This document shows, piece after piece, positions 1-64,000 of a stretch of 64,000 bases of DNA (positions are counted from its first letter, which is position 1; the number at the start of each line of letters is the position of its first letter). The stretch is from assembly GCA_902766785.1 (NCBI GenBank), contig CACXEO010000080.1, positions 17,332-81,331 on the forward strand, given 5' to 3'. The position numbers and the translations under genes were made by a program. The notes under the pieces were generated by a model. That model was not told the origin of the DNA. It saw only the letters and a program-made list of their open reading frames with translations, and did not search any database. The stretch is from Oscillospiraceae bacterium (GTDB lineage Bacteria; Bacillota; Clostridia; Oscillospirales; Ruminococcaceae).

Positions 1-3527
<3,527 letters not shown>

Positions 3528-3637
3528 TTACTCAACCACTCCATTCTTCCGATTCACTCAAACAACCTGCTTGTTAAAACAACCAAATCGCAGGGCGAAA
3601 CAGAGCGCTATTTCTCTGTTTCAACTATTCTTTTTGC

Positions 3638-3669
3638 CCTATAAATCCCGCTATTGCGGGATTTATAGG
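3638..3669. promoter_or_regulatory. Perfect 14-bp-stem hairpin or palindrome (CCTATAAATCCCGC-TATT-GCGGGATTTATAGG) in the 313-nt rpoB leader. It has no flanking U-run.
   Basis: The inverted repeat was read directly in the sequence. It lies between the rrf2 terminator and the rpoB start. Its AAATCCCG/CGGGATTT arm motif is shared with the terminator hairpin at 3791-3825. Confidence 0.5.
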
Positions 3670-3790
3670 CGCAAATTCCCATTTTGATACAGTTTATCAT
3701 TATAATACAAATTAAAAGCCCTGTCAAGTGTGTATTTTCCCATATTTTCCCGTTAACTGGATTGTGAACCGTTTTTCAAAACTTATGCAA

Positions 3791-3840
3791 AAATCCCGGG
3801 AGGCTGTTTCAACCTCCCGGGATTTAAATCGTTCTTTTTT
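3791..3840 (-). terminator. Bidirectional rho-independent terminator, ending the rrf2-rpoD operon on the minus strand.
   Basis: A 13-bp stem AAATCCCGGGAGG/CCTCCCGGGATTT is flanked by an A-run and a T-run. It sits immediately 3' of the rrf2 stop (3841). Confidence 0.8.
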
Positions 3841-4248
3841 CTATAAAAGCTGCGCCAGCGTAACCTGCTCCAACCGGCTGCGAACGAGCTCGGAAATATC
3901 GTCAAAAACAGCCTGTGCCTTGCAGGGGCCGTGACAGACATCAGGATTCGTGCGGTTACAACCGCTTTCCGGATTGAGACAGCGGCTGAAGTAATATGTA
4001 CCTTCCACCGTTTCCACAATATCCTTAAGGGTGATTTCTTCTGCCGGTTTTGCAAGCTCGTAGCCGCCCTGCATCCCTTTAAAAGATTTGACAATTCCGC
4101 TTGCAGCGAACTTCCGCAGAATTTTCAGCGCAAACCGGAGGGTCACCTCCGCGTTTTCCGAAATAGTCTTGGCGTCAACCCGTTTACCGGCCCGCGCCAT
4201 ATAGACCATCATACGAATTCCATAATCCGCTTCCAACGTTATATGCAT
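3841..4248 (-). CDS. Rrf2-family transcriptional regulator (IscR/CymR-like).
   Basis: 135 aa. N-terminal winged HTH (ADYGIRMMVYMA...ISENAEVTLRFALKILRKFAASGIV) with conserved Cys residues (CNRTNPDVCHGPC), typical of the Rrf2 family. Confidence 0.8.
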   Translation of the reverse strand: MHITLEADYGIRMMVYMARAGKRVDAKTISENAEVTLRFALKILRKFAASGIVKSFKGMQGGYELAKPAEEITLKDIVETVEGTYYFSRCLNPESGCNRTNPDVCHGPCKAQAVFDDISELVRSRLEQVTLAQLL

Positions 4249-4311
4249 ACCATCACCCTACCTTCATGGTTTTATTATACCATTTTAGTAGATTATTTGT
4301 CAACGGCAAAA

Positions 4312-5400
4312 TTAATCCAGAAAATCTTTCAGCCGTTTACTGCGGCTCGGGTGGCGGAGCTTCCGTAGGGCTTTTGCTTCAATCTGGCGGATCCGCTCAC
4401 GGGTGACGTTAAACTCCTTGCCAACCTCTTCCAGGGTGCGGGAGCGGCCATCTTCCAGCCCAAAACGAAGGCGGAGAACCTTTTCCTCGCGTTCAGTAAG
4501 AGTGGAAAGAACATCTCCCAGCTGCTCTTTCAGCAGGGTGTGGGAAGCAACTTCAGCCGGAGCCGGGGCTTCGTCATCCTGGATGAAGTCACCCAGATGA
4601 CTGTCTTCCTCCTCGCCGATGGGCGTTTCAAGGGAGACCGGTTCTTGTGCGACGCGGATGATCTCACGAACCTTTTCCACCGGCATATCCAGCTCTTCGG
4701 CAATTTCCTCAGCTGTAGGCTCATGCCCGTTTTTGTGGAGAAGCTGGCTGGAAACCTTTTTCACCTTGTTGATGGTCTCCACCATATGGACCGGGATGCG
4801 GATCGTCCTCGCCTGGTCGGCGATAGCGCGGGTAATAGCCTGGCGGATCCACCAGGTGGCATAGGTGGAAAATTTAAACCCTTTGGTATGGTCAAACTTT
4901 TCAACCGCTTTGATCAGACCCAGGTTCCCCTCCTGGATCAAATCGAGGAACTGCATACCGCGCCCAACATAGCGTTTTGCAATACTGACAACCAGGCGGA
5001 GGTTTGCCTCACTCAGGCGTTTGCGGGCAAAAGCGTCGCCCTGAGCCATACGGGTAGCGAGTTCAATTTCTTCCTCGGTGGAAAGAAGCGGCACCCGCCC
5101 AATCTCTTTCAGGTAGACCTTAACCGGGTCGTCAATGCTGATCCCTTCGGTAGAAAGAGACGCCTCCAAATCCATATTGACATTGTTGTCAAGGGTGAGG
5201 TCCAGGTCAATTTCCGGCTCGAAATCCTCTACGATCTCAATGTTCATGTTTTCGAGTGAATCGTAAAGCTTTTCCATCTGTTCCGGGTCGAAATCAAGAT
5301 CTTCTAACGCATCGGTAATCTCTTTAGTAGTAAGTTTGCCTTTTACCCTTCCCTGTTCAATTAAATCGGCCACTGCAGGTTTTTTTTCGGTTGCACCCAT
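4312..5400 (-). CDS. rpoD: RNA polymerase primary sigma factor (sigma-70 / SigA).
   Basis: 362 aa. Sigma regions 2-4 motifs are present: [78 protein letters not shown]. Confidence 0.95.
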
Positions 5401-5500
5401 AAATCACATTCCCATTTCTCCGCTGCCGCCGCGGTCTTTTATGATAGGCGCCACGCGGCAGGAACTATGGCGCCCGTTTCTACTTCCCTTGAGGCGGTTG

Positions 5501-7276
5501 TCACCGCCTGTTCTTTTTTTGTTTCTGCTGCTCGTAAAACCGCTTGAGCTCCTCTGTCCCGCCATCTTTCAAATCGGCCGGTTTGAGCCGTTCGCGGTTG
5601 TCCTTCAGCACCTGTATGGAATCAAGCAATTGCTGCCTGGTATTGTCCATTTCGCGGCTCTTTGCTAAAAGCCCCGATATTTTACCCATTTCTTCCGGTT
5701 TTAATTCACTGGCTAAAACAGAAAGGTCGACTTCCCCCGTTTCCTGTCCTTTTTGGACGATAATTGTAAAAACACGCCGGTTAAAGTCGGTGACAAAGTC
5801 CTCCGGCGCCAGGGAATTCAGCGCTGTTTTCAGGCCGTCCGGGTTCCGGAGCAGGTAAACCAGGATCTGTTCCTCCGCCATTGCCGCCTTTAAATGGGAG
5901 GCCTTTTGCGGGTTGATCCGGTCCTGATAGAGCGCCTTTCCGCTCTGAACCTCGTTCCATTCCCGCTTCTTTGCGGTTCGCACTTCCTTTTTGATTATCC
6001 CGCCAACCTGGTCTAGGATTGCGGCCTTAGAAACCCCCGTTTCCTCAGCCAGTTTCCCGGCGTAAACCTCCCGTTCCAGCGGATTTTTAATCCGCGCAAG
6101 AACCAATATCCCCTGGCGCAGATAGACGAGTTTTCCTTCATCGGTTTTAATATCGACTTCTTTTTTGATCTTGAGAAGCTCAAAATCCATGGGGTTGTTA
6201 GCGCCTTCCAGCAACAACTTGAACCGGGCCGCGCCAAACTTTTTTATGTATTCATCGGGGTCTTTCGCCCCGGTCATCGCAAGGACGCGGGTCGTGATCC
6301 CCGCCTGGGAAAGGAGAGCGATTGCACGCTCGCTCGCCCGCTGCCCCGCAACGTCGGAATCGTACGAAATCACGACCTCGTCGGCATACTGAGCCATCAG
6401 CCGGGCCTGTTCTTCCGTCAGTGCCGTTCCCAACGTTGCGACAACATTGTGGAACCCCGCCTGGTAAATTGAAATAACGTCCATATAACCTTCGGCCAAA
6501 ATCAGCTTCCGGTTCTCAATCCGATTCTTTGCAAGGTTTAAAGAAAAAAGGTTCCGGCTCTTCTTAAAAACCGGTGTGTCAGCCGAGTTCAGGTACTTCG
6601 GCTTTGAATCGTCCATGACCCTTCCGCCAAAGGCAATGACATTTCCCCGCAGGTCAATAATAGGAAACACGACGCGGTTGCGGAACTGGTCGTAAAACCG
6701 CACCCGCCCGTTCCGGTCGCTTCTGGCGACAACGGCGGCGGCAATCATTTCATCCATTGTAAACCCCTTGGACCGAAGATGACCAACCAGATTATCCCAT
6801 CCCTGAGGGGCAAAGCCCAACCCATAGGTTCTAATGGTCTTTTCACTTAAACCACGCCCGGTCAAATACGCAAGCCCCTCTTTTCCTGCCGGAGAGAGGA
6901 GGCAGGCGTGAAAAAAACGGGCTGCTTCCCGGTTGAGTTCAAAAATACGGGTTCGCATTTGATAAGCGCGGTCTTCCCCACCGTCATCCGGGATTTCCAT
7001 ATTGTAGCGGCGGGCAAGGAAACGGACCGCCTCAATATAATCAAGGTTTTCAATCTTCATAATAAAGGTGATAACGTCTCCCCCCGCACCGCAGCCAAAG
7101 CAGTAGAACGACTGGGTGTCAGGATAAACAACAAGAGAGGGCGTTTTTTCCGAGTGAAAAGGGCAGAGACATTTCTGGTTCCGACCAGCCCTGCTGATGG
7201 AGCAATAACCGGACATAACGTCCTCAATGTCAGCCGTCTGGCGAAGCTGCATAATAAAGCTGTTCGGAATAGCCAT
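5501..7276 (-). CDS. dnaG: DNA primase DnaG. The start was refined to the MAIPNSF ATG, which is preceded by AAGGAGGTG.
   Basis: Zinc-ribbon CPFHSEKTPSLVVYPD...FYCFGCGAGGDVITF, a Toprim domain, and a C-terminal helicase-binding region. Confidence 0.93.
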   Translation of the reverse strand: MAIPNSFIMQLRQTADIEDVMSGYCSISRAGRNQKCLCPFHSEKTPSLVVYPDTQSFYCFGCGAGGDVITFIMKIENLDYIEAVRFLARRYNMEIPDDGGEDRAYQMRTRIFELNREAARFFHACLLSPAGKEGLAYLTGRGLSEKTIRTYGLGFAPQGWDNLVGHLRSKGFTMDEMIAAAVVARSDRNGRVRFYDQFRNRVVFPIIDLRGNVIAFGGRVMDDSKPKYLNSADTPVFKKSRNLFSLNLAKNRIENRKLILAEGYMDVISIYQAGFHNVVATLGTALTEEQARLMAQYADEVVISYDSDVAGQRASERAIALLSQAGITTRVLAMTGAKDPDEYIKKFGAARFKLLLEGANNPMDFELLKIKKEVDIKTDEGKLVYLRQGILVLARIKNPLEREVYAGKLAEETGVSKAAILDQVGGIIKKEVRTAKKREWNEVQSGKALYQDRINPQKASHLKAAMAEEQILVYLLRNPDGLKTALNSLAPEDFVTDFNRRVFTIIVQKGQETGEVDLSVLASELKPEEMGKISGLLAKSREMDNTRQQLLDSIQVLKDNRERLKPADLKDGGTEELKRFYEQQKQKKNRR

Positions 7277-7618
7277 TCTCCCCACCTCCTTTCAGGCAAA
7301 ACAAACATGGAACATATTAGAAATTAATTTTTACACAATAGCCTTCACTTGATAAACGGACAGATCCTCTCATCTGCAATCTGCACAGTTTCCGCATTTT
7401 GGCACCAATCATTGTCAATCTGCGCGGTGCGTCCTTATCCAATCCCGGCAGCCTCTTTACCGTATTGTAAAATTGCTAATGCCGTAAACAATACATATCC
7501 CCGGCTATCACATGTCTTACCTGCACATACGGCATGAAGTTCTTATTGTGAGCCGCCGGCGAACAACAAGGTTCTCTCAGCCGCCGGAAGCTTTGCTTCC
7601 AAACATGCCGTAAGATTT

Positions 7619-8620
7619 TTACAAACTCACCGGCCAGGAGCGCGGCACAAAAAGCTTTTCAAAAAGTTCCACCGCGTACCCATCGGTCATTCCGGCAATA
7701 TAGTCACAGACCGCGCGGTCCGCACCTTCCTTCTCTGCAATGCTCCGGTAAAAAGCCGGCAATTCTCCAGGCTGTTTGACAAAGTAACGGTAAAGGGTCT
7801 TGACGACCTCTTCCGCTTTTCCTTCTTCTGCCTTTGCAACCGGATTTCTGTAAACCTGCTCAAACATAAAATCCCGAAGCTGGCTGTGCGCATCCCAAAC
7901 AGCCGGATCCATCCGGATTTCATCTATACTGTTCCGGATGACCGAATGGATGATGGTGGAAATCCGTTCCGACTTTGTCCGCCCCAGAATATAGGTGCAC
8001 TGGTAGGGAATGTCCTCCACCGCCAGTACTCCAGCGCGCAGGGCGTCTTCAATATCGTGGTTGATATATGCCACTTTGTCCGACAGCTTGACCACACGGC
8101 CCTCAAGGGTAGCCGCCACCGCGTTTAAAGAATGACAGGCAATCCCGTTTTTTACTTCGTAGGTCAGGTTAAGCCCCTTTCCGTCCCGTTCAAGCGCATG
8201 AACCACCCGCACGCTGTGCAGGGCGTGCTGAAACCCCGCGGGACAAATTTCATTCAAAGCCCGCTCCCCGGCGTGGCCGAAAGGCGTATGGCCCAAGTCA
8301 TGTCCCAAAGCGATTGCTTCCGTCAAATCCTCGTTGAGCCGGAGGGCCCTGGAGATGGTCCGGGCAATCTGCGCGACTTCAAGGGTATGGGTCAGGCGGG
8401 TGCGGTAATGGTCACCCGTCGGAGACAAGAAAACCTGCGTTTTATGCTTTAACCGCCGGAAGGAGTTGCAGTGGATAATCCGGTCGCGGTCCCGGCAGAA
8501 GTCGGTGCGGATATCGCAGAGGTGTTCCGGGCGGAGCCTTCCCCTGGAACGGGAAGACAGCACGGCATATGGGCTTAGCATCTGCCGCTCAAATTCCTCC
8601 GCTTGTTCCTTAAAAGTCAT
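7619..8620 (-). CDS. dgt: dGTPase-like HD-domain deoxyguanosinetriphosphate triphosphohydrolase. The start was refined to MTFKEQ, preceded by GGAGGTG.
   Basis: HD motif (LTHTLEVAQIARTI...GHDLGHTPFGHAGE). Positioned upstream of dnaG as in Firmicute macromolecular-synthesis operons. Confidence 0.85.
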   Translation of the reverse strand: MTFKEQAEEFERQMLSPYAVLSSRSRGRLRPEHLCDIRTDFCRDRDRIIHCNSFRRLKHKTQVFLSPTGDHYRTRLTHTLEVAQIARTISRALRLNEDLTEAIALGHDLGHTPFGHAGERALNEICPAGFQHALHSVRVVHALERDGKGLNLTYEVKNGIACHSLNAVAATLEGRVVKLSDKVAYINHDIEDALRAGVLAVEDIPYQCTYILGRTKSERISTIIHSVIRNSIDEIRMDPAVWDAHSQLRDFMFEQVYRNPVAKAEEGKAEEVVKTLYRYFVKQPGELPAFYRSIAEKEGADRAVCDYIAGMTDGYAVELFEKLFVPRSWPVSL

Positions 8621-8703
8621 GGCACACCTCCGCCCAAAAATCATTTCACTAATATATATACCGCTTTCCCGTCTCTATTACTTTATTTTTGACAAAACAT
8701 GTC

Positions 8704-9324
8704 TCATTCCATATCGGCATGCCGTTCCTCCAATATAAAAGGGGAGACCTGCCCTGCCGACAGTTCCTGCAGTTCCTTTTCAAAAGAAGGCAGACGGTCC
8801 GACCGGATAAGCAAAACCAGCCGTACCTTCTCCCCAAAGCTGCTCTCCTGCACTTGAATATTGTACTGAGGGAAAAGATAGCTCAATTTCCCGTACAGGG
8901 AATAATCCACCTCTATCACAAAAGAGGTGCAGGGCACCATGTTAAGGATGCCGCCGGCCGAAACTGCAAGGCTCGCCCCTGTGGAATAAGCCCGGACAAG
9001 GCCGCCTGCCCCCAACAACACGCCGCCGAAATACCGGGTGACCACAATACAAGCGTCAACTAGATCATTGCGAAGAAGCACATCCAAAATCGGTACGCCA
9101 GCCGTCCCCTGAGGCTCTCCATCATCCGAATACCGTTTGATCTGCCCCTCACGCAGGACATAAGCATAGCAGTTGTGGTTCGCTTCCCGGTTAGCCGCCC
9201 GAACTTCTTCTATAAAAGCAACCGCTTCCTCTTCAGTCCGCGCGGGGGCAATATGGCCGATAAACCGGGAACGGCGTTCGACAAATTCTTCTGCTGCCTT
9301 TTCTTTTACCGTTTTATACTCCAA
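8704..9324 (-). CDS. yigZ: YigZ/IMPACT-family protein (UPF0029).
   Basis: 206 aa. N-terminal IMPACT-like fold (RSRFIGHIAP...CYAYV), with conserved DDGEP and GxxLL segments. Confidence 0.75.
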   Translation of the reverse strand: MEYKTVKEKAAEEFVERRSRFIGHIAPARTEEEAVAFIEEVRAANREANHNCYAYVLREGQIKRYSDDGEPQGTAGVPILDVLLRNDLVDACIVVTRYFGGVLLGAGGLVRAYSTGASLAVSAGGILNMVPCTSFVIEVDYSLYGKLSYLFPQYNIQVQESSFGEKVRLVLLIRSDRLPSFEKELQELSAGQVSPFILEERHADME

Positions 9325-9383
9325 AATTCACACCACCCAGAAAAACAAAAGCGGTGAGCCAACGCACACCGCTTTTTGCCGGA

Positions 9384-9587
9384 TTATTTGTCCATGTTGA
9401 AACGCTTTTTAAACCGGTCGACACGTCCGCCGGTATCTACCAGTTTCTGTTTACCGGTGTAGAACGGGTGGCATTTCGAACAAATTTCAACCCTAATATC
9501 GCCCTTTGTGGAGCGGGTTTCAATTACGTTGCCGCAAGCACAGCGAATGGTCGCAGCTTCGTATTTCGGATGGATTCCCTCTTTCAC
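9384..9587 (-). CDS. rpmE: 50S ribosomal protein L31 (type A, zinc-binding).
   Basis: 67 aa. MKEGIHPKY... with CxxC...[10 protein letters not shown] zinc ligands. Confidence 0.95.
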
Positions 9588-9735
9588 TTTCAGTCACCTC
9601 TTTTTTCACGAGTACGCCCGCCGCCGCACAGAAAATTTGCCCTTTTCCGCGCGCAGGAGCCATCGAGTAACTATAATAACACATTAAAACTAAAAATGCA
9701 AGTATTTTTCGTTTCTTATTTTTGCCAAAAACATG

Positions 9736-11451
9736 TCATGCTAGAAGGCCGCTAAAATCGTCCGCCAGCTTCTGCTGGAGAGCTTTGGCCTCATCCTCGC
9801 CCGTTCCGGTCGTTGTATAATAAACCTTGATCTTCGGCTCTGTTCCGGACGGACGAATGATCACGCTCGCCCCTTTTTCCATTTCAAAGACCAATACGTC
9901 GGACTTGGGCAGGGTGATCTCTTCCTGCGCTCCGGTAACAAGATCGGTTGTTTTGGAAGCTTTGTAATCCGAAAACTTGAGCACCTTCAGCCCGCCTATT
10001 TCTTTGGGGGCGTTTTCACGGGTGCGGGCCATAATTTCGGCCATTTTCTCCATTCCGGCAGCGCCTTCGAACCCAAAGTTGCCGATGCAGTTATAATAGT
10101 AGCCGTATTTTTTATAAAGGCCGCGGATAGCGTCCAACAGGCTGATCCCTTTTGATTTGTAGAAAGCGGCCGCTTCACAGATCAGCATCGAGGCGACGAC
10201 GGCATCTTTGTCACGGACGTAGGTGCCGCTTAAGTAGCCGTAGCTTTCCTCAAAGCCGAACAGGTAACGTTCACTCTCCCCCTTTGCTTCGAGCAGGCCG
10301 ATCTGCTCTCCAATGTACTTGAACCCGGTCAGTACGTTGCGAAGTTCCACGCCGTATTCTTCTGCAATCCGGTCGGCCAGCTTGGTGCTGACAATGGTCT
10401 TGACCGCAATGGGGTTCTTCGGCATGGTGCCGAGAGCTTTGCGTTCGCCGCAGATGTATTCAAGGAGCAGCGCACCAACTTCGTTTCCGGTGATCAGCAC
10501 ATATTCGCCGTTTTCATCCGGAACCGCAATCCCCATCCGGTCGGCATCCGGGTCTGTCGCCAGCAAAAGGTCTGGCTTCACCACGGCACAGTCGCGCAGA
10601 CCGAGAGTCAGCGCCTCTTTGATTTCAGGATTCGGGAAAGGACAGGTGGGGAACTCACCGTCCGGCAGCTCCTGCTCTTTGACAACATGAACGTCCTTGA
10701 CGCCAATCCGGTCCAGGATCTTCCGGACGGGCTTGTTGCCTGCGCCGTTGAGAGGGGTATAGACTACCCGGAGCCCCGCCCCCGGAATCAGCTCCGGATG
10801 GATGCTCTGTGCCTGTACACAGTCAAGATATTTTTCAAGCACCGCGTCCGGGATGTACTCTACGTTCCCAGCCTCAACAGCCGCGTGAAAATCCACCAAA
10901 CGGATATCGGTAAACAGGTCGAGCTTGTTGATCCGCTCCAGAACCGCATCGGCGGCCTCGTTGGTCATCTGGCAGCCGTCCGGCCCATAGACCTTGTAGC
11001 CGTTGTATTTGGCGGGGTTGTGGCTGGCCGTCACCATAATGCCCGCGTCGCACTTAAGTTCGCGGGTGGCAAAAGACAGACAAGGAACAGGATGAAGCTC
11101 TTTGTAAAGGTGGACATGAATGCCGTTTGCAGCAAGCACCCGCGCCGCCTCTTTTGCAAATACATCCGATTTGATGCGGCTGTCATAGCTGATGGCAACC
11201 GAAGGTTCCTTAAATGCGGAATTGAGATATTCCGCAAGACCCTGGGTCGCGCGCCGGACGGTATAAATATTCATCCGGTTGGTGCCGGCGCCGATGACGC
11301 CGCGCAGCCCGGCAGTCCCAAATTCAAGGTCACGGTAAAAACGGTCTTTAATCGCCTCGTCATCCCCGTTAATTGCCGCGAGCTCCTCTGCAAGGTCGTT
11401 GTCCTCCAAAGACTGCTCAAGCCAATGTTTGTACTTCAGGTATTCAGACAT
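9736..11451 (-). CDS. pgcA: Phosphoglucomutase / phosphomannomutase (alpha-D-phosphohexomutase).
   Basis: 571 aa. Active-site loop TASHNPAKYNGYKV, a metal-binding DPDADR motif, and a C-terminal GTEP loop. Confidence 0.85.
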   Translation of the reverse strand: MSEYLKYKHWLEQSLEDNDLAEELAAINGDDEAIKDRFYRDLEFGTAGLRGVIGAGTNRMNIYTVRRATQGLAEYLNSAFKEPSVAISYDSRIKSDVFAKEAARVLAANGIHVHLYKELHPVPCLSFATRELKCDAGIMVTASHNPAKYNGYKVYGPDGCQMTNEAADAVLERINKLDLFTDIRLVDFHAAVEAGNVEYIPDAVLEKYLDCVQAQSIHPELIPGAGLRVVYTPLNGAGNKPVRKILDRIGVKDVHVVKEQELPDGEFPTCPFPNPEIKEALTLGLRDCAVVKPDLLLATDPDADRMGIAVPDENGEYVLITGNEVGALLLEYICGERKALGTMPKNPIAVKTIVSTKLADRIAEEYGVELRNVLTGFKYIGEQIGLLEAKGESERYLFGFEESYGYLSGTYVRDKDAVVASMLICEAAAFYKSKGISLLDAIRGLYKKYGYYYNCIGNFGFEGAAGMEKMAEIMARTRENAPKEIGGLKVLKFSDYKASKTTDLVTGAQEEITLPKSDVLVFEMEKGASVIIRPSGTEPKIKVYYTTTGTGEDEAKALQQKLADDFSGLLA

Positions 11452-11488
11452 AACAGTTCCCCCATCCTATTTATTAAATAGCCGCTCC

Positions 11489-12661
11489 TTACGGCGTTAC
11501 ATATTCCTCAAGTTTCAGCGTGTCCAACGCTTTTTCCGCCGCTTCAGCCATGGAGGCGTCAGTGAACACGGGCAGTACCCGCGCCGCGCCGGTAACCTTT
11601 GAACGGTAGGCCCCCATAATCTGGCTGACGGCCTTCTGGGGATCAGAGAAATTCACAGAGGTCTCTCCGATCGTAAGGCTTGCGCCAAAGGTGGCAAAAT
11701 CAAGCTCCGGCGCCACGTTTTTGACATTGAAACCGGACGGATCCCCTCCAAACCAGGATTCATTCAGGCCGAAAGCGGCAGAAACCGGATACGAAATAAA
11801 GACCGTAGCACCTTTTTCTTCCGCCTCTGTTTCACAGCGTGCAATAAAGTTATTCAGCGCCTGCTGCTGGGTGACGCCTTCCGCCTCGCTCCCCATATTG
11901 GCGGAGGAGAAAACGCGGACCTCCGGGAATTCCACTTTATGCCATATAATGGTGTCGAACCCTTTTGAGACAAGCTCATTTTGCAGGGCGATCAAATAAT
12001 CACAGGCCACTTTTTTATAAGGGTTGAGCCACGGCTTACCGCCGTTATCAACGGCGTTATCCCACCAGGCAGAGTTGCTGTTTTCATACAGGTAACCGTT
12101 GTTGCGGGCAGCATTCGGCGCGGTTTTATCCATAAATGCGCTAAGTTTTGCAACCGGTTTGAACCCAGCTTCCTTAATCGTTTCCACAACCTGGTCAATT
12201 TCCACCGCGTCATCAGATACTGCGCCGTATTCCTCTGCCTGTACAACAGATGAACGGTACCAAAGGGTTCCCGCCGTGTCCTTAAGTTCCAGCACAACCG
12301 CATTTGCGCCTTTAGCCTTGGCCGAAGACAGGAAAGAAGAGAGAGCGGACGGGTTCTTTGCCGTTTCGACCGGCAGGTTCACCGCCTGGAGCGTTTCATC
12401 TTCCGCCTGGGCGCCACCCGAAGAATCCTCCGATGAACTGCTGTCCACACTTACAATTGAACTGGAATCATCGGAAGGAGGAGTCGGCTCAATCCGCCCG
12501 TTGATAAAATCCAGAAAAGGGCCCGCCACGCTGTAGCCGACAAAAACAACCGCCGCAATAATGACAACAAATCCTGTAATTTTCAAAACCTTCGTCCGGG
12601 TGCTCCCCCGGCTCCGGTAAATCTTGTTATAACGCTTTATTTTTCTTGGCTTATTTCTCAT
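11489..12661 (-). CDS. Membrane-anchored putative glycoside-hydrolase-like (DUF4015 / GHL-type TIM barrel) protein with a Ser-rich linker.
   Basis: 390 aa. N-terminal Arg/Lys-rich region plus a single TM. An SDDSSSIVSVDSSSSEDSSGG linker is followed by a domain carrying NAVVLELKDTAGTLWY, typical of DUF4015 proteins. Confidence 0.5.
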   Translation of the reverse strand: MRNKPRKIKRYNKIYRSRGSTRTKVLKITGFVVIIAAVVFVGYSVAGPFLDFINGRIEPTPPSDDSSSIVSVDSSSSEDSSGGAQAEDETLQAVNLPVETAKNPSALSSFLSSAKAKGANAVVLELKDTAGTLWYRSSVVQAEEYGAVSDDAVEIDQVVETIKEAGFKPVAKLSAFMDKTAPNAARNNGYLYENSNSAWWDNAVDNGGKPWLNPYKKVACDYLIALQNELVSKGFDTIIWHKVEFPEVRVFSSANMGSEAEGVTQQQALNNFIARCETEAEEKGATVFISYPVSAAFGLNESWFGGDPSGFNVKNVAPELDFATFGASLTIGETSVNFSDPQKAVSQIMGAYRSKVTGAARVLPVFTDASMAEAAEKALDTLKLEEYVTP

Positions 12662-12705
12662 CGGAACACCATCCTAACCTCTTTTATCCGTCTTTCTCCA
12701 AGCGG

Positions 12706-13323
12706 TCAATAGGGCAGTTGATGCCCCACAAGGCCATAAAAAGCCAGCGACAGCAGCCCAATATAAATTAAGAGTACGGGAAAACCACGGAAAGCTCTGG
12801 GAATTGCGACGCTGTACAGGTAATTATACGCGACCGAAATAAAGAAGGTTGCCAGCGTAAAACCAATTCCCGCTCCCAACCCAAACCCGATTGAAGAGCC
12901 AAGGGTCATCTGCTCACCCGCCACCAAGAGGAGTGTGCCCAAAACCACGCAGTTAAACGCACTGATGTGAATCATCGGCTTGACTTTACTCTTCAACCGC
13001 TCCGGGAAATAGCCACAGACAACCAGAGCCAAAAGGTAAACTACGCTGATAGCCGCCACATAGATAAGCGGGCGGTAATACTGGGCATTTGGAAATTCCT
13101 TAATTACAGGTTCCAGCAGGAACGTGACAATTCCCGCAAGAACCGTGATCACCGTCAAAATAGAGCCAAAGAGAAGAAGGCTGTTTTTCTTGCGGATAAT
13201 CACAAGCGCCGTACTGGTGCCCAGCGCCCTGGAAAAGATCATATTTTCAACTAAAAGCATAACCAAAGACATGGTGAAGCAATTAGACAAAAACATTCCA
13301 ACTGTATTTTCAAAATCATTCAT
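12706..13323 (-). CDS. RnfA/NqrE-like polytopic membrane subunit.
   Basis: 205 aa. C-terminal RAFRGFPVLLIYIGLLSLAFYGLVGHQL matches the RnfA tail APFRG...AGLMSLAFMGFSGL. Six predicted TM helices. Confidence 0.75.
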   Translation of the reverse strand: MNDFENTVGMFLSNCFTMSLVMLLVENMIFSRALGTSTALVIIRKKNSLLLFGSILTVITVLAGIVTFLLEPVIKEFPNAQYYRPLIYVAAISVVYLLALVVCGYFPERLKSKVKPMIHISAFNCVVLGTLLLVAGEQMTLGSSIGFGLGAGIGFTLATFFISVAYNYLYSVAIPRAFRGFPVLLIYIGLLSLAFYGLVGHQLPY

Positions 13324-14062
13324 CCGCCGCCACTCCCTTCTGCAGAGAAGCCTGCGTTTTCTTCGGCTTTATAGCAGGCGCCGGAACGGTTTGATAGCCA
13401 AAAGGCTGTGTGCCGTCGGACAAATCCAGAATATCATCCTTGTCCATAGGTATTAAATAATTCCTGTATTTATGCAAAAGCGCTGCCAAAAAACCCACAA
13501 TAATAAACCCGGAAAACGGGAGCAGGACCCCCATAATGGGATTTTCCACAAAAGCGAGCTGATTCCCCCAAAGCGTCCCATTACCCCAAACCTCACGCAC
13601 CGCCCCGACTACGCAGATTACCGCCCAGAAACCGAGAATGTGAAAGAACAAATCGAGCGCCATCCGGGGCTTTGTCTCTTTGTGAAAACGCGACTCACTT
13701 CGCCATACAATCAGCGAGTTTGTAATCATCAGCGGCAAAAATACGCCGAGCTGGTAACTGGTCCCGGGAAACCACAGGTCTATGAGCATCGCCGTTGGGA
13801 TATACAGTGCCCCCGCAAAGAGCACCGCTATGATAACGCGGAGGGAGTGGGGTATATTTTTCGGAATAAACGACGTGACAAAAACTGTAAAAAATGTGAG
13901 GACGCTGAACGCGAGCGCGAGCGCAACGCCGTTTTTCAGACTGCTGCTGACCACCACAACGGGCGCTACAACCAGCCCTTTTTCCAACACGGTATTTTTT
14001 AAAAGGAACCCGTCGATAGTATCAAAAACACTTTTATGTTCCCTATAAAAACGGTTATTCAT
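13316..14062 (-). CDS. RnfE/NqrD-like polytopic membrane subunit.
   Basis: 248 aa. FLPLMITNSLIVWRSESRF and AVREVWGNGTLWG match RnfE FIPLIVTNCIVVGRAEAF and AIREILGNGTLF. Overlaps its neighbours by 8 nt on each side. Confidence 0.75.
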   Translation of the reverse strand: MNNRFYREHKSVFDTIDGFLLKNTVLEKGLVVAPVVVVSSSLKNGVALALAFSVLTFFTVFVTSFIPKNIPHSLRVIIAVLFAGALYIPTAMLIDLWFPGTSYQLGVFLPLMITNSLIVWRSESRFHKETKPRMALDLFFHILGFWAVICVVGAVREVWGNGTLWGNQLAFVENPIMGVLLPFSGFIIVGFLAALLHKYRNYLIPMDKDDILDLSDGTQPFGYQTVPAPAIKPKKTQASLQKGVAADE

Positions 14063-15080
14063 CCGCCGCCACCTCCGGAGTTAATTCTTCCAGCCGGTTT
14101 TTCTCCCCGTTGGGGGATTCCGCCGCGGTTTTTGCCCGGTAACGGGCAACAATCCTCGCACCGGCGCGGTCAAAGGACGGCGCCAGCGCATTTGCAATCA
14201 GCAGCGGGAAAACAACGCTCACTTCGCTGACGGCGAGGTAGCGTACAGCCATGGTGCCAAGGCCGATTATCAGGCCGTACAGCACCTGCCCCCAACCGCT
14301 CTTAGGCGAAGTAACCGGGTCGGACGCCATAAAGACGACTGCAAAAACAAAAATACCGCTGACCAGCTCATATACAACTGAATGGAAACCATCAACACCC
14401 GTTCTGGGAAACAGGAATGCAACAACCGAGAAAGACAGCCCGGCGCTTAAAACAATCCGCCAGGCAATGGTTTTGCGGACCACAAGATAGAGCGCGCAGG
14501 CGGCGATCACCAAAATCGCCGTCGCGCCAATTGGCCCCGAATAGTTGATGAGAAGCGTGTTCATTGTGTTGATCGCGGGACTGCCGCCTGCATGGAGTAC
14601 CGCCCCGGGGGAAGTTTGCAGCGGCGCTGTTACCGGGTCAAACCAAGATACCAGCGTATAAGGAGCCGGGTATTGAAAGAGCAGTGACGGAAAACTGATA
14701 GCGGCAAAAGCAAGCCCCGCAGCCGCAGGATTGAAAACGTTTTTTCCGTTTCCTCCAAAGGGAAATTTAGCTACAACAATCGCAATCAACATACCGTAAA
14801 CAGAAACCCAGTAAGGAGTTGCCGCCGAAAGGCAGAGTGTAAAAACCACTGCGGTCAGAACCGGTTCTAAAGAGAGGCGTTCTCCCTTCTTTTTCCCCAG
14901 AAACCGCATACAGAAATACTCAAATATCACAGCGATCAGCACCGTGAACGCTATCATAAACAGCACCCGAAGGCCATACAAATATATTGACATTGCAAGC
15001 ACCGCAAACAATGTGAGCAGCAGATCCGTTTTCTGTGATTTTGAAGCTTTATACAGCACGGTCAATGAACCTCCTTTCAC
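14055..15080 (-). CDS. RnfD/NqrB-like membrane subunit. The annotated GTG start overlaps its own Shine-Dalgarno, so the true start is probably the TTG or GTG around 15059-15065.
   Basis: 341 aa. FGGNGKNVFNPAAAGLAF (NqrB/RnfD GGxGxNxFNPA) and FMASDPVTSP motifs. Preceded by an extended -10 TGCTATAAT near 15098-15106. Confidence 0.75.
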   Translation of the reverse strand: MKGGSLTVLYKASKSQKTDLLLTLFAVLAMSIYLYGLRVLFMIAFTVLIAVIFEYFCMRFLGKKKGERLSLEPVLTAVVFTLCLSAATPYWVSVYGMLIAIVVAKFPFGGNGKNVFNPAAAGLAFAAISFPSLLFQYPAPYTLVSWFDPVTAPLQTSPGAVLHAGGSPAINTMNTLLINYSGPIGATAILVIAACALYLVVRKTIAWRIVLSAGLSFSVVAFLFPRTGVDGFHSVVYELVSGIFVFAVVFMASDPVTSPKSGWGQVLYGLIIGLGTMAVRYLAVSEVSVVFPLLIANALAPSFDRAGARIVARYRAKTAAESPNGEKNRLEELTPEVAADE

Positions 15081-15216
15081 TGGATTACATATGATGGATT
15101 ATAGCAAAATTCTTTTTGCCGGAAAACATGTCGGCGGCATCGCCCTCCGGCTTTATTAAAATGCGGCTGAAACCGCGGAACGCCTTGCAGCACAAACAAG
15201 GAAAGGCCGCAGCCGT

Positions 15217-15897
15217 ATGAAGGCTACTCCATCCGCACCGCCCGCCGCAGGCGAAAAGAAAAACAACACCGGTACGGCGGCCGCCCGCCGCCGACCCATA
15301 ATGGAGCTGAACGCCTTGAAAATAGAGCTTGTAGACCAGAAAACGGTTAAGATAACCCTGGATGAAAACGACTTGGATGAAATGGCGCTTTCCTTTCACG
15401 ACGAAGACGGCGCCACTTCAGAAACAAAACGCGCGGTCCTGAGCCTGATTACCAAAATCAAAGAGGAAACCGAACTTGACCTGACGGGAGGAAAGCTTTT
15501 TATTGAGGCTTTTCCCGACGCAAACGGCGGCTGTGTTCTCTACGTAAATGTTATAGACCGAAACCGCAGCGGCCTTCACGCAAAAAAAACAAACATGGAA
15601 TTTAACAGTCCGCTCATCTTCCGCTTTAAAGATTTAAAAAACCTGCTCGGTGCCTGCGAGCGCCTGTTCGGCCAATACAGCCACCTGATCCGCAAAAGCA
15701 GCCTTTACCTGCTCGACCAGGAGTACTTCCTCACCCTGTACTCCTACCTGAGGACAGACGACAAGCTGATAAAACTGCTGAGTGAATATGGAAAATATTT
15801 TGGGAAAGGAGACGTGAAACTTTCCTTTATCAAGGAACACGCCCGCTGTATCATTGAAGATGCGGCGGTTGAAACCCTTGTGGACTGCGTTTGTTAG
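15217..15897 (+). CDS. mecA: MecA-like ClpC adaptor protein. The canonical MecA N-terminus begins at the internal ATG at 15301; the upstream 28 aa form an Ala/Pro/Arg-rich extension.
   Basis: MELNALKIELVDQKTVKITLDENDLDEM is followed by a C-terminal LYLLDQEYFLTLYSYL...LSEYGKYFGKGDVKLSFIKEHARCIIEDAAVETL, matching the MecA N- and C-domains. The 15217 ATG has a better RBS (AAGGAAAGG). Confidence 0.75.
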   Translation: MKATPSAPPAAGEKKNNTGTAAARRRPIMELNALKIELVDQKTVKITLDENDLDEMALSFHDEDGATSETKRAVLSLITKIKEETELDLTGGKLFIEAFPDANGGCVLYVNVIDRNRSGLHAKKTNMEFNSPLIFRFKDLKNLLGACERLFGQYSHLIRKSSLYLLDQEYFLTLYSYLRTDDKLIKLLSEYGKYFGKGDVKLSFIKEHARCIIEDAAVETLVDCVC

Positions 15898-16541
15898 CCG
15901 CGGAGGGAGGCTACCGCTTTTCCCGCGTCGCTATTGCGGAAAAGGTAAGACCCGGCTACCATAACGTTGGCGCCTGCCTCTGCTGCCAGACGGGCCGTTT
16001 CCCCATTAATTCCGCCGTCCACCTGAATGTCCAGCGGCATTTTACGTTCCGCCGCATATTCACGGACGGCGTGGATTTTAGGGAGCATATCCGCCATAAA
16101 GCTCTGCCCGCCAAACCCCGGTTCCACCGTCATGACAAGCAGCATATCAATTTTATCGAGCAGCGGCAGAGCCGCCGAAACAGGTGTGGCCGGACGGATA
16201 GAAACACCTACCTTTTTCCCCGCAGCACGAATTTTTTCAATAACCTTTTCAGGTTCAGATTGGCTTTCCAGATGAAAAGTAATCCCGTCTGCCCCAGCGG
16301 CCGCAAACCGCTCAACGTAAGCAAAAGGGTTGCAAATCATTAAATGGACATCGAAAAAAAGGGTTGTCGCCTTTCGAATGCTCTTTACCACCGGAAGCCC
16401 AAATGAAATATTGGGAACGAAAACGCCATCCATCACGTCGATGTGAAGCATATCCGCTCCCGCCTTCTCCATTCTGGCAATTTCCTCGCCCAGGTTTGAA
16501 AAATCCGCTGCCAGAATTGAGGGTGAAACCACAATTTCCAT
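15894..16541 (-). CDS. rpe: Ribulose-phosphate 3-epimerase. The start was refined to the MEIVVSP ATG at 16541 with a GGAGG RBS; the ORF-track start lies 21 codons further upstream.
   Basis: MEIVVSPSILAADFSNLGEEI...HIDVMDGVFVPN...VDGG, the canonical Rpe TIM-barrel motifs. Confidence 0.9.
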   Translation of the reverse strand: MEIVVSPSILAADFSNLGEEIARMEKAGADMLHIDVMDGVFVPNISFGLPVVKSIRKATTLFFDVHLMICNPFAYVERFAAAGADGITFHLESQSEPEKVIEKIRAAGKKVGVSIRPATPVSAALPLLDKIDMLLVMTVEPGFGGQSFMADMLPKIHAVREYAAERKMPLDIQVDGGINGETARLAAEAGANVMVAGSYLFRNSDAGKAVASLRG

Positions 16542-16719
16542 AATTCCTCCGAAGCCACCGCCACCGGCAGCGGCCTTTCTGCGCCTTTGCGCATAAGTAT
16601 ACAATTTTATTTTAGTATACTTTTATTCATTCGTCAATAAAACTCGGCAGGACAAGCCGGGAAGAAGGATAAATTTTTTGTAAATTTACATTTGCCATGG
16701 AAATTTGGCCAAAATTTGT

Positions 16720-16747
16720 TTGACAATTTTATGTAGTGTTATATACT
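16720..16747 (+). promoter_or_regulatory. Near-consensus sigma-A promoter (TTGACA-N16-TATACT) for the AKR gene.
   Basis: Read directly in the sequence, 45 bp upstream of the 16796 start with a GGAGG RBS. An 11-bp palindrome TAATAGTATTA lies just downstream. Confidence 0.6.
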
Positions 16748-16795
16748 TAATAGTATTAAAACAGACTTAACATTAAACGACGCAGGAGGTACACT

Positions 16796-17929
16796 ATGCA
16801 GCAGAAATCATTTGAAAAAATGGGGATTGAAGTCTCCCGCCTAGGATTTGGATGTATGCGTTTCCCCACAAAGGCCGACGGTAAAATTGACCGCGAAAAG
16901 TCCCTGGAACTGATCGACTACGCATACCGCCACGGCGTAAATTATTTTGATACCGCCTACCGCTATCATGAAGGTGAATCGGAGGAATTCGTAAAGGAAT
17001 CTCTTTCCCGCTATCCCCGTGAATCCTATTATCTTGCAACCAAGTTTCCAATTGGCTTTATGCCTGAGGTTTCTGAAGCCGCCGTCGACAAAATTTTTGA
17101 CGAGCAGCTTGAAAAAACGGGGGCCGGTTATTTTGATTTTTACCTGGTACATGCCCTGAGCGCACCGAACTTCAAACGGATGAAGGAACTGAAAGTACTG
17201 GAAAAACTGGAAAAAAGAAAAGCAGCGGGGCAGATTAAGCATTTGGGCTTCTCGTTCCACGACACGCCGGAAGTCCTCAAGGAAATTGTGGATTATTATG
17301 ACGGCTGGGAGTTCTGCCAGATTCAGCTTAATTATCTTGACTGGACTTATCAGGACGCAAAAAGCCAGTATGATATTCTGACGAAAAAGGGGATTCCCGT
17401 TATTGTCATGGAGCCGGTCCGCGGCGGGGCTTTTGCCGATCTTGGGAAAGAATCCAACGAGCTGCTGAAGGCGGCACGGCCGAACGATTCGATCGCTTCC
17501 TGGGCAATGCGGTACTGCGGCTCCCTTGACAATGTCCACATCATCCTCAGCGGGATGACCGAAATGGAGCAGGTGGTGGACAACGTCAAGACCTTTGAAA
17601 ATTTTGAACCGTTTACCGAAAAGGACTATGAGCTGATTGACGAGGTTCTGAAAATCAGGGAAAAAACCCGCACCATCCCCTGTACTTCCTGCCGATACTG
17701 TGTGGAGTACTGCCCGCAGAATCTTGATATTCCCGAGCTGTTCTCAATGTACAACCGCTACATGATCACCGGTTCTACATATGGTTTAAACGAAGATGTT
17801 TCCTCTTGCGAAGAGGATCGTCTCCCCGCCAGCTGCATCGGCTGCGGCGCCTGCGCGGAGCACTGCCCGCAGAAGATTGAAATCCCGAGCCGGATGGGGG
17901 ATATTGACCAGGCGATTAAAGCGCTGTAA
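16796..17929 (+). CDS. Aldo/keto reductase fused to a C-terminal 2x[4Fe-4S] ferredoxin-like domain.
   Basis: 377 aa. AKR N-terminus (GFGCMRFP...NYFDTAYRYHEGESE) and C-terminal CTSCRYCVEYCP...CIGCGACAEHCP. Confidence 0.8.
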   Translation: MQQKSFEKMGIEVSRLGFGCMRFPTKADGKIDREKSLELIDYAYRHGVNYFDTAYRYHEGESEEFVKESLSRYPRESYYLATKFPIGFMPEVSEAAVDKIFDEQLEKTGAGYFDFYLVHALSAPNFKRMKELKVLEKLEKRKAAGQIKHLGFSFHDTPEVLKEIVDYYDGWEFCQIQLNYLDWTYQDAKSQYDILTKKGIPVIVMEPVRGGAFADLGKESNELLKAARPNDSIASWAMRYCGSLDNVHIILSGMTEMEQVVDNVKTFENFEPFTEKDYELIDEVLKIREKTRTIPCTSCRYCVEYCPQNLDIPELFSMYNRYMITGSTYGLNEDVSSCEEDRLPASCIGCGACAEHCPQKIEIPSRMGDIDQAIKAL

Positions 17930-18002
17930 AGGGCGGTTTCAAAACCTTCTCCTGGCAACAGGGGAAGGTTTCCCTCTGCCCCAATATTGAAACAAGGATT
18001 GG

Positions 18003-18962
18003 ATGCCAAACATGGAAATAGCAATGATTGTGCTTTACCAGGCCGTTGTCATGTTCATCATGATTGTGGTCGGGTATGTTTGCTACAGAATTCACCTGAT
18101 CTCCCCCACCACCAATATACAGATGTCCAATCTGCTTCTTCTGGTGGTCAACCCCTGTATCATCTTTATCTCATTCCAAACCGATTTTGACACCCGGCTG
18201 GTGACAGGGCTTCTTACATCTATTGGCCTATCGCTTGTCTCAATCGTCCTCATGCAGGTGCTAACCCGGCTTGTCCTCAAAAAAAGCCCCGAAGGCCAGT
18301 ACAAAGTCGAACGATTCGGCTGTATTTACACAAACTGCGGCTTTTTCGCAACACCTCTGGTTTTTGCTATGTTCGGCAGCGAGGGCGTTTTGTATATCAC
18401 GGCCTACATCGCCATGACGAATTTCTTCATGTGGACCCAGGGCATTGGGGTTTTTACCGGAAAGATGAAATTCAAACAGCTTGTCAACTGTCTGAAGGCG
18501 CCGACCATCATTGCAATTTTCCTGGGGGTGGCCTTTTTCTTCCTCCATATCCGGATTCCGGATTTCCTTTACGACCCGATCAATTTTATCGGGAGCATGA
18601 ACTCCCCCCTGGCCATGATTATTGCGGGGGCGTTCATTGCCCAGACGAACGTCGTCAAGGCGTTTACTAAGCTGCGGCTTTACTACGCCAGCGCCATCCG
18701 GCTTTTGGTGATTCCAGTCATCTGCATCATCCTTTTCGCTCTGCTGCCTATTGATCGGACCGTAGCTTTGACAATTTTGGTAGGCGCGTCCGCACCCTGC
18801 GCTGTTTCCATCATGATGTTCGCGGCAAAGTATGAATGCGATGAACACTACGCGGCAGAGCTGTTCAGCGTCTGCACACTCATCAGTATTGTCACTATTC
18901 CGCTGATGTGTTTTCTTTACGAATGGTTCAGCGGCCTAACGTCCGCCGTTTTGTCATACTGA
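18003..18962 (+). CDS. AEC-family (auxin efflux carrier / malate permease-like) transporter.
   Basis: 319 aa, about 10 TM helices, typical AEC topology and length. Confidence 0.7.
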   Translation: MPNMEIAMIVLYQAVVMFIMIVVGYVCYRIHLISPTTNIQMSNLLLLVVNPCIIFISFQTDFDTRLVTGLLTSIGLSLVSIVLMQVLTRLVLKKSPEGQYKVERFGCIYTNCGFFATPLVFAMFGSEGVLYITAYIAMTNFFMWTQGIGVFTGKMKFKQLVNCLKAPTIIAIFLGVAFFFLHIRIPDFLYDPINFIGSMNSPLAMIIAGAFIAQTNVVKAFTKLRLYYASAIRLLVIPVICIILFALLPIDRTVALTILVGASAPCAVSIMMFAAKYECDEHYAAELFSVCTLISIVTIPLMCFLYEWFSGLTSAVLSY

Positions 18963-19217
18963 ACCCGGAAGTGAACAAAGGCCGCCGGGATTCCAGCGGC
19001 CTGTTCTATAAAAAGCAGGCAAGTGCAGCAAATTAATGCGGCTGCGCGGGGAAGCTCTTCATAAGGACGGATTTTCCGTCACTCCCTGCCGCTCGCCCGC
19101 TGGTTTTCCTGCTTAACCCATAGTATGCAGCGGGGCGTAAAAAAGCAACAGGACATTCTGCCTGTCCGGAGCCCGAAACGCCCTTGACGGCTTGCAAAAA
19201 TAAACTTCTAACCGTAA

Positions 19218-19253
19218 GGGCGGGAGGGGATGTAATCCCCTCCCGCCCTTTTT
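19218..19253 (+). terminator. Rho-independent terminator on the plus strand only.
   Basis: A 13-bp GC-rich stem GGGCGGGAGGGGA/TCCCCTCCCGCCC followed by TTTTT. It lies 256 nt after the AEC stop. Confidence 0.7.
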
Positions 19254-19404
19254 GTGGACTTCAGTAAGGCGTTCAGGCAATCCATCCGTTTTCAGGGCGG
19301 GGAGACAACGGTTCCGGCCGGTAAAGCGTTACGGAGCGCAGAACATCGGAAAACGCCAGGAGGCGGCAGTAAAGCTGCTTGTCGGGCGGCGCTGCCGCCT
19401 TTCC

Positions 19405-19446
19405 CATAAAAAACGGAGGAGGGATTTCTCCCACCTCCGTTTTTCC
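19405..19446 (-). terminator. Bidirectional terminator for htrA.
   Basis: Stem CGGAGGAGGGA/TCCCACCTCCG flanked by an A-run and a T-run, immediately 3' of the htrA stop (19454). Confidence 0.75.
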
Positions 19447-19453
19447 ATTGCTA

Positions 19454-20920
19454 TCAACCGCTAACTGTCGACTGGGCAGCCTGAAGCCCCCTGTCCTCCT
19501 GAAGTTTGAGCGTCACGGTAAAACTGCGCCCGGCGCTTCCGGACGTTTGCCTGTAAACATCCAGCGCAATTGTTTCGTTCGCCTTTTTCGTTTGAAGAAT
19601 CGCCGAAAGATCACTGAACGCGGTCATCTGGGTCCCGTCCACCTTGGTGATGATATCCCCAATCTGAAGCCCTTTGGCCACCGCATCAGAAGTCGACTCT
19701 ATTGACACAATCCGCAGCCCCTGTGGAATGCCGTACATTTTAGCAAGCACTTCATCAATTGGGGTCACAGTAATGCCAATTTTCACCCGGTCTTTGACAT
19801 AGCCGTAATTGAGAAGGTCGTCTATAATCGGTTTCGCCTCGTTGATTGAAATAGAGAAACCGATTCCCTCAAATCCTGTTGCAACAATTTTAGAAGAGTT
19901 GATTCCCACAACCTGTCCGTAAATATTTACCAGCGCTCCGCCTGAGTTGCCGGGGTTAATCGCCGCGTCAGTTTGAATGCAAGCGAGGGTATATCCCGAA
20001 TCGGTCGCGGAAGTCACAAGCCGGTTGGTGGCCGATACAATCCCCTGTGTTACACTGCCTGCATATTTGATGCCGCCCGGATTCCCGATGGCGACAACCG
20101 TTTCACCGGTCACCAGTTTCGTTGAATCGCCAAACTGGGCGGCTGTGAGGTTATCCTTTTGTATTTTGATGACGGCAAGGTCGGTTCTTACATCAGCTCC
20201 AATAACCGCAGCTTCAAACTCATCACCGTTTTCCAAAACAACTTTGATTGCATCAGCCCCGTCGATTACATGTTCGTTCGTGATGATATATCCATCCGAA
20301 GTCATGACAATCCCGGATCCTTCGCTCGCCGCTTTTAATCCGCTTTCCTTGGTATAGGTGATAATCCCGACCACCGAGGGCTTCACTTTTGACGCAATTT
20401 GGGGAATGGTGAGAGGACCGTCAGTCACTGTTAATGCATTGCTGCTGTCCGGCGTCTGGCCGATAACCAAGCTGGGAGTATCGTCCCGCGGGGCAGAGGA
20501 GTTCTCAGAGGCCGACGAACCCTGCGTCAAGGTATTCCCGGCCTTCCAATCATTTACCAGAACAAAAGCAAAGGCGCCAAGAGTTACCACTAATACACAA
20601 CTGACGACAATTGAAAAAATTTTCAAGCCCTTGTTCTTACCGGGATCTCCGGGCTCCTTTGACCCTTTCGGCCGTTTTTCCCGCTTTTGTTTTTTCGGGC
20701 GCGGAGGTTCTACCGCATTCCAGCTGAATTCCGCCGGACGGAACGGCTGTTCGGCAGACGGCTTGGAATCCGGCAGATTCTCAGCCGGATCTATCTGCTC
20801 CTCCGGCCCGCTGTGAGAACTCATATTTTCATATTCCCGCTCCGGGCCGCCGGAAACAGGAGACTGCGCTTCTTCGTTTCTATCTTCGCGGTTCAGCGGA
20901 TCATACTCATCAAAATTCAT
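19454..20920 (-). CDS. htrA: HtrA/DegP-family trypsin-like serine protease with a PDZ domain. It has a long disordered N-terminus and a TM anchor.
   Basis: 488 aa. GSGIVMTSDGYIITNEHVI, catalytic-triad context, GNSGGAL, and a C-terminal PDZ (LQIGDIITKVDG). Confidence 0.9.
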   Translation of the reverse strand: MNFDEYDPLNREDRNEEAQSPVSGGPEREYENMSSHSGPEEQIDPAENLPDSKPSAEQPFRPAEFSWNAVEPPRPKKQKREKRPKGSKEPGDPGKNKGLKIFSIVVSCVLVVTLGAFAFVLVNDWKAGNTLTQGSSASENSSAPRDDTPSLVIGQTPDSSNALTVTDGPLTIPQIASKVKPSVVGIITYTKESGLKAASEGSGIVMTSDGYIITNEHVIDGADAIKVVLENGDEFEAAVIGADVRTDLAVIKIQKDNLTAAQFGDSTKLVTGETVVAIGNPGGIKYAGSVTQGIVSATNRLVTSATDSGYTLACIQTDAAINPGNSGGALVNIYGQVVGINSSKIVATGFEGIGFSISINEAKPIIDDLLNYGYVKDRVKIGITVTPIDEVLAKMYGIPQGLRIVSIESTSDAVAKGLQIGDIITKVDGTQMTAFSDLSAILQTKKANETIALDVYRQTSGSAGRSFTVTLKLQEDRGLQAAQSTVSG

Positions 20921-20994
20921 TCTGACTCACCCATTCTATCAACCATTTAAATCCAGGAAGGATTTACAGTAAAAGTATATCCAAAAACCGGGCG

Positions 20995-22500
20995 TTAACC
21001 CTGTTTTTCTTCCAGCTTTCCACTTTTTTTCAGCGTCTTTGACATCCTGCCGGTCGGAATATAAAACTCAAATTCACAGTACTCACCCTCGACCGAGCGG
21101 ACGACAATTTCCCCGCCGTGTAGGCTAATAATGGAGCGGACAATGTAAAGCCCAAGCCCCACCCCGTTTTTATCAAGTCCCCTGGATTTATCACTTTTAT
21201 AAAAACGTTCAAAAACGTGCCGAACTTCCTCTTTGGAAAGGCCCGCGCCGCTGTTGCGGATGCACACGTAAGTCCTCCCGGCTTCCGTGCGGAAATAAAA
21301 AGAAATGGTACCGTTCTGGTCCACAAATTTTACGGCATTTTCAACCAAATTGTACACCACTTGATGGATTAAATCCTTATCTGCCTCTACAATTACCTTA
21401 TCCCGGTCCAAGCCCTCAATACTAACGCCTTTTGACTCAATGACCGACTCAAAGCTGAAGAGGGTCTGCAAAACGACGTCAAGCAGGTCAAAGTTCACCT
21501 TGGTTATTTTGACTTCTCCGCTTTCAATCCGCGACATATTGAGCATTGCGCGGACCAGCCGCGACAGGCGCTTGACCTCATCCGAGACAATGGACAGGTA
21601 TTCCCGTTCCTTTTCCTTAGGGATAGTCCCATCGAGCACCCCGTCGACAAAGCCAGCAATAGTGGTCATTGGTGTCCGGAGCTCATGGGATACATTTGCA
21701 ACAAAACTCCGCCTGGTCGACTCAATGACTGACAGCGACTGCGCCATGTTGTTTAACGCCAATGCAAGCTCAGCAATTTCATCCTCACCTCGCACCTCAA
21801 GGCGCTCCGAAAAATCCCCGCTACCAAATTTTTTAGCCGCAAAAGCCATACGCCGGAGCGGTTTTACCATTTGCAGCGTAATAAAATAGAATACGATAAA
21901 CGACAAAAAAATAACAAAGACAGAGGAAACACTGAACATTTGCAGAACTTGCAGCAGGAAATCCATCATTGCCGTAGCGGGGGTAGAGGCAAACAGGTAG
22001 CCAATTAATACTCCGTTGTCCAGCCTGACGGGCAGCCCATAAGTATAGTATTGGGAATCATAAATACCGCCCAGCGTTCCTACTTCAAAATACTCGCCCG
22101 CCTGCTGCATCCGGTTCAGAATTTTGTCCGGTACGCTGTAAGCGGCAAAACCGCTCAGCCCGTCCCCATCTTCACCCAGTTCCAAGCCGTTTACCATAGT
22201 ATTGGCATTTCCCGCACTGTCTACCAGAATGATCTGAGCGTCGATTGCGCCGGCAAGAATTCTATAAGTATTTTGAACAGAGGATGCGATCCTGACCGTC
22301 GCTGTTTCATCGTCATAACTGCTGTTGTTCAGCGTAAAGGCCACAGCACTGGTTGTATTCGTTTTTAAAAGGTCGTATTTGTCAGTTTTAAAATACTGAG
22401 CCGCCACCAGCATCATAATCGCCCCCAGCAGGGTGAGCGAAATGATAACCACCGCAGAACAGATAGCAAAATATTTTGTAAACAGGCTTTTACGCATCAA
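20995..22500 (-). CDS. Two-component sensor histidine kinase (2 TM + HAMP + HisKA + HATPase_c).
   Basis: 501 aa. H-box VSHELRTPMTTI, N-box NLVENAVKF, and G-boxes. Confidence 0.85.
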   Translation of the reverse strand: MMRKSLFTKYFAICSAVVIISLTLLGAIMMLVAAQYFKTDKYDLLKTNTTSAVAFTLNNSSYDDETATVRIASSVQNTYRILAGAIDAQIILVDSAGNANTMVNGLELGEDGDGLSGFAAYSVPDKILNRMQQAGEYFEVGTLGGIYDSQYYTYGLPVRLDNGVLIGYLFASTPATAMMDFLLQVLQMFSVSSVFVIFLSFIVFYFITLQMVKPLRRMAFAAKKFGSGDFSERLEVRGEDEIAELALALNNMAQSLSVIESTRRSFVANVSHELRTPMTTIAGFVDGVLDGTIPKEKEREYLSIVSDEVKRLSRLVRAMLNMSRIESGEVKITKVNFDLLDVVLQTLFSFESVIESKGVSIEGLDRDKVIVEADKDLIHQVVYNLVENAVKFVDQNGTISFYFRTEAGRTYVCIRNSGAGLSKEEVRHVFERFYKSDKSRGLDKNGVGLGLYIVRSIISLHGGEIVVRSVEGEYCEFEFYIPTGRMSKTLKKSGKLEEKQG

Positions 22501-22542
22501 ACCCCTCCAAAGGGCATTGCTTTTGTGAAGCCGCGCACAGCG

Positions 22543-23235
22543 TTACTCCACCACTTCAAATTTATACCCAACACCCCAGACCGTTTTAAGCGACCATTTG
22601 TCTGACACGCCTTCTAATTTTTCACGAAGCCGCTTGACATGAACGTCTATGGTTCTGGAGTCGCCATAATATTCGAACCCCCAGACCTCATCCAGCAGCT
22701 GGTCGCGGGTATAAACCCGGTTCGGGTTGGATGCCAGGTGGAACAAGAGCTCCAATTCCTTTGGCGGCGTATCAACAACTTTTCCATCTACCTTGAGCTC
22801 ATACCGGGTCATGTTCACACTCAGCTTGTCATAGTTGACTTCTTTATGTTCAACTGCCGGAGCCGCATTCCCAATCCGCCGCAAAACCGCCTTCACCCGG
22901 GCAATAACCTCTTTCGTGTCAAACGGCTTGACGACGTAGTCGTCCGCGCCAAGCTCAAGGCCGAGCACCTTGTCAAAGGTTTCGCCTTTGGCGGTCAGCA
23001 TAATAATAGGCACGTTTGAAGTCTTGCGGATTTCACGGCAGACCTGCCAACCGTCCAGCGTTGGAAGCATGATGTCAAGCAGAATCAAATCTGGTTTGAT
23101 TGCATTGAACTTCGCAATTGCCTCTTCCCCCTCGTTCGAAATCGCAACGGTGTAGCCCTCTTTTTCCAGGTAGAGCCGGAGCAGTTCGCAAATGTTTTTA
23201 TCGTCGTCCACAACCAAAATTTTTCCGATAGACAT
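22543..23235 (-). CDS. OmpR-family response regulator. The start was refined to MSIGKILVVDDD, preceded by AGGAGGT.
   Basis: Receiver domain (DDDKN...D in ILLDIMLP...K) and a winged-helix C-terminus (VWGFEYYGDSRTIDVHVKRLREKL). Confidence 0.9.
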   Translation of the reverse strand: MSIGKILVVDDDKNICELLRLYLEKEGYTVAISNEGEEAIAKFNAIKPDLILLDIMLPTLDGWQVCREIRKTSNVPIIMLTAKGETFDKVLGLELGADDYVVKPFDTKEVIARVKAVLRRIGNAAPAVEHKEVNYDKLSVNMTRYELKVDGKVVDTPPKELELLFHLASNPNRVYTRDQLLDEVWGFEYYGDSRTIDVHVKRLREKLEGVSDKWSLKTVWGVGYKFEVVE

Positions 23236-23602
23236 ACCCAATACCTCCTATGCTTTCTGTTTTCCATTTCCTTTATTATAGCCCGTTTTTCCACAGGACG
23301 CAACGCCGGGGAAAACGCCGAATTAACAGGAATACGCCGTTAGGGCGAATCTATTTTTATTATAACCGATACACCTTTGCAAAAGTGAATAAAATATAAA
23401 CCTTTTGACAACGGGCTTTAAAAAAACAGCGTCCCTTTGGCCTCAGAGCCGCAGCGCAGTCAGTTTGCATGATTTGCCGGGGCCCTTTTTGTACAGAACC
23501 GTAAAATCTTTGAAAAAGCTCCCCTTTTTCCACACTTCGTGCTATACTGAAAGCAAATCTTAAAAAGAACCATCCAAACACGAACCAAGGAGGAACCACA
23601 CG

Positions 23603-24715
23603 ATGAACGAAGTACGGATTGGTATTGTAGGAATCTCCAATATGGGGCTACAGCACGCGCGTTATATTGTCCGCGGCGAAATTGAGGGTGCCCGGCTGAC
23701 CGCCGTCTGCGCCACCCGGCAGGCCACAATAGACAGTGCAAAAAAAGAGCTGCCGGAAGACGTGGCCGGTTTTACCGATTATGACGCGTTCCTGCACAGC
23801 GGCTTGATCGACGCGGTTATGATCGTCACCCCGCATTATTCCCATCCCGAACTTACGATCAAAGCTTTTGAGGCCGGGCTTCATGTTCTGGTTGAAAAAC
23901 CGGCGGGCGTTTATACAAAACAAGTCCTCCCGATGAACGAAGCTGCGGAAAAAAGCGGCAAGGTTTACTCCATTATGTACCAGGAGCGGGCAAACCCGGT
24001 GTTTGTAAAGCTTCGTGAAATGATAAAAAACGGCAAGCTGGGCCGAATCCACCGGATTATCTGGATTGAAACCACCTGTTACCGGAACGATTACTATTAT
24101 ACCAGCACCCCCTGGCGGGGCACCTATGCCACCGACGGCGGCGGCGTGCTGCTCAACCAAGCCATCCACCAGCTTGACACATGGCAGTGGCTGTTCGGGA
24201 TGCCGCAGTCGGTCCAGGCGTTCTGTGAGTTCGGAAAATACCACCCCATCGAGGTGGAAGACGAAGCGGTCGCCCATATGCGATATCCGGACGGGGCCAT
24301 CGGTACCTTTATTGCCTCAACAGGGGACGCACCGGGAACCAACCGGCTCGAAATTACTTGCGACAACGGAAAGGTGATTGTGGAAGGGCGGAAGCTGACG
24401 TTCCATAAGCTTGAAATTCCAGAACCGGAATACAATAAAACCAGCACCGAGGCATTTGGTCACCTCAAATCGGTCGTCACTACGGTGGAATACCCGCCGC
24501 GCGAAGGATTTCTCCACCCGGAGGTCACGCAGAATTTTGCAGACGCCATCCTGTACGGCGCGGAGAACAAATGGGATGGCCGCAGCGGGCTGAACAGCCT
24601 GGAACTGGCTAACGCAATGGTTCTTTCTTCCTGGGAGGGGAACAGCGTCATCCCTCTGCCGATGGACGCGGAACGGTATTACAGCCTTCTGGAAGAGAAG
24701 ATTGGAAAGGAATAA
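23603..24715 (+). CDS. Gfo/Idh/MocA-family NAD(P)-dependent oxidoreductase.
   Basis: 370 aa. N-terminal Rossmann fold (RIGIVGISNMG) and an EKP motif (LVEKPAG). Confidence 0.8.
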   Translation: MNEVRIGIVGISNMGLQHARYIVRGEIEGARLTAVCATRQATIDSAKKELPEDVAGFTDYDAFLHSGLIDAVMIVTPHYSHPELTIKAFEAGLHVLVEKPAGVYTKQVLPMNEAAEKSGKVYSIMYQERANPVFVKLREMIKNGKLGRIHRIIWIETTCYRNDYYYTSTPWRGTYATDGGGVLLNQAIHQLDTWQWLFGMPQSVQAFCEFGKYHPIEVEDEAVAHMRYPDGAIGTFIASTGDAPGTNRLEITCDNGKVIVEGRKLTFHKLEIPEPEYNKTSTEAFGHLKSVVTTVEYPPREGFLHPEVTQNFADAILYGAENKWDGRSGLNSLELANAMVLSSWEGNSVIPLPMDAERYYSLLEEKIGKE

Positions 24716-24727
24716 AAACGTAGAAAA

Positions 24728-24755
24728 GCAGGCCCATTAAAGGGCCTGCTTTTTT
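24728..24755. terminator. Bidirectional terminator shared by the Gfo/Idh/MocA gene (+) and the anti-sigma gene (-).
   Basis: AAAGCAGGCCC-ATTAAA-GGGCCTGCTTTTTT. The minus-gene stop codon overlaps the T-run. Confidence 0.75.
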
Positions 24756-25929
24756 AATTAACCGGAATTGTCGCTGAACCGTATTGGATCGAGGCAATCT
24801 CAGCAGGATCGATCGGATACGGGAACATTAAAACAATCATACAGGTATCGACCGTATCTGTTGCCATATACCGGTGTGCATATTTTACATCTCCGCCAAT
24901 TTGTGTACCATCTCTCAAGACTGTGATCGGCAAATAAGCCGCCTCTTTTTCCTTTGACCCCGGTTTTTCAGAAAGTTCTATCCAAAGCGCAAGTTCGGTA
25001 TCCGACGCTCTGTAACTTAAAAGGGTCTGTGTTTCATTAAGCTGGATTGGTTCTTTACAAACACAGTCAATTGCATTCTCAGCCTGTTTGCTTTCTAACG
25101 GCCACTCAATTGTCCATGTTCCTTTTGTATCAACCCTGTTACCAGCACCATCAAGATAACTAATGTTATCAATGGAAAACCCTTCAACCCCCAACGAATA
25201 ATTTGCGTTGACCAGATGATACGAGTGTGTCGTGCTGAAAAGCCAGACCGGGATGACCCCATCGTTTGGGTCATTATCTTCCCGCGGAAGAATATTACCG
25301 CTGCGCCCGCCGGTAAACACAGAAACACTATTATCATCTACAGTCGGGGTAAAATAATCTTCTTTTTGCATGAGACCTTCGTATCCCGCCGATGGAGATT
25401 CAAAAGAAAAAAGCGGAAACCAATCATTACTATTCTCCCACTCAACCGCCTCACTTGCTTTTGCTCCCGAATGCGGTGTAATCACATCCAACTCCGCAAT
25501 TGTGACGTTGCCTTGAACAAAAACACGCCCAACTTTGATTGTGATTCCTCCAGAGGTGGATTCTGTGCCAATAACAGAACAATTTTGCAGGTATTTCTCT
25601 GCAACAAGCCCTTCCAGCCCAAAACCACCCGATAAACCAATCTGTCCATCTCCCGGCTTCCATGTGTTAAGCATTGGCGCAATTGTCGCCGCTCCAACGG
25701 TTATTCCTCCAATTAGCAATGCTGCGGCCGCTATAAGAATCATCAACCTTTTTGATTTCCTGTGCCGTTTTGATTTGCTTTTCCCCTCTTTTTTCGCACG
25801 AACCTGCTCAAAGAGCTTCTTTGCCTCCCGTTCGGTCAGAGGCGCCTCGCTTAATAATTCCTGGCTTTCCAATCCTGAATAAAGCTCTTCTTCCTCGATC
25901 CGGGTGATGATTTCATCCAATTTCCTCAT
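24754..25929 (-). CDS. Putative membrane-anchored anti-sigma factor (DUF4179-like), translationally coupled to the ECF sigma gene.
   Basis: 391 aa. Charged N-terminal domain, one TM (LMILIAAAALLIGGITVGA), a large extracytoplasmic domain, and a 17-nt overlap with the upstream sigma gene. Confidence 0.5.
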   Translation of the reverse strand: MRKLDEIITRIEEEELYSGLESQELLSEAPLTEREAKKLFEQVRAKKEGKSKSKRHRKSKRLMILIAAAALLIGGITVGAATIAPMLNTWKPGDGQIGLSGGFGLEGLVAEKYLQNCSVIGTESTSGGITIKVGRVFVQGNVTIAELDVITPHSGAKASEAVEWENSNDWFPLFSFESPSAGYEGLMQKEDYFTPTVDDNSVSVFTGGRSGNILPREDNDPNDGVIPVWLFSTTHSYHLVNANYSLGVEGFSIDNISYLDGAGNRVDTKGTWTIEWPLESKQAENAIDCVCKEPIQLNETQTLLSYRASDTELALWIELSEKPGSKEKEAAYLPITVLRDGTQIGGDVKYAHRYMATDTVDTCMIVLMFPYPIDPAEIASIQYGSATIPVN

Positions 25930-26488
25930 AATCCAGTCCCCCTTCCCTCAAAACCGCCTCCAGGTCTTGTTTTCTGCGTGATAAAATGTTCTCTACCTTT
26001 TTCGGGGTGAGGCTCAATCGCTCCGCAATTTCTTTCACCTTGAAAAAATAGAAATACCGGAGCAGGAAAACGGTGCGGTCGGGTTCTCTCATCGCCTCTA
26101 CCGCCTGGTGGACTAAATTCTCGTCCTCTCTCCTTGCAATTTCGTCTCCACCGCAGTCCCGTTCCACGATGCAGACCTCTTCCAGAGGCAAAACCGGCTC
26201 TTTCCGGAGCTTTCGTCTATGTGCAAGGGCAGTTGTCCGCGCGATTCCATAACAGTAGCTCCTGAAGCTGGAGCCCAGTTCCGGGTCAAACCGCTCTGCC
26301 GCCTGCCAAATGCCGACAAAACACTCTGAAACTGCGTCTTCCACTTCCGCGCTGCCGCAATCCGCCAGGATATTGCGGCAGATCGTCCGCACCGGGTTTC
26401 CATAAAGCTGGATCGCAAGAATCATTCCCCGTTCCGGTTCCTTTTGGATCAGGCGCGGCAATTCCCGCTCGTCGATCTCTCTTTTCAT
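25913..26488 (-). CDS. ECF-type RNA polymerase sigma-70 factor. The start was refined to MKREIDE, preceded by AGGAGG.
   Basis: Sigma-70 region 2 (FVGIWQAAERFDPELGSSFRSYCYGIARTTAL) and region 4 (FFKVKEIAERLSLTPKKVENILSRRKQDL). Confidence 0.8.
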   Translation of the reverse strand: MKREIDERELPRLIQKEPERGMILAIQLYGNPVRTICRNILADCGSAEVEDAVSECFVGIWQAAERFDPELGSSFRSYCYGIARTTALAHRRKLRKEPVLPLEEVCIVERDCGGDEIARREDENLVHQAVEAMREPDRTVFLLRYFYFFKVKEIAERLSLTPKKVENILSRRKQDLEAVLREGGLDYEEIG

Positions 26489-26574
26489 CTTCCCCCTCCT
26501 CCTTTCCGGGCCCTTCACCTATCTATTGTTCCAAACTGAACTTTTCCCCTCACATTTTTTAAAAATTGGGAAAG

Positions 26575-26606
26575 AAAAAGTCCCGCGAAAAACGCGGGGC
26601 TTTTTC
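26575..26606 (-). terminator. Bidirectional terminator after the nucleoside hydrolase gene.
   Basis: CCCGCG-AAAAA-CGCGGG stem flanked by A/T runs. Confidence 0.7.
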
Positions 26607-26612
26607 TCCTGG

Positions 26613-27527
26613 TTACTGTGTGAGCTTTGTAATAAGATCCTGCATCAACTCATCACGTTTAATACGATAAACGAAACAATAGGTATGTTTTAACGGCTTT
26701 TCTTCATACCAGCCGTTATAATCTGGAAGAAAGAGCGGTTCCTTTTTCCATTCCATAAAACAATCGCCATGGTTTAAAAGCCACCCAATCGCTGTTACAT
26801 CCCAAATTACGCGCGACCACGGCTTTCCGGAAGCATAGCTCTCTGCTTCTTCAATCGTGTTTCTTGCAAGATAATCCGCCAATGGATTTTTGCCAAGCAG
26901 CCAATACTCCAACTCTGGTTTCGAGATACGGAACTCACTTACAACACCAAACCCCGGAACCTGAACAAAACGGACTCCGCTTCCCATTACAACCCGAATT
27001 GCTGCAACATCCTGCTGCATATTAAAATCGTAGGACGTTTTGTAATGCTTCGCATGGCCGCCCAGCCAAACCACTACAATCCGATCTTTGATCTCCGGGT
27101 TAAGAAGCAGTGCCGAAGCAACGTTGGTAATCGCACCGATTGCCGCCACGTAAAGGGGGTACTCCGGCGTATACTGCATCGCACGCGCCGCAAGATCTTC
27201 CGCCGCCGGAGAACGGACTGGGGTTTCCTCATTTTCCAGATAGCGTTCCGATCCCTTGAATATCGGATATGACTCCCCAGCAAGGCGAAGGAGTTTTAAA
27301 ATTTCATCATAGCTTTTCTCCATGCCATCTTTTGGTCCGCTAGATTTTTCGTTTGTAAAGGGCGCCGCATAAAAAGCGCATGGGTTAAGCCTGTCGTTTG
27401 AACGGATTAAATAAGCGATTGCATATTGATCATCAATTTCATTAAAAGCATCGGTATCTAATACAACATCTTTGACGCCGTCAATATCGAAGTTTTCCTG
27501 CATGGCCAATTCCCCTTTCTTTTTCAA
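26613..27527 (-). CDS. Inosine-uridine-preferring nucleoside hydrolase family protein. An alternative start at MQENFD has a better RBS.
   Basis: DTDAFNEIDDQYAIAYLI (DxDxxxDD aspartate cluster), the IUNH fold signature. Confidence 0.8.
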   Translation of the reverse strand: MKKKGELAMQENFDIDGVKDVVLDTDAFNEIDDQYAIAYLIRSNDRLNPCAFYAAPFTNEKSSGPKDGMEKSYDEILKLLRLAGESYPIFKGSERYLENEETPVRSPAAEDLAARAMQYTPEYPLYVAAIGAITNVASALLLNPEIKDRIVVVWLGGHAKHYKTSYDFNMQQDVAAIRVVMGSGVRFVQVPGFGVVSEFRISKPELEYWLLGKNPLADYLARNTIEEAESYASGKPWSRVIWDVTAIGWLLNHGDCFMEWKKEPLFLPDYNGWYEEKPLKHTYCFVYRIKRDELMQDLITKLTQ

Positions 27528-27590
27528 GTATATCTAGCTTTTTAGTTTATCCCAGTCATTAGACCTTGTCAAGAAGGCAGGCTACAATAT

Positions 27591-27624
27591 AAAAAAGGCT
27601 CCGCAAAATTGCGGAGCCTTTTTT
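27591..27624 (-). terminator. Bidirectional groEL terminator.
   Basis: AAAAAAGGCTCCGC-AAAATT-GCGGAGCCTTTTTT, perfectly symmetric, immediately 3' of groEL. Confidence 0.85.
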
Positions 27625-27638
27625 CTTGACTTTTCCGA

Positions 27639-29282
<1,644 letters not shown>

Positions 29283-29309
29283 CTATTTCAAATATAATAA
29301 CTGCAAGGA

Positions 29310-29606
<297 letters not shown>

Positions 29607-29623
29607 CTAAATTTAATGAAATT

Positions 29624-29650
29624 TTAGCACTCGAATCTGATGAGTGCTAA
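29624..29650. promoter_or_regulatory. CIRCE operator (HrcA binding site) that matches the consensus exactly, TTAGCACTC-N9-GAGTGCTAA. It sits downstream of a TTGATT-N16-TACAAT promoter at about 29657-29684 on the minus strand.
   Basis: Read directly in the sequence: TTAGCACTCGAATCTGATGAGTGCTAA in the groES leader. Confidence 0.92.
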
Positions 29651-29768
29651 CTATTACCTATTGTAATTGATTTTTGCAAAAAATCAAGGGCTGTCATATT
29701 TTTATAACAATTTTTGTGCATATATTCCAATAATTATCTTTTTATATATGAATTTTATACAAAAGCAT

Positions 29769-29815
29769 TCCGGAACTTCTGCTTTCGAGCGGAAGCCCCG
29801 GAATGTTTTTATCTG
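29769..29815 (-). terminator. Terminator hairpin ending the low-GC islet gene(s), upstream of the groES promoter.
   Basis: CATTCCGG...CCGGAATG 8-bp outer stem with an inner stem, followed on the minus strand by CTTTTGT. Confidence 0.55.
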
Positions 29816-29822
29816 ATTCTAT

Positions 29823-30203
29823 TTATTCTGCCGCCTTTACCGCCCTTTTGTGTTGATAGGAGCGTACCCCCTTGACAACCGAAGAGGCCAAGAAAACACC
29901 TGCCAGTACAAACGGACAGTCAAGTACTTCGGGCGAAGCAATCCAAGATATCAGTTCAAATTGGGACAGTATCCACCCAACGCTGCCTATGAAAATTACA
30001 AGATCGGTAACCCAGCCGGAACGAAGCAAAAACGCTGCCAGCGCCACAAGGAGGGCAATTATTCCAAGCCCGATATCAGGAACCAACGGGGGAATGGAAA
30101 AGTGGGGCGCACGCGCCAATGCTTCATAGTACAGGTTTAAAAGCCAGGGCAGCGCCAAAAAAAGGATTGCTTTGGCAAAGCACATCCAATAACACTTTTT
30201 CAT
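29823..30203 (-). CDS. Small hypothetical membrane protein (about 4 TM).
   Basis: 126 aa, hydrophobic throughout, located in a low-GC islet. No recognisable family. Confidence 0.4.
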   Translation of the reverse strand: MKKCYWMCFAKAILFLALPWLLNLYYEALARAPHFSIPPLVPDIGLGIIALLVALAAFLLRSGWVTDLVIFIGSVGWILSQFELISWIASPEVLDCPFVLAGVFLASSVVKGVRSYQHKRAVKAAE

Positions 30204-30215
30204 GGTGAAACTCCT

Positions 30216-30932
30216 TTATATTGCGTAATAAATCAAATCCGCATTATAATTATACGAAGCTGTTCCTTTTTTAAACGTATAAGTTCCAAACAAAGAAAGT
30301 TGAGAAGATTGGGTAGCAACATTTTGTACCCAAAGGTTCTGTTCAAAAATATATGTCATATCATCTAATACCGTACTGCTTTTTGTCCCACTCCAAGTAG
30401 CGCTTGCATTAATAGAAGATACCTGTCCATAATCTATGCTGGTTTTGGCCCAAGTATAACCTGTATTCACGCTTACCACTTTAGCCTGAACACTTCTTAA
30501 CCTAGTAAAAGTAGTACCACGTGAATCAACTTTCTCTTCAAAACCAATTCTTTGATAAATCCTACCATATGTACAGGTATAATTCCTGTCTAAAGAGCCT
30601 GAATTGGCAGTAGTTGAAAAAAGGCTTACTAATAGGACTACGCCGTCATCTTCTTCAATCCTTTTTGAAACAGCTGTGTTGATTACTGTATCATCCTGAT
30701 TGTTGTTTTGTACAACACTTGCACGCGCAATACTACCCCGCTGAACATTTTGAAGCGTCAGGTAATCCTGTTCCATCTCTTCATAATAGGAACCATATTG
30801 GTCTAAAATTTCTTCGGTGGACAAAAAATCTTCCGCCTCATTACCCGATATATCACTTTATGCATTAACAAAAAAAGCGCTAGAGCTTACAACAAATAAT
30901 ACCGATATAACAACACTGATTAATCGTTTCAT
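30216..30932 (-). pseudogene. Hypothetical secreted Asn/Ser/Thr-rich protein gene interrupted by an in-frame TAA (30858-30860) directly after a predicted signal peptide.
   Basis: ATG at 30930-30932 encodes MKRLISVVISVLFVVSSSAFFVNA, then TAA. The same frame continues as SDISGNEAEDF-STEEILDQYG... through the 202-aa ORF called from a TTG at 30824. Confidence 0.45.
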
Positions 30933-31186
30933 GATAACGCCGCCTTTAATTATATTAACTACATGATTTTTCATCTTCTGTTTCAATATTTTGTTTAAAT
31001 AAAAAATTCATTGGAATCGACTCCTTTGTTATAACTATATTGCTTATATATTAATAATAAGCCTTTTATTAACATTATACAATATAATATATATTGAATG
31101 TTAATAAAATATATGAATTATTTATAAATATATTACTAGATATAAAAAGGCATCCGGGCCAGCCCCAGATTCCTTTTTAGCTTTTT

Positions 31187-31861
31187 CTATTTTCCTTCCA
31201 GTGGAACTACTTTCAGGTAGACCGCACGGTGGCGGTTGGTAATCACCTGATCCCGGTGAAGTTTACCGAAAAACCACTGCTTAAACTCCACTGTTTTACC
31301 GACCTTTTCAAGCACGTTGTTGATTCTGGAGTTGACATCAATCGGTGGGACATTTAAAAATTCACAGATGCTGACCGGCGCGTCATGGGTGATGATATAA
31401 TCCACCTTGTTGCCCCATTTTACCAACTTTTCAAACGCGTTTGCCTCTTCTTCCGCAGTCGGCTGTTCTTCCGGCCACCAGAGGTTGTTTTCCTCACGCA
31501 GCATTCCATCGGCGCTTTCGCCCCCGCCAAACGCGAAAAAGGTTTTTCCCTCCAGCGTGTATATTTCGCCGCGGCAGAGCTGCATCAACCGCCCTGAAAG
31601 AACCCGCACCGTTCCGCCGCACCATTCCTTTTCAGGATATTCCTTCAAGAGCTCGTAATTGTCATGGCAGCCGGTGACAAAAACAGTGTTAAACCGTTTC
31701 TTCCCTATTTTTTTGAGAAGCTTTTTCTCCTTTTTGCCGCCGTCCCAAACAAAGCCGAAATCGCCGCAGACAATCAAAGTGTCTCCCTTTTTCAATTTTT
31801 TAATCCCGGTTTTTTGAAAACGGCTAAACTCCCCGTGAAGGTCGCCGGTAATATAAATCAT
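31187..31861 (-). CDS. Calcineurin-like metallophosphoesterase.
   Basis: 224 aa. MIYITGDLHGE, GDFGFVWD and GCHDN motifs. Confidence 0.7.
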   Translation of the reverse strand: MIYITGDLHGEFSRFQKTGIKKLKKGDTLIVCGDFGFVWDGGKKEKKLLKKIGKKRFNTVFVTGCHDNYELLKEYPEKEWCGGTVRVLSGRLMQLCRGEIYTLEGKTFFAFGGGESADGMLREENNLWWPEEQPTAEEEANAFEKLVKWGNKVDYIITHDAPVSICEFLNVPPIDVNSRINNVLEKVGKTVEFKQWFFGKLHRDQVITNRHRAVYLKVVPLEGK

Positions 31862-32133
31862 AGTTTTTCGCCCTCGCTGTCTTTTGCGTTATTCTGCCGT
31901 GCACTTGATAGCCCGGTGTAAATCGGCTATAATAATCTGTGACGTCTTTGACGGCATTCTGAAATTTTGACGCCGGTTTTTGCCGCGCCATTCAGGCCAA
32001 TTTTTCAATTAAACGCGGCGCCGTATATCAAGCAGGCCGCAGACGGCAGTTCCGCTGTAACAGCTCTAAAAAGCGGTCTGCCGAAAAACTTGGAATTATT
32101 CTTATCATACACTTAAATGGAGGAATTGTCTAC

Positions 32134-33480
32134 ATGCGCAAGGGTATCACTTCAATTTTTCTGGCGGCCGTCCTCTTCTGTTCCGCTGTTTTCACCCCGC
32201 CGTTGTCGGCGTCGGCCGCATACCACCCCGACTCCGATATCTACAGCGAAGCGGCCTACATGGTCAATACAGACTCGGGTGTGGTGGTTTATGCCAAAAA
32301 CGAAAACCAGAAAATGTACCCCGCTTCCCTCACAAAAATTATTGTATGCATGATGGTTCTGGAAACAGAAACCGATATGCAGAAAAAGCTGAAAATGACT
32401 TATGAAATTCGGGACGAGCTTTATGGCAGCGGTGCGTCTACTATTGACCTGCAGCCAGGGGAAGAAATTACGGTTAAAGACTTGCTCTACGCCGCAATGG
32501 TTCCCTCCGCCTGCGATGCTGCGGCAATCCTTGCGGAATATTACGGCGACGGCAGCCAGGCCGCCTTTGTTGAAAAAATGAATGCAAAAGCCAAGGAATT
32601 GGGTGCCGAAAACACCCACTTTGTCAACGCACACGGGCTTCATGACGATAACCAATACACAACCCCGTACGACATGTATCTCATTACAAAGGCCGCCTTG
32701 GCAACGCCTGGCTTTGAAGAAATCGCCACCACGAAGCGCTACACTTTTAAAGCAACCAATAAGCACCCTGAGGAACGCACCTATTCCCATACCAACCTCG
32801 GTATGCTGGATTCCCAATATGGCGGTTCCTATTATTATCCCTACGCAAGGGGAATTAAAACCGGCACCACCGACGAAAGCGGCAAAAACCTGGTCACAAT
32901 GGCAAGCAAAGATGGATTCAATTACGTGCTGGTCACAATGGGGGCGCCTCTGGAGCTTGACGGCGTCAAGCAAAACCTGGCAATTAAAGACCACCAGAAG
33001 CTCTATAAATGGGCGTTCAGCATCTTTGCGTTTAAAACTGTTTTAAAAACCACCGAAACAATCGGGACCGTTAAGGTTCGGCTTTCTTCCGATACCGATA
33101 CCCTGCAGCTGAACCCCAAAGAAGATTTGACCATCCTTCTCCCAAACAACATCGACCTATCGAGCATCCAGCAGGTAGTCGAAGTTCCTGAGTCAGTTGA
33201 CGCACCGGTTGAAAAAGGAACTGTCATTGGTACCGTTAAGCTCAAGCTCAATGACCAGATTATCGGCCAGTCCGACCTGATCGCGAGCATGTCGGTCTCG
33301 AAAAACTTTATTTACGGCATATGGGACTGGATCAGCGGTGTGATGAGCAGTATTTGGGCGAAAATTATTCTCGGTATCGTAATCCTGTTAATCGTTTTTT
33401 ACATTGTCGTAACAATCCTTTATAACCGGAAGAAAAAGAGAAGAAAACGGCTGACGGTTGATAAACGGAGAAAGAAATAA
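32134..33480 (+). CDS. dacB: Serine-type D-Ala-D-Ala carboxypeptidase (S11; DacB/PBP5-like) with a signal peptide and a C-terminal membrane anchor plus basic tail.
   Basis: SxxK (ASLTKI), KTG (GIKTGTT), and a C-terminal hydrophobic helix followed by NRKKKRRKRLTVDKRRKK. Confidence 0.8.
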   Translation: MRKGITSIFLAAVLFCSAVFTPPLSASAAYHPDSDIYSEAAYMVNTDSGVVVYAKNENQKMYPASLTKIIVCMMVLETETDMQKKLKMTYEIRDELYGSGASTIDLQPGEEITVKDLLYAAMVPSACDAAAILAEYYGDGSQAAFVEKMNAKAKELGAENTHFVNAHGLHDDNQYTTPYDMYLITKAALATPGFEEIATTKRYTFKATNKHPEERTYSHTNLGMLDSQYGGSYYYPYARGIKTGTTDESGKNLVTMASKDGFNYVLVTMGAPLELDGVKQNLAIKDHQKLYKWAFSIFAFKTVLKTTETIGTVKVRLSSDTDTLQLNPKEDLTILLPNNIDLSSIQQVVEVPESVDAPVEKGTVIGTVKLKLNDQIIGQSDLIASMSVSKNFIYGIWDWISGVMSSIWAKIILGIVILLIVFYIVVTILYNRKKKRRKRLTVDKRRKK

Positions 33481-33489
33481 AACACCGGC

Positions 33490-33517
33490 CGGGGGCGCGC
33501 GTTGCGCCCTCTTTTTT
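33490..33517 (+). terminator. Terminator after dacB.
   Basis: GGGCGC-GCGTT-GCGCCC followed by TTTTTT. Confidence 0.65.
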
Positions 33518-33574
33518 ATTTACACTATAATCAACAAATATATTAATTGCTTAATTTAATTATTAATTAATATA

Positions 33575-33603
33575 TTGACAAACTCTCTTCCTAATCCTAA
33601 AAT
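33575..33603 (+). promoter_or_regulatory. Sigma-A-like promoter (TTGACA-N17-TAAAAT) for the GH51 gene, in an AT-rich intergenic region.
   Basis: Read directly in the sequence, about 40 bp upstream of the 33640 start (RBS AAAGGA). Confidence 0.55.
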
Positions 33604-33639
33604 AAAGCCGGATTAATAAGTTGACGAAAGGATGATTTT

Positions 33640-36078
33640 ATGAGCACGATAAAAATTTACACTCAAAAACGCCGTTTCCCCATTGCGCAGGATCTATACG
33701 GCCTATTTTTTGAAGATATCAACCGCTCGGGTGACAGTGGGCTTTACCCGGAACAGCTCCGCAACCGCTCTTTTGAAGACTCCGTTGTCCCTGAACGTTG
33801 TATTCTGGACGAGGACGGCAGTTTTTTCACAACCCCCACCGGCTGGCGCTGTGAGTTCAATAATGGAGAAGGGCTGAAACGATGGACGAAAAACCTTGCC
33901 CCGACCGATATTCCAGCCTGGTACAGCGAGGGTAACACCACGCTTTCTCTTAATGAGGAAGACACCCTGAACGATAAACGGCTGCGCAGCCTGGATATCC
34001 GCTTTGACGGTGCCGGAAGCGCCTACAACGTCGGCTATGCCGGAATTAACGCGAAAGTGGGCAAAGCGTTCCGGTTCTATATGTTTGCCAAAGGGATTAG
34101 CGGCGATACGCGGCTTACCGTTTCAATCAAAGGAGAAGACGGAACCGCTTATGACAGCGCGGAAATCGAGGTCAAAGAGGGTGGTTTCCGGCGCTATGAC
34201 TGCACTCTTACCCCCTCGTCCACCGACCGGAAGGCCCGGCTGCACCTCAGCAGCGCAGTCCCCTGCTCCATCCGTCTCGGCTTTATTTCGCTCATGCCGG
34301 CAGACACCTACATGGGACGGGAAAACGGCCTGCGCAGAGAAGTTGTTGAAATGCTCAAAGGGCTTCATCCTAAATTTATGCGGTTCCCCGGCGGTTGTAT
34401 TGTAGAAGGCTATTCAAAAGAAAACGCTACCCGTTTTTCCCATATGATCGGCCCAGTCTGGGAGCGCCCCAGCAATTACCTCCTCTGGTTTTACCGCACT
34501 ACCAACGGGTTTGGTTATCATGAATACCTTCAGCTCTGCGAGGACCTTGGCATGTCCGCGATGTATGTGGCCAACTGCGGCCTGACCTGCCAGGGACGCA
34601 AAACAGATTTTTTTGAAGGCGACGAACTGGAGGACATGTTCCAGGAATGCGTCCAGGCGATTGAATACGCCACCGCGCCGGTTGGGACAAAATGGGGCGA
34701 TATGCGGGCAGCTGCCGGACATCCCGAGCCGTTTGACCTGAAATACCTCGAAATTGGGAATGAAAATTACGACGAGGTCTACAACGTCCGTTATAAGATG
34801 TTCTACGAGCGGCTCAAAAAGCTGTACCCGCAGCTTATTTACATCTCCAACTGCCACACCGAACGGGACGGGCTGCCGACCGAAGTTGTTGACGAGCATT
34901 TTTACTCCGACCTGGAGTTCTTTGTCTCCCATCACAATTACTACGACCATTATGACCGGAAAGGCCCGCAGATTTTCGTCGGGGAATACGCGGTCACCGT
35001 TGGGGAAAATATGTGCTCCCTTGGAGCGGCACTGGGCGAGGCCGCGTTCCTGACTGGTGTTGAACGTAACCAGGACATCGTTTCCCTGACAAGTTACGCT
35101 CCCATGATGCTCAACGAAGACTATATGTCCTGGATACCCGACCTAATTGTTTACAACAACGACCAGGTTTATGGAATTCCCACCTATCACGCCCTGAAAA
35201 TGTTTGCGGAGCATCGCGGCGATACGGTAGTGGAGCTTGAAACACAGAGCGAACAGCAGCTTCTCGATTACCCCGGTATGCCGGCAATTGGGGCTGCCCA
35301 TCCAGGGGTTTCCTTCCGGAACGTCTTTGTTAACGGAACCCCCTGTGAAGAGGTGAGAAACGTCCCGGGTTACTTCCAAACAGTCGGCGAATTCCATAAA
35401 AAAGCCGATGCTTTTGTCAGCACCAGCGACAATGCTTATGCGCTGGCAGACCAGCAGTTCCGCAGGGATACGGTGTTGTCTGCCGAAATTAAGTTTGACA
35501 AGGAAAATGAAGCCACCCTCTCGGTCTGGAATTATAAAAGCAGCGGCGGCTATAAGGCGGAGGATGAAGACAGCCTCAACTACGACGGTATGGTCTACTA
35601 CGGCTGGTCGATTACCAATGGGGAAAGCTGGGTTTATGCCCGTAAGGGACGGCGCGATGCACTGACTGAACGGGTACCGCTTGACATCGACTTCAGCCAG
35701 TATAACGAATATAAAATGGTCACGGCTGAGAAAACAATTCAGTGTTTTGTAAACGGCAAACTGGTCCATGAAGCGCCGATTGTTTCCATGCCTTATCTCA
35801 CTGCTTCCGCAACCGTAGATGACAAGGCGGAAGAGGTAATTCTCAAATTGGTCAACATCAGCGAAGAAAATTTAGAAATCCCGCTGGTGTTCGACTGTGA
35901 AATCAGTTCCACTGGTGTTGCCAAAATTTTGACCGGAAACGGCAAATGCGCTAAAAACACCATGGATGCGCCGGAAGCTGTAATCCCCCAGGAAACGCTA
36001 CTGACAAACGTTTCCAGCCACTATCATTACAATGCGCCGGCAAATTCCGTCAATATTCTGCGCTTCTCAATGAAGTAA
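33640..36078 (+). CDS. Large-type GH51 alpha-L-arabinofuranosidase.
   Basis: 812 aa. N-terminal YGLFFEDINRSGDSGLYPEQLRNRSFED, MRFPGGCIVEGY, acid/base in EIGNENY, nucleophile region IFVGEYAV. Confidence 0.8.
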   Translation: MSTIKIYTQKRRFPIAQDLYGLFFEDINRSGDSGLYPEQLRNRSFEDSVVPERCILDEDGSFFTTPTGWRCEFNNGEGLKRWTKNLAPTDIPAWYSEGNTTLSLNEEDTLNDKRLRSLDIRFDGAGSAYNVGYAGINAKVGKAFRFYMFAKGISGDTRLTVSIKGEDGTAYDSAEIEVKEGGFRRYDCTLTPSSTDRKARLHLSSAVPCSIRLGFISLMPADTYMGRENGLRREVVEMLKGLHPKFMRFPGGCIVEGYSKENATRFSHMIGPVWERPSNYLLWFYRTTNGFGYHEYLQLCEDLGMSAMYVANCGLTCQGRKTDFFEGDELEDMFQECVQAIEYATAPVGTKWGDMRAAAGHPEPFDLKYLEIGNENYDEVYNVRYKMFYERLKKLYPQLIYISNCHTERDGLPTEVVDEHFYSDLEFFVSHHNYYDHYDRKGPQIFVGEYAVTVGENMCSLGAALGEAAFLTGVERNQDIVSLTSYAPMMLNEDYMSWIPDLIVYNNDQVYGIPTYHALKMFAEHRGDTVVELETQSEQQLLDYPGMPAIGAAHPGVSFRNVFVNGTPCEEVRNVPGYFQTVGEFHKKADAFVSTSDNAYALADQQFRRDTVLSAEIKFDKENEATLSVWNYKSSGGYKAEDEDSLNYDGMVYYGWSITNGESWVYARKGRRDALTERVPLDIDFSQYNEYKMVTAEKTIQCFVNGKLVHEAPIVSMPYLTASATVDDKAEEVILKLVNISEENLEIPLVFDCEISSTGVAKILTGNGKCAKNTMDAPEAVIPQETLLTNVSSHYHYNAPANSVNILRFSMK

Positions 36079-36084
36079 AATAAA

Positions 36085-36121
36085 ATCGGCCGGATTCCAG
36101 TTTGGAATCCGGCCGATTTTT
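36085..36121 (+). terminator. Terminator after the GH51 gene.
   Basis: 15-bp stem ATCGGCCGGATTCCA/TGGAATCCGGCCGAT followed by TTTT. Confidence 0.85.
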
Positions 36122-36174
36122 GCCCTCTATTGAGCAAACGCCTTATTAGCAGCACCCATAACACTTAACTGTAA

Positions 36175-36492
36175 TCAAACAAAAACAAACTGTACCAGCA
36201 GCATATAAACCAGGGTGCCGCCTGCAATGGAAAGCAGCATATTCTTTTTCCAGAAATGCGGCCCCGCAACCGCCAGGACGGCAATTCCCTCCGGTACGCC
36301 GAACGGGAATTCCAAAACCGTGACGTTTTTGAGGCAATAGACAATCAACAGCCAATCACCGCATAAGGCAGAACTGTTGACAGATAGCCAATATACTTCG
36401 GCGTAGGCTTGCTCGCCGGGAAAACCAGAAAGGGCAGGAAGCGGGTGAGCATCGTCCCCAATACGACGACAGCAACCGTGATGCATCGTCAT
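36175..36492 (-). pseudogene. azlD: azlD-like branched-chain amino acid transport protein gene with a frameshifted N-terminus.
   Basis: The C-terminal about 60 aa ([54 protein letters not shown]) match AzlD. The N-terminal about 45 aa of the ORF are non-membrane junk. Confidence 0.55.
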
Positions 36493-36547
36493 GATTCCTC
36501 CTTTCTTCCGGACAAAGGCCGGCGCAGCAGAGTCAAGACCGCGAACA

Positions 36548-37192
36548 TCAGCGCCATAGCGGGGAGAATAAACTGTTCCGCACCGAAAACAAGCAGACTA
36601 AAAAAGAAACTGCCAACCCAATCGCTGCAGGCAGATGCCGTTTCTGCGCCCTCCACTGGTCAATAAAAATGACCACAAAGAGGGCCGTCATCACAAAATC
36701 AATTCCCTTTGTATTAAAGGTCACCAGGCCGCCCAACAGGCCGCCGAGGGTGGAACCCACTACCCAATAGATGTGATTAAGCACGGTTACAAAAAACATA
36801 AGCCAATCACGATCCACCCCTTCCGGCGGCTTGGCAGAATTTATAGTGAAAGACTCTCACACATTCCAAAAATGAGATACCATTTCTTTTTTCCGGTTCC
36901 CTTATATGTTTCAAGCATTAAAACCCCGTAAAAAAGATGACGGGCGTTGACCATCACTGTCAGCAGAAGAGCATAAAGGGGGTTAAAAGCCGAAGCCAAA
37001 AGGGAGATGGTAACAAATCCCATAGAGCCCGCAAAAATTGTCATGCTCATGACCATTGGCTAAACAAAACCCTTTGCTGTTCATATAGACCCCATAAGCG
37101 AGCCCAAGAAAGAGGAACCCAGCGCAGATCAGAAGTGTGAGCGGGAAGGCAGCGCGAAAAGCCTTTCTCCAGGTACCTGTTTTTTCTTTCAT
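36548..37192 (-). pseudogene. azlC: azlC-like branched-chain amino acid permease gene split into three ORF fragments by at least two frameshifts.
   Basis: Fragments at 36983-37192 (N-terminus, ...AFPLTLLICAGFLFLGLAYGV), 36841-37056 (MSMTIFAGSMGFVT...VNARHLFYGV) and 36548-36817 (GIDFVMTALFVVIF) read colinear with AzlC. Confidence 0.65.
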
Positions 37193-37284
37193 CCGCCTCT
37201 CCCTCTCGCTTTAATTCATAAGGCCGTTTTTTCTGTTTTCTGACGAAAAACATCCCCCACGGGCATAAATTCTAACAACAGAAA

Positions 37285-37322
37285 AAATAAAAAGCACCGC
37301 AATAATCCGCGGTGCTTTTAAA
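37285..37322 (-). terminator. Bidirectional terminator after the corrinoid protein gene.
   Basis: GCACCGC-AATAATCC-GCGGTGC flanked by an A-run and a T-run. Confidence 0.75.
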
Positions 37323-37327
37323 TTCTT

Positions 37328-37951
37328 TTAGCAGAATGCAAGGGCAGCTTCCGCTGCGGCAGAAGCATTGTCGGTATAGCAATCCGCCCCAATAGTATCG
37401 CAGAAGCTCTGAGTGACCGGCGCACCGCCAATCATAATTTTGCAGTCCATCCCTTTCGCTTTCGCAAGGTCTACAACCTCTTTCATCTGGCCCATGGTCG
37501 TGGTCAGAAGAGCGGAACAGCAAATAGCGTCCGCCTTGTTTTCTTGCGCTGCTTCAATAAATTTTTCCGGCGCAACGTCAACACCCAGGTCAATGACGTT
37601 CAAGCTCTTGCTCTCCATCATCATTTTAACCAGGTTTTTTCCGATATCGTGCAGGTCTCCCTTGACGGTGCCAATGACAACGGTTCCCTTCGGTTCAAAA
37701 CCCTCAGCGATGAGCTTCGGTTTAAGGACCTCGATCCCCATATTCATCGCGCGGGCGGAAATCAGAACCTCGGGCACGAAAACTTCATTGTTTTTGAACT
37801 TTTCACCAATGACGTTCATACCGGAAAGAAGCCCTTCCTCCAGAATCTCCTGCGGGGAAATACCCTCATCCAGCGCCTGGGCAACCAGTTCCTTTACCTT
37901 TGGGGCGCGGCCCTGCTGTAAAAACGTGCTCATTTCCTCTAAGATGCTCAT
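37328..37951 (-). CDS. Stand-alone corrinoid (cobalamin)-binding protein with a B12-binding cap and Rossmann domains (MtbC/MtaC-like). The start was refined to MSILEEM, preceded by AGGAGA.
   Basis: 207 aa. DxHxxG motif (GDLHDIGKNLV), SxL (CCSALLTTTM), MIGGAP, and an N-terminal helical cap (ISPQEILEEGLLSGMNVIGEKF). Confidence 0.8.
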   Translation of the reverse strand: MSILEEMSTFLQQGRAPKVKELVAQALDEGISPQEILEEGLLSGMNVIGEKFKNNEVFVPEVLISARAMNMGIEVLKPKLIAEGFEPKGTVVIGTVKGDLHDIGKNLVKMMMESKSLNVIDLGVDVAPEKFIEAAQENKADAICCSALLTTTMGQMKEVVDLAKAKGMDCKIMIGGAPVTQSFCDTIGADCYTDNASAAAEAALAFC

Positions 37952-37979
37952 ATCAATTCTCCTTTTCATTTGGCCATTA

Positions 37980-39176
37980 TTATATATTTCCGCGGCTTTC
38001 CCGGTATCTCTTGGGAGAGACACCAACCAGCCGCTTAAAGACTTTTGTAAAGTAGCTCTGATCTTCAAAACCACAGAGGCTTGCCACATCCACTAAGGCG
38101 CAGCCGCTGTCTAGCAGCATCAGCTTCGCTTTGTCGATCCGCACCTTATTCACATAGGCCGAAAGGCTTTCGCCGGTTTCCTCTTTAAAAATGCGGCTCA
38201 GATAAGACTTGCTGAGCGAAACATGCTCGGCAATTTCATCAAGCGAAAGCTTCTCCGCAAACCGGTTCTTTACATACTCAGCAACCTTGAAAACAACGTC
38301 TGAATGCTTGATTCGGGAGAAGTCAAATGAATAATCAATAAACCGGTGAAGCAGCGCGGACAGCCACGCGCCAATATCTTCTACCGAAGTAAGCTTTTCC
38401 AGTTCCCGGATGAAGCTTTCGTTGCAGACGAAAATTTCATTCAAATCCGCCCCCGCCTCTATCGTCGCCCTTGAAATAACGACGGCGAGCTCAAGCGCCC
38501 GGGCCTTCATGGTATCCAAGTCATATTCCGCCACAAAATAAATGTGGCCCAGCAGCTGGTTTAACAGCTCCAGCGAACCTTTTTTGTCCCGGCGGTAAAT
38601 TAAAGCCTGCAGCTTTTTCTCCGCATCTATCGGGTAACGGTACCCGGGTTCCTCGAACTGTTGCCGGGCGGAATAAAGCTCTCCCAGCACCTTTTCCTGT
38701 TCATAGACCACCGATCCGGCAAAACTGTGCGCCCGCCCGGAAATTCCAGCGGTGAGAAGAGCCATTGTCTCAGCAAGGTCGTTGACCCTGCGGGTGGAAA
38801 AAACAGGAAGAACTTCCAAACGGCCGGAAAAAACGCCGTCCTGCAGAAGATAATCCTCCGGTTCACCCATCAGGAGCGGGCCCGCCACCAACCCAGCGGC
38901 CAGCCTTCCCTGTTCATCAGAAACCGAAGATGCTACAAAAATCATTCCCACCGGGCAGTAGTAAATATATTTACCGTTCCAACGGTAGGCCTCATGGCAG
39001 CCGTAAAGGCAGGTATTAAGCGCTTCACAGTCTTCCCTGTGGCAATAAAAACAAAACGTATTTTCACCCGGAGGACTACCTAAGTAGCGCTTTTGAAGAA
39101 CGTCAAGACAGGAAACCTGCACCTGGGCAAGCCCCGCAAGGTGTTCTGCACAGGAGATACATTGTTCCACCAACAC
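37980..39176 (-). CDS. AraC-family transcriptional regulator with an N-terminal Cys-rich PocR-like sensory domain.
   Basis: 398 aa. C-terminal AraC HTH (SLDEIAEHVSLSKSYLSRIFKEETGESLSAYVNKVRIDKAKLML). N-terminal FCFYCHREDCEALNTCLYGCHEAYRWNGKYIYYCPVGMIFVA resembles the PocR CxxC...YRCHAGL core. Confidence 0.7.
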   Translation of the reverse strand: MLVEQCISCAEHLAGLAQVQVSCLDVLQKRYLGSPPGENTFCFYCHREDCEALNTCLYGCHEAYRWNGKYIYYCPVGMIFVASSVSDEQGRLAAGLVAGPLLMGEPEDYLLQDGVFSGRLEVLPVFSTRRVNDLAETMALLTAGISGRAHSFAGSVVYEQEKVLGELYSARQQFEEPGYRYPIDAEKKLQALIYRRDKKGSLELLNQLLGHIYFVAEYDLDTMKARALELAVVISRATIEAGADLNEIFVCNESFIRELEKLTSVEDIGAWLSALLHRFIDYSFDFSRIKHSDVVFKVAEYVKNRFAEKLSLDEIAEHVSLSKSYLSRIFKEETGESLSAYVNKVRIDKAKLMLLDSGCALVDVASLCGFEDQSYFTKVFKRLVGVSPKRYRESRGNI

Positions 39177-39365
39177 AGTTCACCCTTTTCTTACTATTCT
39201 TAAATTATTATATCTTCTGCCCTAAAAAAAATTATAGTAGATTTTTTTACTTTTTGGTATATCGTTATCATAACGCATCTTGAGCGCAAGGTCAACCTGC
39301 CTCCTTTTGAGTTAAAAAATTGACGAACTTGCATAACAATTAAAGCTCCTGTATAATAAATGTAA

Positions 39366-40808
39366 ATGTTTTTGCAAAATTATAATACTACATATAAGCA
39401 AGGTGTCACTATGTTTTTTTTCAACGCTCAAAAATTGCTCCGCGGGGAACCTCCTTCCGGGGAAATCCCGTCAGATAAAAACATTTTAAAAAGAACGCTC
39501 ACAATTGCGTGGCCTTCAATTGTTGAATCCTTTTTGGTCGCCCTGGTCGGTTTTATCGACACCATCATGGTTAGCAGCCTGGGGGATGCCGCCATTGCTG
39601 CCGTTGGCCTGACGACCCAGCCAAAATTTATCGGTCTGGCTTTTTTTATTTCCTTGAACGTAGCAATTTCCGCTATTATCGCCCACCGGAAAGGCGAAGG
39701 CGACCGGGAGAGCGCCAACCGGGTTTTGATGCAGGCGCTGATGATTACTGTTGGGATGACCGTCATTGTCAGCGTGACCTGCATGGTATTCGCGGATCCA
39801 ATCATCACCCTGGCGGGCGCCAACGCGGATACCCAGCAGGAAGCCGCCGATTACTTCAGGATTATTATGGGCGGTATGATTTTTAATGTTGTCTCCCTGT
39901 GCATCAACGCTGCCCAGCGTGGCTGCGGTAACACCAAAATCGCGATGCGCACAAACATTGTTTCGAACCTCGTCAACGTTGTTTTCAACTACCTGCTGAT
40001 TGGCGGTAATTTTGGATTTCCGGCTCTCGGCGTCAAAGGTGCGGCGGTTGCAAGCGTCATCGGCACGGTAGTCGCCATGGGAATGAGTATCTTTTCGGTC
40101 ATGCACCCGGATGGTTACCTTTCATTCCGGCATATCACCAAAAACGAAATCCGGTTTGACAGGCGCTCCATCCGGTCGATCATCAACATCGGTTCCAGTA
40201 CGCTGGCGGAGCAGATTTTCCTGCGGATTGGCTTCCTAACCTTTACCATTGTCGTTGCAAACCTGGGCACCACCGCTTTTGCGGCTCATCAGGTCGGGAT
40301 GAATATTATGAGCTTGTCCTTTTCCTTTGGAGATGGTTTGTCGGCCGCATCCATTGCCCTCGTCGGGCAGAGCCTCGGCGCCAAGCGGGTGGATATGGCA
40401 CGGATTTACGGGGGTTTCAGCCAACGGCTTGGCCTAATTTTTGCGGCGTTTCTATCCATTATATTCCTAACCCTCGGCAGGCAAATCTTCAATCTGTTCT
40501 CTGACGGTGAGAAGTTTCTGGACTACGGCGTCATGATCATGACTGTTCTGACCGTGGTTGTATTCCTGCAAATTTCACAGGTGATTTTTTCCGGCTGCCT
40601 TCGGGGTGCGGGAGATGCCAAGTTTACAGCTTTCGTCTCGCTTGTCAGTGTCATGCTGATCCGGCCGGGCGCGGGCTGGCTGTTTTGTTACCCGATTGGT
40701 CTGGGACTCTTTGGCGCCTGGATTGGTCTGACGTTCGACCAGTTCTGCCGGTTTATCCTGACCTATATCCGCTTTAAAAGCGGGCGCTGGACTAAATATG
40801 ATGTATAA
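39366..40808 (+). CDS. MATE-family efflux transporter.
   Basis: 480 aa, 12 TM, MATE repeat architecture. Confidence 0.85.
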   Translation: MFLQNYNTTYKQGVTMFFFNAQKLLRGEPPSGEIPSDKNILKRTLTIAWPSIVESFLVALVGFIDTIMVSSLGDAAIAAVGLTTQPKFIGLAFFISLNVAISAIIAHRKGEGDRESANRVLMQALMITVGMTVIVSVTCMVFADPIITLAGANADTQQEAADYFRIIMGGMIFNVVSLCINAAQRGCGNTKIAMRTNIVSNLVNVVFNYLLIGGNFGFPALGVKGAAVASVIGTVVAMGMSIFSVMHPDGYLSFRHITKNEIRFDRRSIRSIINIGSSTLAEQIFLRIGFLTFTIVVANLGTTAFAAHQVGMNIMSLSFSFGDGLSAASIALVGQSLGAKRVDMARIYGGFSQRLGLIFAAFLSIIFLTLGRQIFNLFSDGEKFLDYGVMIMTVLTVVVFLQISQVIFSGCLRGAGDAKFTAFVSLVSVMLIRPGAGWLFCYPIGLGLFGAWIGLTFDQFCRFILTYIRFKSGRWTKYDV

Positions 40809-40810
40809 AC

Positions 40811-40846
40811 GAAAAAACTCTTCTCTATTTGAAAGAGCTTTTTTCT
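40811..40846 (+). terminator. Probable terminator after the MATE gene.
   Basis: Short imperfect stem CTCTTC/GAAAGAG followed by TTTTTT. Confidence 0.45.
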
Positions 40847-40989
40847 TTTCCCTATTTTATTTTTGCTTTCAAAATATTATAATAAAGAAAAACCCTCTTT
40901 GTCTTATTTGATCATTCTATATTGTTGTTATAAAAATTGCTGTTAACCGGTAAACCGGTCATTTTATACAAACAAGTGAGGTTATACTT

Positions 40990-42021
40990 ATGAATCCATT
41001 TTACCTAATTTCAAATGCCGAAACCTTTGCCTTTTCCGCCGAAAACCCTACCGGTCAAAGGGAGGGCGGTTCTCGCGGCGGCGATTGTACCAAATTGCGC
41101 CCAACCGTAAAAATTAAACCGGGAGAGACTGTTGTACTGGTTGATACCGAGGGGCCCGGCACAATTCAAAGTTTCTGGTTCACCGGTTATGTCGGTCACA
41201 ATTTCATTCTCCGTATTTATTGGGAGGGCAGCAGCACACCATCGGTAGAAGCACCGATTTCCGCCTTTTTCGGATGCGCTTATGACGAAAACTTTAAAGA
41301 TGTCGACGGAAACTATCCACTTTTGAATTCTTCTATGATTCTGGTAGCTCCGGGGCGCGGTCTTAACTGTTACTGGCCAATGCCGTTTAAAAAGCACTGT
41401 AAAATCACCATGGAAAACCGAGGCAGCGAGGAACACAGTCTTTACTACATTATTACCGGTTGTCATGAAGCACAGCCGGATAATATCGCCTATTTCCATG
41501 CTTCCTATCGGCAGGAGCACCCCGTGGTAAAAGGGCGTTCCTATACCGTTATCGATGGAATCGAAGGGAAAGGGCAGTTTGTCGGGCTTACACTTGCCTC
41601 CGGAATGAACGGGAATAACACCTGTTGGGTGGAAGGCGAGGCTCGTATGTATCTTGACGACGATCGCTACCCGTCTATTCACTACACCGGAACCGAGGAC
41701 TATTTCTGCGGATCTTATGCTTTCGGAAATGATATTTTATTAAAAAAATATCAAACTTACAGCGGGCTTTACGCCGGCATGTATGCTATCCTCGGAAACG
41801 ACCGCACTGAGACCTACAATGGTCAACAGCGCTTTTTGCTGTATCGTTTTCACATTCAGGATCCGATTCATTTCAACAAAAACTTTCGCATGACCCTCGA
41901 TAATCTCGGATGGACCGGCCCCCGCTACGACGATTATACCTCTGTTGCCTATTGGTATCAGACGCTTCCTGCAGCACCGCTTAAGCCGCTGCCGTCTGAC
42001 GAAGAGATGATAATGAAATAA
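40990..42021 (+). CDS. DUF2961-family protein (glycoside hydrolase family 172, beta-jelly-roll fructofuranosidase / difructose-anhydride enzyme family).
   Basis: 343 aa. YTGTEDYF, PFKKHCKITMEN, and double-jelly-roll hallmarks shared with characterised DUF2961/GH172 enzymes. Confidence 0.65.
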   Translation: MNPFYLISNAETFAFSAENPTGQREGGSRGGDCTKLRPTVKIKPGETVVLVDTEGPGTIQSFWFTGYVGHNFILRIYWEGSSTPSVEAPISAFFGCAYDENFKDVDGNYPLLNSSMILVAPGRGLNCYWPMPFKKHCKITMENRGSEEHSLYYIITGCHEAQPDNIAYFHASYRQEHPVVKGRSYTVIDGIEGKGQFVGLTLASGMNGNNTCWVEGEARMYLDDDRYPSIHYTGTEDYFCGSYAFGNDILLKKYQTYSGLYAGMYAILGNDRTETYNGQQRFLLYRFHIQDPIHFNKNFRMTLDNLGWTGPRYDDYTSVAYWYQTLPAAPLKPLPSDEEMIMK

Positions 42022-42133
42022 TCTAGCTGTACTTGACGCTCGGCGCAAATGTCGTTTAAAAAAGGAAGAAGCACCAATGAAAACCCGGTGTTTCTTCCTT
42101 TTTATCGTTTTCGGCCATAGTTCTTTCAAAGTT

Positions 42134-42565
42134 TCAATCAAAATATTTGCGGAATCCACAAGCCTTTGAATAACCGATTTGCTCATAAAACACATGGGCC
42201 CCGGTGCGGTTGCATCCGGAGACCAGCATGGAATAGGCACAGCGATGATCCTTTCCCCACTGTTCTACAGTTTCAAAGAGCAAACGCCCTACGCCCTTAC
42301 CGCGCCATCCATCCTTTGTAATCACATTTTCTATCACCAAAAACGGACGGCATCCTTTGCAGATATCCCGACAGAGAATTCCCATAACTGACCCCACTAT
42401 TTCATCGCCTTCGCAGGCAACTGCGAGAAAGTAATGGTCATCCTGCGCTATTCGTTCGAGTTCTGCCCCCACAAGTTCAGGATCATTGGGTTCTTCAATC
42501 AGCTCGCTCATTAAGGAAGAAAGCTGTTCGGTGTCTTTTATATCAGCTTTTCGTATAATTATCAT
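42134..42565 (-). CDS. GNAT-family N-acetyltransferase.
   Basis: 143 aa. Acetyl-CoA-binding segment RGKGVGRLLFETVEQW. Confidence 0.7.
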   Translation of the reverse strand: MIIIRKADIKDTEQLSSLMSELIEEPNDPELVGAELERIAQDDHYFLAVACEGDEIVGSVMGILCRDICKGCRPFLVIENVITKDGWRGKGVGRLLFETVEQWGKDHRCAYSMLVSGCNRTGAHVFYEQIGYSKACGFRKYFD

Positions 42566-42681
42566 AAAATATACCTCTTGTTATTATAGTTGGGAAACAA
42601 AAGAGCAGGGCTTCACTCTACCAAACCGTTTTCAGCTGGTAATTCTCATCCCGCCGCTGAAAACGAATAGAAAAAATCTCA

Positions 42682-43677
42682 TCACCGCATTATATTATTG
42701 TCCCCGCCTTTTATTCCCTTTTTTCGGTCATCCCAGCTTACAACCAGTTTGGTGATAACCGGCGTTAGAATATTGGTAAAGACCACTGCACTTGCAATTT
42801 GGGCAGTGGAAATATCCACGTAAGGCAGGTAGGATGGATCGAGCTCCGCCAGCATGGCCGGAACAGCGAGCGACATGGCGGCAATTCCGCAGAAAGCGCT
42901 GGAAGCGTGCCCCCTTTGTTTCAAGACCTTTCTCTCAAGGAACAGAAGAGGTACGTTGTTAAGAAGAAGGTAGAGAGCAGTCAGCGCAAGCCCCTCCCCA
43001 AAGGCATAGACAACGCTTGTCAGGTTGATTGAAGTCCCCAGGCAGAACCCGAGGAAGGGGAGAATCATAGTCCCCGCCGGTGCAAAAAACGCCCTGATCT
43101 CCGGATCAAGGTTTCCAAGAAGCATCCCCAGCAAAAACGGGATGAGAGACGCCAGCAGCGCCATATAGTTGAGGCCGCCGCTGTTTGAAAAACTCAGAAC
43201 GCAGATGGGGACAGCCGGAATGGAAATCAGATTGAGCAGGCCGTAGGAAGCACGGTCAATCTCATCGCCGTAGCTGTCCATCAGGCCGATATAAATTGCC
43301 GGCAGCAGGCTTGTCAGCGCCACTACCACTGTCACCGACGGAAAACCGAAAATGCCCTCTTTCCCGAACAGGATGCAGAAAAGAACGCCAAACCCAACCC
43401 CAAGGGCAAGTTTACCCAACGCCAGCGTCCCGCCCCGCTTCAGGGTTAGCCTTACCTGGGAGGGTTTAAACTGCGAGCCGGAAAAGAACAATACAAGGCC
43501 AATCAGGCACATAGTCCCTTGACTTGAAAAGGCAGCCGAAAACGGCACGCCGATTTCAAGCGCCTGAGGGAAAAAAGTTGAGATTAAAGAGCCGAGGGCT
43601 AACGGCACGATCATGAGACCCGCCGGAACCCGTTTTACCATTTTAAGAATTGAAAATGCCTTTTTCAATTTCATCAT
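42682..43677 (-). CDS. kdgT: 2-keto-3-deoxygluconate permease (KdgT family). The start was refined to MMKLKK; the ORF-track start lies 40 codons upstream.
   Basis: About 331 aa polytopic protein. KdgT signature segments (GTMILPFLGFCLGTSINL, LNLISIPAVP). Confidence 0.7.
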   Translation of the reverse strand: MMKLKKAFSILKMVKRVPAGLMIVPLALGSLISTFFPQALEIGVPFSAAFSSQGTMCLIGLVLFFSGSQFKPSQVRLTLKRGGTLALGKLALGVGFGVLFCILFGKEGIFGFPSVTVVVALTSLLPAIYIGLMDSYGDEIDRASYGLLNLISIPAVPICVLSFSNSGGLNYMALLASLIPFLLGMLLGNLDPEIRAFFAPAGTMILPFLGFCLGTSINLTSVVYAFGEGLALTALYLLLNNVPLLFLERKVLKQRGHASSAFCGIAAMSLAVPAMLAELDPSYLPYVDISTAQIASAVVFTNILTPVITKLVVSWDDRKKGIKGGDNNIMR

Positions 43678-43875
43678 CACTCTGCTTTTCAAAAATTTAG
43701 TTTGGTTGAATGCTGTTATGCTGCGCTGTTTGCAGAATCGGTGCGGTTTTGCTTTCCCGGTCCGCCGCGGCCCATTCCATAAAGGGTCCTCCTCCAAAAA
43801 GGCACCGGAATCAAAGCCGTTTTGGCCGGTCTTTCACACAATAATAGTATAAACGGCTTTCCTTTTTCCGTCAAA

Positions 43876-43907
43876 TTAAAAAGGCCCTCCTTGGGAGGGC
43901 CTTTTTG
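43876..43907 (-). terminator. Bidirectional terminator 3' of floT.
   Basis: AAAAAGGCCCTCC-TTG-GGAGGGCCTTTTT. Confidence 0.8.
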
Positions 43908-43918
43908 GTATATGATTT

Positions 43919-45331
43919 TTAGTTTTTATCTGTTGACGAGATATCGACAAACTTTGATTTATCCGGGTCTTTATCGGCTTTCTTGCCGAGAAATTCCGGA
44001 AGCTCCATCCCCGCCATATTAAACAGCTCACTCATTGGAGGAATGGATTTCATCATGCTGGACACAAAATTCGCCGTACTGGAAGCCCCGTCTTTGCCGC
44101 CTAAGCTGTCCCAGACAGTGACCTTGTCGATCTTCAGGTTCTGGATGGCCTCAACCTGGGTCTTGACCAGCTCTTCCAGCTTGTCGGCAATCATCAGCCT
44201 CATGGCGTCGTTTGCATTGCCGCCAGCCGCTGCAACAATCTGGGAAAGACCGGAGGCCTGCTTGGTGAGCATTTCCTGTACACCGCGGGCTTCCGCTTCC
44301 ATTTTGGCATAGATCGCGTCTGCTTCACCCTTGGCACGGCGGCGAATCTGCTCAGCTTCGGCTTCAGCCTGAAGTTCCATTCTGCGTTTCTCAATTTCCG
44401 TTTTAACAATGATATCGGCTTCCTGCGTGGCCCTTTCACGGGCGGCACGGGCCTGCTCAGCCTCCTGCTCGGCCACATAAGCTTCCTGAAGCGCCCTTGC
44501 CGATTGGATCTTCTCAGCGGCAGTCGCGCGGCGCTGAGCGTCAGCGGCTTTTTCTGTCAAGGTTGCGTTGGACTCGGCAATTTGAGCTTTCGCCTCATTT
44601 TCACCCTTAATTGCTTCAGAATCGGCCAACGAAACCTGCACCCTCTGTTCACGGTAAGCGTTCGCTTCACCAATGGCACCCGACCGGTCGGCTTCCGCAA
44701 CTGAAATTTTCGCGTCGTTAATAGCTTTTGCGGCCGCCTCTTTACCAAGAGCGGAAATGTACCCGGACTCATCGGTAATATCGGTGACGTTTACGTTGAT
44801 CAGCCGCAGGCCAATTTTTTTGAGCTCCGACTCAACGTTATTGGATACAGCGGCAAGGAATTTGTCGCGGTCGGTGTTGATCTCTTCAATCTCCATGGTG
44901 GCAATGACCAGGCGCAACTGACCGAAGATGATATCCTTCGCAAGCTCCTGGATTTCATTCAGTTTCAGGCCGAGCAGGCGCTCCGCGGCGTTCTGCATAA
45001 CACCGGGCTCCACTGAGATGCCTACGGTAAAACGGGACGGAACGTCAATACGGATGTTCTGCTTGGACAGGGCGTTTTTCAGGTCTACCGAAATTGAAAG
45101 CGGGGTCAAATCCAGGTATTCATATGCCTGGAGGACCGGCATGATAAACGCCGCGCCGCCATGGATACACTTAGCGCTGCGGTAAGTGCCGTCCTTATTG
45201 GAGCCGACCTTACCATAAACCACCAAAATTTTATCGGACGGACATTTACGGTACCGGGACAGAATGACGATAATTGTGGTCAGCACCAGAACGGCGATAA
45301 CCGAAACTAAAATAACTATGACTGGATCCAT
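43919..45331 (-). CDS. floT: Flotillin (SPFH/band-7; FloT/YuaG-like) with a long Ala/Glu-rich coiled coil.
   Basis: 470 aa. N-terminal TM, an SPFH domain, and EA-repeat coiled coil (AEQEAEQARAARERATQEAD...). Confidence 0.85.
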   Translation of the reverse strand: MDPVIVILVSVIAVLVLTTIIVILSRYRKCPSDKILVVYGKVGSNKDGTYRSAKCIHGGAAFIMPVLQAYEYLDLTPLSISVDLKNALSKQNIRIDVPSRFTVGISVEPGVMQNAAERLLGLKLNEIQELAKDIIFGQLRLVIATMEIEEINTDRDKFLAAVSNNVESELKKIGLRLINVNVTDITDESGYISALGKEAAAKAINDAKISVAEADRSGAIGEANAYREQRVQVSLADSEAIKGENEAKAQIAESNATLTEKAADAQRRATAAEKIQSARALQEAYVAEQEAEQARAARERATQEADIIVKTEIEKRRMELQAEAEAEQIRRRAKGEADAIYAKMEAEARGVQEMLTKQASGLSQIVAAAGGNANDAMRLMIADKLEELVKTQVEAIQNLKIDKVTVWDSLGGKDGASSTANFVSSMMKSIPPMSELFNMAGMELPEFLGKKADKDPDKSKFVDISSTDKN

Positions 45332-46005
45332 TGAGAAATACCCCCTCTGTTATTTGTTTTTTCGTCCGGCAGTTCGACCAAAACCGTCTGCTCGTCTACC
45401 ACGCCACAAACGCGGATTAACGCACCGGTCTTAATCTGCTGTGCGGCCTTTGTCACCGCGTCCAGTTCCACCAGACGTTCCTGCAGCATCACTGTAACCT
45501 TCCCCTGGCCTCCTTCCTTTGGTGGAACGGGGAGGTATACCTTACCAGTTTTCCCCACCGCGTTCCTAATATCAAGATTTCCTCTATCCTGAAGCTTTAA
45601 AGCCGCTTTAAACATATATGCAACCCCCACCAAAGCGGCTGTGCCGGCGGCAAAAGCAATAACAACTGCCCAAAACGGGCCGGTGTACTTGACCAAAGCA
45701 AGGCCCAGCCAGCCGCCGACCGCAAAAAATGCAACCAGGCCCCGGATGGTAAACAGCGAAAGGCCGCTGTCAGCGTCGGCAACATCGTGCATATCCATAT
45801 GACCAGCGTCCCCGGCTGAACCGGCGTCAAAATCCGCGCTGAGATCAGTATCCAAGCCCCCCGCGTCGGCTTCGCCGCCGCCGAACCCAATGCCGAACAA
45901 CAGCAGGATGGACTGAATGACCAGCACCACCGTAGCCGCAATTGCAATACATGCAAATACCTGTTCCAGAATGGTCAGACTGTTCCACCAAGCCAACATT
46001 TCCAT
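45316..46005 (-). CDS. nfeD: NfeD-like membrane protein (YuaF-like) with a C-terminal OB-fold. Overlaps floT by 16 nt.
   Basis: 229 aa. Two membrane segments, an acidic linker, and a C-terminal beta-barrel region (KVTVMLQERLVELDAVTKAAQQIKTGALIRVCGVVDEQTVLVEL). Confidence 0.7.
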   Translation of the reverse strand: MEMLAWWNSLTILEQVFACIAIAATVVLVIQSILLLFGIGFGGGEADAGGLDTDLSADFDAGSAGDAGHMDMHDVADADSGLSLFTIRGLVAFFAVGGWLGLALVKYTGPFWAVVIAFAAGTAALVGVAYMFKAALKLQDRGNLDIRNAVGKTGKVYLPVPPKEGGQGKVTVMLQERLVELDAVTKAAQQIKTGALIRVCGVVDEQTVLVELPDEKTNNRGGISQWIQS

Positions 46006-46057
46006 TTCTCCTTTCTTCCGCCGTATCTGTCCGCCAAGCGGTTTATAACACTGTTCA

Positions 46058-46624
46058 TCACTCGCCTATATCCTGCAAAACCGTTTCGCAGAGGCGGTCA
46101 GCCCGTTTTTTTACAATTGCAGAGGCATAATAAATTAATATGATTTCCATCCCGTTAATTAGACGTTCCCGCGCGCCGGGGAAAGGCTCGCAATAGTCGG
46201 ATATTTCTCCGGCAATCATCCTGCGGAATTCCTCGTCGGACAAAATCGTCTCGTAATCCACCCGGTCCAAAATGGCGCAAAGATAATAATAAAGCCGCGC
46301 TTCTGATACAACGTTATCCTGTTCGTTCCCCGCCTCCCCGTTAATGTAGGTGAGCAGGGATGCGATCGTTTCAAGCTTCATAACGCCGCGCAGCATATTG
46401 ATGATGATAATCCGGGCAAGATGATCCACGCCATAGCGCTTATCCACAGGCTTCTGAACCCATCCGCGGTTGACCCAGTTCTGGATTGCCGGCGTTTCAA
46501 GTCCGGTTATTTCGCGCACCTGGGCAAGCATCAGCCCTTTGGTTACAGTACAGACGCCGAACAAAAACTCTTCCGCGTTCTGGCCGTTCCGCTCTATGAC
46601 TGTTCCGGGAAAATACGTCTTCAT
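46058..46624 (-). CDS. DUF1836-family protein with a MerR-like N-terminal HTH. The start was refined to MKTYFPG, preceded by AGGAGGT.
   Basis: 188 aa. TVTKGLMLAQVREITGLETPAIQNWVNRGWV (HTH). It is the first gene of the floT operon. Confidence 0.5.
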   Translation of the reverse strand: MKTYFPGTVIERNGQNAEEFLFGVCTVTKGLMLAQVREITGLETPAIQNWVNRGWVQKPVDKRYGVDHLARIIIINMLRGVMKLETIASLLTYINGEAGNEQDNVVSEARLYYYLCAILDRVDYETILSDEEFRRMIAGEISDYCEPFPGARERLINGMEIILIYYASAIVKKRADRLCETVLQDIGE

Positions 46625-46656
46625 ATCGGCACCTCCTACTCTGCTGTTATGATTAT

Positions 46657-46676
46657 AGCAAACATTCAATTGAATG
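46657..46676. promoter_or_regulatory. 14-bp perfect palindrome CATTCAATTGAATG upstream of the DUF1836-nfeD-floT operon (candidate operator).
   Basis: Read directly in the sequence, about 35 bp upstream of the DUF1836 start. Confidence 0.4.
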
Positions 46677-46848
46677 TCAATAAGGTTCCTTAGAAATTTT
46701 ACAAAACCTATAACAACAATCACCTTCATAAACTCAAGTCATTAGATTCAAAGCCTGTACCAGACCAGCCGAGTGCAGTTTATATACACAATATCATTTC
46801 TACACTTAACCAGTAAGTTTTTCCTGCATTTTTACAAATTTCTTATTT

Positions 46849-47112
46849 TCAGTCAACTTTAGCAGAATAAAGGAAGTCGCCGGGTTTTGCCTCCGCCAGC
46901 CTTTTGATACAGCGCTCACAAATGAAATATTCGCCGATCCGCACCAAGCCGGAAGCGGCATTGCAGATGATACACCCGTCAACTGCCTTCCTGATTACAA
47001 TTTCCTGATACGCCAGTTCCACCTGTAACTCGTCTTGCTCCCCCAGCTCCAGGTATTCCCTTATAATTTCAGGCAGTGTAATACGCCCCTGGGAATCCAT
47101 TTTTATCCGCAT
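46849..47112 (-). CDS. AbrB/MazE/SpoVT-type swapped-hairpin DNA-binding domain fused to a C-terminal CxxC...CxxC zinc ribbon.
   Basis: 87 aa. MRIKMDSQGRITLPEIIREYLELGEQDELQVELAYQEIVIRKAV followed by CIICN...CERC. Confidence 0.5.
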   Translation of the reverse strand: MRIKMDSQGRITLPEIIREYLELGEQDELQVELAYQEIVIRKAVDGCIICNAASGLVRIGEYFICERCIKRLAEAKPGDFLYSAKVD

Positions 47113-47231
47113 AGCAATACCTCCCGCTAAATATTACGAACCCAACATGGGTTCATAATTACATATTAGCATATAGCGAACCTAAAATAAACCTATAGTA
47201 GGTTCTTGATGGGTTCTTTTAGGAGGCAGCT

Positions 47232-47417
47232 ATGAAGAAGAACGAAAAGCATTTATCTCTCAGAATTGATGCTGACTTGCTGCAAAAGTTTAGTTATGTA
47301 GCCAAGTATGATGACCGCTCTATGAATTGGATGCTTTTAAACTTTGTTCGAAGATGTATTGACGAGTTTGAAAGAGAACACGGTAAAATACCCGAAAATT
47401 TAGAAAACAAAAATTAA
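47232..47417 (+). CDS. Small ribbon-helix-helix (CopG/Arc-like) protein.
   Basis: 61 aa. LSLRIDADLLQKFSYVAKYDDRSMNWMLLNFVRRCIDEF. Strong RBS AGGAGG and an immediate terminator. Confidence 0.5.
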   Translation: MKKNEKHLSLRIDADLLQKFSYVAKYDDRSMNWMLLNFVRRCIDEFEREHGKIPENLENKN

Positions 47418-47444
47418 AGGCGAGGACAGTTGTCCTCGCCTTTC
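47418..47444 (+). terminator. Terminator hairpin directly after the RHH gene.
   Basis: AGGCGAGGACA-GT-TGTCCTCGCCT followed by TTTCAT. Confidence 0.6.
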
Positions 47445-47446
47445 AT

Positions 47447-47752
47447 AACCCCCAGCCGCCTGACGATGACAGCCCCTTACAAAAGGGGGCTTGGAGCGTT
47501 CAATTAAAACACGTACGGCCAAAAACATGTGGAAAGAAACCATGTACGATTCGCAAATTGCCCGCCGGGATTCCCTGCATCCTCCTTTTGTAAGGAGGCG
47601 GCACACGGAGTGCGGCGGAGGATTGCCTATAAGGAACATGGCGTCTCGCGGGCGGAAAACGTTTTTCCTTTTCTCACCTTCAATGCGCGGATTGTCTTGC
47701 CCGGCCACGGGCAAACCCTGACGAAGGGGTGCCGTCCGTACCCCAGGCAGAA
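47447..47752. ncRNA. Candidate structured noncoding region of about 300 nt between two convergent terminators. Family and strand are unknown.
   Basis: No credible ORF. Multiple GC-rich local hairpins (AGCCCC-TTACAAAA-GGGGCT; CCTCCTT-TTGT-AAGGAGG; TTGCCCG-GCCA-CGGGCAA) and long-range complementarity (GCATCCTCC...GGAGGATTGC). Confidence 0.3.
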
Positions 47753-47753
47753 T

Positions 47754-47788
47754 CAAAAAACACGCTGTATAAAACAGCGTGTTTTTTG
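47754..47788 (-). terminator. Bidirectional terminator ending the ydjH-like operon.
   Basis: AAAAAACACGCTGT-ATAAA-ACAGCGTGTTTTTTG. The minus-gene stop overlaps the T-run. Confidence 0.85.
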
Positions 47789-47789
47789 A

Positions 47790-48623
47790 TTAAAATCCCC
47801 TCGTGCCGCCGCCATGGGTACGGCCGCTGCTTGAGGTATGGGTGGAACTTCTTCCGGAAAACCCACCCGATGAGCGGGAACCGCCCGAAGGAGGATTTGA
47901 GTTAATCCTCCGGCTGGTGACCGTCTGGTTGATGAAAACATCTTCGCTTCTGGTGAGCTTTATCTCGCTCTTTTCACGGAAAGGATAGCTGTTCCGGTCC
48001 GCTTTTTTCCGATAGCGGACAAAGACGACGGCACAGCAGACCACACCGGCCGCAACGGCGATCAGTGCAAAAATGAAAATCTCCTGAACGGAGAGGCTTT
48101 TTTCCCGGGTTATCTTGCCGGTTTCCGTATCATAGTTGTGCTGGTCACTGGGAATCCCGGTTTTCATATACTCCTCAGCGCCGTCCAGAAAAGCTTTTGC
48201 CGCCCCGGCGTAATCACCGCCGCTGACATAGCCGTAGGCTCGGTCTAAAAGGGCTTCAATCCGCTCATCAGTAAAATACCGCACGCCGTCCGCATGGGTC
48301 GAAATACCGAGATTGCGGTTATCCATGTCGATCAGGAACAAAACGCCGCTGTCATCCCCGCCCGCGCCGTATCCATGAAAATCATAATAATCGTCAGCGT
48401 AGGCCTGGGTATCCTTCCCCTGCGCGTCATCTGTTGTGACAAAGACAAAATCCATGTTGGGATAAGTTTCACAAAGCGCGGCGATCTGCTCTTCCAGCCC
48501 GTCTGCCTCTTCGTCCGTCAGAAACCCTGCTTCATCTATAACACGGGGCTCTGCCGCAGCAGCCGGGAGGACAAAAAAGATTATCAGAAGCAAGGAGAGG
48601 CCATAACCGATCAAACGTTTCAT
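47790..48623 (-). CDS. ydjH: TPM-domain membrane protein (B. subtilis YdjH-like) with a Gly/Ser-rich C-terminal tail.
   Basis: 277 aa. Signal/TM, then a TPM domain (IDEAGFLTDEEADGLEEQIAAL...FVFVTTDD...GVLFLIDMDNRNLGISTHADG), a second TM, and a GGSRSSGGFSGRSS tail. Overlaps the next gene by 4 nt (ATGA). Confidence 0.65.
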   Translation of the reverse strand: MKRLIGYGLSLLLIIFFVLPAAAAEPRVIDEAGFLTDEEADGLEEQIAALCETYPNMDFVFVTTDDAQGKDTQAYADDYYDFHGYGAGGDDSGVLFLIDMDNRNLGISTHADGVRYFTDERIEALLDRAYGYVSGGDYAGAAKAFLDGAEEYMKTGIPSDQHNYDTETGKITREKSLSVQEIFIFALIAVAAGVVCCAVVFVRYRKKADRNSYPFREKSEIKLTRSEDVFINQTVTSRRINSNPPSGGSRSSGGFSGRSSTHTSSSGRTHGGGTRGF

Positions 48624-49675
48624 AACAGGTACCCTCCCAACCCCAGCAGAAGAAAAAGCCCTGCCGCAACAGAACCGAACAAAATTGCAAGCCGTTTCCA
48701 GCTGACCGGCAGCCTGCCGCAGACTTTTCCGTTCTGTCCATTCATCACATAATAGTAAAGCTCATCATTTCGGCGGTAAGTTAAAGCCCAAACCGGGAGA
48801 AGGACGTACTGCGCATCCTCCCTTTCGGGCTTTATACTGGTGTTTTGAAGCTGAACCGCTGTATACCCGGTCATGGTTCCCCGCAGCAGGGCTTGGGTGT
48901 ATTCATTTATGTCATACTGCGCTTCTTTAAAAACCGCATCTTTATCAATATCCCTTTTTTCGGCCTGAAAGCCGGAAAGGTAAGCCATGGTAAAGTCCTG
49001 TACCGCCCCGCTGTCAAAAGGCTGAATCCCCTCTGCCAGCTCCCGGTTTGCCTTGGTCAGCGCGTTTTTCAGCAAATCCCTGTACCGGATTTTCCCCTCC
49101 CGCACCAGGCGGTAAAAGCTGGTTTGGGTATATTCGGTGTTACCGGTGCGCCAGACCAGCACCTTCTGGGCGGACGCCTCTACAGCCGCATCCACAGTGC
49201 AGTCCAGGATCCAATAAGGGTAATAAACACCGGTCAGTTTTTCAAGCTGCGCTTCGCTGAAAAAATCCCTTGGGACAAAGCGTTTCTTTTTTATCCAGGA
49301 AAGGAATTCTTGCACCGCCTCCTCCCGGCTGATCCGGAACGGAACAACCTTATCCGGGCGGAAAGCGCCGTCCAGCCGTCCGGAGAGGACAACCGGATTA
49401 TGGCAGTAAAAGCAGGTGGTAGCGGCCGTTGTGGAATCGGTTACGATTTCCGCACCGCAGCTGGGGCAGACAAAGAACGCCGCCTCACCTTCCACCGCTT
49501 CATGTTTTTCCTCTGCCTGCGGCTCTGCCGTCTCAGCGCTGCTTTCGTCCTGCTTTTTCAGGTCTTCTTCCGCAAAGAAGGAGCCGCAGTAATGGCAGGC
49601 AAACCTCTGTGCAGTCGGGTCAAAGACCAGTTCGCCGTCGCAGTTGGGGCATTTATAGGTCACAACCGAAGCCAA
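48620..49675 (-). CDS. ydjG: Double zinc-ribbon protein with a C-terminal TM helix (B. subtilis YdjG-like).
   Basis: 351 aa. CPNCDGELVFDPTAQRFACHYCG and CPSCGAEIVTDSTTAATTCFYCHNP, with a C-terminal LAILFGSVAAGLFLLLGLGGYLL. Confidence 0.6.
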   Translation of the reverse strand: MASVVTYKCPNCDGELVFDPTAQRFACHYCGSFFAEEDLKKQDESSAETAEPQAEEKHEAVEGEAAFFVCPSCGAEIVTDSTTAATTCFYCHNPVVLSGRLDGAFRPDKVVPFRISREEAVQEFLSWIKKKRFVPRDFFSEAQLEKLTGVYYPYWILDCTVDAAVEASAQKVLVWRTGNTEYTQTSFYRLVREGKIRYRDLLKNALTKANRELAEGIQPFDSGAVQDFTMAYLSGFQAEKRDIDKDAVFKEAQYDINEYTQALLRGTMTGYTAVQLQNTSIKPEREDAQYVLLPVWALTYRRNDELYYYVMNGQNGKVCGRLPVSWKRLAILFGSVAAGLFLLLGLGGYLL

Positions 49676-49721
49676 ACCGTCTCACACCCCCCGTTCGTCT
49701 TCATCTCAGGGATCACTTTTC

Positions 49722-51029
49722 TCATTTACGATCCTCCGGGCCGATCGGATCGCCGCACTCGGGGCAGAACTTGGGAATCGGCAGAGACATATCCGGCTCA
49801 TAGCCGCATTTATCACATTTAATTTGTGTGGAATCCGGTTTTGCCTTGCCGCATTCCGAACAGAATTTGCCGCTGTTTTTACTCCCGCAGCTGCAAACCC
49901 AGCTGTTATCCTCCGGCTTCGGCTTGCCGCACTCGCTGCAAAACTTCCCCGTATTTACAGCGCCGCATCCGCATTTCCAGCCCTCGGCAGCAGGAACCGG
50001 CGGCACAGCCGGCGCCGCCGCTCGGTTCGCCGCCATCTGCTGCTGGTTGGACTGGGACGCCGCGCCCATAAATCCGCCGCCGGCCTGCATTCCAACGCCC
50101 ATCCCCATGAACCCGGCCATACTGCCGTTTGCGTTGGAGCCCGCCGCCTCCATGCCGCGCGCTACCGCACCCTGGACGTATCCTTCCCGGACGTTCGGGT
50201 CGCCCAGCATCGCGCCCTGGTTGCGCATGTTAATCAGCTTCTGCGACCCCTCGTCATATGAAATACTTGCAATGCCGACCGACTGAACCTCCATCCCGCG
50301 GAGCTGGTTCCAGCTCTCGTCCAGGATGGTGCTCATATACTGGCTGAGCTCCCTTCCTTTAGAGGGGACGAAGGAGATCCGGACGCCGTCGGCAGACATC
50401 TGGTTGATCGCCGCCTGAAGGGCTTCCAAAAACTCTGAAAAATACTGTTCGTTAATGTCGTTAATATCCACGATATCCCGGTCACGGGGAATCGCCTCGC
50501 TGTAAAACTTAATCGGATCCTTGATTTTAATCGAATAGGTTCCATGGGTGCGCAGAAACAGCTCAGCGTTATAAAAATTGTCAAAGTAATTGATTGGGTT
50601 CCGGGTACCGAACTTGATCCCCTTGATCTCCTGCAAATTGATATAATAAACCTTCTGGAGCGTCGGGGTTACGCCGCCGTACTTGAAACGGCTGAATGAT
50701 TCCTTGAGGGTGTCGCCAAACTGGCCGTTGAAAAGGGAAGGCAGGGAGGAATTGTTGACGGTGTAGTACCCTTCCTCCGCTGTGTAGTCTACGATTTTCC
50801 CGCCGTCTACCAGCATCATGAACTGGTTCGGATAAACATGGATGACCGAACCGTTTGAAACGGTGTTGTCCGTCCCCTTGGTGTTGCTGTTACGGCCATC
50901 CCCCCGGCGCACCTTGACTCCGCTTGTAAACACGGTTGTATCGCTCATCCGGTCGGGCTCTAAAACCTCCAGCCACTGGTCAGCCAGCCCGCCTCCGACA
51001 GCGCCGGCTAACGCTTTGATCATTCCCAT
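49722..51029 (-). CDS. ydjI: YdjI-like SPFH-superfamily (virion-core-like Band_7_1) protein with C-terminal tandem zinc ribbons. In B. subtilis this family is a PspA membrane-anchoring partner.
   Basis: 435 aa. MGMIKALAGAVGGGLADQWLEVLE..., RRGDGRNSNTKGTDNTVSNGSVIHVYPNQFMMLVDGGKIV, a Gly/Met-rich linker, and GWKCGCGAVNTGKFCSECG...WVCSCGSKNSGKFCSECG...CDKCG...CPECG. Confidence 0.8.
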   Translation of the reverse strand: MGMIKALAGAVGGGLADQWLEVLEPDRMSDTTVFTSGVKVRRGDGRNSNTKGTDNTVSNGSVIHVYPNQFMMLVDGGKIVDYTAEEGYYTVNNSSLPSLFNGQFGDTLKESFSRFKYGGVTPTLQKVYYINLQEIKGIKFGTRNPINYFDNFYNAELFLRTHGTYSIKIKDPIKFYSEAIPRDRDIVDINDINEQYFSEFLEALQAAINQMSADGVRISFVPSKGRELSQYMSTILDESWNQLRGMEVQSVGIASISYDEGSQKLINMRNQGAMLGDPNVREGYVQGAVARGMEAAGSNANGSMAGFMGMGVGMQAGGGFMGAASQSNQQQMAANRAAAPAVPPVPAAEGWKCGCGAVNTGKFCSECGKPKPEDNSWVCSCGSKNSGKFCSECGKAKPDSTQIKCDKCGYEPDMSLPIPKFCPECGDPIGPEDRK

Positions 51030-51068
51030 CTGATGTTCCTCCTGTCTCTTGATTTACTGTTTATTTCA

Positions 51069-51096
51069 AGGGCGTTCCGCAAAACGGAAACGCCCT
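51069..51096 (-). promoter_or_regulatory. Hairpin between the lead gene and the ydjI-like gene (possible attenuator or processing stem).
   Basis: AGGGCGTT-CCGCAAAACGGA-AACGCCCT, immediately 3' of the stop of the 51098-51853 gene. Confidence 0.35.
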
Positions 51097-51097
51097 T

Positions 51098-51853
51098 CTA
51101 GCGCACCTCGTAATAGCGGTTAATGGTCCACGCGTATTCGTTGACCTCTTCCACAGCACCTCCACAGTATTCACAGACTTTTACACCCAGCCCCGTAACC
51201 GGTGCGCCGCAGCTGGGGCAGGTCAGCCCCGCTGCCTTGCCGCCTGAAACTGCGCCGTATTTTGCGGCGTCCTGAATATAGACAAGCTCCGTGTTATACT
51301 TTGTCTGAACCGTTTGTTCCCTGTCGCCAGAGACCAAGGCGCCGTCTTTTTCCGTAAAATAACGGTGACCCACGGCGCTCTGCAACGTTACGGTACAGCA
51401 CCCGCCGCCCTTTCGGTAGCCCGAAATTTCGGTTTGATGGATCTGGACGTCCAGATATTGCCGCCGGAGGCCGTTTCGCCGGTCTTCCTGAATCCCGAGC
51501 GAGACTTGCTTTTTCAGCTCCGCAGAGGCGTTTGTCAAAAGATCCGGATTCTGCTCAGACACTGCCGCAAAGGCCGACTTCAGCATGTTTTCAGCCTTTT
51601 GCTTAAACTCCCCATAGTGGAACGCAGGAAAATCCTCCGCAATTTGCGGCAGGTAAATTTTTGTCATGCCGGAAACCGATTTAGGCGTTTCTGAAAGCCT
51701 CTCACGCTGGAGTTCGAACCCTTTCAAAAGGGAGTCCGTTCCAAACGCGGAACGGGAAAACCGCCGCAGCTTCCGCACTCCTGCATAAACCAAAATGGCT
51801 CCTGCCGTTACAACGACCACCGCCGCAACTGCCAAATAAACAAACCACTCCAT
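51098..51853 (-). CDS. Hypothetical N-terminally TM-anchored protein with a C-terminal zinc ribbon (possible Tim44-like middle domain). It is the first gene of the ydjI/G/H-like operon.
   Basis: 251 aa. FVYLAVAAVVVVTAGAILVYAGV TM, and a C-terminal CPSCGAPVTGLGVKVCEYCGG. Extended -10 TGTATAAT upstream at about 51895. Confidence 0.4.
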   Translation of the reverse strand: MEWFVYLAVAAVVVVTAGAILVYAGVRKLRRFSRSAFGTDSLLKGFELQRERLSETPKSVSGMTKIYLPQIAEDFPAFHYGEFKQKAENMLKSAFAAVSEQNPDLLTNASAELKKQVSLGIQEDRRNGLRRQYLDVQIHQTEISGYRKGGGCCTVTLQSAVGHRYFTEKDGALVSGDREQTVQTKYNTELVYIQDAAKYGAVSGGKAAGLTCPSCGAPVTGLGVKVCEYCGGAVEEVNEYAWTINRYYEVR

Positions 51854-51970
51854 TTTTCATGCTCCCAAACCTGTATATAAAACTAGTGTCATTATACAAT
51901 GAAACAGCAAAACCGTCCAGTATAATCCCGCCTAAACCTATGCAGAAAACCAGGTAAAAATCACCATCCT

Positions 51971-53296
51971 TTATTTCCCGCGGTTTTGTCTCTTCCATTC
52001 TTTGATCTGCTCCAAACGCTCTTTCACCCGCGCCTCGGTTCCCTGTGTTGTCGGCCGGTAGTATTCCTTCTCCTCGAGCGAATCAGGCAGGCACTGCAGG
52101 GTGGTAATTTTCTCCTCTGTGTCGTGAGCATACTGGTACCCTTCCCCGTAATGGAGCTCTTCCATCAAACGGGTGGGGGCGTTGCGGAGCTGGAGCGGTA
52201 CTGGTTCGGCAAGCTGTTCAAGGGCGTCTTTCTTCACCCGTCCGTAGGCCGTGTAAAGTGCGTTGGATTTTGGGGCAAGGGAGAAGTAAACCACAGCGTG
52301 GGCAAGGTTTACGTTGCACTCCGGCATCCCGATATCGTGGCAGGCCTGGTAAACCGAGGTTGCCAGCGTGATTGCCCGGCTGTCCGCCATCCCAATATCC
52401 TCACTGGCAAACCGGATCAGCCGCCGGGCGACGTATAAAGGGTCCTCCCCAGCCTCCAGCATCCGGGCGAGCCAGTAAAGGGCCGCGTCCGGGTCGGAGT
52501 TTCGCATCGACTTGTGCAAAGCAGAAATCAGGTTGTAATGCTCTTCTCCATTCTTGTCGTAAAGCAGGGATTTTTTGCTGACGCACTGCTCCACGATTTC
52601 CCGTGTCACCGTGGTTTTTACCCCGTCGCTCTTCCCGTTGAGCACCACCATTTCAAGGGTGTTGAGCGCCACACGGGCGTCGCCGTTCGCAAAGTTCGCA
52701 ATCATTTCCAGAACGCCGTCTCCAATTTCAATCTCCTGCCCGCCGAATCCCCGGGGATCGCTGAGCGCCCGGTGCAAGAGGCTTTTGAGGTCATCGGCCG
52801 ACAGCGCCTGCAATACAAATACCTTACAGCGGGATAAAAGCGCCGAGTTGATTTCAAAGGACGGGTTTTCCGTTGTCGCACCGATTAAAATGATGCTCCC
52901 CTTTTCCACATAGGGGAGAAACGCATCCTGCTGGGCTTTGTTGAAACGGTGGATTTCGTCCACAAAAAGGATTGTCCGCTCCCCCAGCATCCGGGAAGTT
53001 TCAGCCTGCGCCATCACTTCCTTAATTTCTTTAATGCCGCTGGTAACAGCGCTGAAGTCAATAAACTTCGACTTTGTTTTTCCCGCGATAATCCGCGCGA
53101 GAGTGGTTTTCCCCACACCGGGAGGCCCCCAGAATATCATGGACGGAACCTGGTCGGAATCAATCATCCGACGCAGAACGCTCCCCTCCCCCAGGAGCTG
53201 CCGCTGGCCCACAAATTCGTCGAGCATCGCCGGGCGAAGCCGGCTTGCAAGGGGGTTGTTATATTCACGCTGTTCAAAAAAGGATTGCTGACGCAT
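51971..53296 (-). CDS. rarA: Replication-associated recombination protein A (RarA/MgsA AAA+ ATPase).
   Basis: 441 aa. Walker A FWGPPGVGKTTLARIIA, Walker B ILFVDEIHRFNKAQQD, and a C-terminal MgsA domain. Confidence 0.9.
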   Translation of the reverse strand: MRQQSFFEQREYNNPLASRLRPAMLDEFVGQRQLLGEGSVLRRMIDSDQVPSMIFWGPPGVGKTTLARIIAGKTKSKFIDFSAVTSGIKEIKEVMAQAETSRMLGERTILFVDEIHRFNKAQQDAFLPYVEKGSIILIGATTENPSFEINSALLSRCKVFVLQALSADDLKSLLHRALSDPRGFGGQEIEIGDGVLEMIANFANGDARVALNTLEMVVLNGKSDGVKTTVTREIVEQCVSKKSLLYDKNGEEHYNLISALHKSMRNSDPDAALYWLARMLEAGEDPLYVARRLIRFASEDIGMADSRAITLATSVYQACHDIGMPECNVNLAHAVVYFSLAPKSNALYTAYGRVKKDALEQLAEPVPLQLRNAPTRLMEELHYGEGYQYAHDTEEKITTLQCLPDSLEEKEYYRPTTQGTEARVKERLEQIKEWKRQNRGK

Positions 53297-53372
53297 AGCC
53301 GGACCGCCTTTCTCAAATCATAGAAAAGGGCCGGCCGCAAACGCAGCCGGCCCCTCTTTCAGGTATTATCTT

Positions 53373-54536
53373 TTACTCTACCCAACCCTCAAGCGCCTTG
53401 TGGGCAATTTTCAGTTGGTTGATAATGTCAATATGCTGTGGGCATTTGGTTTCACACGCGCCGCAGGCTACACAATTTGTAGCGTCGCCGCCGCTGCGGC
53501 CCAAGAACATATAACTTCTCCTCGGCTGGTCAAAAGCACCGAACATGTGGCCGTCGTTATAACGAGAGAACACACCGGGAATATTGACCCCTTTCGGGCA
53601 GGGCAGACAGTATTCACATCCTGTGCAGGAGATGGTGACAATAGACTCGTAGGCCTTTTTTGCCCGGGCAATCACGTCTTTATCCTCTGGGGAAAGGCAG
53701 CCCGGCACAGCGTCTGGTTTTGAGAAAATTTCAATGTTGTCTTTCAGCTGCTCCAAGGTGGACATCCCGCTCAGGATGGTACTGATCTGCGGGTAATTGA
53801 TCAGGTGCCGGAACGCCCACTCAACCGCCGGGCGTTTAACCGGGGCTGAATCGTAAACCTCTTTGACCGGAGCGGGCGCGTTGACAAGGCCGCCGCCGCG
53901 GAGAGGCTCCATAATGACAAGGGCTGTTCCTTTTTCTCCTGCAAGCTTAATCGCCTTCTCAGTTACTTCCTGGTCAACGTCGAGCAGGTTCTGCTGGACC
54001 TGGCACATATCCCAGTCGTAGGTGTTCATCACGTCACTGAACGTGTCGTAACCGCCATGGTACGAAAAGCCGATTGCCTTGATCATTCCCTCTTCGCAGA
54101 ATTTTTCGTACTCCTCATACACCTTGCGCCGTTTGATCTCATCCCAAACGCCTGCCTGGATGTTGTGGATCAGGTAGACGTCTATGTAGTCAGTCCGCAA
54201 TTTTTTGAGGGTATTTTCCAGGTTCCTGCGGATATCCCCCTGGGTTTTCATAACGTTAAAAGGCTGCTTGGTCGCAATTTTCACCTTGCTGCGGTATTTA
54301 CCCTCCAGAGCCTCTCCCAAAACAGCTTCACTGGTTTGATTGTGGTAACCGAAAGCGGTGTCGAAGTAGGTGATTCCGTGTTCAGCGGCATATCGGATCA
54401 GTTCAAACGCTTTCTCCAAGTCAACTTTCATGCCGCCGTTTCCATCCGGAACACGGGGCAGACGCATACAACCCAGGCCGAGCGAAGACACCTCATAGCC
54501 GAGTTTGCCGTAAGGACGATAGTTCATAAATTTCAC
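53373..54536 (-). CDS. Second aldo/keto reductase-ferredoxin fusion protein (paralog of 16796-17929).
   Basis: 387 aa. GLGCMRLP, ITYFDTAFGYHNQTSE, and a C-terminal CTGCEYCLPCP...CVACGACETKCP. Confidence 0.8.
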   Translation of the reverse strand: MKFMNYRPYGKLGYEVSSLGLGCMRLPRVPDGNGGMKVDLEKAFELIRYAAEHGITYFDTAFGYHNQTSEAVLGEALEGKYRSKVKIATKQPFNVMKTQGDIRRNLENTLKKLRTDYIDVYLIHNIQAGVWDEIKRRKVYEEYEKFCEEGMIKAIGFSYHGGYDTFSDVMNTYDWDMCQVQQNLLDVDQEVTEKAIKLAGEKGTALVIMEPLRGGGLVNAPAPVKEVYDSAPVKRPAVEWAFRHLINYPQISTILSGMSTLEQLKDNIEIFSKPDAVPGCLSPEDKDVIARAKKAYESIVTISCTGCEYCLPCPKGVNIPGVFSRYNDGHMFGAFDQPRRSYMFLGRSGGDATNCVACGACETKCPQHIDIINQLKIAHKALEGWVE

Positions 54537-54694
54537 CCTTTCTGTAATATTTCTGGTTTATTTACACAAATTCATCATACCATATGATCCGCAAAAAAAC
54601 AATGGACAAGAAAAAAACACACAAAACGCGGGGCAGCAGGAACCGGACACCCGCCTGCTACATAGAATACTAACAATCACATTTTGCAAAGGCG

Positions 54695-55990
54695 GTGCGG
54701 CATTTGAGAATACATATTGTTCAAAAAGGGGATACCGTTTGGAAAATTGCCCGCCAGTACGGTGTTTCTCCGCAGCGGATCATCAGTGACAACAGCATTA
54801 CAAATCCCTATAACCTGCCCGTTGGACAGGCGCTGGTTATCCTAATACCCGAGACGGTTTACACCGTCCGCCCTGGCGACACTCCTGCCTCAATTGCCTC
54901 CCAGTTCGGGATCACTGTAATTGAGCTGCTCCAGAACAACCCCACCTTGACCGTCTCCCCACCGATCCGGCCAGGGCAGCCGCTCATCATCCGGTTCCAG
55001 GGGGAAAAACGGCGGCAGGTTTTTACAAACGCGTACGCGTACCCGTATATCCCGCGGAGTACTCTTGTCTATGCCCTTCCCTTTTTGAGCGCGCTCACCA
55101 TCTTTGGGTATGGCTTTACCGTGGAGGGCGATCTGATCGGTATCAACGACCAGCCGCTGATCAACCTCGCCTATCAGTACAAAACCGCACCGGTGATGCT
55201 GATTTCATCCATCACCGAAGACGGTAACTTCAGTGGGGAACGGGCGAGCATGCTCTTCAGCGACCCAACCCTGCAGGATAAGGTTCTGGACCAGGTTGAA
55301 GCGGTTATGCTGGAAAAAGGGTATCTGGGGTTGGATATTGACTTTGAATATATCCAACCAGAGGACCGCGACGGATTCATCCGTTTTATTGATACTGCCC
55401 GGCAGCGGCTGAACCCACAGGGCTTTTTTGTCAATACCGACCTTGCTCCCAAAACCTCAGGCGTTCAACGCGGACTGCTTTATGAGGCGCACGACTACCC
55501 GGCAATTGGCGAGGTGAGCAACACCGTGCTCCTGATGACCTACGAATGGGGATATACCTACGGCCCGCCGATGGCAGTCGCCCCACTTAACAAGGTGCGT
55601 GAGGTTGTCTCCTACGCGGCTTCAGTTATTCCACCCGACAAAATATTGCTGGGAATTCCGAACTATGGCTACGACTGGCCGCTTCCCTTTGAACGCGGCG
55701 TGACCAGCGCGACTTCAATCGGTAACGATTACGCGGTGGAGCTGGCAGCCCGGTTTGGGGCGGAAATCCGGTATGACGAAACTTCCCAGTCGCCGTTCTT
55801 TGAGTATTATCGGCCCGGAGGCGTTAAACATGTCGTCTGGTTTGAAGACGTGCGGAGTATCATGGCAAAATACGACCTGGCCGATGAATTCAGCCTGCTG
55901 GGCGCCGGGTACTGGAACGCTATGCGTCCCTTCAACCAAAACTGGGCCTTCCTCAGCGCGGCATACGACATCAAGAGAATTGTGCAATAA
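54695..55990 (+). CDS. Two LysM domains plus a GH18 domain: spore-cortex lytic / peptidoglycan hydrolase of the YaaH/YdhD type.
   Basis: 431 aa. Two LysM repeats (VQKGDTVWKIARQYGVS; VRPGDTPASIASQFGIT) and the GH18 catalytic motif LGLDIDFEYI. Confidence 0.75.
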   Translation: MRHLRIHIVQKGDTVWKIARQYGVSPQRIISDNSITNPYNLPVGQALVILIPETVYTVRPGDTPASIASQFGITVIELLQNNPTLTVSPPIRPGQPLIIRFQGEKRRQVFTNAYAYPYIPRSTLVYALPFLSALTIFGYGFTVEGDLIGINDQPLINLAYQYKTAPVMLISSITEDGNFSGERASMLFSDPTLQDKVLDQVEAVMLEKGYLGLDIDFEYIQPEDRDGFIRFIDTARQRLNPQGFFVNTDLAPKTSGVQRGLLYEAHDYPAIGEVSNTVLLMTYEWGYTYGPPMAVAPLNKVREVVSYAASVIPPDKILLGIPNYGYDWPLPFERGVTSATSIGNDYAVELAARFGAEIRYDETSQSPFFEYYRPGGVKHVVWFEDVRSIMAKYDLADEFSLLGAGYWNAMRPFNQNWAFLSAAYDIKRIVQ

Positions 55991-56258
55991 TTTATTCACC
56001 CCCGGTAAAACCGGGGGATTTTTCTTGCCTTCTCGGCGACACTAATTTAAAAGCGGCCGCCAGGCCGGCCGCTTTTAATCTTCATCGCCATTTTAACAAC
56101 ACTATGCTCGTAAAGAATTATTATTTTCCCACTCATTGAAAATAGTGTGCCGCAGGATATACTCCAGAGGATAAATCAATGCTCCTTTTCATCAACACAA
56201 ACATACAAGTTGACTTTTCAGCTTTTTGGCGGATAATAAAAGAAAAGGTGGTGTTCAC

Positions 56259-56849
56259 ATGTTTTGCATAAAATGTGGAACTAAATACGAGGGGTATTTT
56301 TGCCCCAAATGCGGAATGAGCAGCGCAATACAAAATAATAACGCATCAAGGCTCCTAAACAGCCCTTTTAAAAAGCTGGCCCTGTTTTCAATCGGCGGTG
56401 TCTGCCTTTTCTTGGGGCTTCCTTTTTCTGTATCGCTGCTTGCACCTCCCGGGCTTGAAAATCTTTCTTTATTTATCGTCGGAATGGTTTTTGTAGCCGT
56501 CGCCGCGTTCTGTTTTATTATGGCTTTTCGCGTTATAAAACGCGAACGTAAATATAACCGCTATGCAGCATTAATCGGCGTCAGAAAAAAAATTCCCCTT
56601 AACTGGATCGCGCAGAAGATGAATAAAACTGTGACCGAAGTTATAAAGGATTTACATAAAGCAGTTAGCCTTGGCCTGTTTCCAGATGCCCACATAGATG
56701 AAAAAAACGGTTATCTGCTTTTCCCAAACAGAGATTTAGGCGCGATGGAGACCGTCATCTGTCCAAACTGCGGCGCAGGTGTAGATATTATGACAGGGTA
56801 CCAATCCAACTGCAATTTCTGCGGAGCAATTTTAAACCAGAAACAATAA
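56259..56849 (+). CDS. Hypothetical membrane protein with N- and C-terminal zinc ribbons. The start was refined to MFCIKCG, preceded by AAAGGTGGTG.
   Basis: CIKCGTKYEGYFCPKCG, two TM helices, a wHTH-like segment, and CPNCGAGV...CNFCG. Confidence 0.4.
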   Translation: MFCIKCGTKYEGYFCPKCGMSSAIQNNNASRLLNSPFKKLALFSIGGVCLFLGLPFSVSLLAPPGLENLSLFIVGMVFVAVAAFCFIMAFRVIKRERKYNRYAALIGVRKKIPLNWIAQKMNKTVTEVIKDLHKAVSLGLFPDAHIDEKNGYLLFPNRDLGAMETVICPNCGAGVDIMTGYQSNCNFCGAILNQKQ

Positions 56850-57327
56850 AAATCTGGAAGCCAGCCCCCGTAGCTTTTGATTTGTTTGTGCTCACCAACT
56901 AAAACGCAATTTCGCCCTGAAGTTTATGAAAGCATCGCTTTCCGGCAAAGTATGCACTTAGTCGACGTTTAAAAAATACTCCATTGAAAAATACAGCAGG
57001 TAAGGCACTGTGGAGACCAAAAAGACAATGGAGAAGCGTTTCTTCCACTGTTTTGCATGAAGCAAAACACTTGCCCGGCACATTTGCAAAGCCCTTATAT
57101 GCACGATTCCGCTCTCTATATCTGTCAGAAGCTAATACCACCGGCAAAGCCGGTAGCTTGCATTGACCCTATAAGGACTAATGACAGTCGAGTCTTAAGA
57201 CGCATGAACAATCATGACTTCAGGCACCCGTATGTCAAGCCCACGACAAAAAAATTTGCATCTTTTCTGAAGTTTTTTCGGGCAGCCGTAATAACTGCCC
57301 GTATCTATTCCATACGGTATTCATGGC

Positions 57328-58053
57328 TTATTTCTCCTTTCCAGATTTCACCGATCCTAAAAAGTCTTGCATAACATATTCTATCTCAATCCGATCTCCC
57401 GGAAAAACATATACCTTGCTGATAAGCCGGTCTATCAGCGATTGCGTCAGGACATCGGCATTGTCTACTTCCTGAACAATTTCCCTTTGTTTCAGCTTTG
57501 CCTCATAGTCACTTTGTATCCGTTTGGTCTGCGCCGTGATGGTAGCATGAACATTCTTTGCCTGTACCAGTTCAGCGTCATATACCGCTTTCTGTGACCG
57601 ATAGGATTCCAGATCAATCTCTCCAAGTGCATACTGTTCATAAAGCTGCCGTTTACTGTCTTGGATAACCCGCAGCTTTTCTTCATGCTCGGCCTGTTGG
57701 ACAGTCTGTAAATCCAGTTTATCCTTGCTGCTGTCAATCCCCAGAGCAGGAAGCATCTGCGCCCGGATTGTTTCAAGGACTGCCTGCTCCAAATCAGACA
57801 TCTTCACCCGCACACCATGACAGGGAAAATTTTCTGCCACTTCGGAATGACGGCAGTAAAACCATGCTCCATTTCTGAGTGACATGGCATGATCGCAGCA
57901 GCCACAGAATACTTTTCCACGAAGAAGGTAATCACGGCGTTTTTTATTCGGAAGGGAGAACCGCTTGATGGAAGCGTTGGCCTGCTTGAACAGCTCCTTA
58001 CTAACAATCGCAGGATGATGGTCAGGAATTTTGAACCATTCACTTTCAGAGCC
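57328..58053 (-). pseudogene. 5'-truncated large serine recombinase. Only the C-terminal recombinase-domain tail, the zinc beta-ribbon and the coiled coil remain; the catalytic resolvase domain is absent.
   Basis: The minus frame reads ...SEWFKIPDHHPAIVSKELFKQANASIKRFSLPNKKRRDYLLRGKVFCGCCDHAMSLRNGAWFYCRHSE... then a coiled coil. An in-frame TGA at 58054-58056 is followed by an unrelated gene. Terminator hairpin CGGGCAG...CTGCCCG at about 57280-57302. Confidence 0.75.
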
Positions 58054-58544
58054 TCACCATAGCTGCCGGAAGCAAATACCCGTTCCGTCATTTCTTTTGC
58101 CGGGTCCTTCAGCCCATGCTCCCGCAGGGTGCGGCCTGCGATCCCAACCAGATTGAACACATTTCCGTCCTGGCCGATCAGGGCACAGCCCGGCTTTTCC
58201 TGTTCCACCGCAGGTTCTCCGATAAAACCGCCCAGACGGTTCGGCACAAAGTCCGACAGCCAGGTGCCACCGAAATTTGCATGGGTCTGTAAGCGCCACA
58301 TGGCGAGCTTTCCGATATTCAGATCCACACCCTCAAAGGGGTAAAGCAGACAGGTCAGGTCCTCGTACTGAAATGTGCTGATGTTCTGGAACTTTGAACC
58401 ATTCTGCAAAATACCAGCCTCGGTCAGCATATCATTGATCCCATCCAGCCATTCCTGCAGATCTCCGCCGCAGCCGATCAGGACCAGTCCTTCCTGATCC
58501 TCCATACGGCGAAGTTCTTCTGTGGTAATTGTGGTAATACTCAT
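58047..58544 (-). CDS. Hypothetical protein (unrecognised conserved-looking domain). Its formal ORF runs on to 57804 in a frame overlapping the recombinase remnant, so the 3' end is probably fused or truncated.
   Basis: MSITTITTEELRRMEDQEGLVLIGCGGDLQEWLDGINDML...TCLLYPFEGVDLNIGKLAMWRLQTHANFGGTWLSDFVPNRLGGF...SGSYGEAL, then low-complexity junk overlapping the recombinase frame. Confidence 0.4.
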
Positions 58545-58557
58545 ATAAAATCGCCTC

Positions 58558-59034
58558 CTATCGTTCCTGTTGATATTTGATTTTTGGTTTATCCGTTTTT
58601 ATTTCCGGTATTCTCTGTAACTGTTCCCGGACTGATACTTTCTGCTCAGCAGCGATAATATCTGACAGAGGCCGCTCCCAGCGCTTTCCAAAGCCCCGGA
58701 TCACGGTTTCGTCCTGAGCGCCATTTTCTCTAAACATTTCCAATGTACGGAAAGCCCGGTCAAACAACCATACGCACCGTTCATCCACGCTGGGCGCAAA
58801 ATGGATCACACCTTTGGGATAATTGCTGCCGGTACCGATCCAGCCCCGAACAAAATCATCATAGCCCTTTGTGATTCCTGCCCCGGCCAGCTCGTCAGCA
58901 TGACTGGAAAGCAGCAGATTCTTCGGTTCATACTGATACCCCAAAACCAATATGCCGGTCTTCGGATTGTACATAAATCTTCGGTTCTGTATCTGCTGCA
59001 TATCAATGGATTGCCGGGTGGTATCTACACACAT
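58558..59034 (-). CDS. Hypothetical protein.
   Basis: 158 aa. No recognised family (FMYNPKTGILVLGYQY...SSHADELAGAGITKGYDDFVRGWIGTG). Confidence 0.35.
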   Translation of the reverse strand: MCVDTTRQSIDMQQIQNRRFMYNPKTGILVLGYQYEPKNLLLSSHADELAGAGITKGYDDFVRGWIGTGSNYPKGVIHFAPSVDERCVWLFDRAFRTLEMFRENGAQDETVIRGFGKRWERPLSDIIAAEQKVSVREQLQRIPEIKTDKPKIKYQQER

Positions 59035-59205
59035 GCTCTCTTTTTTGATTGCTATGTTCTCTATCTGCCTCCCTCCTGATTCTTTTCCTTTGTCCGCAAC
59101 TTACCCCTGTTTCGGTGGGCCGGAGTATTCTTATATAGGCCCACTTAAAACCGCAGCGAAAAAGCCCTGCTATGCAAGCACTTTTGGAGCTAAATTGCGT
59201 ACACA

Positions 59206-59580
59206 TCACCTTATTTTTTGCCGTTCCCGGCGCTTTCGTTCCCGCTCAGATTTTCGCCTTGCATAGATCCGGCAAGCATCCGAACAATATGCCTGGCTGG
59301 TGGTGGGAAGATATGCCTTCCCACACACCGGGCAGTTTTTTTGACGCATGGAAGTATCTTCGCCTGTAATGGCAGCTTCCAGCGCCGGATCCGTTGGCAG
59401 CAAGGCATCCCGGAAGTACCGGCACAGTGACCCGGTCCACCATTTGTTCAGCATATAGCAGGGGCAGTCCAGCGGAAGACATATCTTGTCCGTACTGTCA
59501 TAGTTGGCGCAATGACCAACCAGGTGCCGGATCGCCGCACGTTCCGATCTTGTCAGTTCCCGCGAAACCGGGGCGCTCAT
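59206..59580 (-). CDS. Cysteine-rich KTR-type protein (a common conjugative-element cargo in Firmicutes).
   Basis: 124 aa. CANYDSTDKICLPLDCPCYMLNKWWTGSLCRYF and CPVCGK...CSDAC, with a basic C-terminus. Confidence 0.5.
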   Translation of the reverse strand: MSAPVSRELTRSERAAIRHLVGHCANYDSTDKICLPLDCPCYMLNKWWTGSLCRYFRDALLPTDPALEAAITGEDTSMRQKNCPVCGKAYLPTTSQAYCSDACRIYARRKSERERKRRERQKIR

Positions 59581-60419
59581 TTGCGCCTGCCTTTCGCAGC
59601 CGGAAATTCCAGCTTGAAGTTCACATATTTTCCGCCTGTATCATCCAGAAGCACCACCGCATCATAGGTGCTGCCGGTCTTTTCACTGTACAGTCCGGAC
59701 ATAGAAACGCGGCCCTCTTTTAAAAGAGCAGCCGCAACAGATTTTGTGATGGTTTTCTTCTTGGAAGAAAAGAATTTATTATCTTTCCAGAGTGCAAAGG
59801 AACAGTCCCGATTGTCACAGAAAAAGCCCTTTTTGCCCTCATACACGGAAGCACCGCAGCGGGGGCAGGTGCCCACAGCTTCACGCTTTCCGTGCGCATC
59901 CGGGAACAGTGCCGCAAAGCGTTCCTCCGGGACAGAATGTTCTCTGACCAGTTCCCGGCACATTTCCATGATCCCATCCATAAAGGAATCTGCGGAAAGC
60001 TCGCCACGTTCCACCTGCTTCAGCATGGATTCCCATTCGGCGGTCAGGATCGGGGACTTGACTTTTTCCGGGAGGACAGCAATCAGATTGACACCTTTTT
60101 CCGTAGGGAGAAGCTGCTTTTTCTTACGCTGCACAAAACCGGCAGAAACCAGCTTTTCCAGTGTAGCCGCACGGGTAGCCGGGGTGCCCAGACCCTTACG
60201 CTCGGAATCCTCCGGCATATCCTCAGCCCCGGCAGTCTCTATTGCCGCCAGAAGACTGTCTTCGGTGAAATGCTTCGGTGGGGATGTCTTGCTTTCCCGA
60301 ACACTGGCAGAGACCATTCCAAAAACCTGCCCCTTTTTCAGCACAGGCAGTGCGGTATTCTTTCTTTTTACGCTGCAAGGTCTCAGCGCAGAGCCGCACC
60401 TGCTCGTCGAAAACGGCAT
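59577..60419 (-). pseudogene. topB: 5'-truncated DNA topoisomerase III (TopB) C-terminal fragment with a probable additional frameshift in an A-rich run near 60370.
   Basis: NTALPVLKKGQVFGMVSASVRESKTSPPKHFTEDSLLAAIETAG...KGLGTPATRAATLEKLV... then C-terminal zinc ribbons (CPRCGASVYEGKKGFFCDNRDCSF). Toprim and N-terminal domains are absent. The abiEii terminator lies immediately upstream. Confidence 0.75.
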
Positions 60420-60518
60420 TGACTTCCTTTTGTGTGATAAAACATCCCTCCTTTGACATAGAAAAACCGGCTACTCCAATTTCAATCAGAATAGCCGGTG
60501 GCATAAAATATATAGTTA

Positions 60519-61517
60519 TTAAAGTGAGTTGATCTCTTTTTCCAGTTCCCGGACAGCACCCATAACGGTATCAAAATCAGGAACATCTCCATAAAGCATG
60601 TCTTTCATGGCCTCGTAATCCGCAGCCAGTGCTCCAAATCGGTACTCCGGTGGAATCAGCTTCAATGTTCCGGGTACTGCCTCAGGGTATTTTGCCCATG
60701 CTCTCGGATAGAATTTCATTTTGAAATCCACCACTGTTTTCAGCAGTTCCACCCGCGCAAAAGCAGCATCCTTAACAAAAGTCTGTGCCATACGGTAGAG
60801 GTCGTAATAATGTCTGGAATACCGTTGGGGCATTTCCAGATGTTCCGGTCTGTTTGCCTCGTGGTGCAGGATCGTGGCTTTCTCCCAAAAGGTTCGCTCC
60901 GGTGCGACTGTCAGGATCGCCGTATCTTTCTGCGCAAAAATCTTCGGGTAATAAGTTGCCGCATAAGGTTCGATTTGGGCAATTTTAGCAGGGGTCCATG
61001 CTGCCAGAGCACCAATTTCCAGACGAATGACCTGCAAGGTCGATTGGTTGGTAAACAGGTGGGGATAGGCAAAAATAACCGTTTGTCTGTCTTTTTCGTC
61101 TATGTAGATATTGGCCTCAATGCCAAGTTCCTGTGACAGTTCTGCCTTAATTGTCGGACAAAACTGTTCTGCCAGAAAGACCTCTGCCCGTGCATTGGCC
61201 TCTTTGTTAAAAGCATCCTGTTTGGTGTTGGAACGCTTCTCCCAGGGTTCGTCTTTGCCATAGCCCAGCACCCGCCAATCCAGAATCAGATCAATATCTT
61301 CGGAAAAGCGGCTGATCAGATTAAAGGCTTTTGATAAACTGGTACCGCCCTTAAAGGTGATTGCATCTTTCCACGGACAGCGGTGGAAAAGATAATCCAG
61401 TGTAAAGCATACCCAAAAGTCTTTTTCCACAATGGCATCGTTCAGGCCCATCTTATCTGCTGTATTTCGGAACAGCTCTTGCCGGTCAATTTCTGACAGT
61501 CTTGCTATTTTTCTCAT
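60519..61517 (-). CDS. abiEii: AbiEii/AbiGii-family nucleotidyltransferase toxin (DUF1814) of a type IV TA / abortive infection system.
   Basis: 332 aa. Nucleotidyltransferase motif context (FKGGTSLSKAFNLISRFSEDIDL), a 4-nt ATGA overlap with the upstream partner, and a terminator at about 60468-60500. Confidence 0.8.
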   Translation of the reverse strand: MRKIARLSEIDRQELFRNTADKMGLNDAIVEKDFWVCFTLDYLFHRCPWKDAITFKGGTSLSKAFNLISRFSEDIDLILDWRVLGYGKDEPWEKRSNTKQDAFNKEANARAEVFLAEQFCPTIKAELSQELGIEANIYIDEKDRQTVIFAYPHLFTNQSTLQVIRLEIGALAAWTPAKIAQIEPYAATYYPKIFAQKDTAILTVAPERTFWEKATILHHEANRPEHLEMPQRYSRHYYDLYRMAQTFVKDAAFARVELLKTVVDFKMKFYPRAWAKYPEAVPGTLKLIPPEYRFGALAADYEAMKDMLYGDVPDFDTVMGAVRELEKEINSL

Positions 61518-62134
61518 TGCGCGTTACCTCCGCATATCTGCCGGATCGTATCATAGACCCAATCCGTAGATTCAGTTGCTTCTTTCAAACAAGCTTTCTT
61601 GTCATCAGCCGTTAATTTTTCAGAAAGGACCTGAATGATCTCTGGGGTCACATTCGATTTTCCTAAAGTCTTTAATGCCTGAATGACCAAACTCGTCATA
61701 TAGGACAGCCCGGTGATCTCTTTGTTGGTTCGGTGCTTAAATTCCAGCTTTGTGGAATTCCACTCATAGGTCTTGTAGGGTCCGTCGCTGATGTAGGACC
61801 AAACCGCTGTTACCTGCGTGGATAGCCCTAATAGATTCAATGCCGTATTTCCACAAGGCGCAATGGTCCAGTGATAACTCCGGGCCAATGCCTTTGCAAC
61901 CGCGTCTGGGTCTGCTGCTACATATTCGTCAAGCAGCTTACTGTATTTGGGCTTTTCATACACGCCCTTTAATATTCTGCGGAGCGTTCCGGTCTGTGTT
62001 AGTCTGTTCAGATTTCGCCGGATCGTTTCGGTATCTGCAATATCAGCAAAATCAGAACTTACAAAGATTGTACCCTCTGGCACACAGCCAATTCGTTCTT
62101 GTATCTGTTTGGAATACCCATTTGCCACAGTCAT
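61514..62134 (-). CDS. abiEi: AbiEi-family antitoxin / transcriptional autoregulator (wHTH).
   Basis: 206 aa. N-terminal wHTH (ETIRRNLNRLTQTGTLRRILKGVY) and a positively charged C-terminal domain, translationally coupled to abiEii. Confidence 0.7.
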   Translation of the reverse strand: MTVANGYSKQIQERIGCVPEGTIFVSSDFADIADTETIRRNLNRLTQTGTLRRILKGVYEKPKYSKLLDEYVAADPDAVAKALARSYHWTIAPCGNTALNLLGLSTQVTAVWSYISDGPYKTYEWNSTKLEFKHRTNKEITGLSYMTSLVIQALKTLGKSNVTPEIIQVLSEKLTADDKKACLKEATESTDWVYDTIRQICGGNAQ

Positions 62135-62142
62135 CGCCTCCT

Positions 62143-62173
62143 TTGTCCCGAATATTATATATTATTCGGGACA
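62143..62173. repeat. 31-bp repeat copy 1 with perfect 10-bp inverted arms (GTCCCGAATA-TTATATAT-TATTCGGGAC), immediately upstream of the abiEi RBS.
   Basis: Read directly in the sequence. A near-identical copy lies 140 bp away at 62283-62313. Confidence 0.65.
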
Positions 62174-62282
62174 AATTTTCAATAGATTACGCAATTCTTG
62201 TTTAGAGTATTTCCAGAATAAACAGAAGTATTCAATTTGGAAAATGAAATTTGATAATTCACGCCAGAAGATCTATGCTCAG

Positions 62283-62313
62283 TTGTCCCGTATTTTATAT
62301 ATTATTCGGGACA
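62283..62313. repeat. 31-bp repeat copy 2 (three mismatches in the left arm), abutting the stop of the 62316-62840 gene.
   Basis: TTGTCCCGTATTTTATATATTATTCGGGACA against copy 1 TTGTCCCGAATATTATATATTATTCGGGACA. Confidence 0.65.
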
Positions 62314-62315
62314 TT

Positions 62316-62840
62316 TTATGCGCTCGGCAGATAGATCCAGTCGTGCATCAGGCATACAGAAGGTTCGTCCTCCCTGGGAACCAGCCGGTAAGTACATTCC
62401 TCATACACGGTCCGTTTGTCCTCGATCTCCATGCCGTAAGCCTTATAGAAACGGTACTCCAGATTGGAAATAATGCAGCGGAGGGTCTGCAGCGCCTCAC
62501 GCTGGCTGGTGATGATCAGCTCCCGGTCAATGCTCCGCAGTAAAAACAGCAGGGACTTGTAAAGTTGGATCTCTGTCCGATAGGGGCGGCAGTCCATCTT
62601 TTCAAGCCATGTATTAAAAGCAACAGGCCCGCTCTGGATCACCGTGCGCTCCGGGTGATAATACTCGTAGCAGTCCAGGTTGGCAGTATTCAGAAGATAC
62701 AGCATTTCCTTCACTTCATTTTCCGGCATATCATAAAACCGCAAAAGAGACCGGTACAAATGGACATAGCCGGGGATCGAAATAATGGTATTTACCATGT
62801 AATAAAAGACCTCCTTATAAATGGCAGGAGCGGAAGGCAT
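62316..62840 (-). CDS. Hypothetical protein.
   Basis: 174 aa with no recognised family. Codon usage is consistent with coding. Confidence 0.3.
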   Translation of the reverse strand: MPSAPAIYKEVFYYMVNTIISIPGYVHLYRSLLRFYDMPENEVKEMLYLLNTANLDCYEYYHPERTVIQSGPVAFNTWLEKMDCRPYRTEIQLYKSLLFLLRSIDRELIITSQREALQTLRCIISNLEYRFYKAYGMEIEDKRTVYEECTYRLVPREDEPSVCLMHDWIYLPSA

Positions 62841-62869
62841 TGGCCCTCCGCTCCCGGTTTCAAAAGTAT

Positions 62870-63376
62870 TTAGTTTTCAGGTACCGCGATCAGCTTGCCC
62901 ATGACGATAAAGCGTTCCGTGCCGCCAGGTCTGCAAGTGGAGAGGGTCAGCACCTTATCGCTGGAAGTAACCGTTACATCACCTTCCACCACAGAGCGCT
63001 CCAGCATGGTGTTCAGCCAGGTCGTATAGGCTCCATCGTCCTTCCAGCTTAAACGCCAGGGAGAAGTATCTTCCCCGGACTCGGAAGGCTTGGCAGGAAA
63101 TGCCGCGAACAGTTCCACAACATAACCACCTTCAGGGGTGACAAGAAACATTTCCTTATGCGCGTCGAAAAATTCCTGACTGTCATATTCATTCAGAACA
63201 GCAAACATGGAACCATCCCGCATATTGTGGCCGTAGATAATGGTATTGCGGTCTGCAAAATCATCCTGATTTTCATAATCCGCAAACAGGCAGCCGGTCT
63301 TGTTGTAGGTACCATCGTAAAGGTGGTCCAGATAGTAATCGTTGTTGTCAGTCTGCGTACTTTCATCAGAATATCT
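62870..63376 (-). pseudogene. Sortase (class B-like) gene fragment lacking its N-terminus. In-frame stops lie at 63377 and 63422.
   Basis: The minus frame reads ...DNNDYYLDHLYDGTYNKTGCLFADYENQDDFADRNTIIYGHNMRDGSMFAVLNEY...VLTLSTCRPGG. The catalytic His (IYGHN) and the TLxTC Cys motif are present, but no start, signal or TM. Confidence 0.6.
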
Positions 63377-63453
63377 TCAAATATATTGATAATTGCACTG
63401 TTCCTCAACAAGGATGGGATATTATTTTCCATTCACAAAGCCATGATATCTAT

Positions 63454-63873
63454 GTGGAAATGAAAAATAAACACAATACGATGAATTCTTCGTCTTCTCA
63501 AAAGACATATATGCGGATGATGGCAAAAGTATTAGAAGACGAGCGTTGTGAATGTTTTCTAGTTGAAGCTCTGGCACCTAAGTCAAGAAATATAATCTGG
63601 TCTTGCTCTTTAGATGGGAAAAACTTTCAGGTACCTCAAATACATAGAGTATCAATTGATCAGTTTTATAAAATAGTGACGGGAAACGAAAATGCATTTT
63701 TCGATTTATGCCAACAGCTTCCAAAAACTATTCACAAAGTAATTCAGCTAGAGGGAGTATGGCTATTAGAGAAAGACACCGTGTTGCAGGAGCTCCATCA
63801 AATAAACCCTGATGTATTAACTGCGCTCTATATATTAGCATTTAAAACTTACGAGGGTTTTGATAGGCTTTGA
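63454..63873 (+). CDS. Hypothetical protein in a low-GC segment.
   Basis: 139 aa with no recognised family. AT-rich context. Confidence 0.25.
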   Translation: MEMKNKHNTMNSSSSQKTYMRMMAKVLEDERCECFLVEALAPKSRNIIWSCSLDGKNFQVPQIHRVSIDQFYKIVTGNENAFFDLCQQLPKTIHKVIQLEGVWLLEKDTVLQELHQINPDVLTALYILAFKTYEGFDRL

Positions 63874-64000
63874 TTGAGCTTATATTTACAATCGAGCCCA
63901 ACCTGCGTAATTTGTTGTAAATATTACAACATCAAGTTATCAGTACCTCAAATTTCTTAAATGCATTATTTTAACAGAGGTCAGCATTGACGCATCGCTT

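Follow-up and report, generated by a model that had tools for sequence, protein, structure and literature searches.

An Rnf-derived D/E/A membrane trio adjoining a DUF4015 gene in Oscillospiraceae: a possible non-redox module coupled to a putative envelope glycan hydrolase

Introduction

The Rnf complex (RnfCDGEAB; 7ZC6, 9ERI, 8AHX) is a Na+/H+-translocating ferredoxin:NAD+ oxidoreductase, and Na+-NQR (NqrA-F) shares with it homologous membrane subunits, RnfD, E and A corresponding to NqrB, D and E. A stripped-down derivative of these systems has been described as a two-subunit 'Nqr/Rnf-like' flavinylation-associated complex, in which the flavinylated Thr is missing from the RnfD-like subunit (Meheust et al. 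2021; Huang et al. 2024, 10.1101/2024.03.13.584918); it combines a flavinylated RnfG/NqrC-like subunit with an RnfD-like protein to which a NAD-binding domain is fused, and contains neither RnfE nor RnfA (10.1101/2024.03.13.584918). Extra copies of the membrane subunits have also been reported in Faecalibacterium, with an rnfDEA set beside a full rnfCDGEAB in F. duncaniae A2-165 (CG447_09840-830) and RnfA/D/E present in duplicate in F. butyricigenerans and F. longum. Among extracytoplasmic enzymes, Cwp19 of Clostridioides difficile, a GHL10 TIM barrel, is a peptidoglycan lytic transglycosylase (5OQ2, PMC6016235). Here we analyze a locus in which an RnfD/E/A-like trio is followed by a gene for a membrane-anchored DUF4015 protein, and compare it with these systems.

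Results

Organization of the locus

The window, a 64-kb stretch of DNA, carries five ORFs of interest, all on the minus strand and placed where an earlier note on this DNA had put them. These genes and the signals associated with them are the following:

15098..15106, minus strand: extended -10 promoter-like element TG-c-TATAAT upstream of RnfD'
14055..15059, minus strand: RnfD'/NqrB-like integral membrane protein, 334 aa counted from GTG 15059 (mechanical ORF 14055-15080)
14055..14076, minus strand: D'/E' translational-coupling junction GGAGGTGGCGGCGGATGAATAA, with SD-like GGAGG and a start ATG that overlaps the stop
13316..14062, minus strand: RnfE'/NqrD-like membrane protein, 248 aa, extended at the C-terminus by ~45 aa
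13316..13337, minus strand: E'/A' translational-coupling junction GGGAGTGGCGGCGGATGAATGA, read from the sequence
12706..13323, minus strand: RnfA'/NqrE-like membrane protein, 205 aa
11489..12661, minus strand: DUF4015 type-II membrane-anchored extracytoplasmic protein, glycoside-hydrolase-like TIM barrel, 390 aa
9736..11451, minus strand: PgcA-like phosphoglucomutase/phosphomannomutase family enzyme, 571 aa, with PGM_PMM domains I-IV

The likely true start of RnfD' is the GTG at 15059, which has a GGAGG ribosome-binding site ahead of it and yields a length of 334 aa that matches the homologues. The D'/E' and E'/A' overlaps are 8 nt each, the two junctions are near-identical, and both D' and E' terminate in VAADE. 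The gaps that follow measure 44 nt (A'-DUF4015) and 37 nt (DUF4015-pgcA), and the absence of a terminator within them, as initially proposed, is borne out by a terminator scan, in which the cluster showed a single weak hairpin (11495-11481), nothing convincing as an intrinsic terminator, and fewer terminator-like sites than expected from shuffling. No Rfam element was identified within 9000-17000. The promoter that had been located near 15100 can be read as TG-c-TATAAT at 15106-15098, but it is a consensus match only, has no good -35 element, and was not reported by a two-hexamer promoter scan.

The trio has diverged from Rnf and lost cofactor sites

Pfam searches support the reading of the three overlapping genes as RnfD/E/A-like, with RnfD' matching PF03116 (1e-61) and both RnfE' and RnfA' matching PF02508 (3e-31 and 5e-23, respectively). 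The best PDB matches of RnfD' are likewise RnfD proteins (7zc6_D and 9eri_D, 1e-24 to 1e-25). The HMM comparison suggested in the earlier note thus recovers the families, but all NCBIfam Rnf/Nqr models fall far under their cut-offs for all three proteins, with 155 bits for RnfD' (TIGR01946 rnfD, cut-off 207), 93 for RnfE' (TIGR01948 rnfE, cut-off 213) and 71 for RnfA' (TIGR01943 rnfA, cut-off 229).

The [2Fe-2S] cluster ligands, as given in the A. woodii structure paper, were located in the trio and its relatives. Both cysteines are substituted in the RnfE' of the window (C25 by Ala33, C108 by Ser116), and across the family the first position is occupied by A/P/G and the second by T/S. The first cluster cysteine of RnfA' is Ser37, with Ser at this position family-wide, and the second (Cys125) is kept in the window protein and in 51 of 73 relatives, for a net loss of three of the four cysteines in the window trio. 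The position of the Thr that carries covalent FMN in RnfD is a Ser in the window RnfD', within a context (TAPLQT-S) incompatible with the ApbE motif D-x-x-[ST]-G-A-[ST]. Ser is found at this position in 46/66 RnfD' sequences and L060-type proteins retain T-A-A-S, while an ApbE-compatible motif is present in 2 of 65 sequences and absent in the other 63. The positions that correspond to the RnfD riboflavin ligands N123 and D249 are either invariant or show conservative replacements. The ion path is partly kept, including the gating Leu residues, Asn107(E) and Asn112(A), and the window RnfE' has equivalents of the R67/E115 pair; E115(E) is conserved in less than half of the family, making a common ion-entry site uncertain. 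The earlier note had overlooked the loss of the Fe-S and flavin attachment sites.

The trio stands without RnfC, G and B in this window, in agreement with the original observation that none lie beside it. A Pfam scan of the larger non-overlapping ORFs, which took in most of those with 170 aa or more in the 64-kb window, identified no RnfC, RnfG (FMN_bind), RnfB or ApbE, and a tblastn search of the window with the RnfC-like protein of relatives yielded no match. No ordinary electron input or output is possible for the trio, much as had been argued. Furthermore, with the ApbE motif gone and a single [2Fe-2S] cysteine of four remaining, the trio cannot perform the transmembrane electron transfer of a ferredoxin:NAD+ oxidoreductase and is hence not an Rnf. 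The pump core has probably been turned to another use, in contrast to the Rnf complex of database labels.

Conservation of the module across relatives

The trio belongs to a conserved operon, D'-E'-A'-DUF4015, shared by many gut Clostridia: of ~70 informative loci in Oscillospiraceae and allied Clostridia, 68 keep this order, at 26-40% identity and, at the far end, 26-35%. Overlaps of 4 or 8 nt among D', E' and A' occur in many of these loci, and the DUF4015 start mostly lies 3-120 nt past A' on the same strand. Conservation of the trio extends over at least 80 species-level genomes and hundreds of protein clusters, and dN/dS values of 0.08-0.15 in all four genes (0.09-0.15 for RnfD') denote strong purifying selection. 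Sequence comparison establishes the trio, D'E'A', as a paralogue that has diverged from the Rnf membrane core and is maintained by such selection.

In 60 of 80 relatives, a truncated RnfC-like gene (RnfC') lies directly upstream of RnfD'. The two CxxCxxCxxxC ([4Fe-4S]) motifs are kept in 57/57 RnfC' proteins, with all eight Fe-S cysteines conserved, and these proteins lack the Gly-rich FMN/NADH loop, with NGAECEP replaced by DAxDDEP. This distribution indicates that the ancestral module comprised C'D'E'A' and DUF4015. The description of a minimal module without RnfC is therefore accurate for the window, but reflects a derived loss in its clade. One sizeable subclade (L060/L084 type) presents C'D'E'A' followed by a HAD hydrolase in place of DUF4015.

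The five-gene envelope/glycan unit that had been envisaged stands for its first four members, but not for pgcA, which follows DUF4015 only in the subclade of the window (13 loci and Paludicola). Elsewhere the next gene encodes a nucleoside phosphorylase, a Nudix protein, an unknown 185-aa protein or others, and in L082/L086 PNP and phosphopentomutase lie downstream. The PgcA-like protein reached the cut-off of no NCBIfam equivalog. The restriction of pgcA to one subclade makes the supposed tie to a sugar-phosphate enzyme weak; pgcA is a lineage-specific neighbour, possibly co-transcribed, outside the conserved module.

The DUF4015 protein

The DUF4015 protein (PF13200, 3e-26) has the predicted type-II architecture, with a basic N-terminus, one TM helix (21-53) and a disordered Ser-rich linker (55-87) preceding a confidently predicted TIM barrel (AF2 mean pLDDT 84). 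The nearest characterised structural neighbour of this barrel is Cwp19, at 12% identity. The candidate catalytic 'DY' of Cthe_0052 is 'HK' in the window protein, and D178 and D201 are its sole invariant acidic residues. We consider it a putative envelope glycan hydrolase. Its N-terminal cytoplasmic motif is better conserved than the barrel average, and both this motif and the near-identical coupling junctions that link D'/E' and E'/A' hint at physical coupling.

Discussion

We tentatively interpret the locus as a non-redox, Rnf-derived membrane module coupled to a putative envelope glycan hydrolase, a reading to which we would give slightly less than even chances as a whole. D'E'A' and the DUF4015 protein would form one membrane complex, in which the former pump core, no longer a redox pump, may serve as a scaffold or as a transducer, ion-conducting or working by alternating access, through which the glycan-cleaving enzyme of the envelope is positioned or gated. 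The target could be peptidoglycan or another hexosamine polymer. In most relatives, the cytoplasmic RnfC', with two [4Fe-4S] clusters and no flavin/NADH site, is possibly a redox-sensing or structural cap, without which the module would run in the clade of the window.

The trio could instead be a Na+/H+-coupled secondary transporter, or channel, importing a sugar or muropeptide fragment that DUF4015 frees outside and that downstream sugar genes (pgcA in the window, nucleoside or pentose genes in other loci) process. Alternating access in RnfA/E, the retained gating Leu and Asn residues, the conserved hydrolase-like partner and the frequency of sugar-phosphate or nucleoside enzymes downstream (PgcA in 13 loci, PNP and phosphopentomutase in L082/L086) all fit such a salvage system. 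Organic-solute transport, however, is known for no Rnf/Nqr relative, the downstream genes vary, no binding protein or kinase is associated, and the sequences point to no substrate site, making this explanation unlikely.

It is distinctly unlikely that the genes are mere neighbours in a region syntenic across Oscillospirales, with the trio serving an unrelated membrane role such as ion leak or homeostasis. The conservation of rpe and mecA upstream in nearly all loci makes the rpe-mecA-module order broadly syntenic in the group, so adjacency could partly reflect shared ancestry and not function, and DUF4015 is absent from this position in the L060/L084 subclade. Against this, the same-strand spacing is tight, the D'E'A'-DUF4015 adjacency survives rearrangement of the downstream gene and of the sigA-dnaG block, and the cytoplasmic motif of the anchor is conserved.

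A residual redox device in the wider family, passing electrons from ferredoxin through the two [4Fe-4S] clusters of RnfC' and riboflavin in RnfD' to an extracytoplasmic acceptor near DUF4015, with a degenerate form in the window, would account for the invariant RnfC' motifs, the maintained riboflavin ligands and the Ser or T-A-A-S at the FMN-Thr position. It is nonetheless quite improbable, given that RnfC' is absent from the window and its clade, that the ApbE motif is missing in nearly all D', that RnfG is absent and ApbE was not found among the scanned window ORFs, that RnfC' has lost its FMN loop and NGAECEP, and that DUF4015 has no known redox cofactor.

That the trio forms an alternative core of a genuine Rnf, pairing with RnfC/G/B encoded elsewhere for ferredoxin:NAD+ transfer, is barely credible. 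Public annotation ('RnfABCDGE type electron transport complex subunit D') implies it and the F. duncaniae paper takes rnfDEA for a second rnf operon, but the cofactor ligands are gone and the profile scores are far under the cut-offs. The canonical operon, where reported, has its own D, E and A, so that the Faecalibacterium genomes, with a complete rnfCDGEAB and extra D/E/A, argue against a partnership with a distant RnfCGB. A decaying remnant of a full rnf locus, suggested by the missing G, B and, in this clade, C and by the lost ligands, was rejected and is effectively refuted by intact ORFs, low dN/dS, wide conservation and preserved translational coupling.

Comparison with known systems

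No description of such a system was found in the searchable literature, in line with the original claim of novelty; the bare trio, however, had not gone wholly unnoticed, the extra rnfDEA of Faecalibacterium having been noted in passing. Those genes, a D/E/A trio without C, G and B in the same order of bacteria, probably belong to the same family, but were treated as Rnf oxidoreductase, with cofactor loss and a DUF4015 link unmentioned. Relative to Rnf, whose RnfD, E and A (and, in relatives, RnfC) are homologous to its components, the module keeps the gene order C-D-(G)-E-A and the gating Leu/Asn and riboflavin-contacting residues, but lacks RnfG, RnfB, the [2Fe-2S] cysteines and the FMN attachment motif. 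Its RnfC' has no FMN/NADH loop, all scores lie under NCBIfam cut-offs, and the DUF4015 gene occupies the place of rnfB. With respect to Na+-NQR, there is no NqrA, NqrC or NqrF, the cofactor sites are lost, and scores are lower still than with Rnf models. Unlike the two-subunit complex, the module has E', A' and a DUF4015 partner, and no G-like subunit or NAD-binding domain.

The DUF4015 protein and Cwp19, besides their low identity, belong to different Pfam families, and Cwp19 is anchored by CWB2 repeats and not by a TM helix. Cthe_0052 (4S1A), a solved DUF4015 structure, has no known function, and its 'DY' is not conserved in the window protein.

FtsEX is transporter-derived and non-transporting, and controls extracytoplasmic peptidoglycan hydrolases (CwlO, PcsB, EnvC-amidases, RipC). 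It is an ATP-driven ABC system with no sequence or fold relationship to the present module, but the logic proposed here, with a coupling that we infer, would be the same, by analogy and not homology.

An Rnf-like gene trio and its cofactor sites

ORF analysis, Pfam scans and tblastn with the RnfC-like protein of related loci (RnfC') bore out the claim of an earlier note that the window encodes RnfD-, RnfE- and RnfA-like proteins (D', E' and A') without RnfC, RnfG or RnfB. The Pfam scans of the larger non-overlapping ORFs of the window returned no RnfC, RnfG/FMN_bind, RnfB or ApbE, and the RnfC' query had no match within the window. The trio heads a cluster of five genes:

Features of the cluster
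15106-15098, minus strand: extended -10 element, TG-c-TATAAT, a consensus match upstream of D'
14055-15080, minus strand: D' (RnfD-like), 341 aa as listed; PF03116, 1e-61
13316-14062, minus strand: E' (RnfE-like), 248 aa; PF02508, 3e-31
12706-13323, minus strand: A' (RnfA-like), 205 aa; PF02508, 5e-23
11489-12661, minus strand: DUF4015 protein, 390 aa; PF13200, 3e-26
9736-11451, minus strand: PGM/PgcA-like protein, 571 aa; PGM_PMM domains I-IV

The true start of D' is almost certainly the GTG at 15059, giving 334 aa, since it is preceded by a GGAGG ribosome-binding site and the closest homologues are also 334 aa long. The D'/E' and E'/A' pairs each share 8 nt, and the sequences at these junctions (GGAGGTGGCGGCGGATGAATAA and GGGAGTGGCGGCGGATGAATGA) hardly differ, which points to translational coupling. 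Gaps of 44 nt (A' to DUF4015) and 37 nt (DUF4015 to pgcA) follow, and a terminator scan found no convincing terminator inside the five-gene cluster. A divergent mecA lies immediately upstream of D', the DUF4015 gene immediately downstream of the trio, and rpmE, yigZ, a dGTPase gene, dnaG and sigA downstream of the cluster. Searches for riboswitches or leader RNAs at the module found none, either in the window (9000-17000, E≤1) or in seven related loci, where only tRNAs and one L10 leader, away from the module, exceeded threshold. At the level of sequence detail, the 22-nt junctions at 14055-14076 and 13316-13337 (minus strand) are almost the same, consisting of GGAGG/GGGAG, TGGCGGCGGATGAAT and AA/GA, and the upstream proteins at the two junctions, D' and E', both end in VAADE; these segments may represent a cassette for translational coupling that arose by duplication or by convergent selection.

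All three proteins pass the Pfam gathering thresholds (D' 209 vs 27.7 bits for PF03116; E' 109 and A' 82 vs 23.8 bits for PF02508), but every NCBIfam Rnf/Nqr model remains far under its curated cut-off: rnfD scores 155 bits on D' (cut-off 207), rnfE 93 bits on E' (213) and rnfA 71 bits on A' (229), and nqrB (100-111 bits), nqrD (69-78) and nqrE (43) do not reach their cut-offs of 235-414. The proteins were aligned to the Rnf structures of C. tetanomorphum (7ZC6) and A. woodii (9ERI), with functional residues assigned as in the A. woodii structure paper (10.1101/2024.06.21.599731), which names RnfA C25 and C113 and RnfE C25 and C108 as the [2Fe-2S] ligands. The window proteins carry Ser37 and Cys125 (A') and Ala33 and Ser116 (E') at these positions. 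Across 65-76 family members from related genomes, the first RnfE cysteine position is occupied by A, P or G, the second by T or S, and the first RnfA position by S; the second RnfA position is C in 51 of 73. The covalent-FMN Thr156 of RnfD sits in D-T-V-T-T-A-T and aligns with a Ser of D' in T-A-P-L-Q-T-S, which does not match the ApbE motif D-x-x-[S/T]-G-A-[S/T] (PMC12052999); an ApbE-compatible motif ([ST][GSTA]A[ST]) occurs in 2 of 65 D' sequences. By comparison, Asn107(E), Asn112(A) and the gating leucines are kept, as are N123 and D249 of RnfD, which contact riboflavin; the R67/E115 pair of RnfE persists in the window protein and in some family members.

Against three relatives, D', E', A' and DUF4015 alike show dN/dS values of 0.08-0.15, indicating strong purifying selection and ruling out pseudogene decay. 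Given the loss of the [2Fe-2S] and FMN sites together with purifying selection, the trio is not a locus in decay, and it is not a functional route for electrons across the membrane either; D'E'A' is a selected, cofactor-less paralogue of the Rnf membrane core.

Conservation of the operon in related loci

Related loci were collected by scanning a genome collection with an RnfD' alignment. At least 522 stretches matched, of which the best 80 were analyzed by tblastn with the window proteins and by ORF calling. All of these best 80 belong to Oscillospiraceae, Ruminococcaceae or unclassified Clostridia, with Anaerotruncus, Bittarella, Youxingia, Negativibacillus, Hydrogenoanaerobacterium and Paludicola among the named taxa. 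The order D'-E'-A'-DUF4015, on the same strand, is present in 68 of the 80; ten loci without DUF4015 reach a contig edge too early to judge, and the gene is genuinely absent from two (L060 and L065). The D'/E'/A' overlaps measure 4 or 8 nt in many loci and DUF4015 mostly begins 3-120 nt after A', an order and tight spacing that persist down to 26-40% amino-acid identity and that the window shares in gene order, strand, overlaps and short gaps. The sigA-dnaG block is inverted in several loci.

The earlier note had placed the trio in one operon with both DUF4015 and pgcA. Its DUF4015 part holds, the link being kept in 68 of about 70 informative loci, but pgcA was not borne out as part of the unit, as the gene after DUF4015 is not conserved. 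PgcA occupies this position in 13 loci, all of the window's subclade, plus Paludicola; it is taken by a 185-aa protein in the Anaerotruncus clade, by a Nudix gene in 4 loci, by PNP and phosphopentomutase in L082, L083 and L086, and by many singletons elsewhere. Because DUF4015 adjacency is kept while the downstream gene varies, conservation extends to the link with DUF4015 but not to that with pgcA: the minimal conserved unit, and the conserved operon, is D'E'A' plus DUF4015, and pgcA is lineage-specific, its candidacy as a system component being ruled out by conservation. The window PgcA-like protein contains the four PGM_PMM domains I-IV and a TASHNP-type serine loop (its translation contains 'VTASHNPAKYNGYK'), and by domains and serine loop it is a predicted alpha-phosphoglucomutase of PgcA type; it reaches no NCBIfam equivalog cut-off.

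Several variants were observed among these loci. The Anaerotruncus/Youxingia-clade protein (about 185-189 aa; L016-L019 and L023-L026) starts -1 to +44 nt after DUF4015, matches no Pfam family and may be a clade-specific extra component. In L065 (3017-7822), from a low-GC MAG, RnfC', D' and E' are followed directly by a GyrA/ParC-like gene, without RnfA' or DUF4015, which reflects either a real reduction or an assembly artefact. In L087 (5221-6939), mecA does not intervene between rpe and RnfC', which share a strand with rpe 12 nt upstream, and rpe may be co-transcribed with the module in some lineages. A sizeable side branch with many close relatives, typified by L060 and L084 (L084 8716-12985), encodes a Cof-type HAD hydrolase where the other loci have DUF4015; its RnfC-like protein is longer (430 aa, with weak RnfC_N and Complex1_51K signals), its D' reads T-A-A-S at the RnfD flavinylation site and the first RnfE cysteine is kept. 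This branch may be an evolutionary intermediate.

An accessory RnfC-like protein in relatives

D' is immediately preceded by an RnfC-like gene in 60 of the 80 loci, at a spacing of -17 to +50 nt. RnfC' has a core of about 340-360 aa with an SLBB domain and carries two CxxCxxCxxxC motifs in all 57 sequences; its alignment to A. woodii RnfC starts only at residue 156, the Gly-rich FMN loop is missing and NGAECEPY is replaced by D-A-x-D-D-E-P-Y. The accessory protein of the relatives thus has Fe-S motifs and no flavin/NADH loop. The 20 loci without RnfC' are those of the window's clade, Bittarella and L077, which is uninformative since its contig starts within D'; in the others mecA or rpe abuts D'. 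As the C-D-E-A order mirrors that of canonical rnf, a derived loss is the best reading of why the window has no RnfC'. False tblastn matches to RnfC-like genes in related loci came from the ferredoxin part of window aldo/keto reductases, two paralogues with a C-terminal 4Fe-4S dicluster domain (16796-17929, plus strand; 53373-54536, minus strand).

Anaerotruncus RnfC' proteins bear a C-terminal extension of 500-600 aa, for totals of up to 976 aa (L025 7032-9962, from Anaerotruncus colihominis DSM 17241, and also L017, L023 and L024); in this clade the extension is Ala/Glu/Gln/Lys-rich and coiled-coil-like. The database protein P0238 (729 aa, from the cluster of P0071) is as long as RnfC' (348 aa) and RnfD' (381 aa) together; it is a natural fusion of C' to D' or else results from gene calling that ran through the 4-nt overlap.

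The DUF4015 protein

The window protein exceeds the PF13200 gathering threshold, and its AF2 model (mean pLDDT 84) predicts a basic cytoplasmic N-terminus, a TM helix (21-53), a disordered Ser-rich linker and a TIM barrel (92-390). A PDB sequence search matched only the uncharacterised DUF4015 structure Cthe_0052 (4S1A), and Foldseek with the model returned generic GH barrels. The comparison with Cwp19, which shares 12% identity and is a lytic transglycosylase of peptidoglycan (PMC6016235), makes an envelope polymer that contains hexosamine the candidate substrate. Among the invariant residues are K127, D178, W199, W211, L212, P214 and Y222, and 90% or more of the sequences have D201 and N213; on conservation grounds, D178 and D201 are candidates for a catalytic role. 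The 'DY' of Cthe_0052 is 'HK' in the window protein. The cytoplasmic tail follows the motif M-x-K-x-[YF]-K-[IV]-K-R-Y-x-R-I-Y-R and is more conserved than the barrel (average majority fraction 0.53 vs 0.42), a degree of conservation that a passive anchor would not be expected to show and that suggests a specific membrane partner. The sole paper found to name DUF4015 describes it as occurring fused to YkyA/PdcF, which tether cell-wall enzymes to the membrane (PMC12700454).

Other features of the window

The protein encoded at 54695-55990 (plus strand) combines two LysM domains with a GH18 domain, as SleL/YaaH-type spore cortex enzymes do; if it is of this type, the organism may be spore-forming. 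At 59577-62134 (minus strand), a topoisomerase fragment with only the C-terminal Topoisom_bac part lies beside an AbiEii toxin and DUF6088 pair and looks like a mobile-element remnant or defence islet. The stretch 43919-51853 (minus strand) encodes two SPFH/Band-7 proteins, a TPM-domain protein, a zinc-ribbon protein, a DUF1836 protein and ORFs without Pfam match, and may be a membrane-microdomain or stress module. Positions 30001-32000, with a metallophosphoesterase and ORFs without Pfam match, have a GC content of 0.41 vs about 0.50 elsewhere and may be foreign DNA.

Possible function and significance

On the favoured reading, D'E'A' and the DUF4015 protein would form one complex with an FtsEX-like logic: the former pump core would serve an envelope glycan-cleaving enzyme either as a scaffold or as a transducer that conducts ions or works by alternating access. 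A bolder form of this proposal is speculative and, in our judgement, unlikely: D'E'A' would be a new envelope energiser or transducer, an ion pump minus its redox chemistry, whose ion flow or alternating-access motions activate a tethered extracellular enzyme cleaving peptidoglycan or cell-wall glycan, with redox sensing by the RnfC' Fe-S clusters in most lineages. Among rival explanations, the trio may be a solute or ion transporter importing the product of the DUF4015 protein, or the conserved adjacency may be synteny alone, without functional coupling. In the wider family, an electron path may persist from RnfC', with its Fe-S motifs, to riboflavin. Neither a true alternative Rnf core nor decay of an rnf locus agrees with the lost ligands, the scores below threshold and the dN/dS values, which contradict both.

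Were this bolder proposal true, the module would be the Gram-positive equivalent of force transmission by FtsEX or Tol/Exb systems, assembled from components of respiration and common among the dominant Clostridia of the gut. The trio itself is real, widespread in gut Clostridia and mis-annotated: genome pipelines name D', E' and A' proteins as Rnf subunits, and the trio figures as a second Rnf operon in at least one physiology paper, so that energy conservation inferred from these genes in metabolic reconstructions of gut Oscillospiraceae and Ruminococcaceae could be wrong. The family would represent a rare, traceable case of a redox machine repurposed, through the stepwise dismantling of a respiratory ion pump that lost G and B, then the membrane Fe-S and flavin sites and then, in some clades, C, while the membrane core stayed under strong selection and gained an extracytoplasmic partner. 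The uncharacterised DUF4015 proteins gain a defined genetic partner and a testable envelope-related hypothesis, and cultivable relatives include Anaerotruncus colihominis, Hydrogenoanaerobacterium saccharovorans, Paludicola and probably Faecalibacterium.

Comparison with known systems

No description of the D'E'A'-DUF4015 arrangement was found in the literature, and one 'Rnf-like complex' described there is a different, two-subunit system. F. duncaniae A2-165 is reported to have an extra rnfDEA beside a complete rnfCDGEAB, and two other Faecalibacterium species are listed with two copies of RnfA/D/E and single copies of RnfB/C/G, which indicates that a bare trio coexists with full Rnf and has simply been counted as Rnf. 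The Faecalibacterium trio probably belongs to this family; no Faecalibacterium-labelled protein appeared among the names of cluster members or in a search with a profile of divergent RnfD' sequences.

The Rnf complex unites six subunits (C, D, G, E, A and B), whereas the window has D-, E- and A-like genes only; of the four [2Fe-2S] cysteines of Rnf, two in RnfA and two in RnfE, the window retains one, Cys125 of A', and D' lacks the ApbE motif in which RnfD carries covalent FMN on a Thr. Na+-NQR needs NqrA, NqrC and NqrF, none of whose genes is present in the window. Finally, in the two-subunit Nqr/Rnf-like flavinylation-associated complex an RnfD-like domain is fused to a NAD-binding domain (PF00175) and accompanied by an adjacent NqrC/RnfG-like flavinylated subunit, whereas the window RnfD' has no adjacent FMN_bind gene and consists of PF03116 only.

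Follow-up and report, generated by a model that had tools for sequence, protein, structure and literature searches.

A corrinoid protein gene paired with an AraC/PocR regulator gene in an Oscillospiraceae bacterium: detached methyl carrier or sensor?

What does a corrinoid protein do beside a transcription regulator when the enzymes of corrinoid-dependent methyl transfer are nowhere near it? This question is raised by a pair of genes in a 64-kb stretch of DNA from an Oscillospiraceae bacterium (hereafter the window, meaning the whole stretch that was analyzed), for which a first-pass annotation had proposed a B12-dependent sensor on the AerR/CarH paradigm. Our analysis leads to a more ordinary answer: the pair is most likely a regulator plus a methyl-carrier protein detached from its enzymes, and the module, though real, is of a kind that is largely known already. 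The features of the locus are as follows.

39267..39295, minus strand: promoter-like site (TTGACC, 17 nt, TATGAT) upstream of the AraC gene, from a consensus scan with 10/12 matches; a consensus match only
39237..39259, minus strand: conserved box TACCAAAAAGTAAAAAAATCTAC, candidate operator for the AraC regulator, from conservation between the window and the related locus L040
37980..39176, minus strand: AraC-family regulator, 398 residues, GTG start, from the Pfam PocR and HTH domains
37952..37979, minus strand: 28-nt intergenic spacer with ribosome-binding site AAAGGAGA ahead of the ATG, read from the sequence
37328..37951, minus strand: corrinoid (cobalamin-binding) protein, 207 residues, from the Pfam cap and Rossmann domains
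37290..37319, minus strand: predicted strong intrinsic terminator directly after the stop codon of the corrinoid gene, with a 13-pair hairpin (6 G-C) followed by the T-run TATTTTTTCT

The two genes make up a minus-strand unit in which the AraC/PocR regulator gene lies 5' and the corrinoid protein gene 3', with both ORFs intact; the coordinates and anatomy agree with the earlier placement of the regulator 28 nt upstream of the corrinoid gene. A terminator scan found no terminator-like site in the spacer, and the predicted hairpin behind the corrinoid gene is, as judged by its position and T-run, the terminator that closes the two-gene unit; the two genes are probably co-transcribed. Among 52 homologous regulator-then-corrinoid pairs, the median gap was 41.5 nt, with 26 gaps at or below 40 nt and overlap of the genes in some pairs. 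On the upstream side, the candidate promoter site falls in a 189-nt region common to the AraC gene and a divergent MATE gene, and on the downstream side the pair is directly followed by azlC, a pseudogene with several frameshifts. A scan of the window with Rfam yielded no cobalamin riboswitch and no other Rfam family.

The corrinoid protein carries a B12-binding_2 cap (PF02607, residues 4-77, 77.8 bits) and a B12-binding Rossmann domain (PF02310, residues 90-191, 93.7 bits), both above the Pfam cut-off, and its translation contains D99-L-H101-D-I-G104 (DxHxxG), S146-A-L148 (SxL) and G175-G176 (GG), confirming the cap-plus-Rossmann protein with these motifs that had been described previously. 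The DxHxxG, SxL and GG motifs denote His-on, base-off cobalamin binding. The best match in the PDB was the Moorella protein 1Y80 (E 3.4e-55, residues 3-202 aligned, approximately 55% identity), followed by MttC, MtmC, 4JGI and MetH; the MetH match (E 3e-30) reached 108 bits vs. 190 for methyltransferase corrinoid proteins, and the match to CarH was remote (E 5e-6). The protein missed every NCBIfam cut-off, narrowly for TIGR02370 (200.8 vs. 215.3) and by more for MtgC_2 (215 vs. 370), MtbC (177.9 vs. 350) and MtaC (137.7 vs. 420). Like Moorella 1Y80, MttC, MtmC, MtbC, MtgC and MtaC (TIGR02370), it has the cap, the Rossmann domain and the three motifs; unlike TIGR02370-type proteins, it scores below the curated cut-offs, has no substrate methyltransferase adjacent and belongs to a tight family of its own. 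Judging from these scores, it is a relative of the named equivalogs and a member of none, and it is, as far as its sequence tells, of the methyltransferase type.

The family of this protein (about 205-225 residues) is very tight, with 62-76% identity across Clostridia, and also abundant, with >8000 matches at E<1e-20. The window protein and its L040 orthologue are 95.6% identical; nonsynonymous differences vs. the orthologues at L093, L094 and L040 amount to only 1.6-2.9% of sites, with synonymous sites saturated (pS ~0.7), and the dN/dS of ~0.01 indicates strong purifying selection. Corrinoid proteins next to a regulator, next to a methyltransferase and standing alone interleave, with a mean identity of 65-75%; a separate regulatory clade of corrinoid proteins was considered and rejected, as all genomic contexts mix within one family. 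Because orthologues in the 62-76% identity range are often found by themselves and lack an adjacent regulator, being unlinked from the enzymes is no argument for a sensor, and the first-pass annotation's use of the lone state as a hint in that direction fails, unlinked orthologues being typical of this family.

With respect to the regulator, a search with PF10114 recovered a PocR domain at residues 13-145 (approximately nt 39140-38742) with 30.7 bits and an E value of 3.1e-7 against a Pfam cut-off of 23.9, and nine Cys residues were found within residues 1-74, in keeping with the Cys-rich, PocR-like N-terminus that had been suspected. A helical linker at about residues 150-290 separates this domain from a C-terminal double HTH (HTH_18 and HTH_AraC, residues 315-393, approximately nt 38234-37998). 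Within the regulator family, a triad of Cys42, Cys45 and Cys74 is almost invariant, and the fold of the PocR domain resembles those of small-molecule effector domains (GAF/IclR-like). The window regulator and its counterpart at L040 share 76% identity, and a dN/dS of ~0.04 again points to strong purifying selection. The name-giving PocR of Salmonella is a 1,2-propanediol-responsive AraC activator of pdu and cob. Our regulator resembles it in combining a PocR sensory domain with an AraC HTH and in its link to B12-dependent metabolism; it differs in that the NCBIfam equivalog NF047788 gave 84 bits vs. a cut-off of 500, from an alignment confined to the HTH (residues 289-395), and in that the window provides no pdu, cob or microcompartment context.

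The first-pass annotation had reported neither methyltransferase nor activase; we looked for partner genes with HMMs built from neighbours in related loci (RACo, URO-D/MtaA-like, DUF1638, DUF2284, CobW and pterin-binding methyltransferase). A six-frame translation of all 64 kb gave no match to any of these partner families, and no RamA/RACo activase lies within the window; the corrinoid-protein HMM, run across the same 64 kb, matched the 207-residue gene only. A Pfam run on 18 window ORFs, namely both genes of the pair, those flanking them and further large ORFs, gave each larger ORF submitted an unrelated assignment and revealed no pdu or cob genes among the ORFs assigned, and the absence of MttB/MtaB from the window was judged from there being no unassigned ORF of suitable size. 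Likewise, mtaB, mtaC2 and mtaA are absent from the window, and in relatives the corrinoid gene is followed by unrelated genes that show no conservation. The negative part of the first-pass annotation therefore holds, and so does its term "orphan" as long as it is confined to the 64-kb window; it does not apply to relatives, in which the pair usually lies near RACo, DUF1638, a URO-D/MtaA-like methyltransferase and CobW, and also adjoins DUF2284. The presence of the RACo activase beside the pair in these relatives implies that Co(I) chemistry is needed.

The wider neighbourhoods, surveyed with flanks of 10 kb either side, support the pairing itself, which had so far been read from this locus: the regulator gene lies directly upstream of the corrinoid gene on the same strand in 24 of 70 related genome loci and in 25 of 63 metagenome loci. 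When metagenome loci were seeded with the corrinoid protein, the regulator was directly adjacent in 34/63 and within 6 kb in 38/63, leaving 25/63 with corrinoid orthologues and no regulator; when loci were seeded with the regulator, 53/81 had at least one corrinoid-system gene in the flanks and 28/81 had none. Full clusters comprising URO-D, CobW, RACo (on the opposite strand), DUF1638, AraC and the corrinoid protein were found at L011, L017 and L076, and several loci, with L095 as a further one, have a trio of RACo, AraC and corrinoid protein with no methyltransferase within 10 kb either side. At the Sporobacter loci L048 and L060, the corrinoid protein comes as two paralogues, of which one adjoins the regulator and the other a pterin methyltransferase. 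Homologues also occur in the cultured relatives Harryflintia acetispora, Anaerotruncus sp. AF02-27 and Sporobacter termitidis (L060). The regulator is divergent from luxS and pfs in four loci and sits beside a pterin methyltransferase with FolD, FchA and MetF in others, linkage to a pterin methyltransferase being seen in only 5 loci. A bare pair, with no partners beside it, occurs in at least the window lineage (sister strains, Ca. Metaruminococcus), L040 and L080. The AraC/PocR and corrinoid pair is a widespread unit in Clostridia that can also exist bare under strong selection.

The closest characterized parallel comes from acetogens (Eubacterium limosum, Acetobacterium woodii and Sporomusa), whose methanol methyltransferase (mta) operons begin with mtaR and then mtaC1. 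MtaR of E. limosum, comprising PocR, helical linker and HTH, is essential for growth on methanol (PMC13602510), and it activates its promoter in E. coli, where it shows no response to methanol (PMC13602510); on the strength of MtaR, this regulator family can be regarded as true transcription activators of corrinoid methyltransferase genes. The catalytic corrinoid protein of acetogens is MtaC2, and since cells in which only MtaC2 is knocked down no longer grow on methanol, the MtaC1 linked to the regulator is not just a redundant copy. Sporomusa sphaeroides expresses mtaR and mtaC1 constitutively, and its catalytic genes are methanol-induced (PMC12456013). The window pair has the same order, with the regulator first and the corrinoid gene directly next (28-nt gap) on the same strand, its regulator shows the MtaR-type layout of N-terminal PocR, helical linker and C-terminal AraC HTH, and its relatives have CobW-like, DUF1638, DUF2284 and RACo accessory genes of the sort reported for mta clusters. 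In contrast to mta clusters, the window has no mtaB, mtaC2 or mtaA, and in relatives of the pair the only linked methyltransferase is URO-D/MtaA-like, with no MtaB seen; the hosts also differ from acetogens, being Oscillospiraceae-type gut or digester Clostridia, mostly with no adjacent Wood-Ljungdahl genes. By this comparison, the apparent kinship with mtaR-mtaC1 rests on architecture, gene order and accessory families, not on sequence orthology. We lean, by a little more than an even chance, towards a two-gene operon of the mtaR-mtaC1 type, in which a PocR-AraC activator is joined to a methyltransferase-type corrinoid carrier with its partners elsewhere in the genome.

A candidate site for such a regulator was noticed in the upstream region, where the box TACCAAAAAGTAAAAAAATCTAC is kept between the window and L040 and the remaining intergenic sequence has diverged; pair and promoter box are conserved across species. 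The box is unique in the 64-kb window at ≤3 mismatches (0 expected) and overlaps an imperfect A/T-rich inverted repeat, and its core TACCAAAA, found at 17/81 loci, reaches 0.86/kb in the 300-nt stretches that precede homologous AraC operons vs. 0.045/kb elsewhere. This distribution suggests a possible operator for the AraC regulator, which may then be autoregulated. A second target within the window, represented by a 13-nt copy of the box (ATATACCAAAAAG, at about 43903, upstream of a KdgT-type permease), was rejected as probably due to chance because it shares sequence with the stem and A-tract of an intrinsic terminator and is absent from L040. The predicted MtaR site of E. limosum (GAAAAT-N7-AATTTC) finds a 2-mismatch match at 39228-39246, within the conserved box, but this motif was too unspecific to be used, with 30 such matches in the window vs. 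~14.5 expected.

Under the preferred reading of activator plus detached carrier, we postulate that the PocR domain would sense a small molecule, conceivably the methyl-donor substrate or a derivative, and that the regulator would activate, via its AraC HTH and a presumptive operator, its own promoter as well as unlinked target promoters, the activator function being taken from the MtaR literature. The corrinoid protein would serve as a methyl carrier cycling between Co(I) and methyl-Co(III), and its family would act together with URO-D/MtaA-like methyltransferases, a RACo/RamA-type reductive activase, DUF1638, DUF2284 and a CobW-like GTPase; for the window pair, we assume that these partners are presumably located elsewhere in the genome.

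Several other explanations have to be weighed against this one. CarH, which uses adenosylcobalamin, carries its MerR DNA-binding domain and its B12-binding domain on one polypeptide and has a Wx9EH motif in its cap. A light- or adenosylcobalamin-dependent anti-repressor of the CarH/LitR/AerR type would share with the window pair a B12-binding domain within a transcription control system, and the window protein does have the same cap and Rossmann architecture along with the weak CarH match; however, the protein has no MerR domain, cannot contain Wx9EH as it has no Trp, and scores 34.7 bits vs. 400 with the CarH model of NCBIfam, and its neighbour is an AraC/PocR regulator rather than MerR or CrtJ. 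The match to methyltransferase corrinoid proteins is better by some 50 orders of magnitude, relatives have a linked Co(I)-generating activase, and the host appears to be an anaerobe of the gut or of digesters. The AerR/CarH paradigm of the first-pass annotation accordingly fails by sequence, the closest proteins being 1Y80 (E 3e-55), MttC, MtmC and MetH, and we consider such an anti-repressor exceedingly improbable. The missing partner genes and the azlC pseudogene next door might instead speak for a functionless, decaying remnant of a lost methyltransferase cluster, but both ORFs are intact, pair and box are conserved across species, and the dN/dS values of ~0.01 (corrinoid protein) and ~0.04 (regulator) largely refute a remnant, which we regard as very improbable. 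A housekeeping role is easier to entertain, albeit still improbable: the corrinoid protein would be the B12 subunit in a central methyl-transfer route, such as one with a split enzyme resembling methionine synthase, together with RACo and DUF1638, and the AraC regulator would tune it to methionine, homocysteine or B12 status. Genetic data from Phaeobacter inhibens show that methionine synthesis depends on DUF1638 and a RamA-like protein along with a separate B12-cap/B12-binding protein, whose gene adjoins that of DUF1638 (PMC5764234); the same three families cluster in relatives of our pair. The unusual conservation and abundance of the corrinoid family (>8000 at E<1e-20), its members often standing alone, the loci with luxS/pfs or with pterin methyltransferase, FolD, FchA and MetF, and the presence of MetH among the PDB matches (E 3e-30) all point the same way. 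Against this, the 108 bits of MetH are well below the 190 for methyltransferase corrinoid proteins, the luxS-pfs context is seen in a single related group, where it may reflect nothing more than synteny, and the sole characterized member of the regulator family controls methanol use, not methionine synthesis. Unlike the Phaeobacter system, which has no AraC/PocR regulator, the window has no helper genes, and most related loci lack a linked pterin-binding or homocysteine methyltransferase, the latter not being identified at any locus in searches with models of other families.

More substantial, though in our opinion still unlikely, is an adapted form of the first-pass annotation's proposal, namely that the two proteins are a putative signaling pair, with the PocR-AraC regulator reading the state of the corrinoid protein, i.e., apo vs. 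holo, Co(II), Co(I) or methyl-Co(III), of which methyl-Co(III) would be established by a substrate-specific methyltransferase; B12 or methyl-donor availability would thereby be reported and unlinked genes controlled. An extended form, which we hold to be doubtful, has methyltransferase and RACo set the cobalt state and the regulator read it, possibly via Cys42/Cys45/Cys74, with the corrinoid protein not being the catalytic carrier. In favor of signaling are the tight and widespread regulator-then-corrinoid adjacency with its short or overlapping junctions, the persistence of the bare pair, with very strong purifying selection acting on it, in at least the window lineage, L040 and L080, the RACo-AraC-corrinoid trios with no methyltransferase within 10 kb either side, and the paralogues of Sporobacter L048 and L060 that are split between regulator and pterin methyltransferase. 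In acetogens, too, the essential catalytic carrier is encoded by mtaC2 rather than mtaC1, S. sphaeroides has constitutive mtaR and mtaC1 with catalytic genes induced (PMC12456013), and MtaR alone is methanol-blind in E. coli (PMC13602510), three observations that fit a signaling role at least as well as a catalytic one. On the other hand, the link is facultative, with 28/81 regulator loci having no corrinoid-system gene and 25/63 corrinoid loci no regulator; the corrinoid proteins form one interleaved family with no regulatory clade; PocR has the fold of a small-molecule effector domain; and it is simpler to assume a regulator that adjoins its own target gene.

Whether gut and digester anaerobes can use a given methylated compound, such as methanol, methoxylated aromatics or methylamines, is decided by corrinoid-dependent methyl transfer. 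In this setting, the pair offers a clean and testable system for asking whether an MtaC1-type, regulator-linked corrinoid protein is a carrier or a sensor. If the pair amounts to no more than a carrier gene, detached from its enzymes, and the regulator that goes with it, the result is an ordinary annotation that belongs to an uncharacterized methyltransferase system. If instead the regulator does read the corrinoid protein, the two would constitute a B12-protein-based signaling pair distinct from CarH and AerR, which would explain why MtaR alone is methanol-blind in E. coli, why a second corrinoid protein, MtaC1, is kept beside the regulator in acetogens and why the bare pair has survived under strong selection in this Oscillospiraceae lineage.

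Analysis of the ORFs together with Pfam bore out the gene coordinates, the 28-nt gap and the domain make-up proposed in the first-pass annotation in all details, with the following features of the two-gene unit and its divergent neighbor.

39366-40808, divergent from the regulator: MATE efflux gene
Upstream of the regulator: sigma-70-like site (TTGACC, 17 nt, TATGAT), consensus-like sequence
39176-37980, minus strand: AraC-family regulator ORF, 398 aa, GTG start
28 nt, minus strand: spacer between the regulator and corrinoid genes, carrying AAAGGAGA
37951-37328, minus strand: corrinoid protein ORF, 207 aa
37319-37290, minus strand: 13-pair hairpin plus T-run, 3' of the corrinoid gene

A scan of the junction between the two genes revealed no terminator-like site. 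The C-terminus of the regulator (residues 315-393) carries the HTH_18 and HTH_AraC domains (Pfam) of the AraC family, and the proposal of a Cys-rich, PocR-like N-terminus held, with residues 13-145 matching the Pfam PocR sensory domain (30.7 bits vs. a gathering score of 23.9, E 3.1e-7) and nine cysteines located within residues 1-74. A database search yielded hundreds of homologues of ~400 aa with 40-55% identity, the named sources being mostly Oscillospiraceae and other Clostridia, including the cultured Harryflintia acetispora and Anaerotruncus; these homologues show almost no variation at Cys42, Cys45 and Cys74 or in a YG(C)xEAYRWNGKYIYYCPxG block. No PocR-domain structure was detectable by sequence for the regulator, and its match to the Salmonella PocR equivalog was restricted to the HTH (84 bits vs. 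a cut-off of 500).

The corrinoid protein does possess the full cap and Rossmann architecture ascribed to it, comprising a B12-binding_2 cap (residues 4-77) and a B12-binding Rossmann domain (residues 90-191) in Pfam, with all three cobalamin motifs (DxHxxG, SxL and GG) read in translation as D99-L-H101-D-I-G104, S146-A-L148 and G175-G176. Its closest solved structure is the Moorella thermoacetica corrinoid protein 1Y80 (E 3.4e-55, ~55% identity), with MttC (7XCN), MtmC (3EZX), Desulfitobacterium 4JGI and MetH as further top relatives; it narrowly missed the general methyltransferase-corrinoid model of NCBIfam (200.8 vs. 215.3) and was far under every named NCBIfam equivalog cut-off. The family is very large and tight (>8000 database proteins at E<1e-20), most of the matches listed being ~211 aa and 72-76% identical. 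Corrinoid proteins of all genomic contexts interleave as one family (65-75% mean identity), with no separate regulatory clade among them.

We built HMMs from the families recurring beside homologues (RACo/RamA activase, URO-D/MtaA-like methyltransferase, DUF1638, DUF2284, CobW and pterin-binding methyltransferase), and none of the six gave a hit among the six-frame ORFs across the 64 kb, where the corrinoid HMM recognized the 207-aa protein gene alone. Neither a cobalamin riboswitch nor any other Rfam family was found in the window. The other near neighbors, namely a GH172/DUF2961 protein, a KdgT-type permease, a GH51 arabinofuranosidase, azlC and azlD, are all unrelated (Pfam), other ORFs submitted to Pfam gave aldo-keto reductases and similar unrelated families, and the remaining window resembles ordinary chromosome, with rpoB, sigA, dnaG and groEL among its ORFs as judged by N-terminal sequences. 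G+C falls to 0.41 at 30000-32000, between groES/groEL and a metallophosphatase gene, with small ORFs lacking assignment; at the 3' end (56000-64000, G+C 0.43-0.48) ORFs, judged by their sequences, resemble mobile or defense-element genes, including a recombinase-like fragment (57328-57885) and a pair that looks like an AbiEii-type nucleotidyltransferase toxin and antitoxin (60519-62134).

In a genome scan with one genome per species (80 loci, 10-kb flanks, family HMMs mapped onto loci), 24 of the 70 loci with enough sequence had the corrinoid gene directly downstream of the regulator and co-oriented with it, and the flanks of 53 of 81 regulator loci contained one or more corrinoid-system genes. 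Recurrent neighbors, with assignments backed by Pfam and NCBIfam, were a RACo-type reductive activase, a URO-D family MtaA/CmuA-like methyltransferase, DUF1638, DUF2284 and a CobW-like GTPase, while a few loci had a pterin-binding methyltransferase with FolD, FchA and MetF. The fullest order was URO-D, CobW, RACo (opposite strand), DUF1638, AraC and corrinoid protein (L011, L017, L076), and bare pairs were restricted to the window, L080 and L040, the latter being Ca. Metaruminococcus gallistercoris, the closest species representative, which has MATE/AraC/corrinoid/azlCD synteny in common with the window. The URO-D/MtaA-like protein beside the CobW-like gene is ~500 aa (L017:2704-4206, L011:228-1697, L033, L037) and its C-terminus matches the HUIPC-motif Trx-like (seleno)protein and MJ0307 thioredoxin families, a fusion for which we found no published description. 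One group of four loci (L020, L021, L026, L051) lacks corrinoid genes in the flanks; here luxS and a gene for an MTA/SAH nucleosidase (activated methyl cycle) are transcribed divergently from the regulator, ~0.1-1.5 kb upstream of it, an arrangement that could be simple synteny or could point to a connection with homocysteine/methionine metabolism. Lachnospiraceae homologues (~43% identity; L043-L047, L055, L056) lie just 3' of gyrB and gyrA, in most cases directly followed by an aconitase gene; their 10-kb flanks hold no corrinoid-system gene, and several have TTACCAAAA-type boxes upstream.

Surveyed from the corrinoid side in 63 metagenome loci whose upstream sequence sufficed, the regulator was immediately upstream and in the same orientation in 25, adjoining but divergent in 9, within 6 kb in a further 4 and absent in 25, several of the last having nothing corrinoid-related within 10 kb. 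The spacer from regulator to corrinoid gene had a median of 41.5 nt (n=52 pairs; half ≤40 nt, some overlaps), and genes 3' of the corrinoid gene were unrelated and unconserved among relatives. One common arrangement, RACo, AraC and corrinoid protein, lacks a methyltransferase in the 10 kb to both sides. Thus, the 'orphan' label is correct locally but fails as a distinctive trait, local orphanhood being common in this family.

When the region upstream of the regulator is compared between the window and L040, a single stretch is well conserved, TACCAAAAAGTAAAAAA(N)T(N)TAC (39237-39259), which occurs once in the window. Its core, TACCAAAA, is present in 17 of 81 loci; within 300 nt upstream of the homologous regulator operons it shows ~19-fold enrichment, a value overstated to some degree as it was measured against all other sequence rather than intergenic sequence only. 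This candidate operator suggests autoregulation of the regulator. Because the conserved box sits in the intergenic region shared with the MATE gene (39177-39365), the latter is possibly co-regulated; the divergent arrangement is kept in Ca. Metaruminococcus (L040:8285-9766, MATE 80% identical). A second exact ATATACCAAAAAG copy (43891-43903, minus strand) lies in the gap separating the KdgT-type permease from a Band_7 gene. It shares sequence with an intrinsic terminator (AAAAAGGCCCTCC...GGAGGGCCTTTTT), in the A-tract and stem of the latter, and is probably coincidence rather than an operator.

Decay of the pair is very improbable. The azlC gene directly 3' of the corrinoid gene (36470-37215, minus strand) is a pseudogene, with deletions of 5, 1, 3 and 1 nt, three of them frame-disrupting, vs. 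the intact 238-aa copy of sister strain L172; azlD (36175-36492) retains its Pfam AzlD match. Against L040, L093 and L094, synonymous sites of the pair are saturated (pS ~0.7), with 1.6-2.9% non-synonymous differences and dN/dS of ~0.01 for the corrinoid protein and dN/dS of ~0.04 for the regulator (identity to L040 95.6% and 76%, respectively). The pair is no remnant; selection maintains it.

This strong selection on a bare pair and the acetogen literature lend some indirect support to the idea of the first-pass annotation that regulator and corrinoid protein form a two-component sensor, which we nevertheless regard as unlikely: orphanhood is a local property common in the family, and the CarH/AerR analogy found no support. 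CarH is a remote relative among solved structures (E 5e-6 vs. 3.4e-55 for 1Y80), its equivalog scored 34.7 vs. 400 bits, and the corrinoid protein contains no Trp and therefore cannot have the CarH Wx9EH motif. A housekeeping role resembling a split methionine synthase subunit, as in Phaeobacter where genetic evidence links a stand-alone B12-binding protein with DUF1638 and a RamA-like protein (PMC5764234), is weaker still and appears quite doubtful.

The pair shares its architecture and gene order with mtaR-mtaC1, the first two genes of the acetogen methanol methyltransferase cluster, and relatives of the window pair carry corrinoid-related accessory families of the sort reported for mta clusters. 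The AraC regulator MtaR has a PocR domain at its N-terminus, a helical linker and an HTH; it is required for growth on methanol and, in E. coli, switches on its promoter without a methanol response there, while knock-down of mtaC2, mtaB or mtaA abolished growth on methanol (PMC13602510). We consider an MtaR/MtaC1-type operon the most likely reading, albeit by no means assured: a substrate-sensing activator and a methyl-carrier corrinoid protein would share one transcript, with the enzymes and the activase presumably encoded elsewhere in the genome. The window pair is a further instance of a known gene pair, in an uncharacterized methyltransferase system of Clostridia.

Follow-up and report, generated by a model that had tools for sequence, protein, structure and literature searches.

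A PspA-free relative of the Bacillus subtilis YdjGHI/SamGHI operon carries an additional gene for a Tim44-like membrane protein

To our knowledge, the pspA-ydjGHI operon of Bacillus subtilis (pspA-samGHI) is the only studied example of its module, and it has been read through its link to PspA. Expression of this operon is under sigma-W control. NfeD proteins are encoded beside flotillin or stomatin SPFH genes, and their classical SPFH partners have a transmembrane (TM) anchor of their own. In mitochondria, Tim44 and mL45 sit on the matrix face of the inner membrane. In B. subtilis, YdjG and YdjH anchor the soluble YdjI at the membrane, PspA foci require YdjI, YdjG and YdjH, and a hairpin follows the lead gene pspA (PMC8581546). 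SamGH was further described as a sensor held back by SamI; the developmental phenotype did not require PspA, and SamGHI had functions independent of it; QmcA-YbbJ was described as an SPFH-NfeD pair (bioRxiv 10.64898/2026.02.06.704340). Popp et al. make no lineage-level statement on the absence of PspA.

The window, which is the whole stretch of 64,000 nucleotides that we analyzed, carries four co-directional minus-strand open reading frames at 47790-51853, in the order X, I, G, H:

51098-51853, minus strand: gene X, 251 aa, with an N-terminal TM segment, a Tim44-like (NTF2-superfamily) domain, a Cys4 zinc ribbon and a last β-strand
49722-51029, minus strand: gene I, 435 aa, a soluble SPFH protein (Band_7_1) with three C-terminal zinc ribbons
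48620-49675, minus strand: gene G, 351 aa, a homologue of YdjG/SamG; two zinc ribbons at the N-terminus, a β-rich domain in the middle and a TM tail anchor at the C-terminus
47790-48623, minus strand: gene H, 277 aa, a homologue of YdjH/SamH; a TPM domain framed by a signal/TM segment and a TM segment, then a Gly/Ser/Arg-rich tail

Gene G starts with TTG, just preceded by GGGGGG, and its stop codon overlaps the start of H (ATGA). Pfam, TM and Cys-motif analysis recovered the domain content that a first-pass annotation had described for all four proteins. As a PspA-free membrane-scaffold module with an extra Tim44-like gene, the operon is related to the B. subtilis YdjGHI/SamGHI stress system.

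We compared G, H and I by blastp with YdjG, YdjH and YdjI from a B. subtilis-type contig (L095) with a 99%-identical PspA. G aligned with YdjG from end to end (33% identity, residues 4-351 against 2-337, E = 1e-71), H with YdjH along the full length (24%, E = 5e-17), and I with YdjI at 23% identity (E = 1e-11). All three shared their architectures and Pfam assignments with the proteins of the B. subtilis-type operon; they are the true homologues that had been proposed. In G, the N-terminal Zn_Ribbon_TF match scored 34 bits, above threshold, and was accompanied by a second CxxC..CxxC motif and a C-terminal TM segment (residues 326-351). The TPM domain of H (E = 2.6e-25) lies between an N-terminal signal/TM segment and a second TM segment (residues 176-205).

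Protein I matched PF13421 (Band_7_1) with 64.9 bits against a gathering threshold of 24, so its assignment as a YdjI counterpart stands by profile. It has no TM segment, carries three Cys4 ribbons at the C-terminus, and contains a conserved N-terminal MGxIKA..ADQW motif and a Met/Gly/Gln-rich linker; its homologues form more than 100 clusters at ≥71% identity. PDB sequence searches with I and with H gave no matches. The YdjI relationship, which the annotation had called "clear", is supported in part only: I is homologous to YdjI, but at only 23% identity it belongs to a longer SPFH subfamily in a separate clade, exceeds YdjI by about 110 aa and has three ribbons where YdjI has two CPNCG motifs. 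Because I is only distantly related to YdjI, carrying the B. subtilis function over to it is an extrapolation.

Compared with the B. subtilis operon, the window lacks pspA, has gene X in addition, and shows the order I-G-H instead of G-H-I. The reported absence of pspA from the operon extended to the 64-kb window, in which two validated PspA probes found no PspA-like open reading frame at E ≤ 1. These probes recovered all 80 PspA loci (33-99% identity) and matched nothing in loci L001-L093; pspA lay within 8 kb in 0 of 80 species-level loci. Among 66 species-representative Firmicutes loci with sufficient flank, 53 had I-G-H, 8 had X-I-G-H, 2 had X-I and 3 had I alone. In our sample of Firmicutes loci, the module is therefore most often I-G-H without pspA, and the gene order of the window, previously called rearranged, is the predominant one. 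PspA-free modules with the gene order and SPFH subfamily of the window (58-98% identity) and no pspA nearby occur in Enterococcus, Listeria, Lactococcus, Bacillus sp. REN16, Halalkalibacterium halodurans, Hungatella, Roseburia and others. X is absent from most of them, whereas the window has X in front, and their proteins bear no annotation beyond "SPFH domain-containing", "hypothetical" or "TFIIB-type zinc ribbon", and "TPM domain-containing".

PspA beside a YdjI-type SPFH gene recurred in metagenome contigs (P-G-H-I in 27 loci, P-I in 20). For each of I, G and H, the PspA-linked proteins formed a single clade. PspA-linked and PspA-free I proteins were reciprocally monophyletic, with 26% identity between the groups and 66-69% within them. 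Since the trees were built by neighbour-joining with midpoint rooting, they suggest, but do not prove, which arrangement is ancestral. From this distribution we infer that PspA is not an obligatory component of the module. Our survey indicates that the PspA-free form is far more widespread than the PspA-linked form, spanning gut Clostridia, enterococci, Listeria, lactococci and some Bacillaceae, which fits the recent evidence of PspA-independent signalling roles of SamGHI.

In X, the N-terminal TM anchor (residues 1-29) precedes RRFSR, which makes a cytoplasmic C-terminus probable. The match of X to PF04280 (Tim44) was weak, with 22.8 bits below the gathering threshold of 29.6; most X homologues have a precomputed PF04280 match, and a Monoglobus counterpart reached 76.9 bits. 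Fold searches returned Tim44, mL45 and NTF2-like structures, and the helical layer packed against a long curved β-sheet that characterizes the Tim44 C-terminal domain was found in X, bearing out the earlier suggestion of a possibly Tim44-like middle domain. None of the 50 and 60 fold matches listed was described as ESCRT-III, PspA or Vipp1. X had no Pfam match to PspA_IM30 (PF04012), and blastp against PspA gave E = 0.38. X is not a diverged PspA. Sequence identity to the Tim44 C-terminal domain and mL45 is only 10-15%. Unlike these proteins, X carries a TM helix of its own and a zinc ribbon (CPSCG..CEYCG; C212, C215, C227, C230) inserted ahead of the last strand, and it is a bacterial protein paired with an SPFH gene, whereas Tim44 and mL45 work with a translocase or a ribosome. 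The ribbon matched the first ribbon of G (hhalign, 95.6% and 93.8%) and did not match the ribbons of I. Thus, X is a single-pass membrane protein whose soluble part combines the Tim44 C-terminal-domain fold with a zinc ribbon of the G-first-ribbon type.

Gene X had been presented as novel, a label that does not suit a family of 285 clusters (50% identity) at E ≤ 1e-30. Its members are named in the sources only as "zinc ribbon domain-containing" or "TIM44-like domain-containing" proteins, apart from one source that calls a homologue a "predicted lipid-binding transport protein (Tim44 family)". The crystal structure of yeast Tim44 (PDB 3qk9), which is among the fold matches of X, has bound detergent.

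We found X in front of the module in about 12-15% of species loci, all from Clostridia, the group to which the window belongs. Chakrabartyella piscis BP5G (NZ_CP092441.1) is an example with X-I-G-H, and Hungatella hathewayi DSM 13479 (NZ_CP102274.1) is one with I-G-H. X lay directly upstream of I in all seven distinct X-sampled loci and in 10 of 10 X-positive species loci, and the distant Monoglobus protein, which combines the Tim44 domain with a ribbon, occupies the same position directly upstream of an SPFH gene. X is thus a previously undiscussed, strictly co-located partner of an SPFH gene. The syntenic site VanZ-prfB-[module]-ACT-hom holds X-I-G-H, X-I or I-G-H, and never I alone; the partners of I are thus modular. 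In about 80% of I-G-H modules a lead gene is missing altogether, and unrelated housekeeping genes stand upstream. The upstream genes of X-less loci (prfB, a TIM-barrel enzyme, an ABC-2 permease, hydrolases, AraC) excluded divergent X-like genes hidden there. The idea that X takes the place of PspA was consequently not supported; what X accompanies is the SPFH gene, not a missing PspA. Since X, G and H are all absent from the vicinity of the SPFH gene in 3 of the 66 loci, an anchor encoded in cis is not a strict requirement. The C-terminal ribbons of I number two in 6 of 6 X-I dyads, which are phylogenetically close, and three in 33 and two in 26 of the I-G-H loci; a "ribbon code", in which their number or type would follow the presence of X or of G and H, gave no usable rule and was discarded.

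Three candidate regulatory elements accompany the operon:

51891-51919, minus strand: sigma-70-like promoter candidate upstream of X, TGGACG-17 nt-TATAAT, 10 of 12 matches
51068-51097, minus strand: hairpin between X and I, -20.1 kcal/mol, z = -3.7, U-tail absent
47751-47791, minus strand: terminator-like hairpin beginning at the H stop codon and flanked by A and U runs, -24.9 kcal/mol, z = -8.7

Promoter-like sites in the region were no more numerous than in shuffled sequence, so the candidate is weak evidence alone. It is also not the extended -10 promoter it was taken for, since TTG precedes TATAAT and the TG motif is absent. The internal hairpin proposed after X is real in its folding energy but lacks a U-tail, and it was kept only in contigs of the same species (L005, L006, L014); other X-I junctions are mostly 15-35 nt long without a comparable hairpin. 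A conserved attenuator like the B. subtilis pspA terminator was thereby ruled out. The strong terminator reported after H agreed with our folding result. It was not picked up by the pattern scanner, presumably because its A and U runs pair and lengthen the stem.

Taken together, these data lead us to favour, with somewhat better than even confidence, a PspA-independent SPFH complex that is anchored by G and H, with X adding a second tether to the membrane. If B. subtilis is a guide, G and H would form a membrane-embedded receptor or stress-sensing unit that recruits I, and I would oligomerise and restrain or organise G and H. X would act as a second, independent tether or adaptor for I, a role that we infer from gene adjacency, architecture and fold analogy only. 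Its TM helix would hold the Tim44-like domain on the cytoplasmic membrane face, comparable to Tim44 and mL45 on the matrix face, and its ribbon may dock to a partner surface also used by the first ribbon of G. PspA, if the organism has one, would be recruited from a distant locus. X thereby offers a testable hypothesis for how an SPFH scaffold lacking a TM segment would get to the membrane where G and H are absent.

The strongest competitor, which we nevertheless consider unlikely, is an ordinary Psp-type system in which pspA or liaH lies elsewhere in the genome and I-G-H, with or without X, serves mainly as the membrane receptor of PspA, as in B. subtilis. The requirement of YdjI, YdjG and YdjH for PspA foci (PMC8581546) and the recurrence of P-G-H-I and P-I loci speak for this arrangement, and our search of this genome for pspA covered 64 kb. 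It fits poorly with the complete lack of pspA within 8 kb of the 80 species-level loci and with the separate clade of PspA-linked SPFH proteins, which are about 26% identical to I. Moreover, even B. subtilis SamGHI works independently of PspA in some functions (bioRxiv 10.64898/2026.02.06.704340).

We regard it as improbable, more so than a PspA encoded elsewhere, that X serves the SPFH assembly in the manner of NfeD, as its client or cage occupant, or informs the scaffold as a lipid-binding sensor, instead of acting as a tether. X-I resembles the NfeD-SPFH pairs (nfeD-floT, ybbJ-qmcA) in that a gene for a small membrane protein with a soluble β-rich domain stands directly beside an SPFH gene, and both the homologue named as a lipid-binding transport protein and the detergent bound in yeast Tim44 speak for this reading as well. 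However, X is not homologous to NfeD, and I, unlike the TM-anchored classical partners of NfeD, has no membrane anchor of its own. Because it has no TM segment, I needs an anchor, and its invariable company of X or of G and H at the syntenic site is better explained by tethering. A functional replacement of PspA by X, which would create a new membrane-repair variant with a Tim44-like protein doing the job of ESCRT-III, is very improbable, since the lead position shared with Bacillus pspA, the parallel between X-I and P-I dyads and the hairpin after the lead gene in this species, as in B. subtilis (PMC8581546), are set against a membrane-anchored, globular protein without sequence or fold similarity to the polymerising coiled coil of PspA, the lack of X in about 80% of PspA-free modules and the poor conservation of the hairpin.

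We further propose, tentatively and at less than even confidence, that stand-alone I-G-H represents the ancestral PspA-independent envelope-sensing SPFH machine of Firmicutes, to which the PspA link in Bacillus would be a later, lineage-specific addition, and that the X family is a new class of bacterial Tim44-like membrane receptor. As X-I dyads suggest, such a receptor could alone anchor an SPFH scaffold that has no TM segment, and bacteria would then use the Tim44 fold as a membrane-docking adaptor. These observations extend a known system and do not define a new kind of system; they should be of use to specialists in membrane organisation and envelope stress.

A flotillin-like gene (43919-45331) lies about 2.5 kb from the operon (2 kb in the first-pass annotation), but its supposed nfeD neighbour had no Pfam or NCBIfam match at E ≤ 0.01. 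Flotillin homologues flanked the module only in L014, from the same species, and in L091, where the gene is distant and on the opposite strand. The annotated "SPFH island" is therefore not a conserved unit, as the adjacency is not kept across species. PADLOC models gave no match for X, I or H and only a weak, zinc-ribbon-level PDC-S64 match for G (21 bits), and a role in anti-phage defence was set aside. The "phage" matches in the databases are unverified short records that carry bacterial I-G(-H) genes.

We called open reading frames (ORFs) across the region and recovered the four co-directional minus-strand genes of the first-pass annotation, here termed X, I, G and H in transcription order.

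51098-51853 (-): X, 251 aa
49722-51029 (-): I, 435 aa
48620-49675 (-): G, 351 aa; initiates at TTG, downstream of a G-rich ribosome-binding site
47790-48623 (-): H, 277 aa; its ATG overlaps the G stop codon as ATGA

Assignment of I to PF13421 withstood the profile search, with a Band_7_1 match at 64.9 bits (threshold 24) alongside several zinc-ribbon models. Pfam also placed Zn_Ribbon_TF on G above threshold (34 bits) and a TPM domain on H (E=2.6e-25), and all matches to X were sub-threshold: Tim44 (22.8 vs 29.6 bits), NTF2_YvbJ and zinc ribbons. Hydropathy and Cys-motif scans placed a single transmembrane (TM) segment at the N-terminus of X, with RRFSR after it, and gave X one Cys4 ribbon. 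I has three such ribbons and no TM segment. In G, two ribbons lie at the N-terminus and a TM segment at the C-terminus. H starts with a signal/TM segment, has another TM segment at 176-205 and ends in a tail rich in Gly, Ser and Arg.

For comparison, a Bacillus PspA sequence served as probe to retrieve B. subtilis-type operons from metagenome contigs. The probe first matched E. coli PspA (E=1.8e-15) and then two long contigs at 99% identity, the latter validating it. Downstream of pspA, both contigs encoded proteins of 341, 255 and 323 aa, carrying Zn_Ribbon_TF, TPM, and Band_7_1 plus a zinc ribbon, respectively. In BLASTP, G aligned with YdjG (33% identity, full length, E=1e-71), H with YdjH (24%, full length, E=5e-17) and I with YdjI (23% over 351 residues, E=1e-11). 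Together with the matching Pfam domains, these alignments bear out G, H and I as counterparts of YdjG, YdjH and YdjI; the homology is strong for G, and for H and I it is distant yet clear.

X homologues numbered at least 538 in a 90%-identity collection; nearly all were about 250 aa, the majority carried a precomputed PF04280 (Tim44) match and a zinc ribbon, and their source names were "zinc ribbon domain-containing protein" or "Tim44 family". Against 1.84 billion representatives, the X profile retrieved 831 clusters at E≤1e-10, of which 285 reached E≤1e-30. AlphaFold2, given an alignment of 51 sequences, modelled X with confidence everywhere but in the ribbon (pLDDT 88.1, pTM 0.77); a long N-terminal helix leads into four helices and three long strands, after which come the ribbon and a last strand. 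That X might be a diverged PspA, which would make this an ordinary psp module, was ruled out: its best BLASTP E-value against PspA was 0.38, and none of the fold matches listed was described as ESCRT-III, PspA or Vipp1. X is instead a Tim44-like membrane protein.

We scanned an alignment of the SPFH protein I against species-representative genomes and obtained 80 loci (58-98% identity) from Oscillospiraceae, Lachnospiraceae, Christensenellales, Tissierellia, Erysipelotrichales, Bacillus sp. REN16, B. timonensis, Halalkalibacterium halodurans, Enterococcus, Tetragenococcus and Lactococcus; the 98% match, L014, represents the window's own species. HMMs derived from the window proteins served to classify neighbouring genes, and the 66 loci with enough flank were counted. 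The gene order, first taken as a rearrangement, proved not unusual: 53 of the 66 were I-G-H and eight X-I-G-H, the remainder being X-I (two) or I alone (three). An annotated E. gallinarum record had the I-G-H layout as SPFH, hypothetical, TPM. Upstream of I, X-less loci carried unrelated housekeeping genes (prfB, AP_endonuc_2 TIM-barrel, ABC-2 permease, hydrolases, AraC, VanW, ThrRS). The reported absence of pspA from the operon held throughout the 64-kb window, and likewise at loci L001-L093, with no match at E≤1 to two PspA probes that together recovered 80/80 PspA loci spanning 33-99% identity.

Those 80 further loci, selected for containing PspA and separate from the SPFH-sampled set, included pspA-G-H-I in 27, pspA-I dyads in 20 and pspA alone in 27, many of the last on short contigs. 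The dyads, mostly on human-gut contigs and with a 328-aa SPFH protein, parallel the X-I layout. In these dyads (L127-L146; for example L137:8001-9689), the YdjI-type Band_7_1 and zinc-ribbon gene follows pspA by about 20 nt or less, without G or H.

In midpoint-rooted neighbour-joining trees, PspA-linked proteins formed one clade each for I, G and H. This clade was nested within PspA-free diversity for G and H; for I, the two groups were reciprocally monophyletic, with 26% identity between and 66-69% within them. The window module is thus of the common PspA-free type and pspA-G-H-I a distinct lineage; since the rooting was at midpoint, the direction of evolution between them is only suggested. 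The Bacillus PspA-linked operon is the only form described in PMC8581546, PMC9239133, PMC11237479, PMC10936438 and bioRxiv 10.64898/2026.02.06.704340. Searches for Tim44-like plus SPFH, SPFH plus TPM plus zinc ribbon, and Tim44 plus zinc ribbon in Firmicutes returned nothing relevant. Both the predominance of PspA-free I-G-H and the X-SPFH pairing are thus undescribed in the literature searched; the proteins themselves are common and routinely given generic annotation names.

X and I were consistently coupled. A Band_7_1 gene lay immediately downstream of X in 7/7 distinct X-sampled loci, and X directly upstream of I in all ten X-positive loci of the SPFH-sampled set. The Monoglobus counterpart in X's position was a distant 328-aa protein combining a Tim44 domain (76.9 bits) with a ribbon. 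Lachnospiraceae-type genomes held the module at one syntenic site, VanZ-prfB-[module]-ACT-hom, in three forms.

X-I-G-H: L035, L058, L067, L175
X-I: L001, L002, L049, L075, L176, L177
I-G-H: L019, L046, L047, L061, L062, L066, L072, L073

I never stood alone at this site, making the TM-less SPFH protein the constant element, accompanied by X, G/H or both. The number of ribbons in I bore no clean relation to partner content and was rejected as a marker of it.

In B. subtilis, YdjG and YdjH bring soluble YdjI to the membrane (PMC8581546); a 2026 preprint reports that SamG-SamH (YdjG-YdjH) behaves as a membrane stress sensor, restrained by the SPFH protein SamI (YdjI) (bioRxiv 10.64898/2026.02.06.704340). 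By homology, window G/H would form a membrane receptor or sensor and I an oligomeric SPFH scaffold upon it. X may provide I with a further membrane tether or adaptor, because X has its own TM helix, a membrane-proximal Tim44-like domain and a G-type ribbon, and because it strictly adjoins I and stays with it where G/H are missing. Both Tim44 and mL45 serve as peripheral docking modules at the inner membrane, and we infer the putative role of X by analogy. A role in anti-phage defence was rejected, with no PADLOC support.

Upstream of X lies TGGACG-17-TATAAT; the bases before TATAAT are TTG, so the site is not the extended -10 promoter initially proposed, and promoter-like sites were no more frequent in the region than in shuffles. 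H ends in a very stable, terminator-like hairpin (-24.9 kcal/mol, z=-8.7), in line with the terminator noted first. X is likewise followed by the stable hairpin noted there (-20.1 kcal/mol, z=-3.7); this one has no U-tail, is confined to the window's species and was rejected as a conserved element.

The proposed "SPFH island" did not generalize: flotillin adjoins the module only in the window's species (L014). Of the supposed floT-nfeD pair, the first gene scores 163 bits where the NCBIfam FloT cut-off is 700, making it flotillin-like rather than a FloT equivalog; the second (45316-46005, -), upstream of the flotillin gene and overlapping it, encodes a 229-aa membrane protein with no Pfam or NCBIfam match at E≤0.01. 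Two small genes separate the module from the flotillin operon: an 87-aa protein gene (46849-47112, -), with weak MraZ/MazE-type N-terminal matches and a Cys-rich C-terminus weakly matching Gin, and a divergently oriented 61-aa ORF (47232-47417, +) without a Pfam match, followed by a strong hairpin (47416-47443). Elsewhere, G+C fell to 0.41 at 30001-32000, vs about 0.50 in the remaining window.

Several INPHARED records filed under Listeria, Enterococcus or gut phages (L009-L013; OR846934.1, OR848382.1, the 138-kb OR846590.1, MT837562.1 and others) carried the bacterial SPFH-G(-H) module. All are UNVERIFIED or UNVERIFIED_ORG and unannotated, and are probably fragments of bacterial chromosomes; these "phage" matches are therefore not evidence of phage carriage. 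Two of them, the gut "Bacteriophage sp." records MT835641.1 and MT836659.1 (L012:6475-9043 and L013:5926-7101), encode Band_7_1 proteins whose C-terminal end, KLAQYKQMLEQGLISEEDYEAAKKAALGL, looks SHOCT-like, with zinc ribbons absent; in L012 a 450-aa G-like protein (E=3e-77) still follows. The 484-kb PLSDB "plasmid" pK205-4a-A of Enterococcus gallinarum (NZ_CP116511.1, L007) has dnaX, recR, tmk, holB, rsmI and rplKAJL ribosomal-protein genes around I-G-H, and resembles a chromid or a piece of chromosome. Among longer variants, P0134 (629 aa) and P0245 (600 aa), one combined SPFH with PF26703 and the other a G-like protein with PF23145 and PF24460. At L050:3179-5596, the SPFH protein formed the C-terminal half of an 805-aa ORF, which may be an ORF-calling extension.
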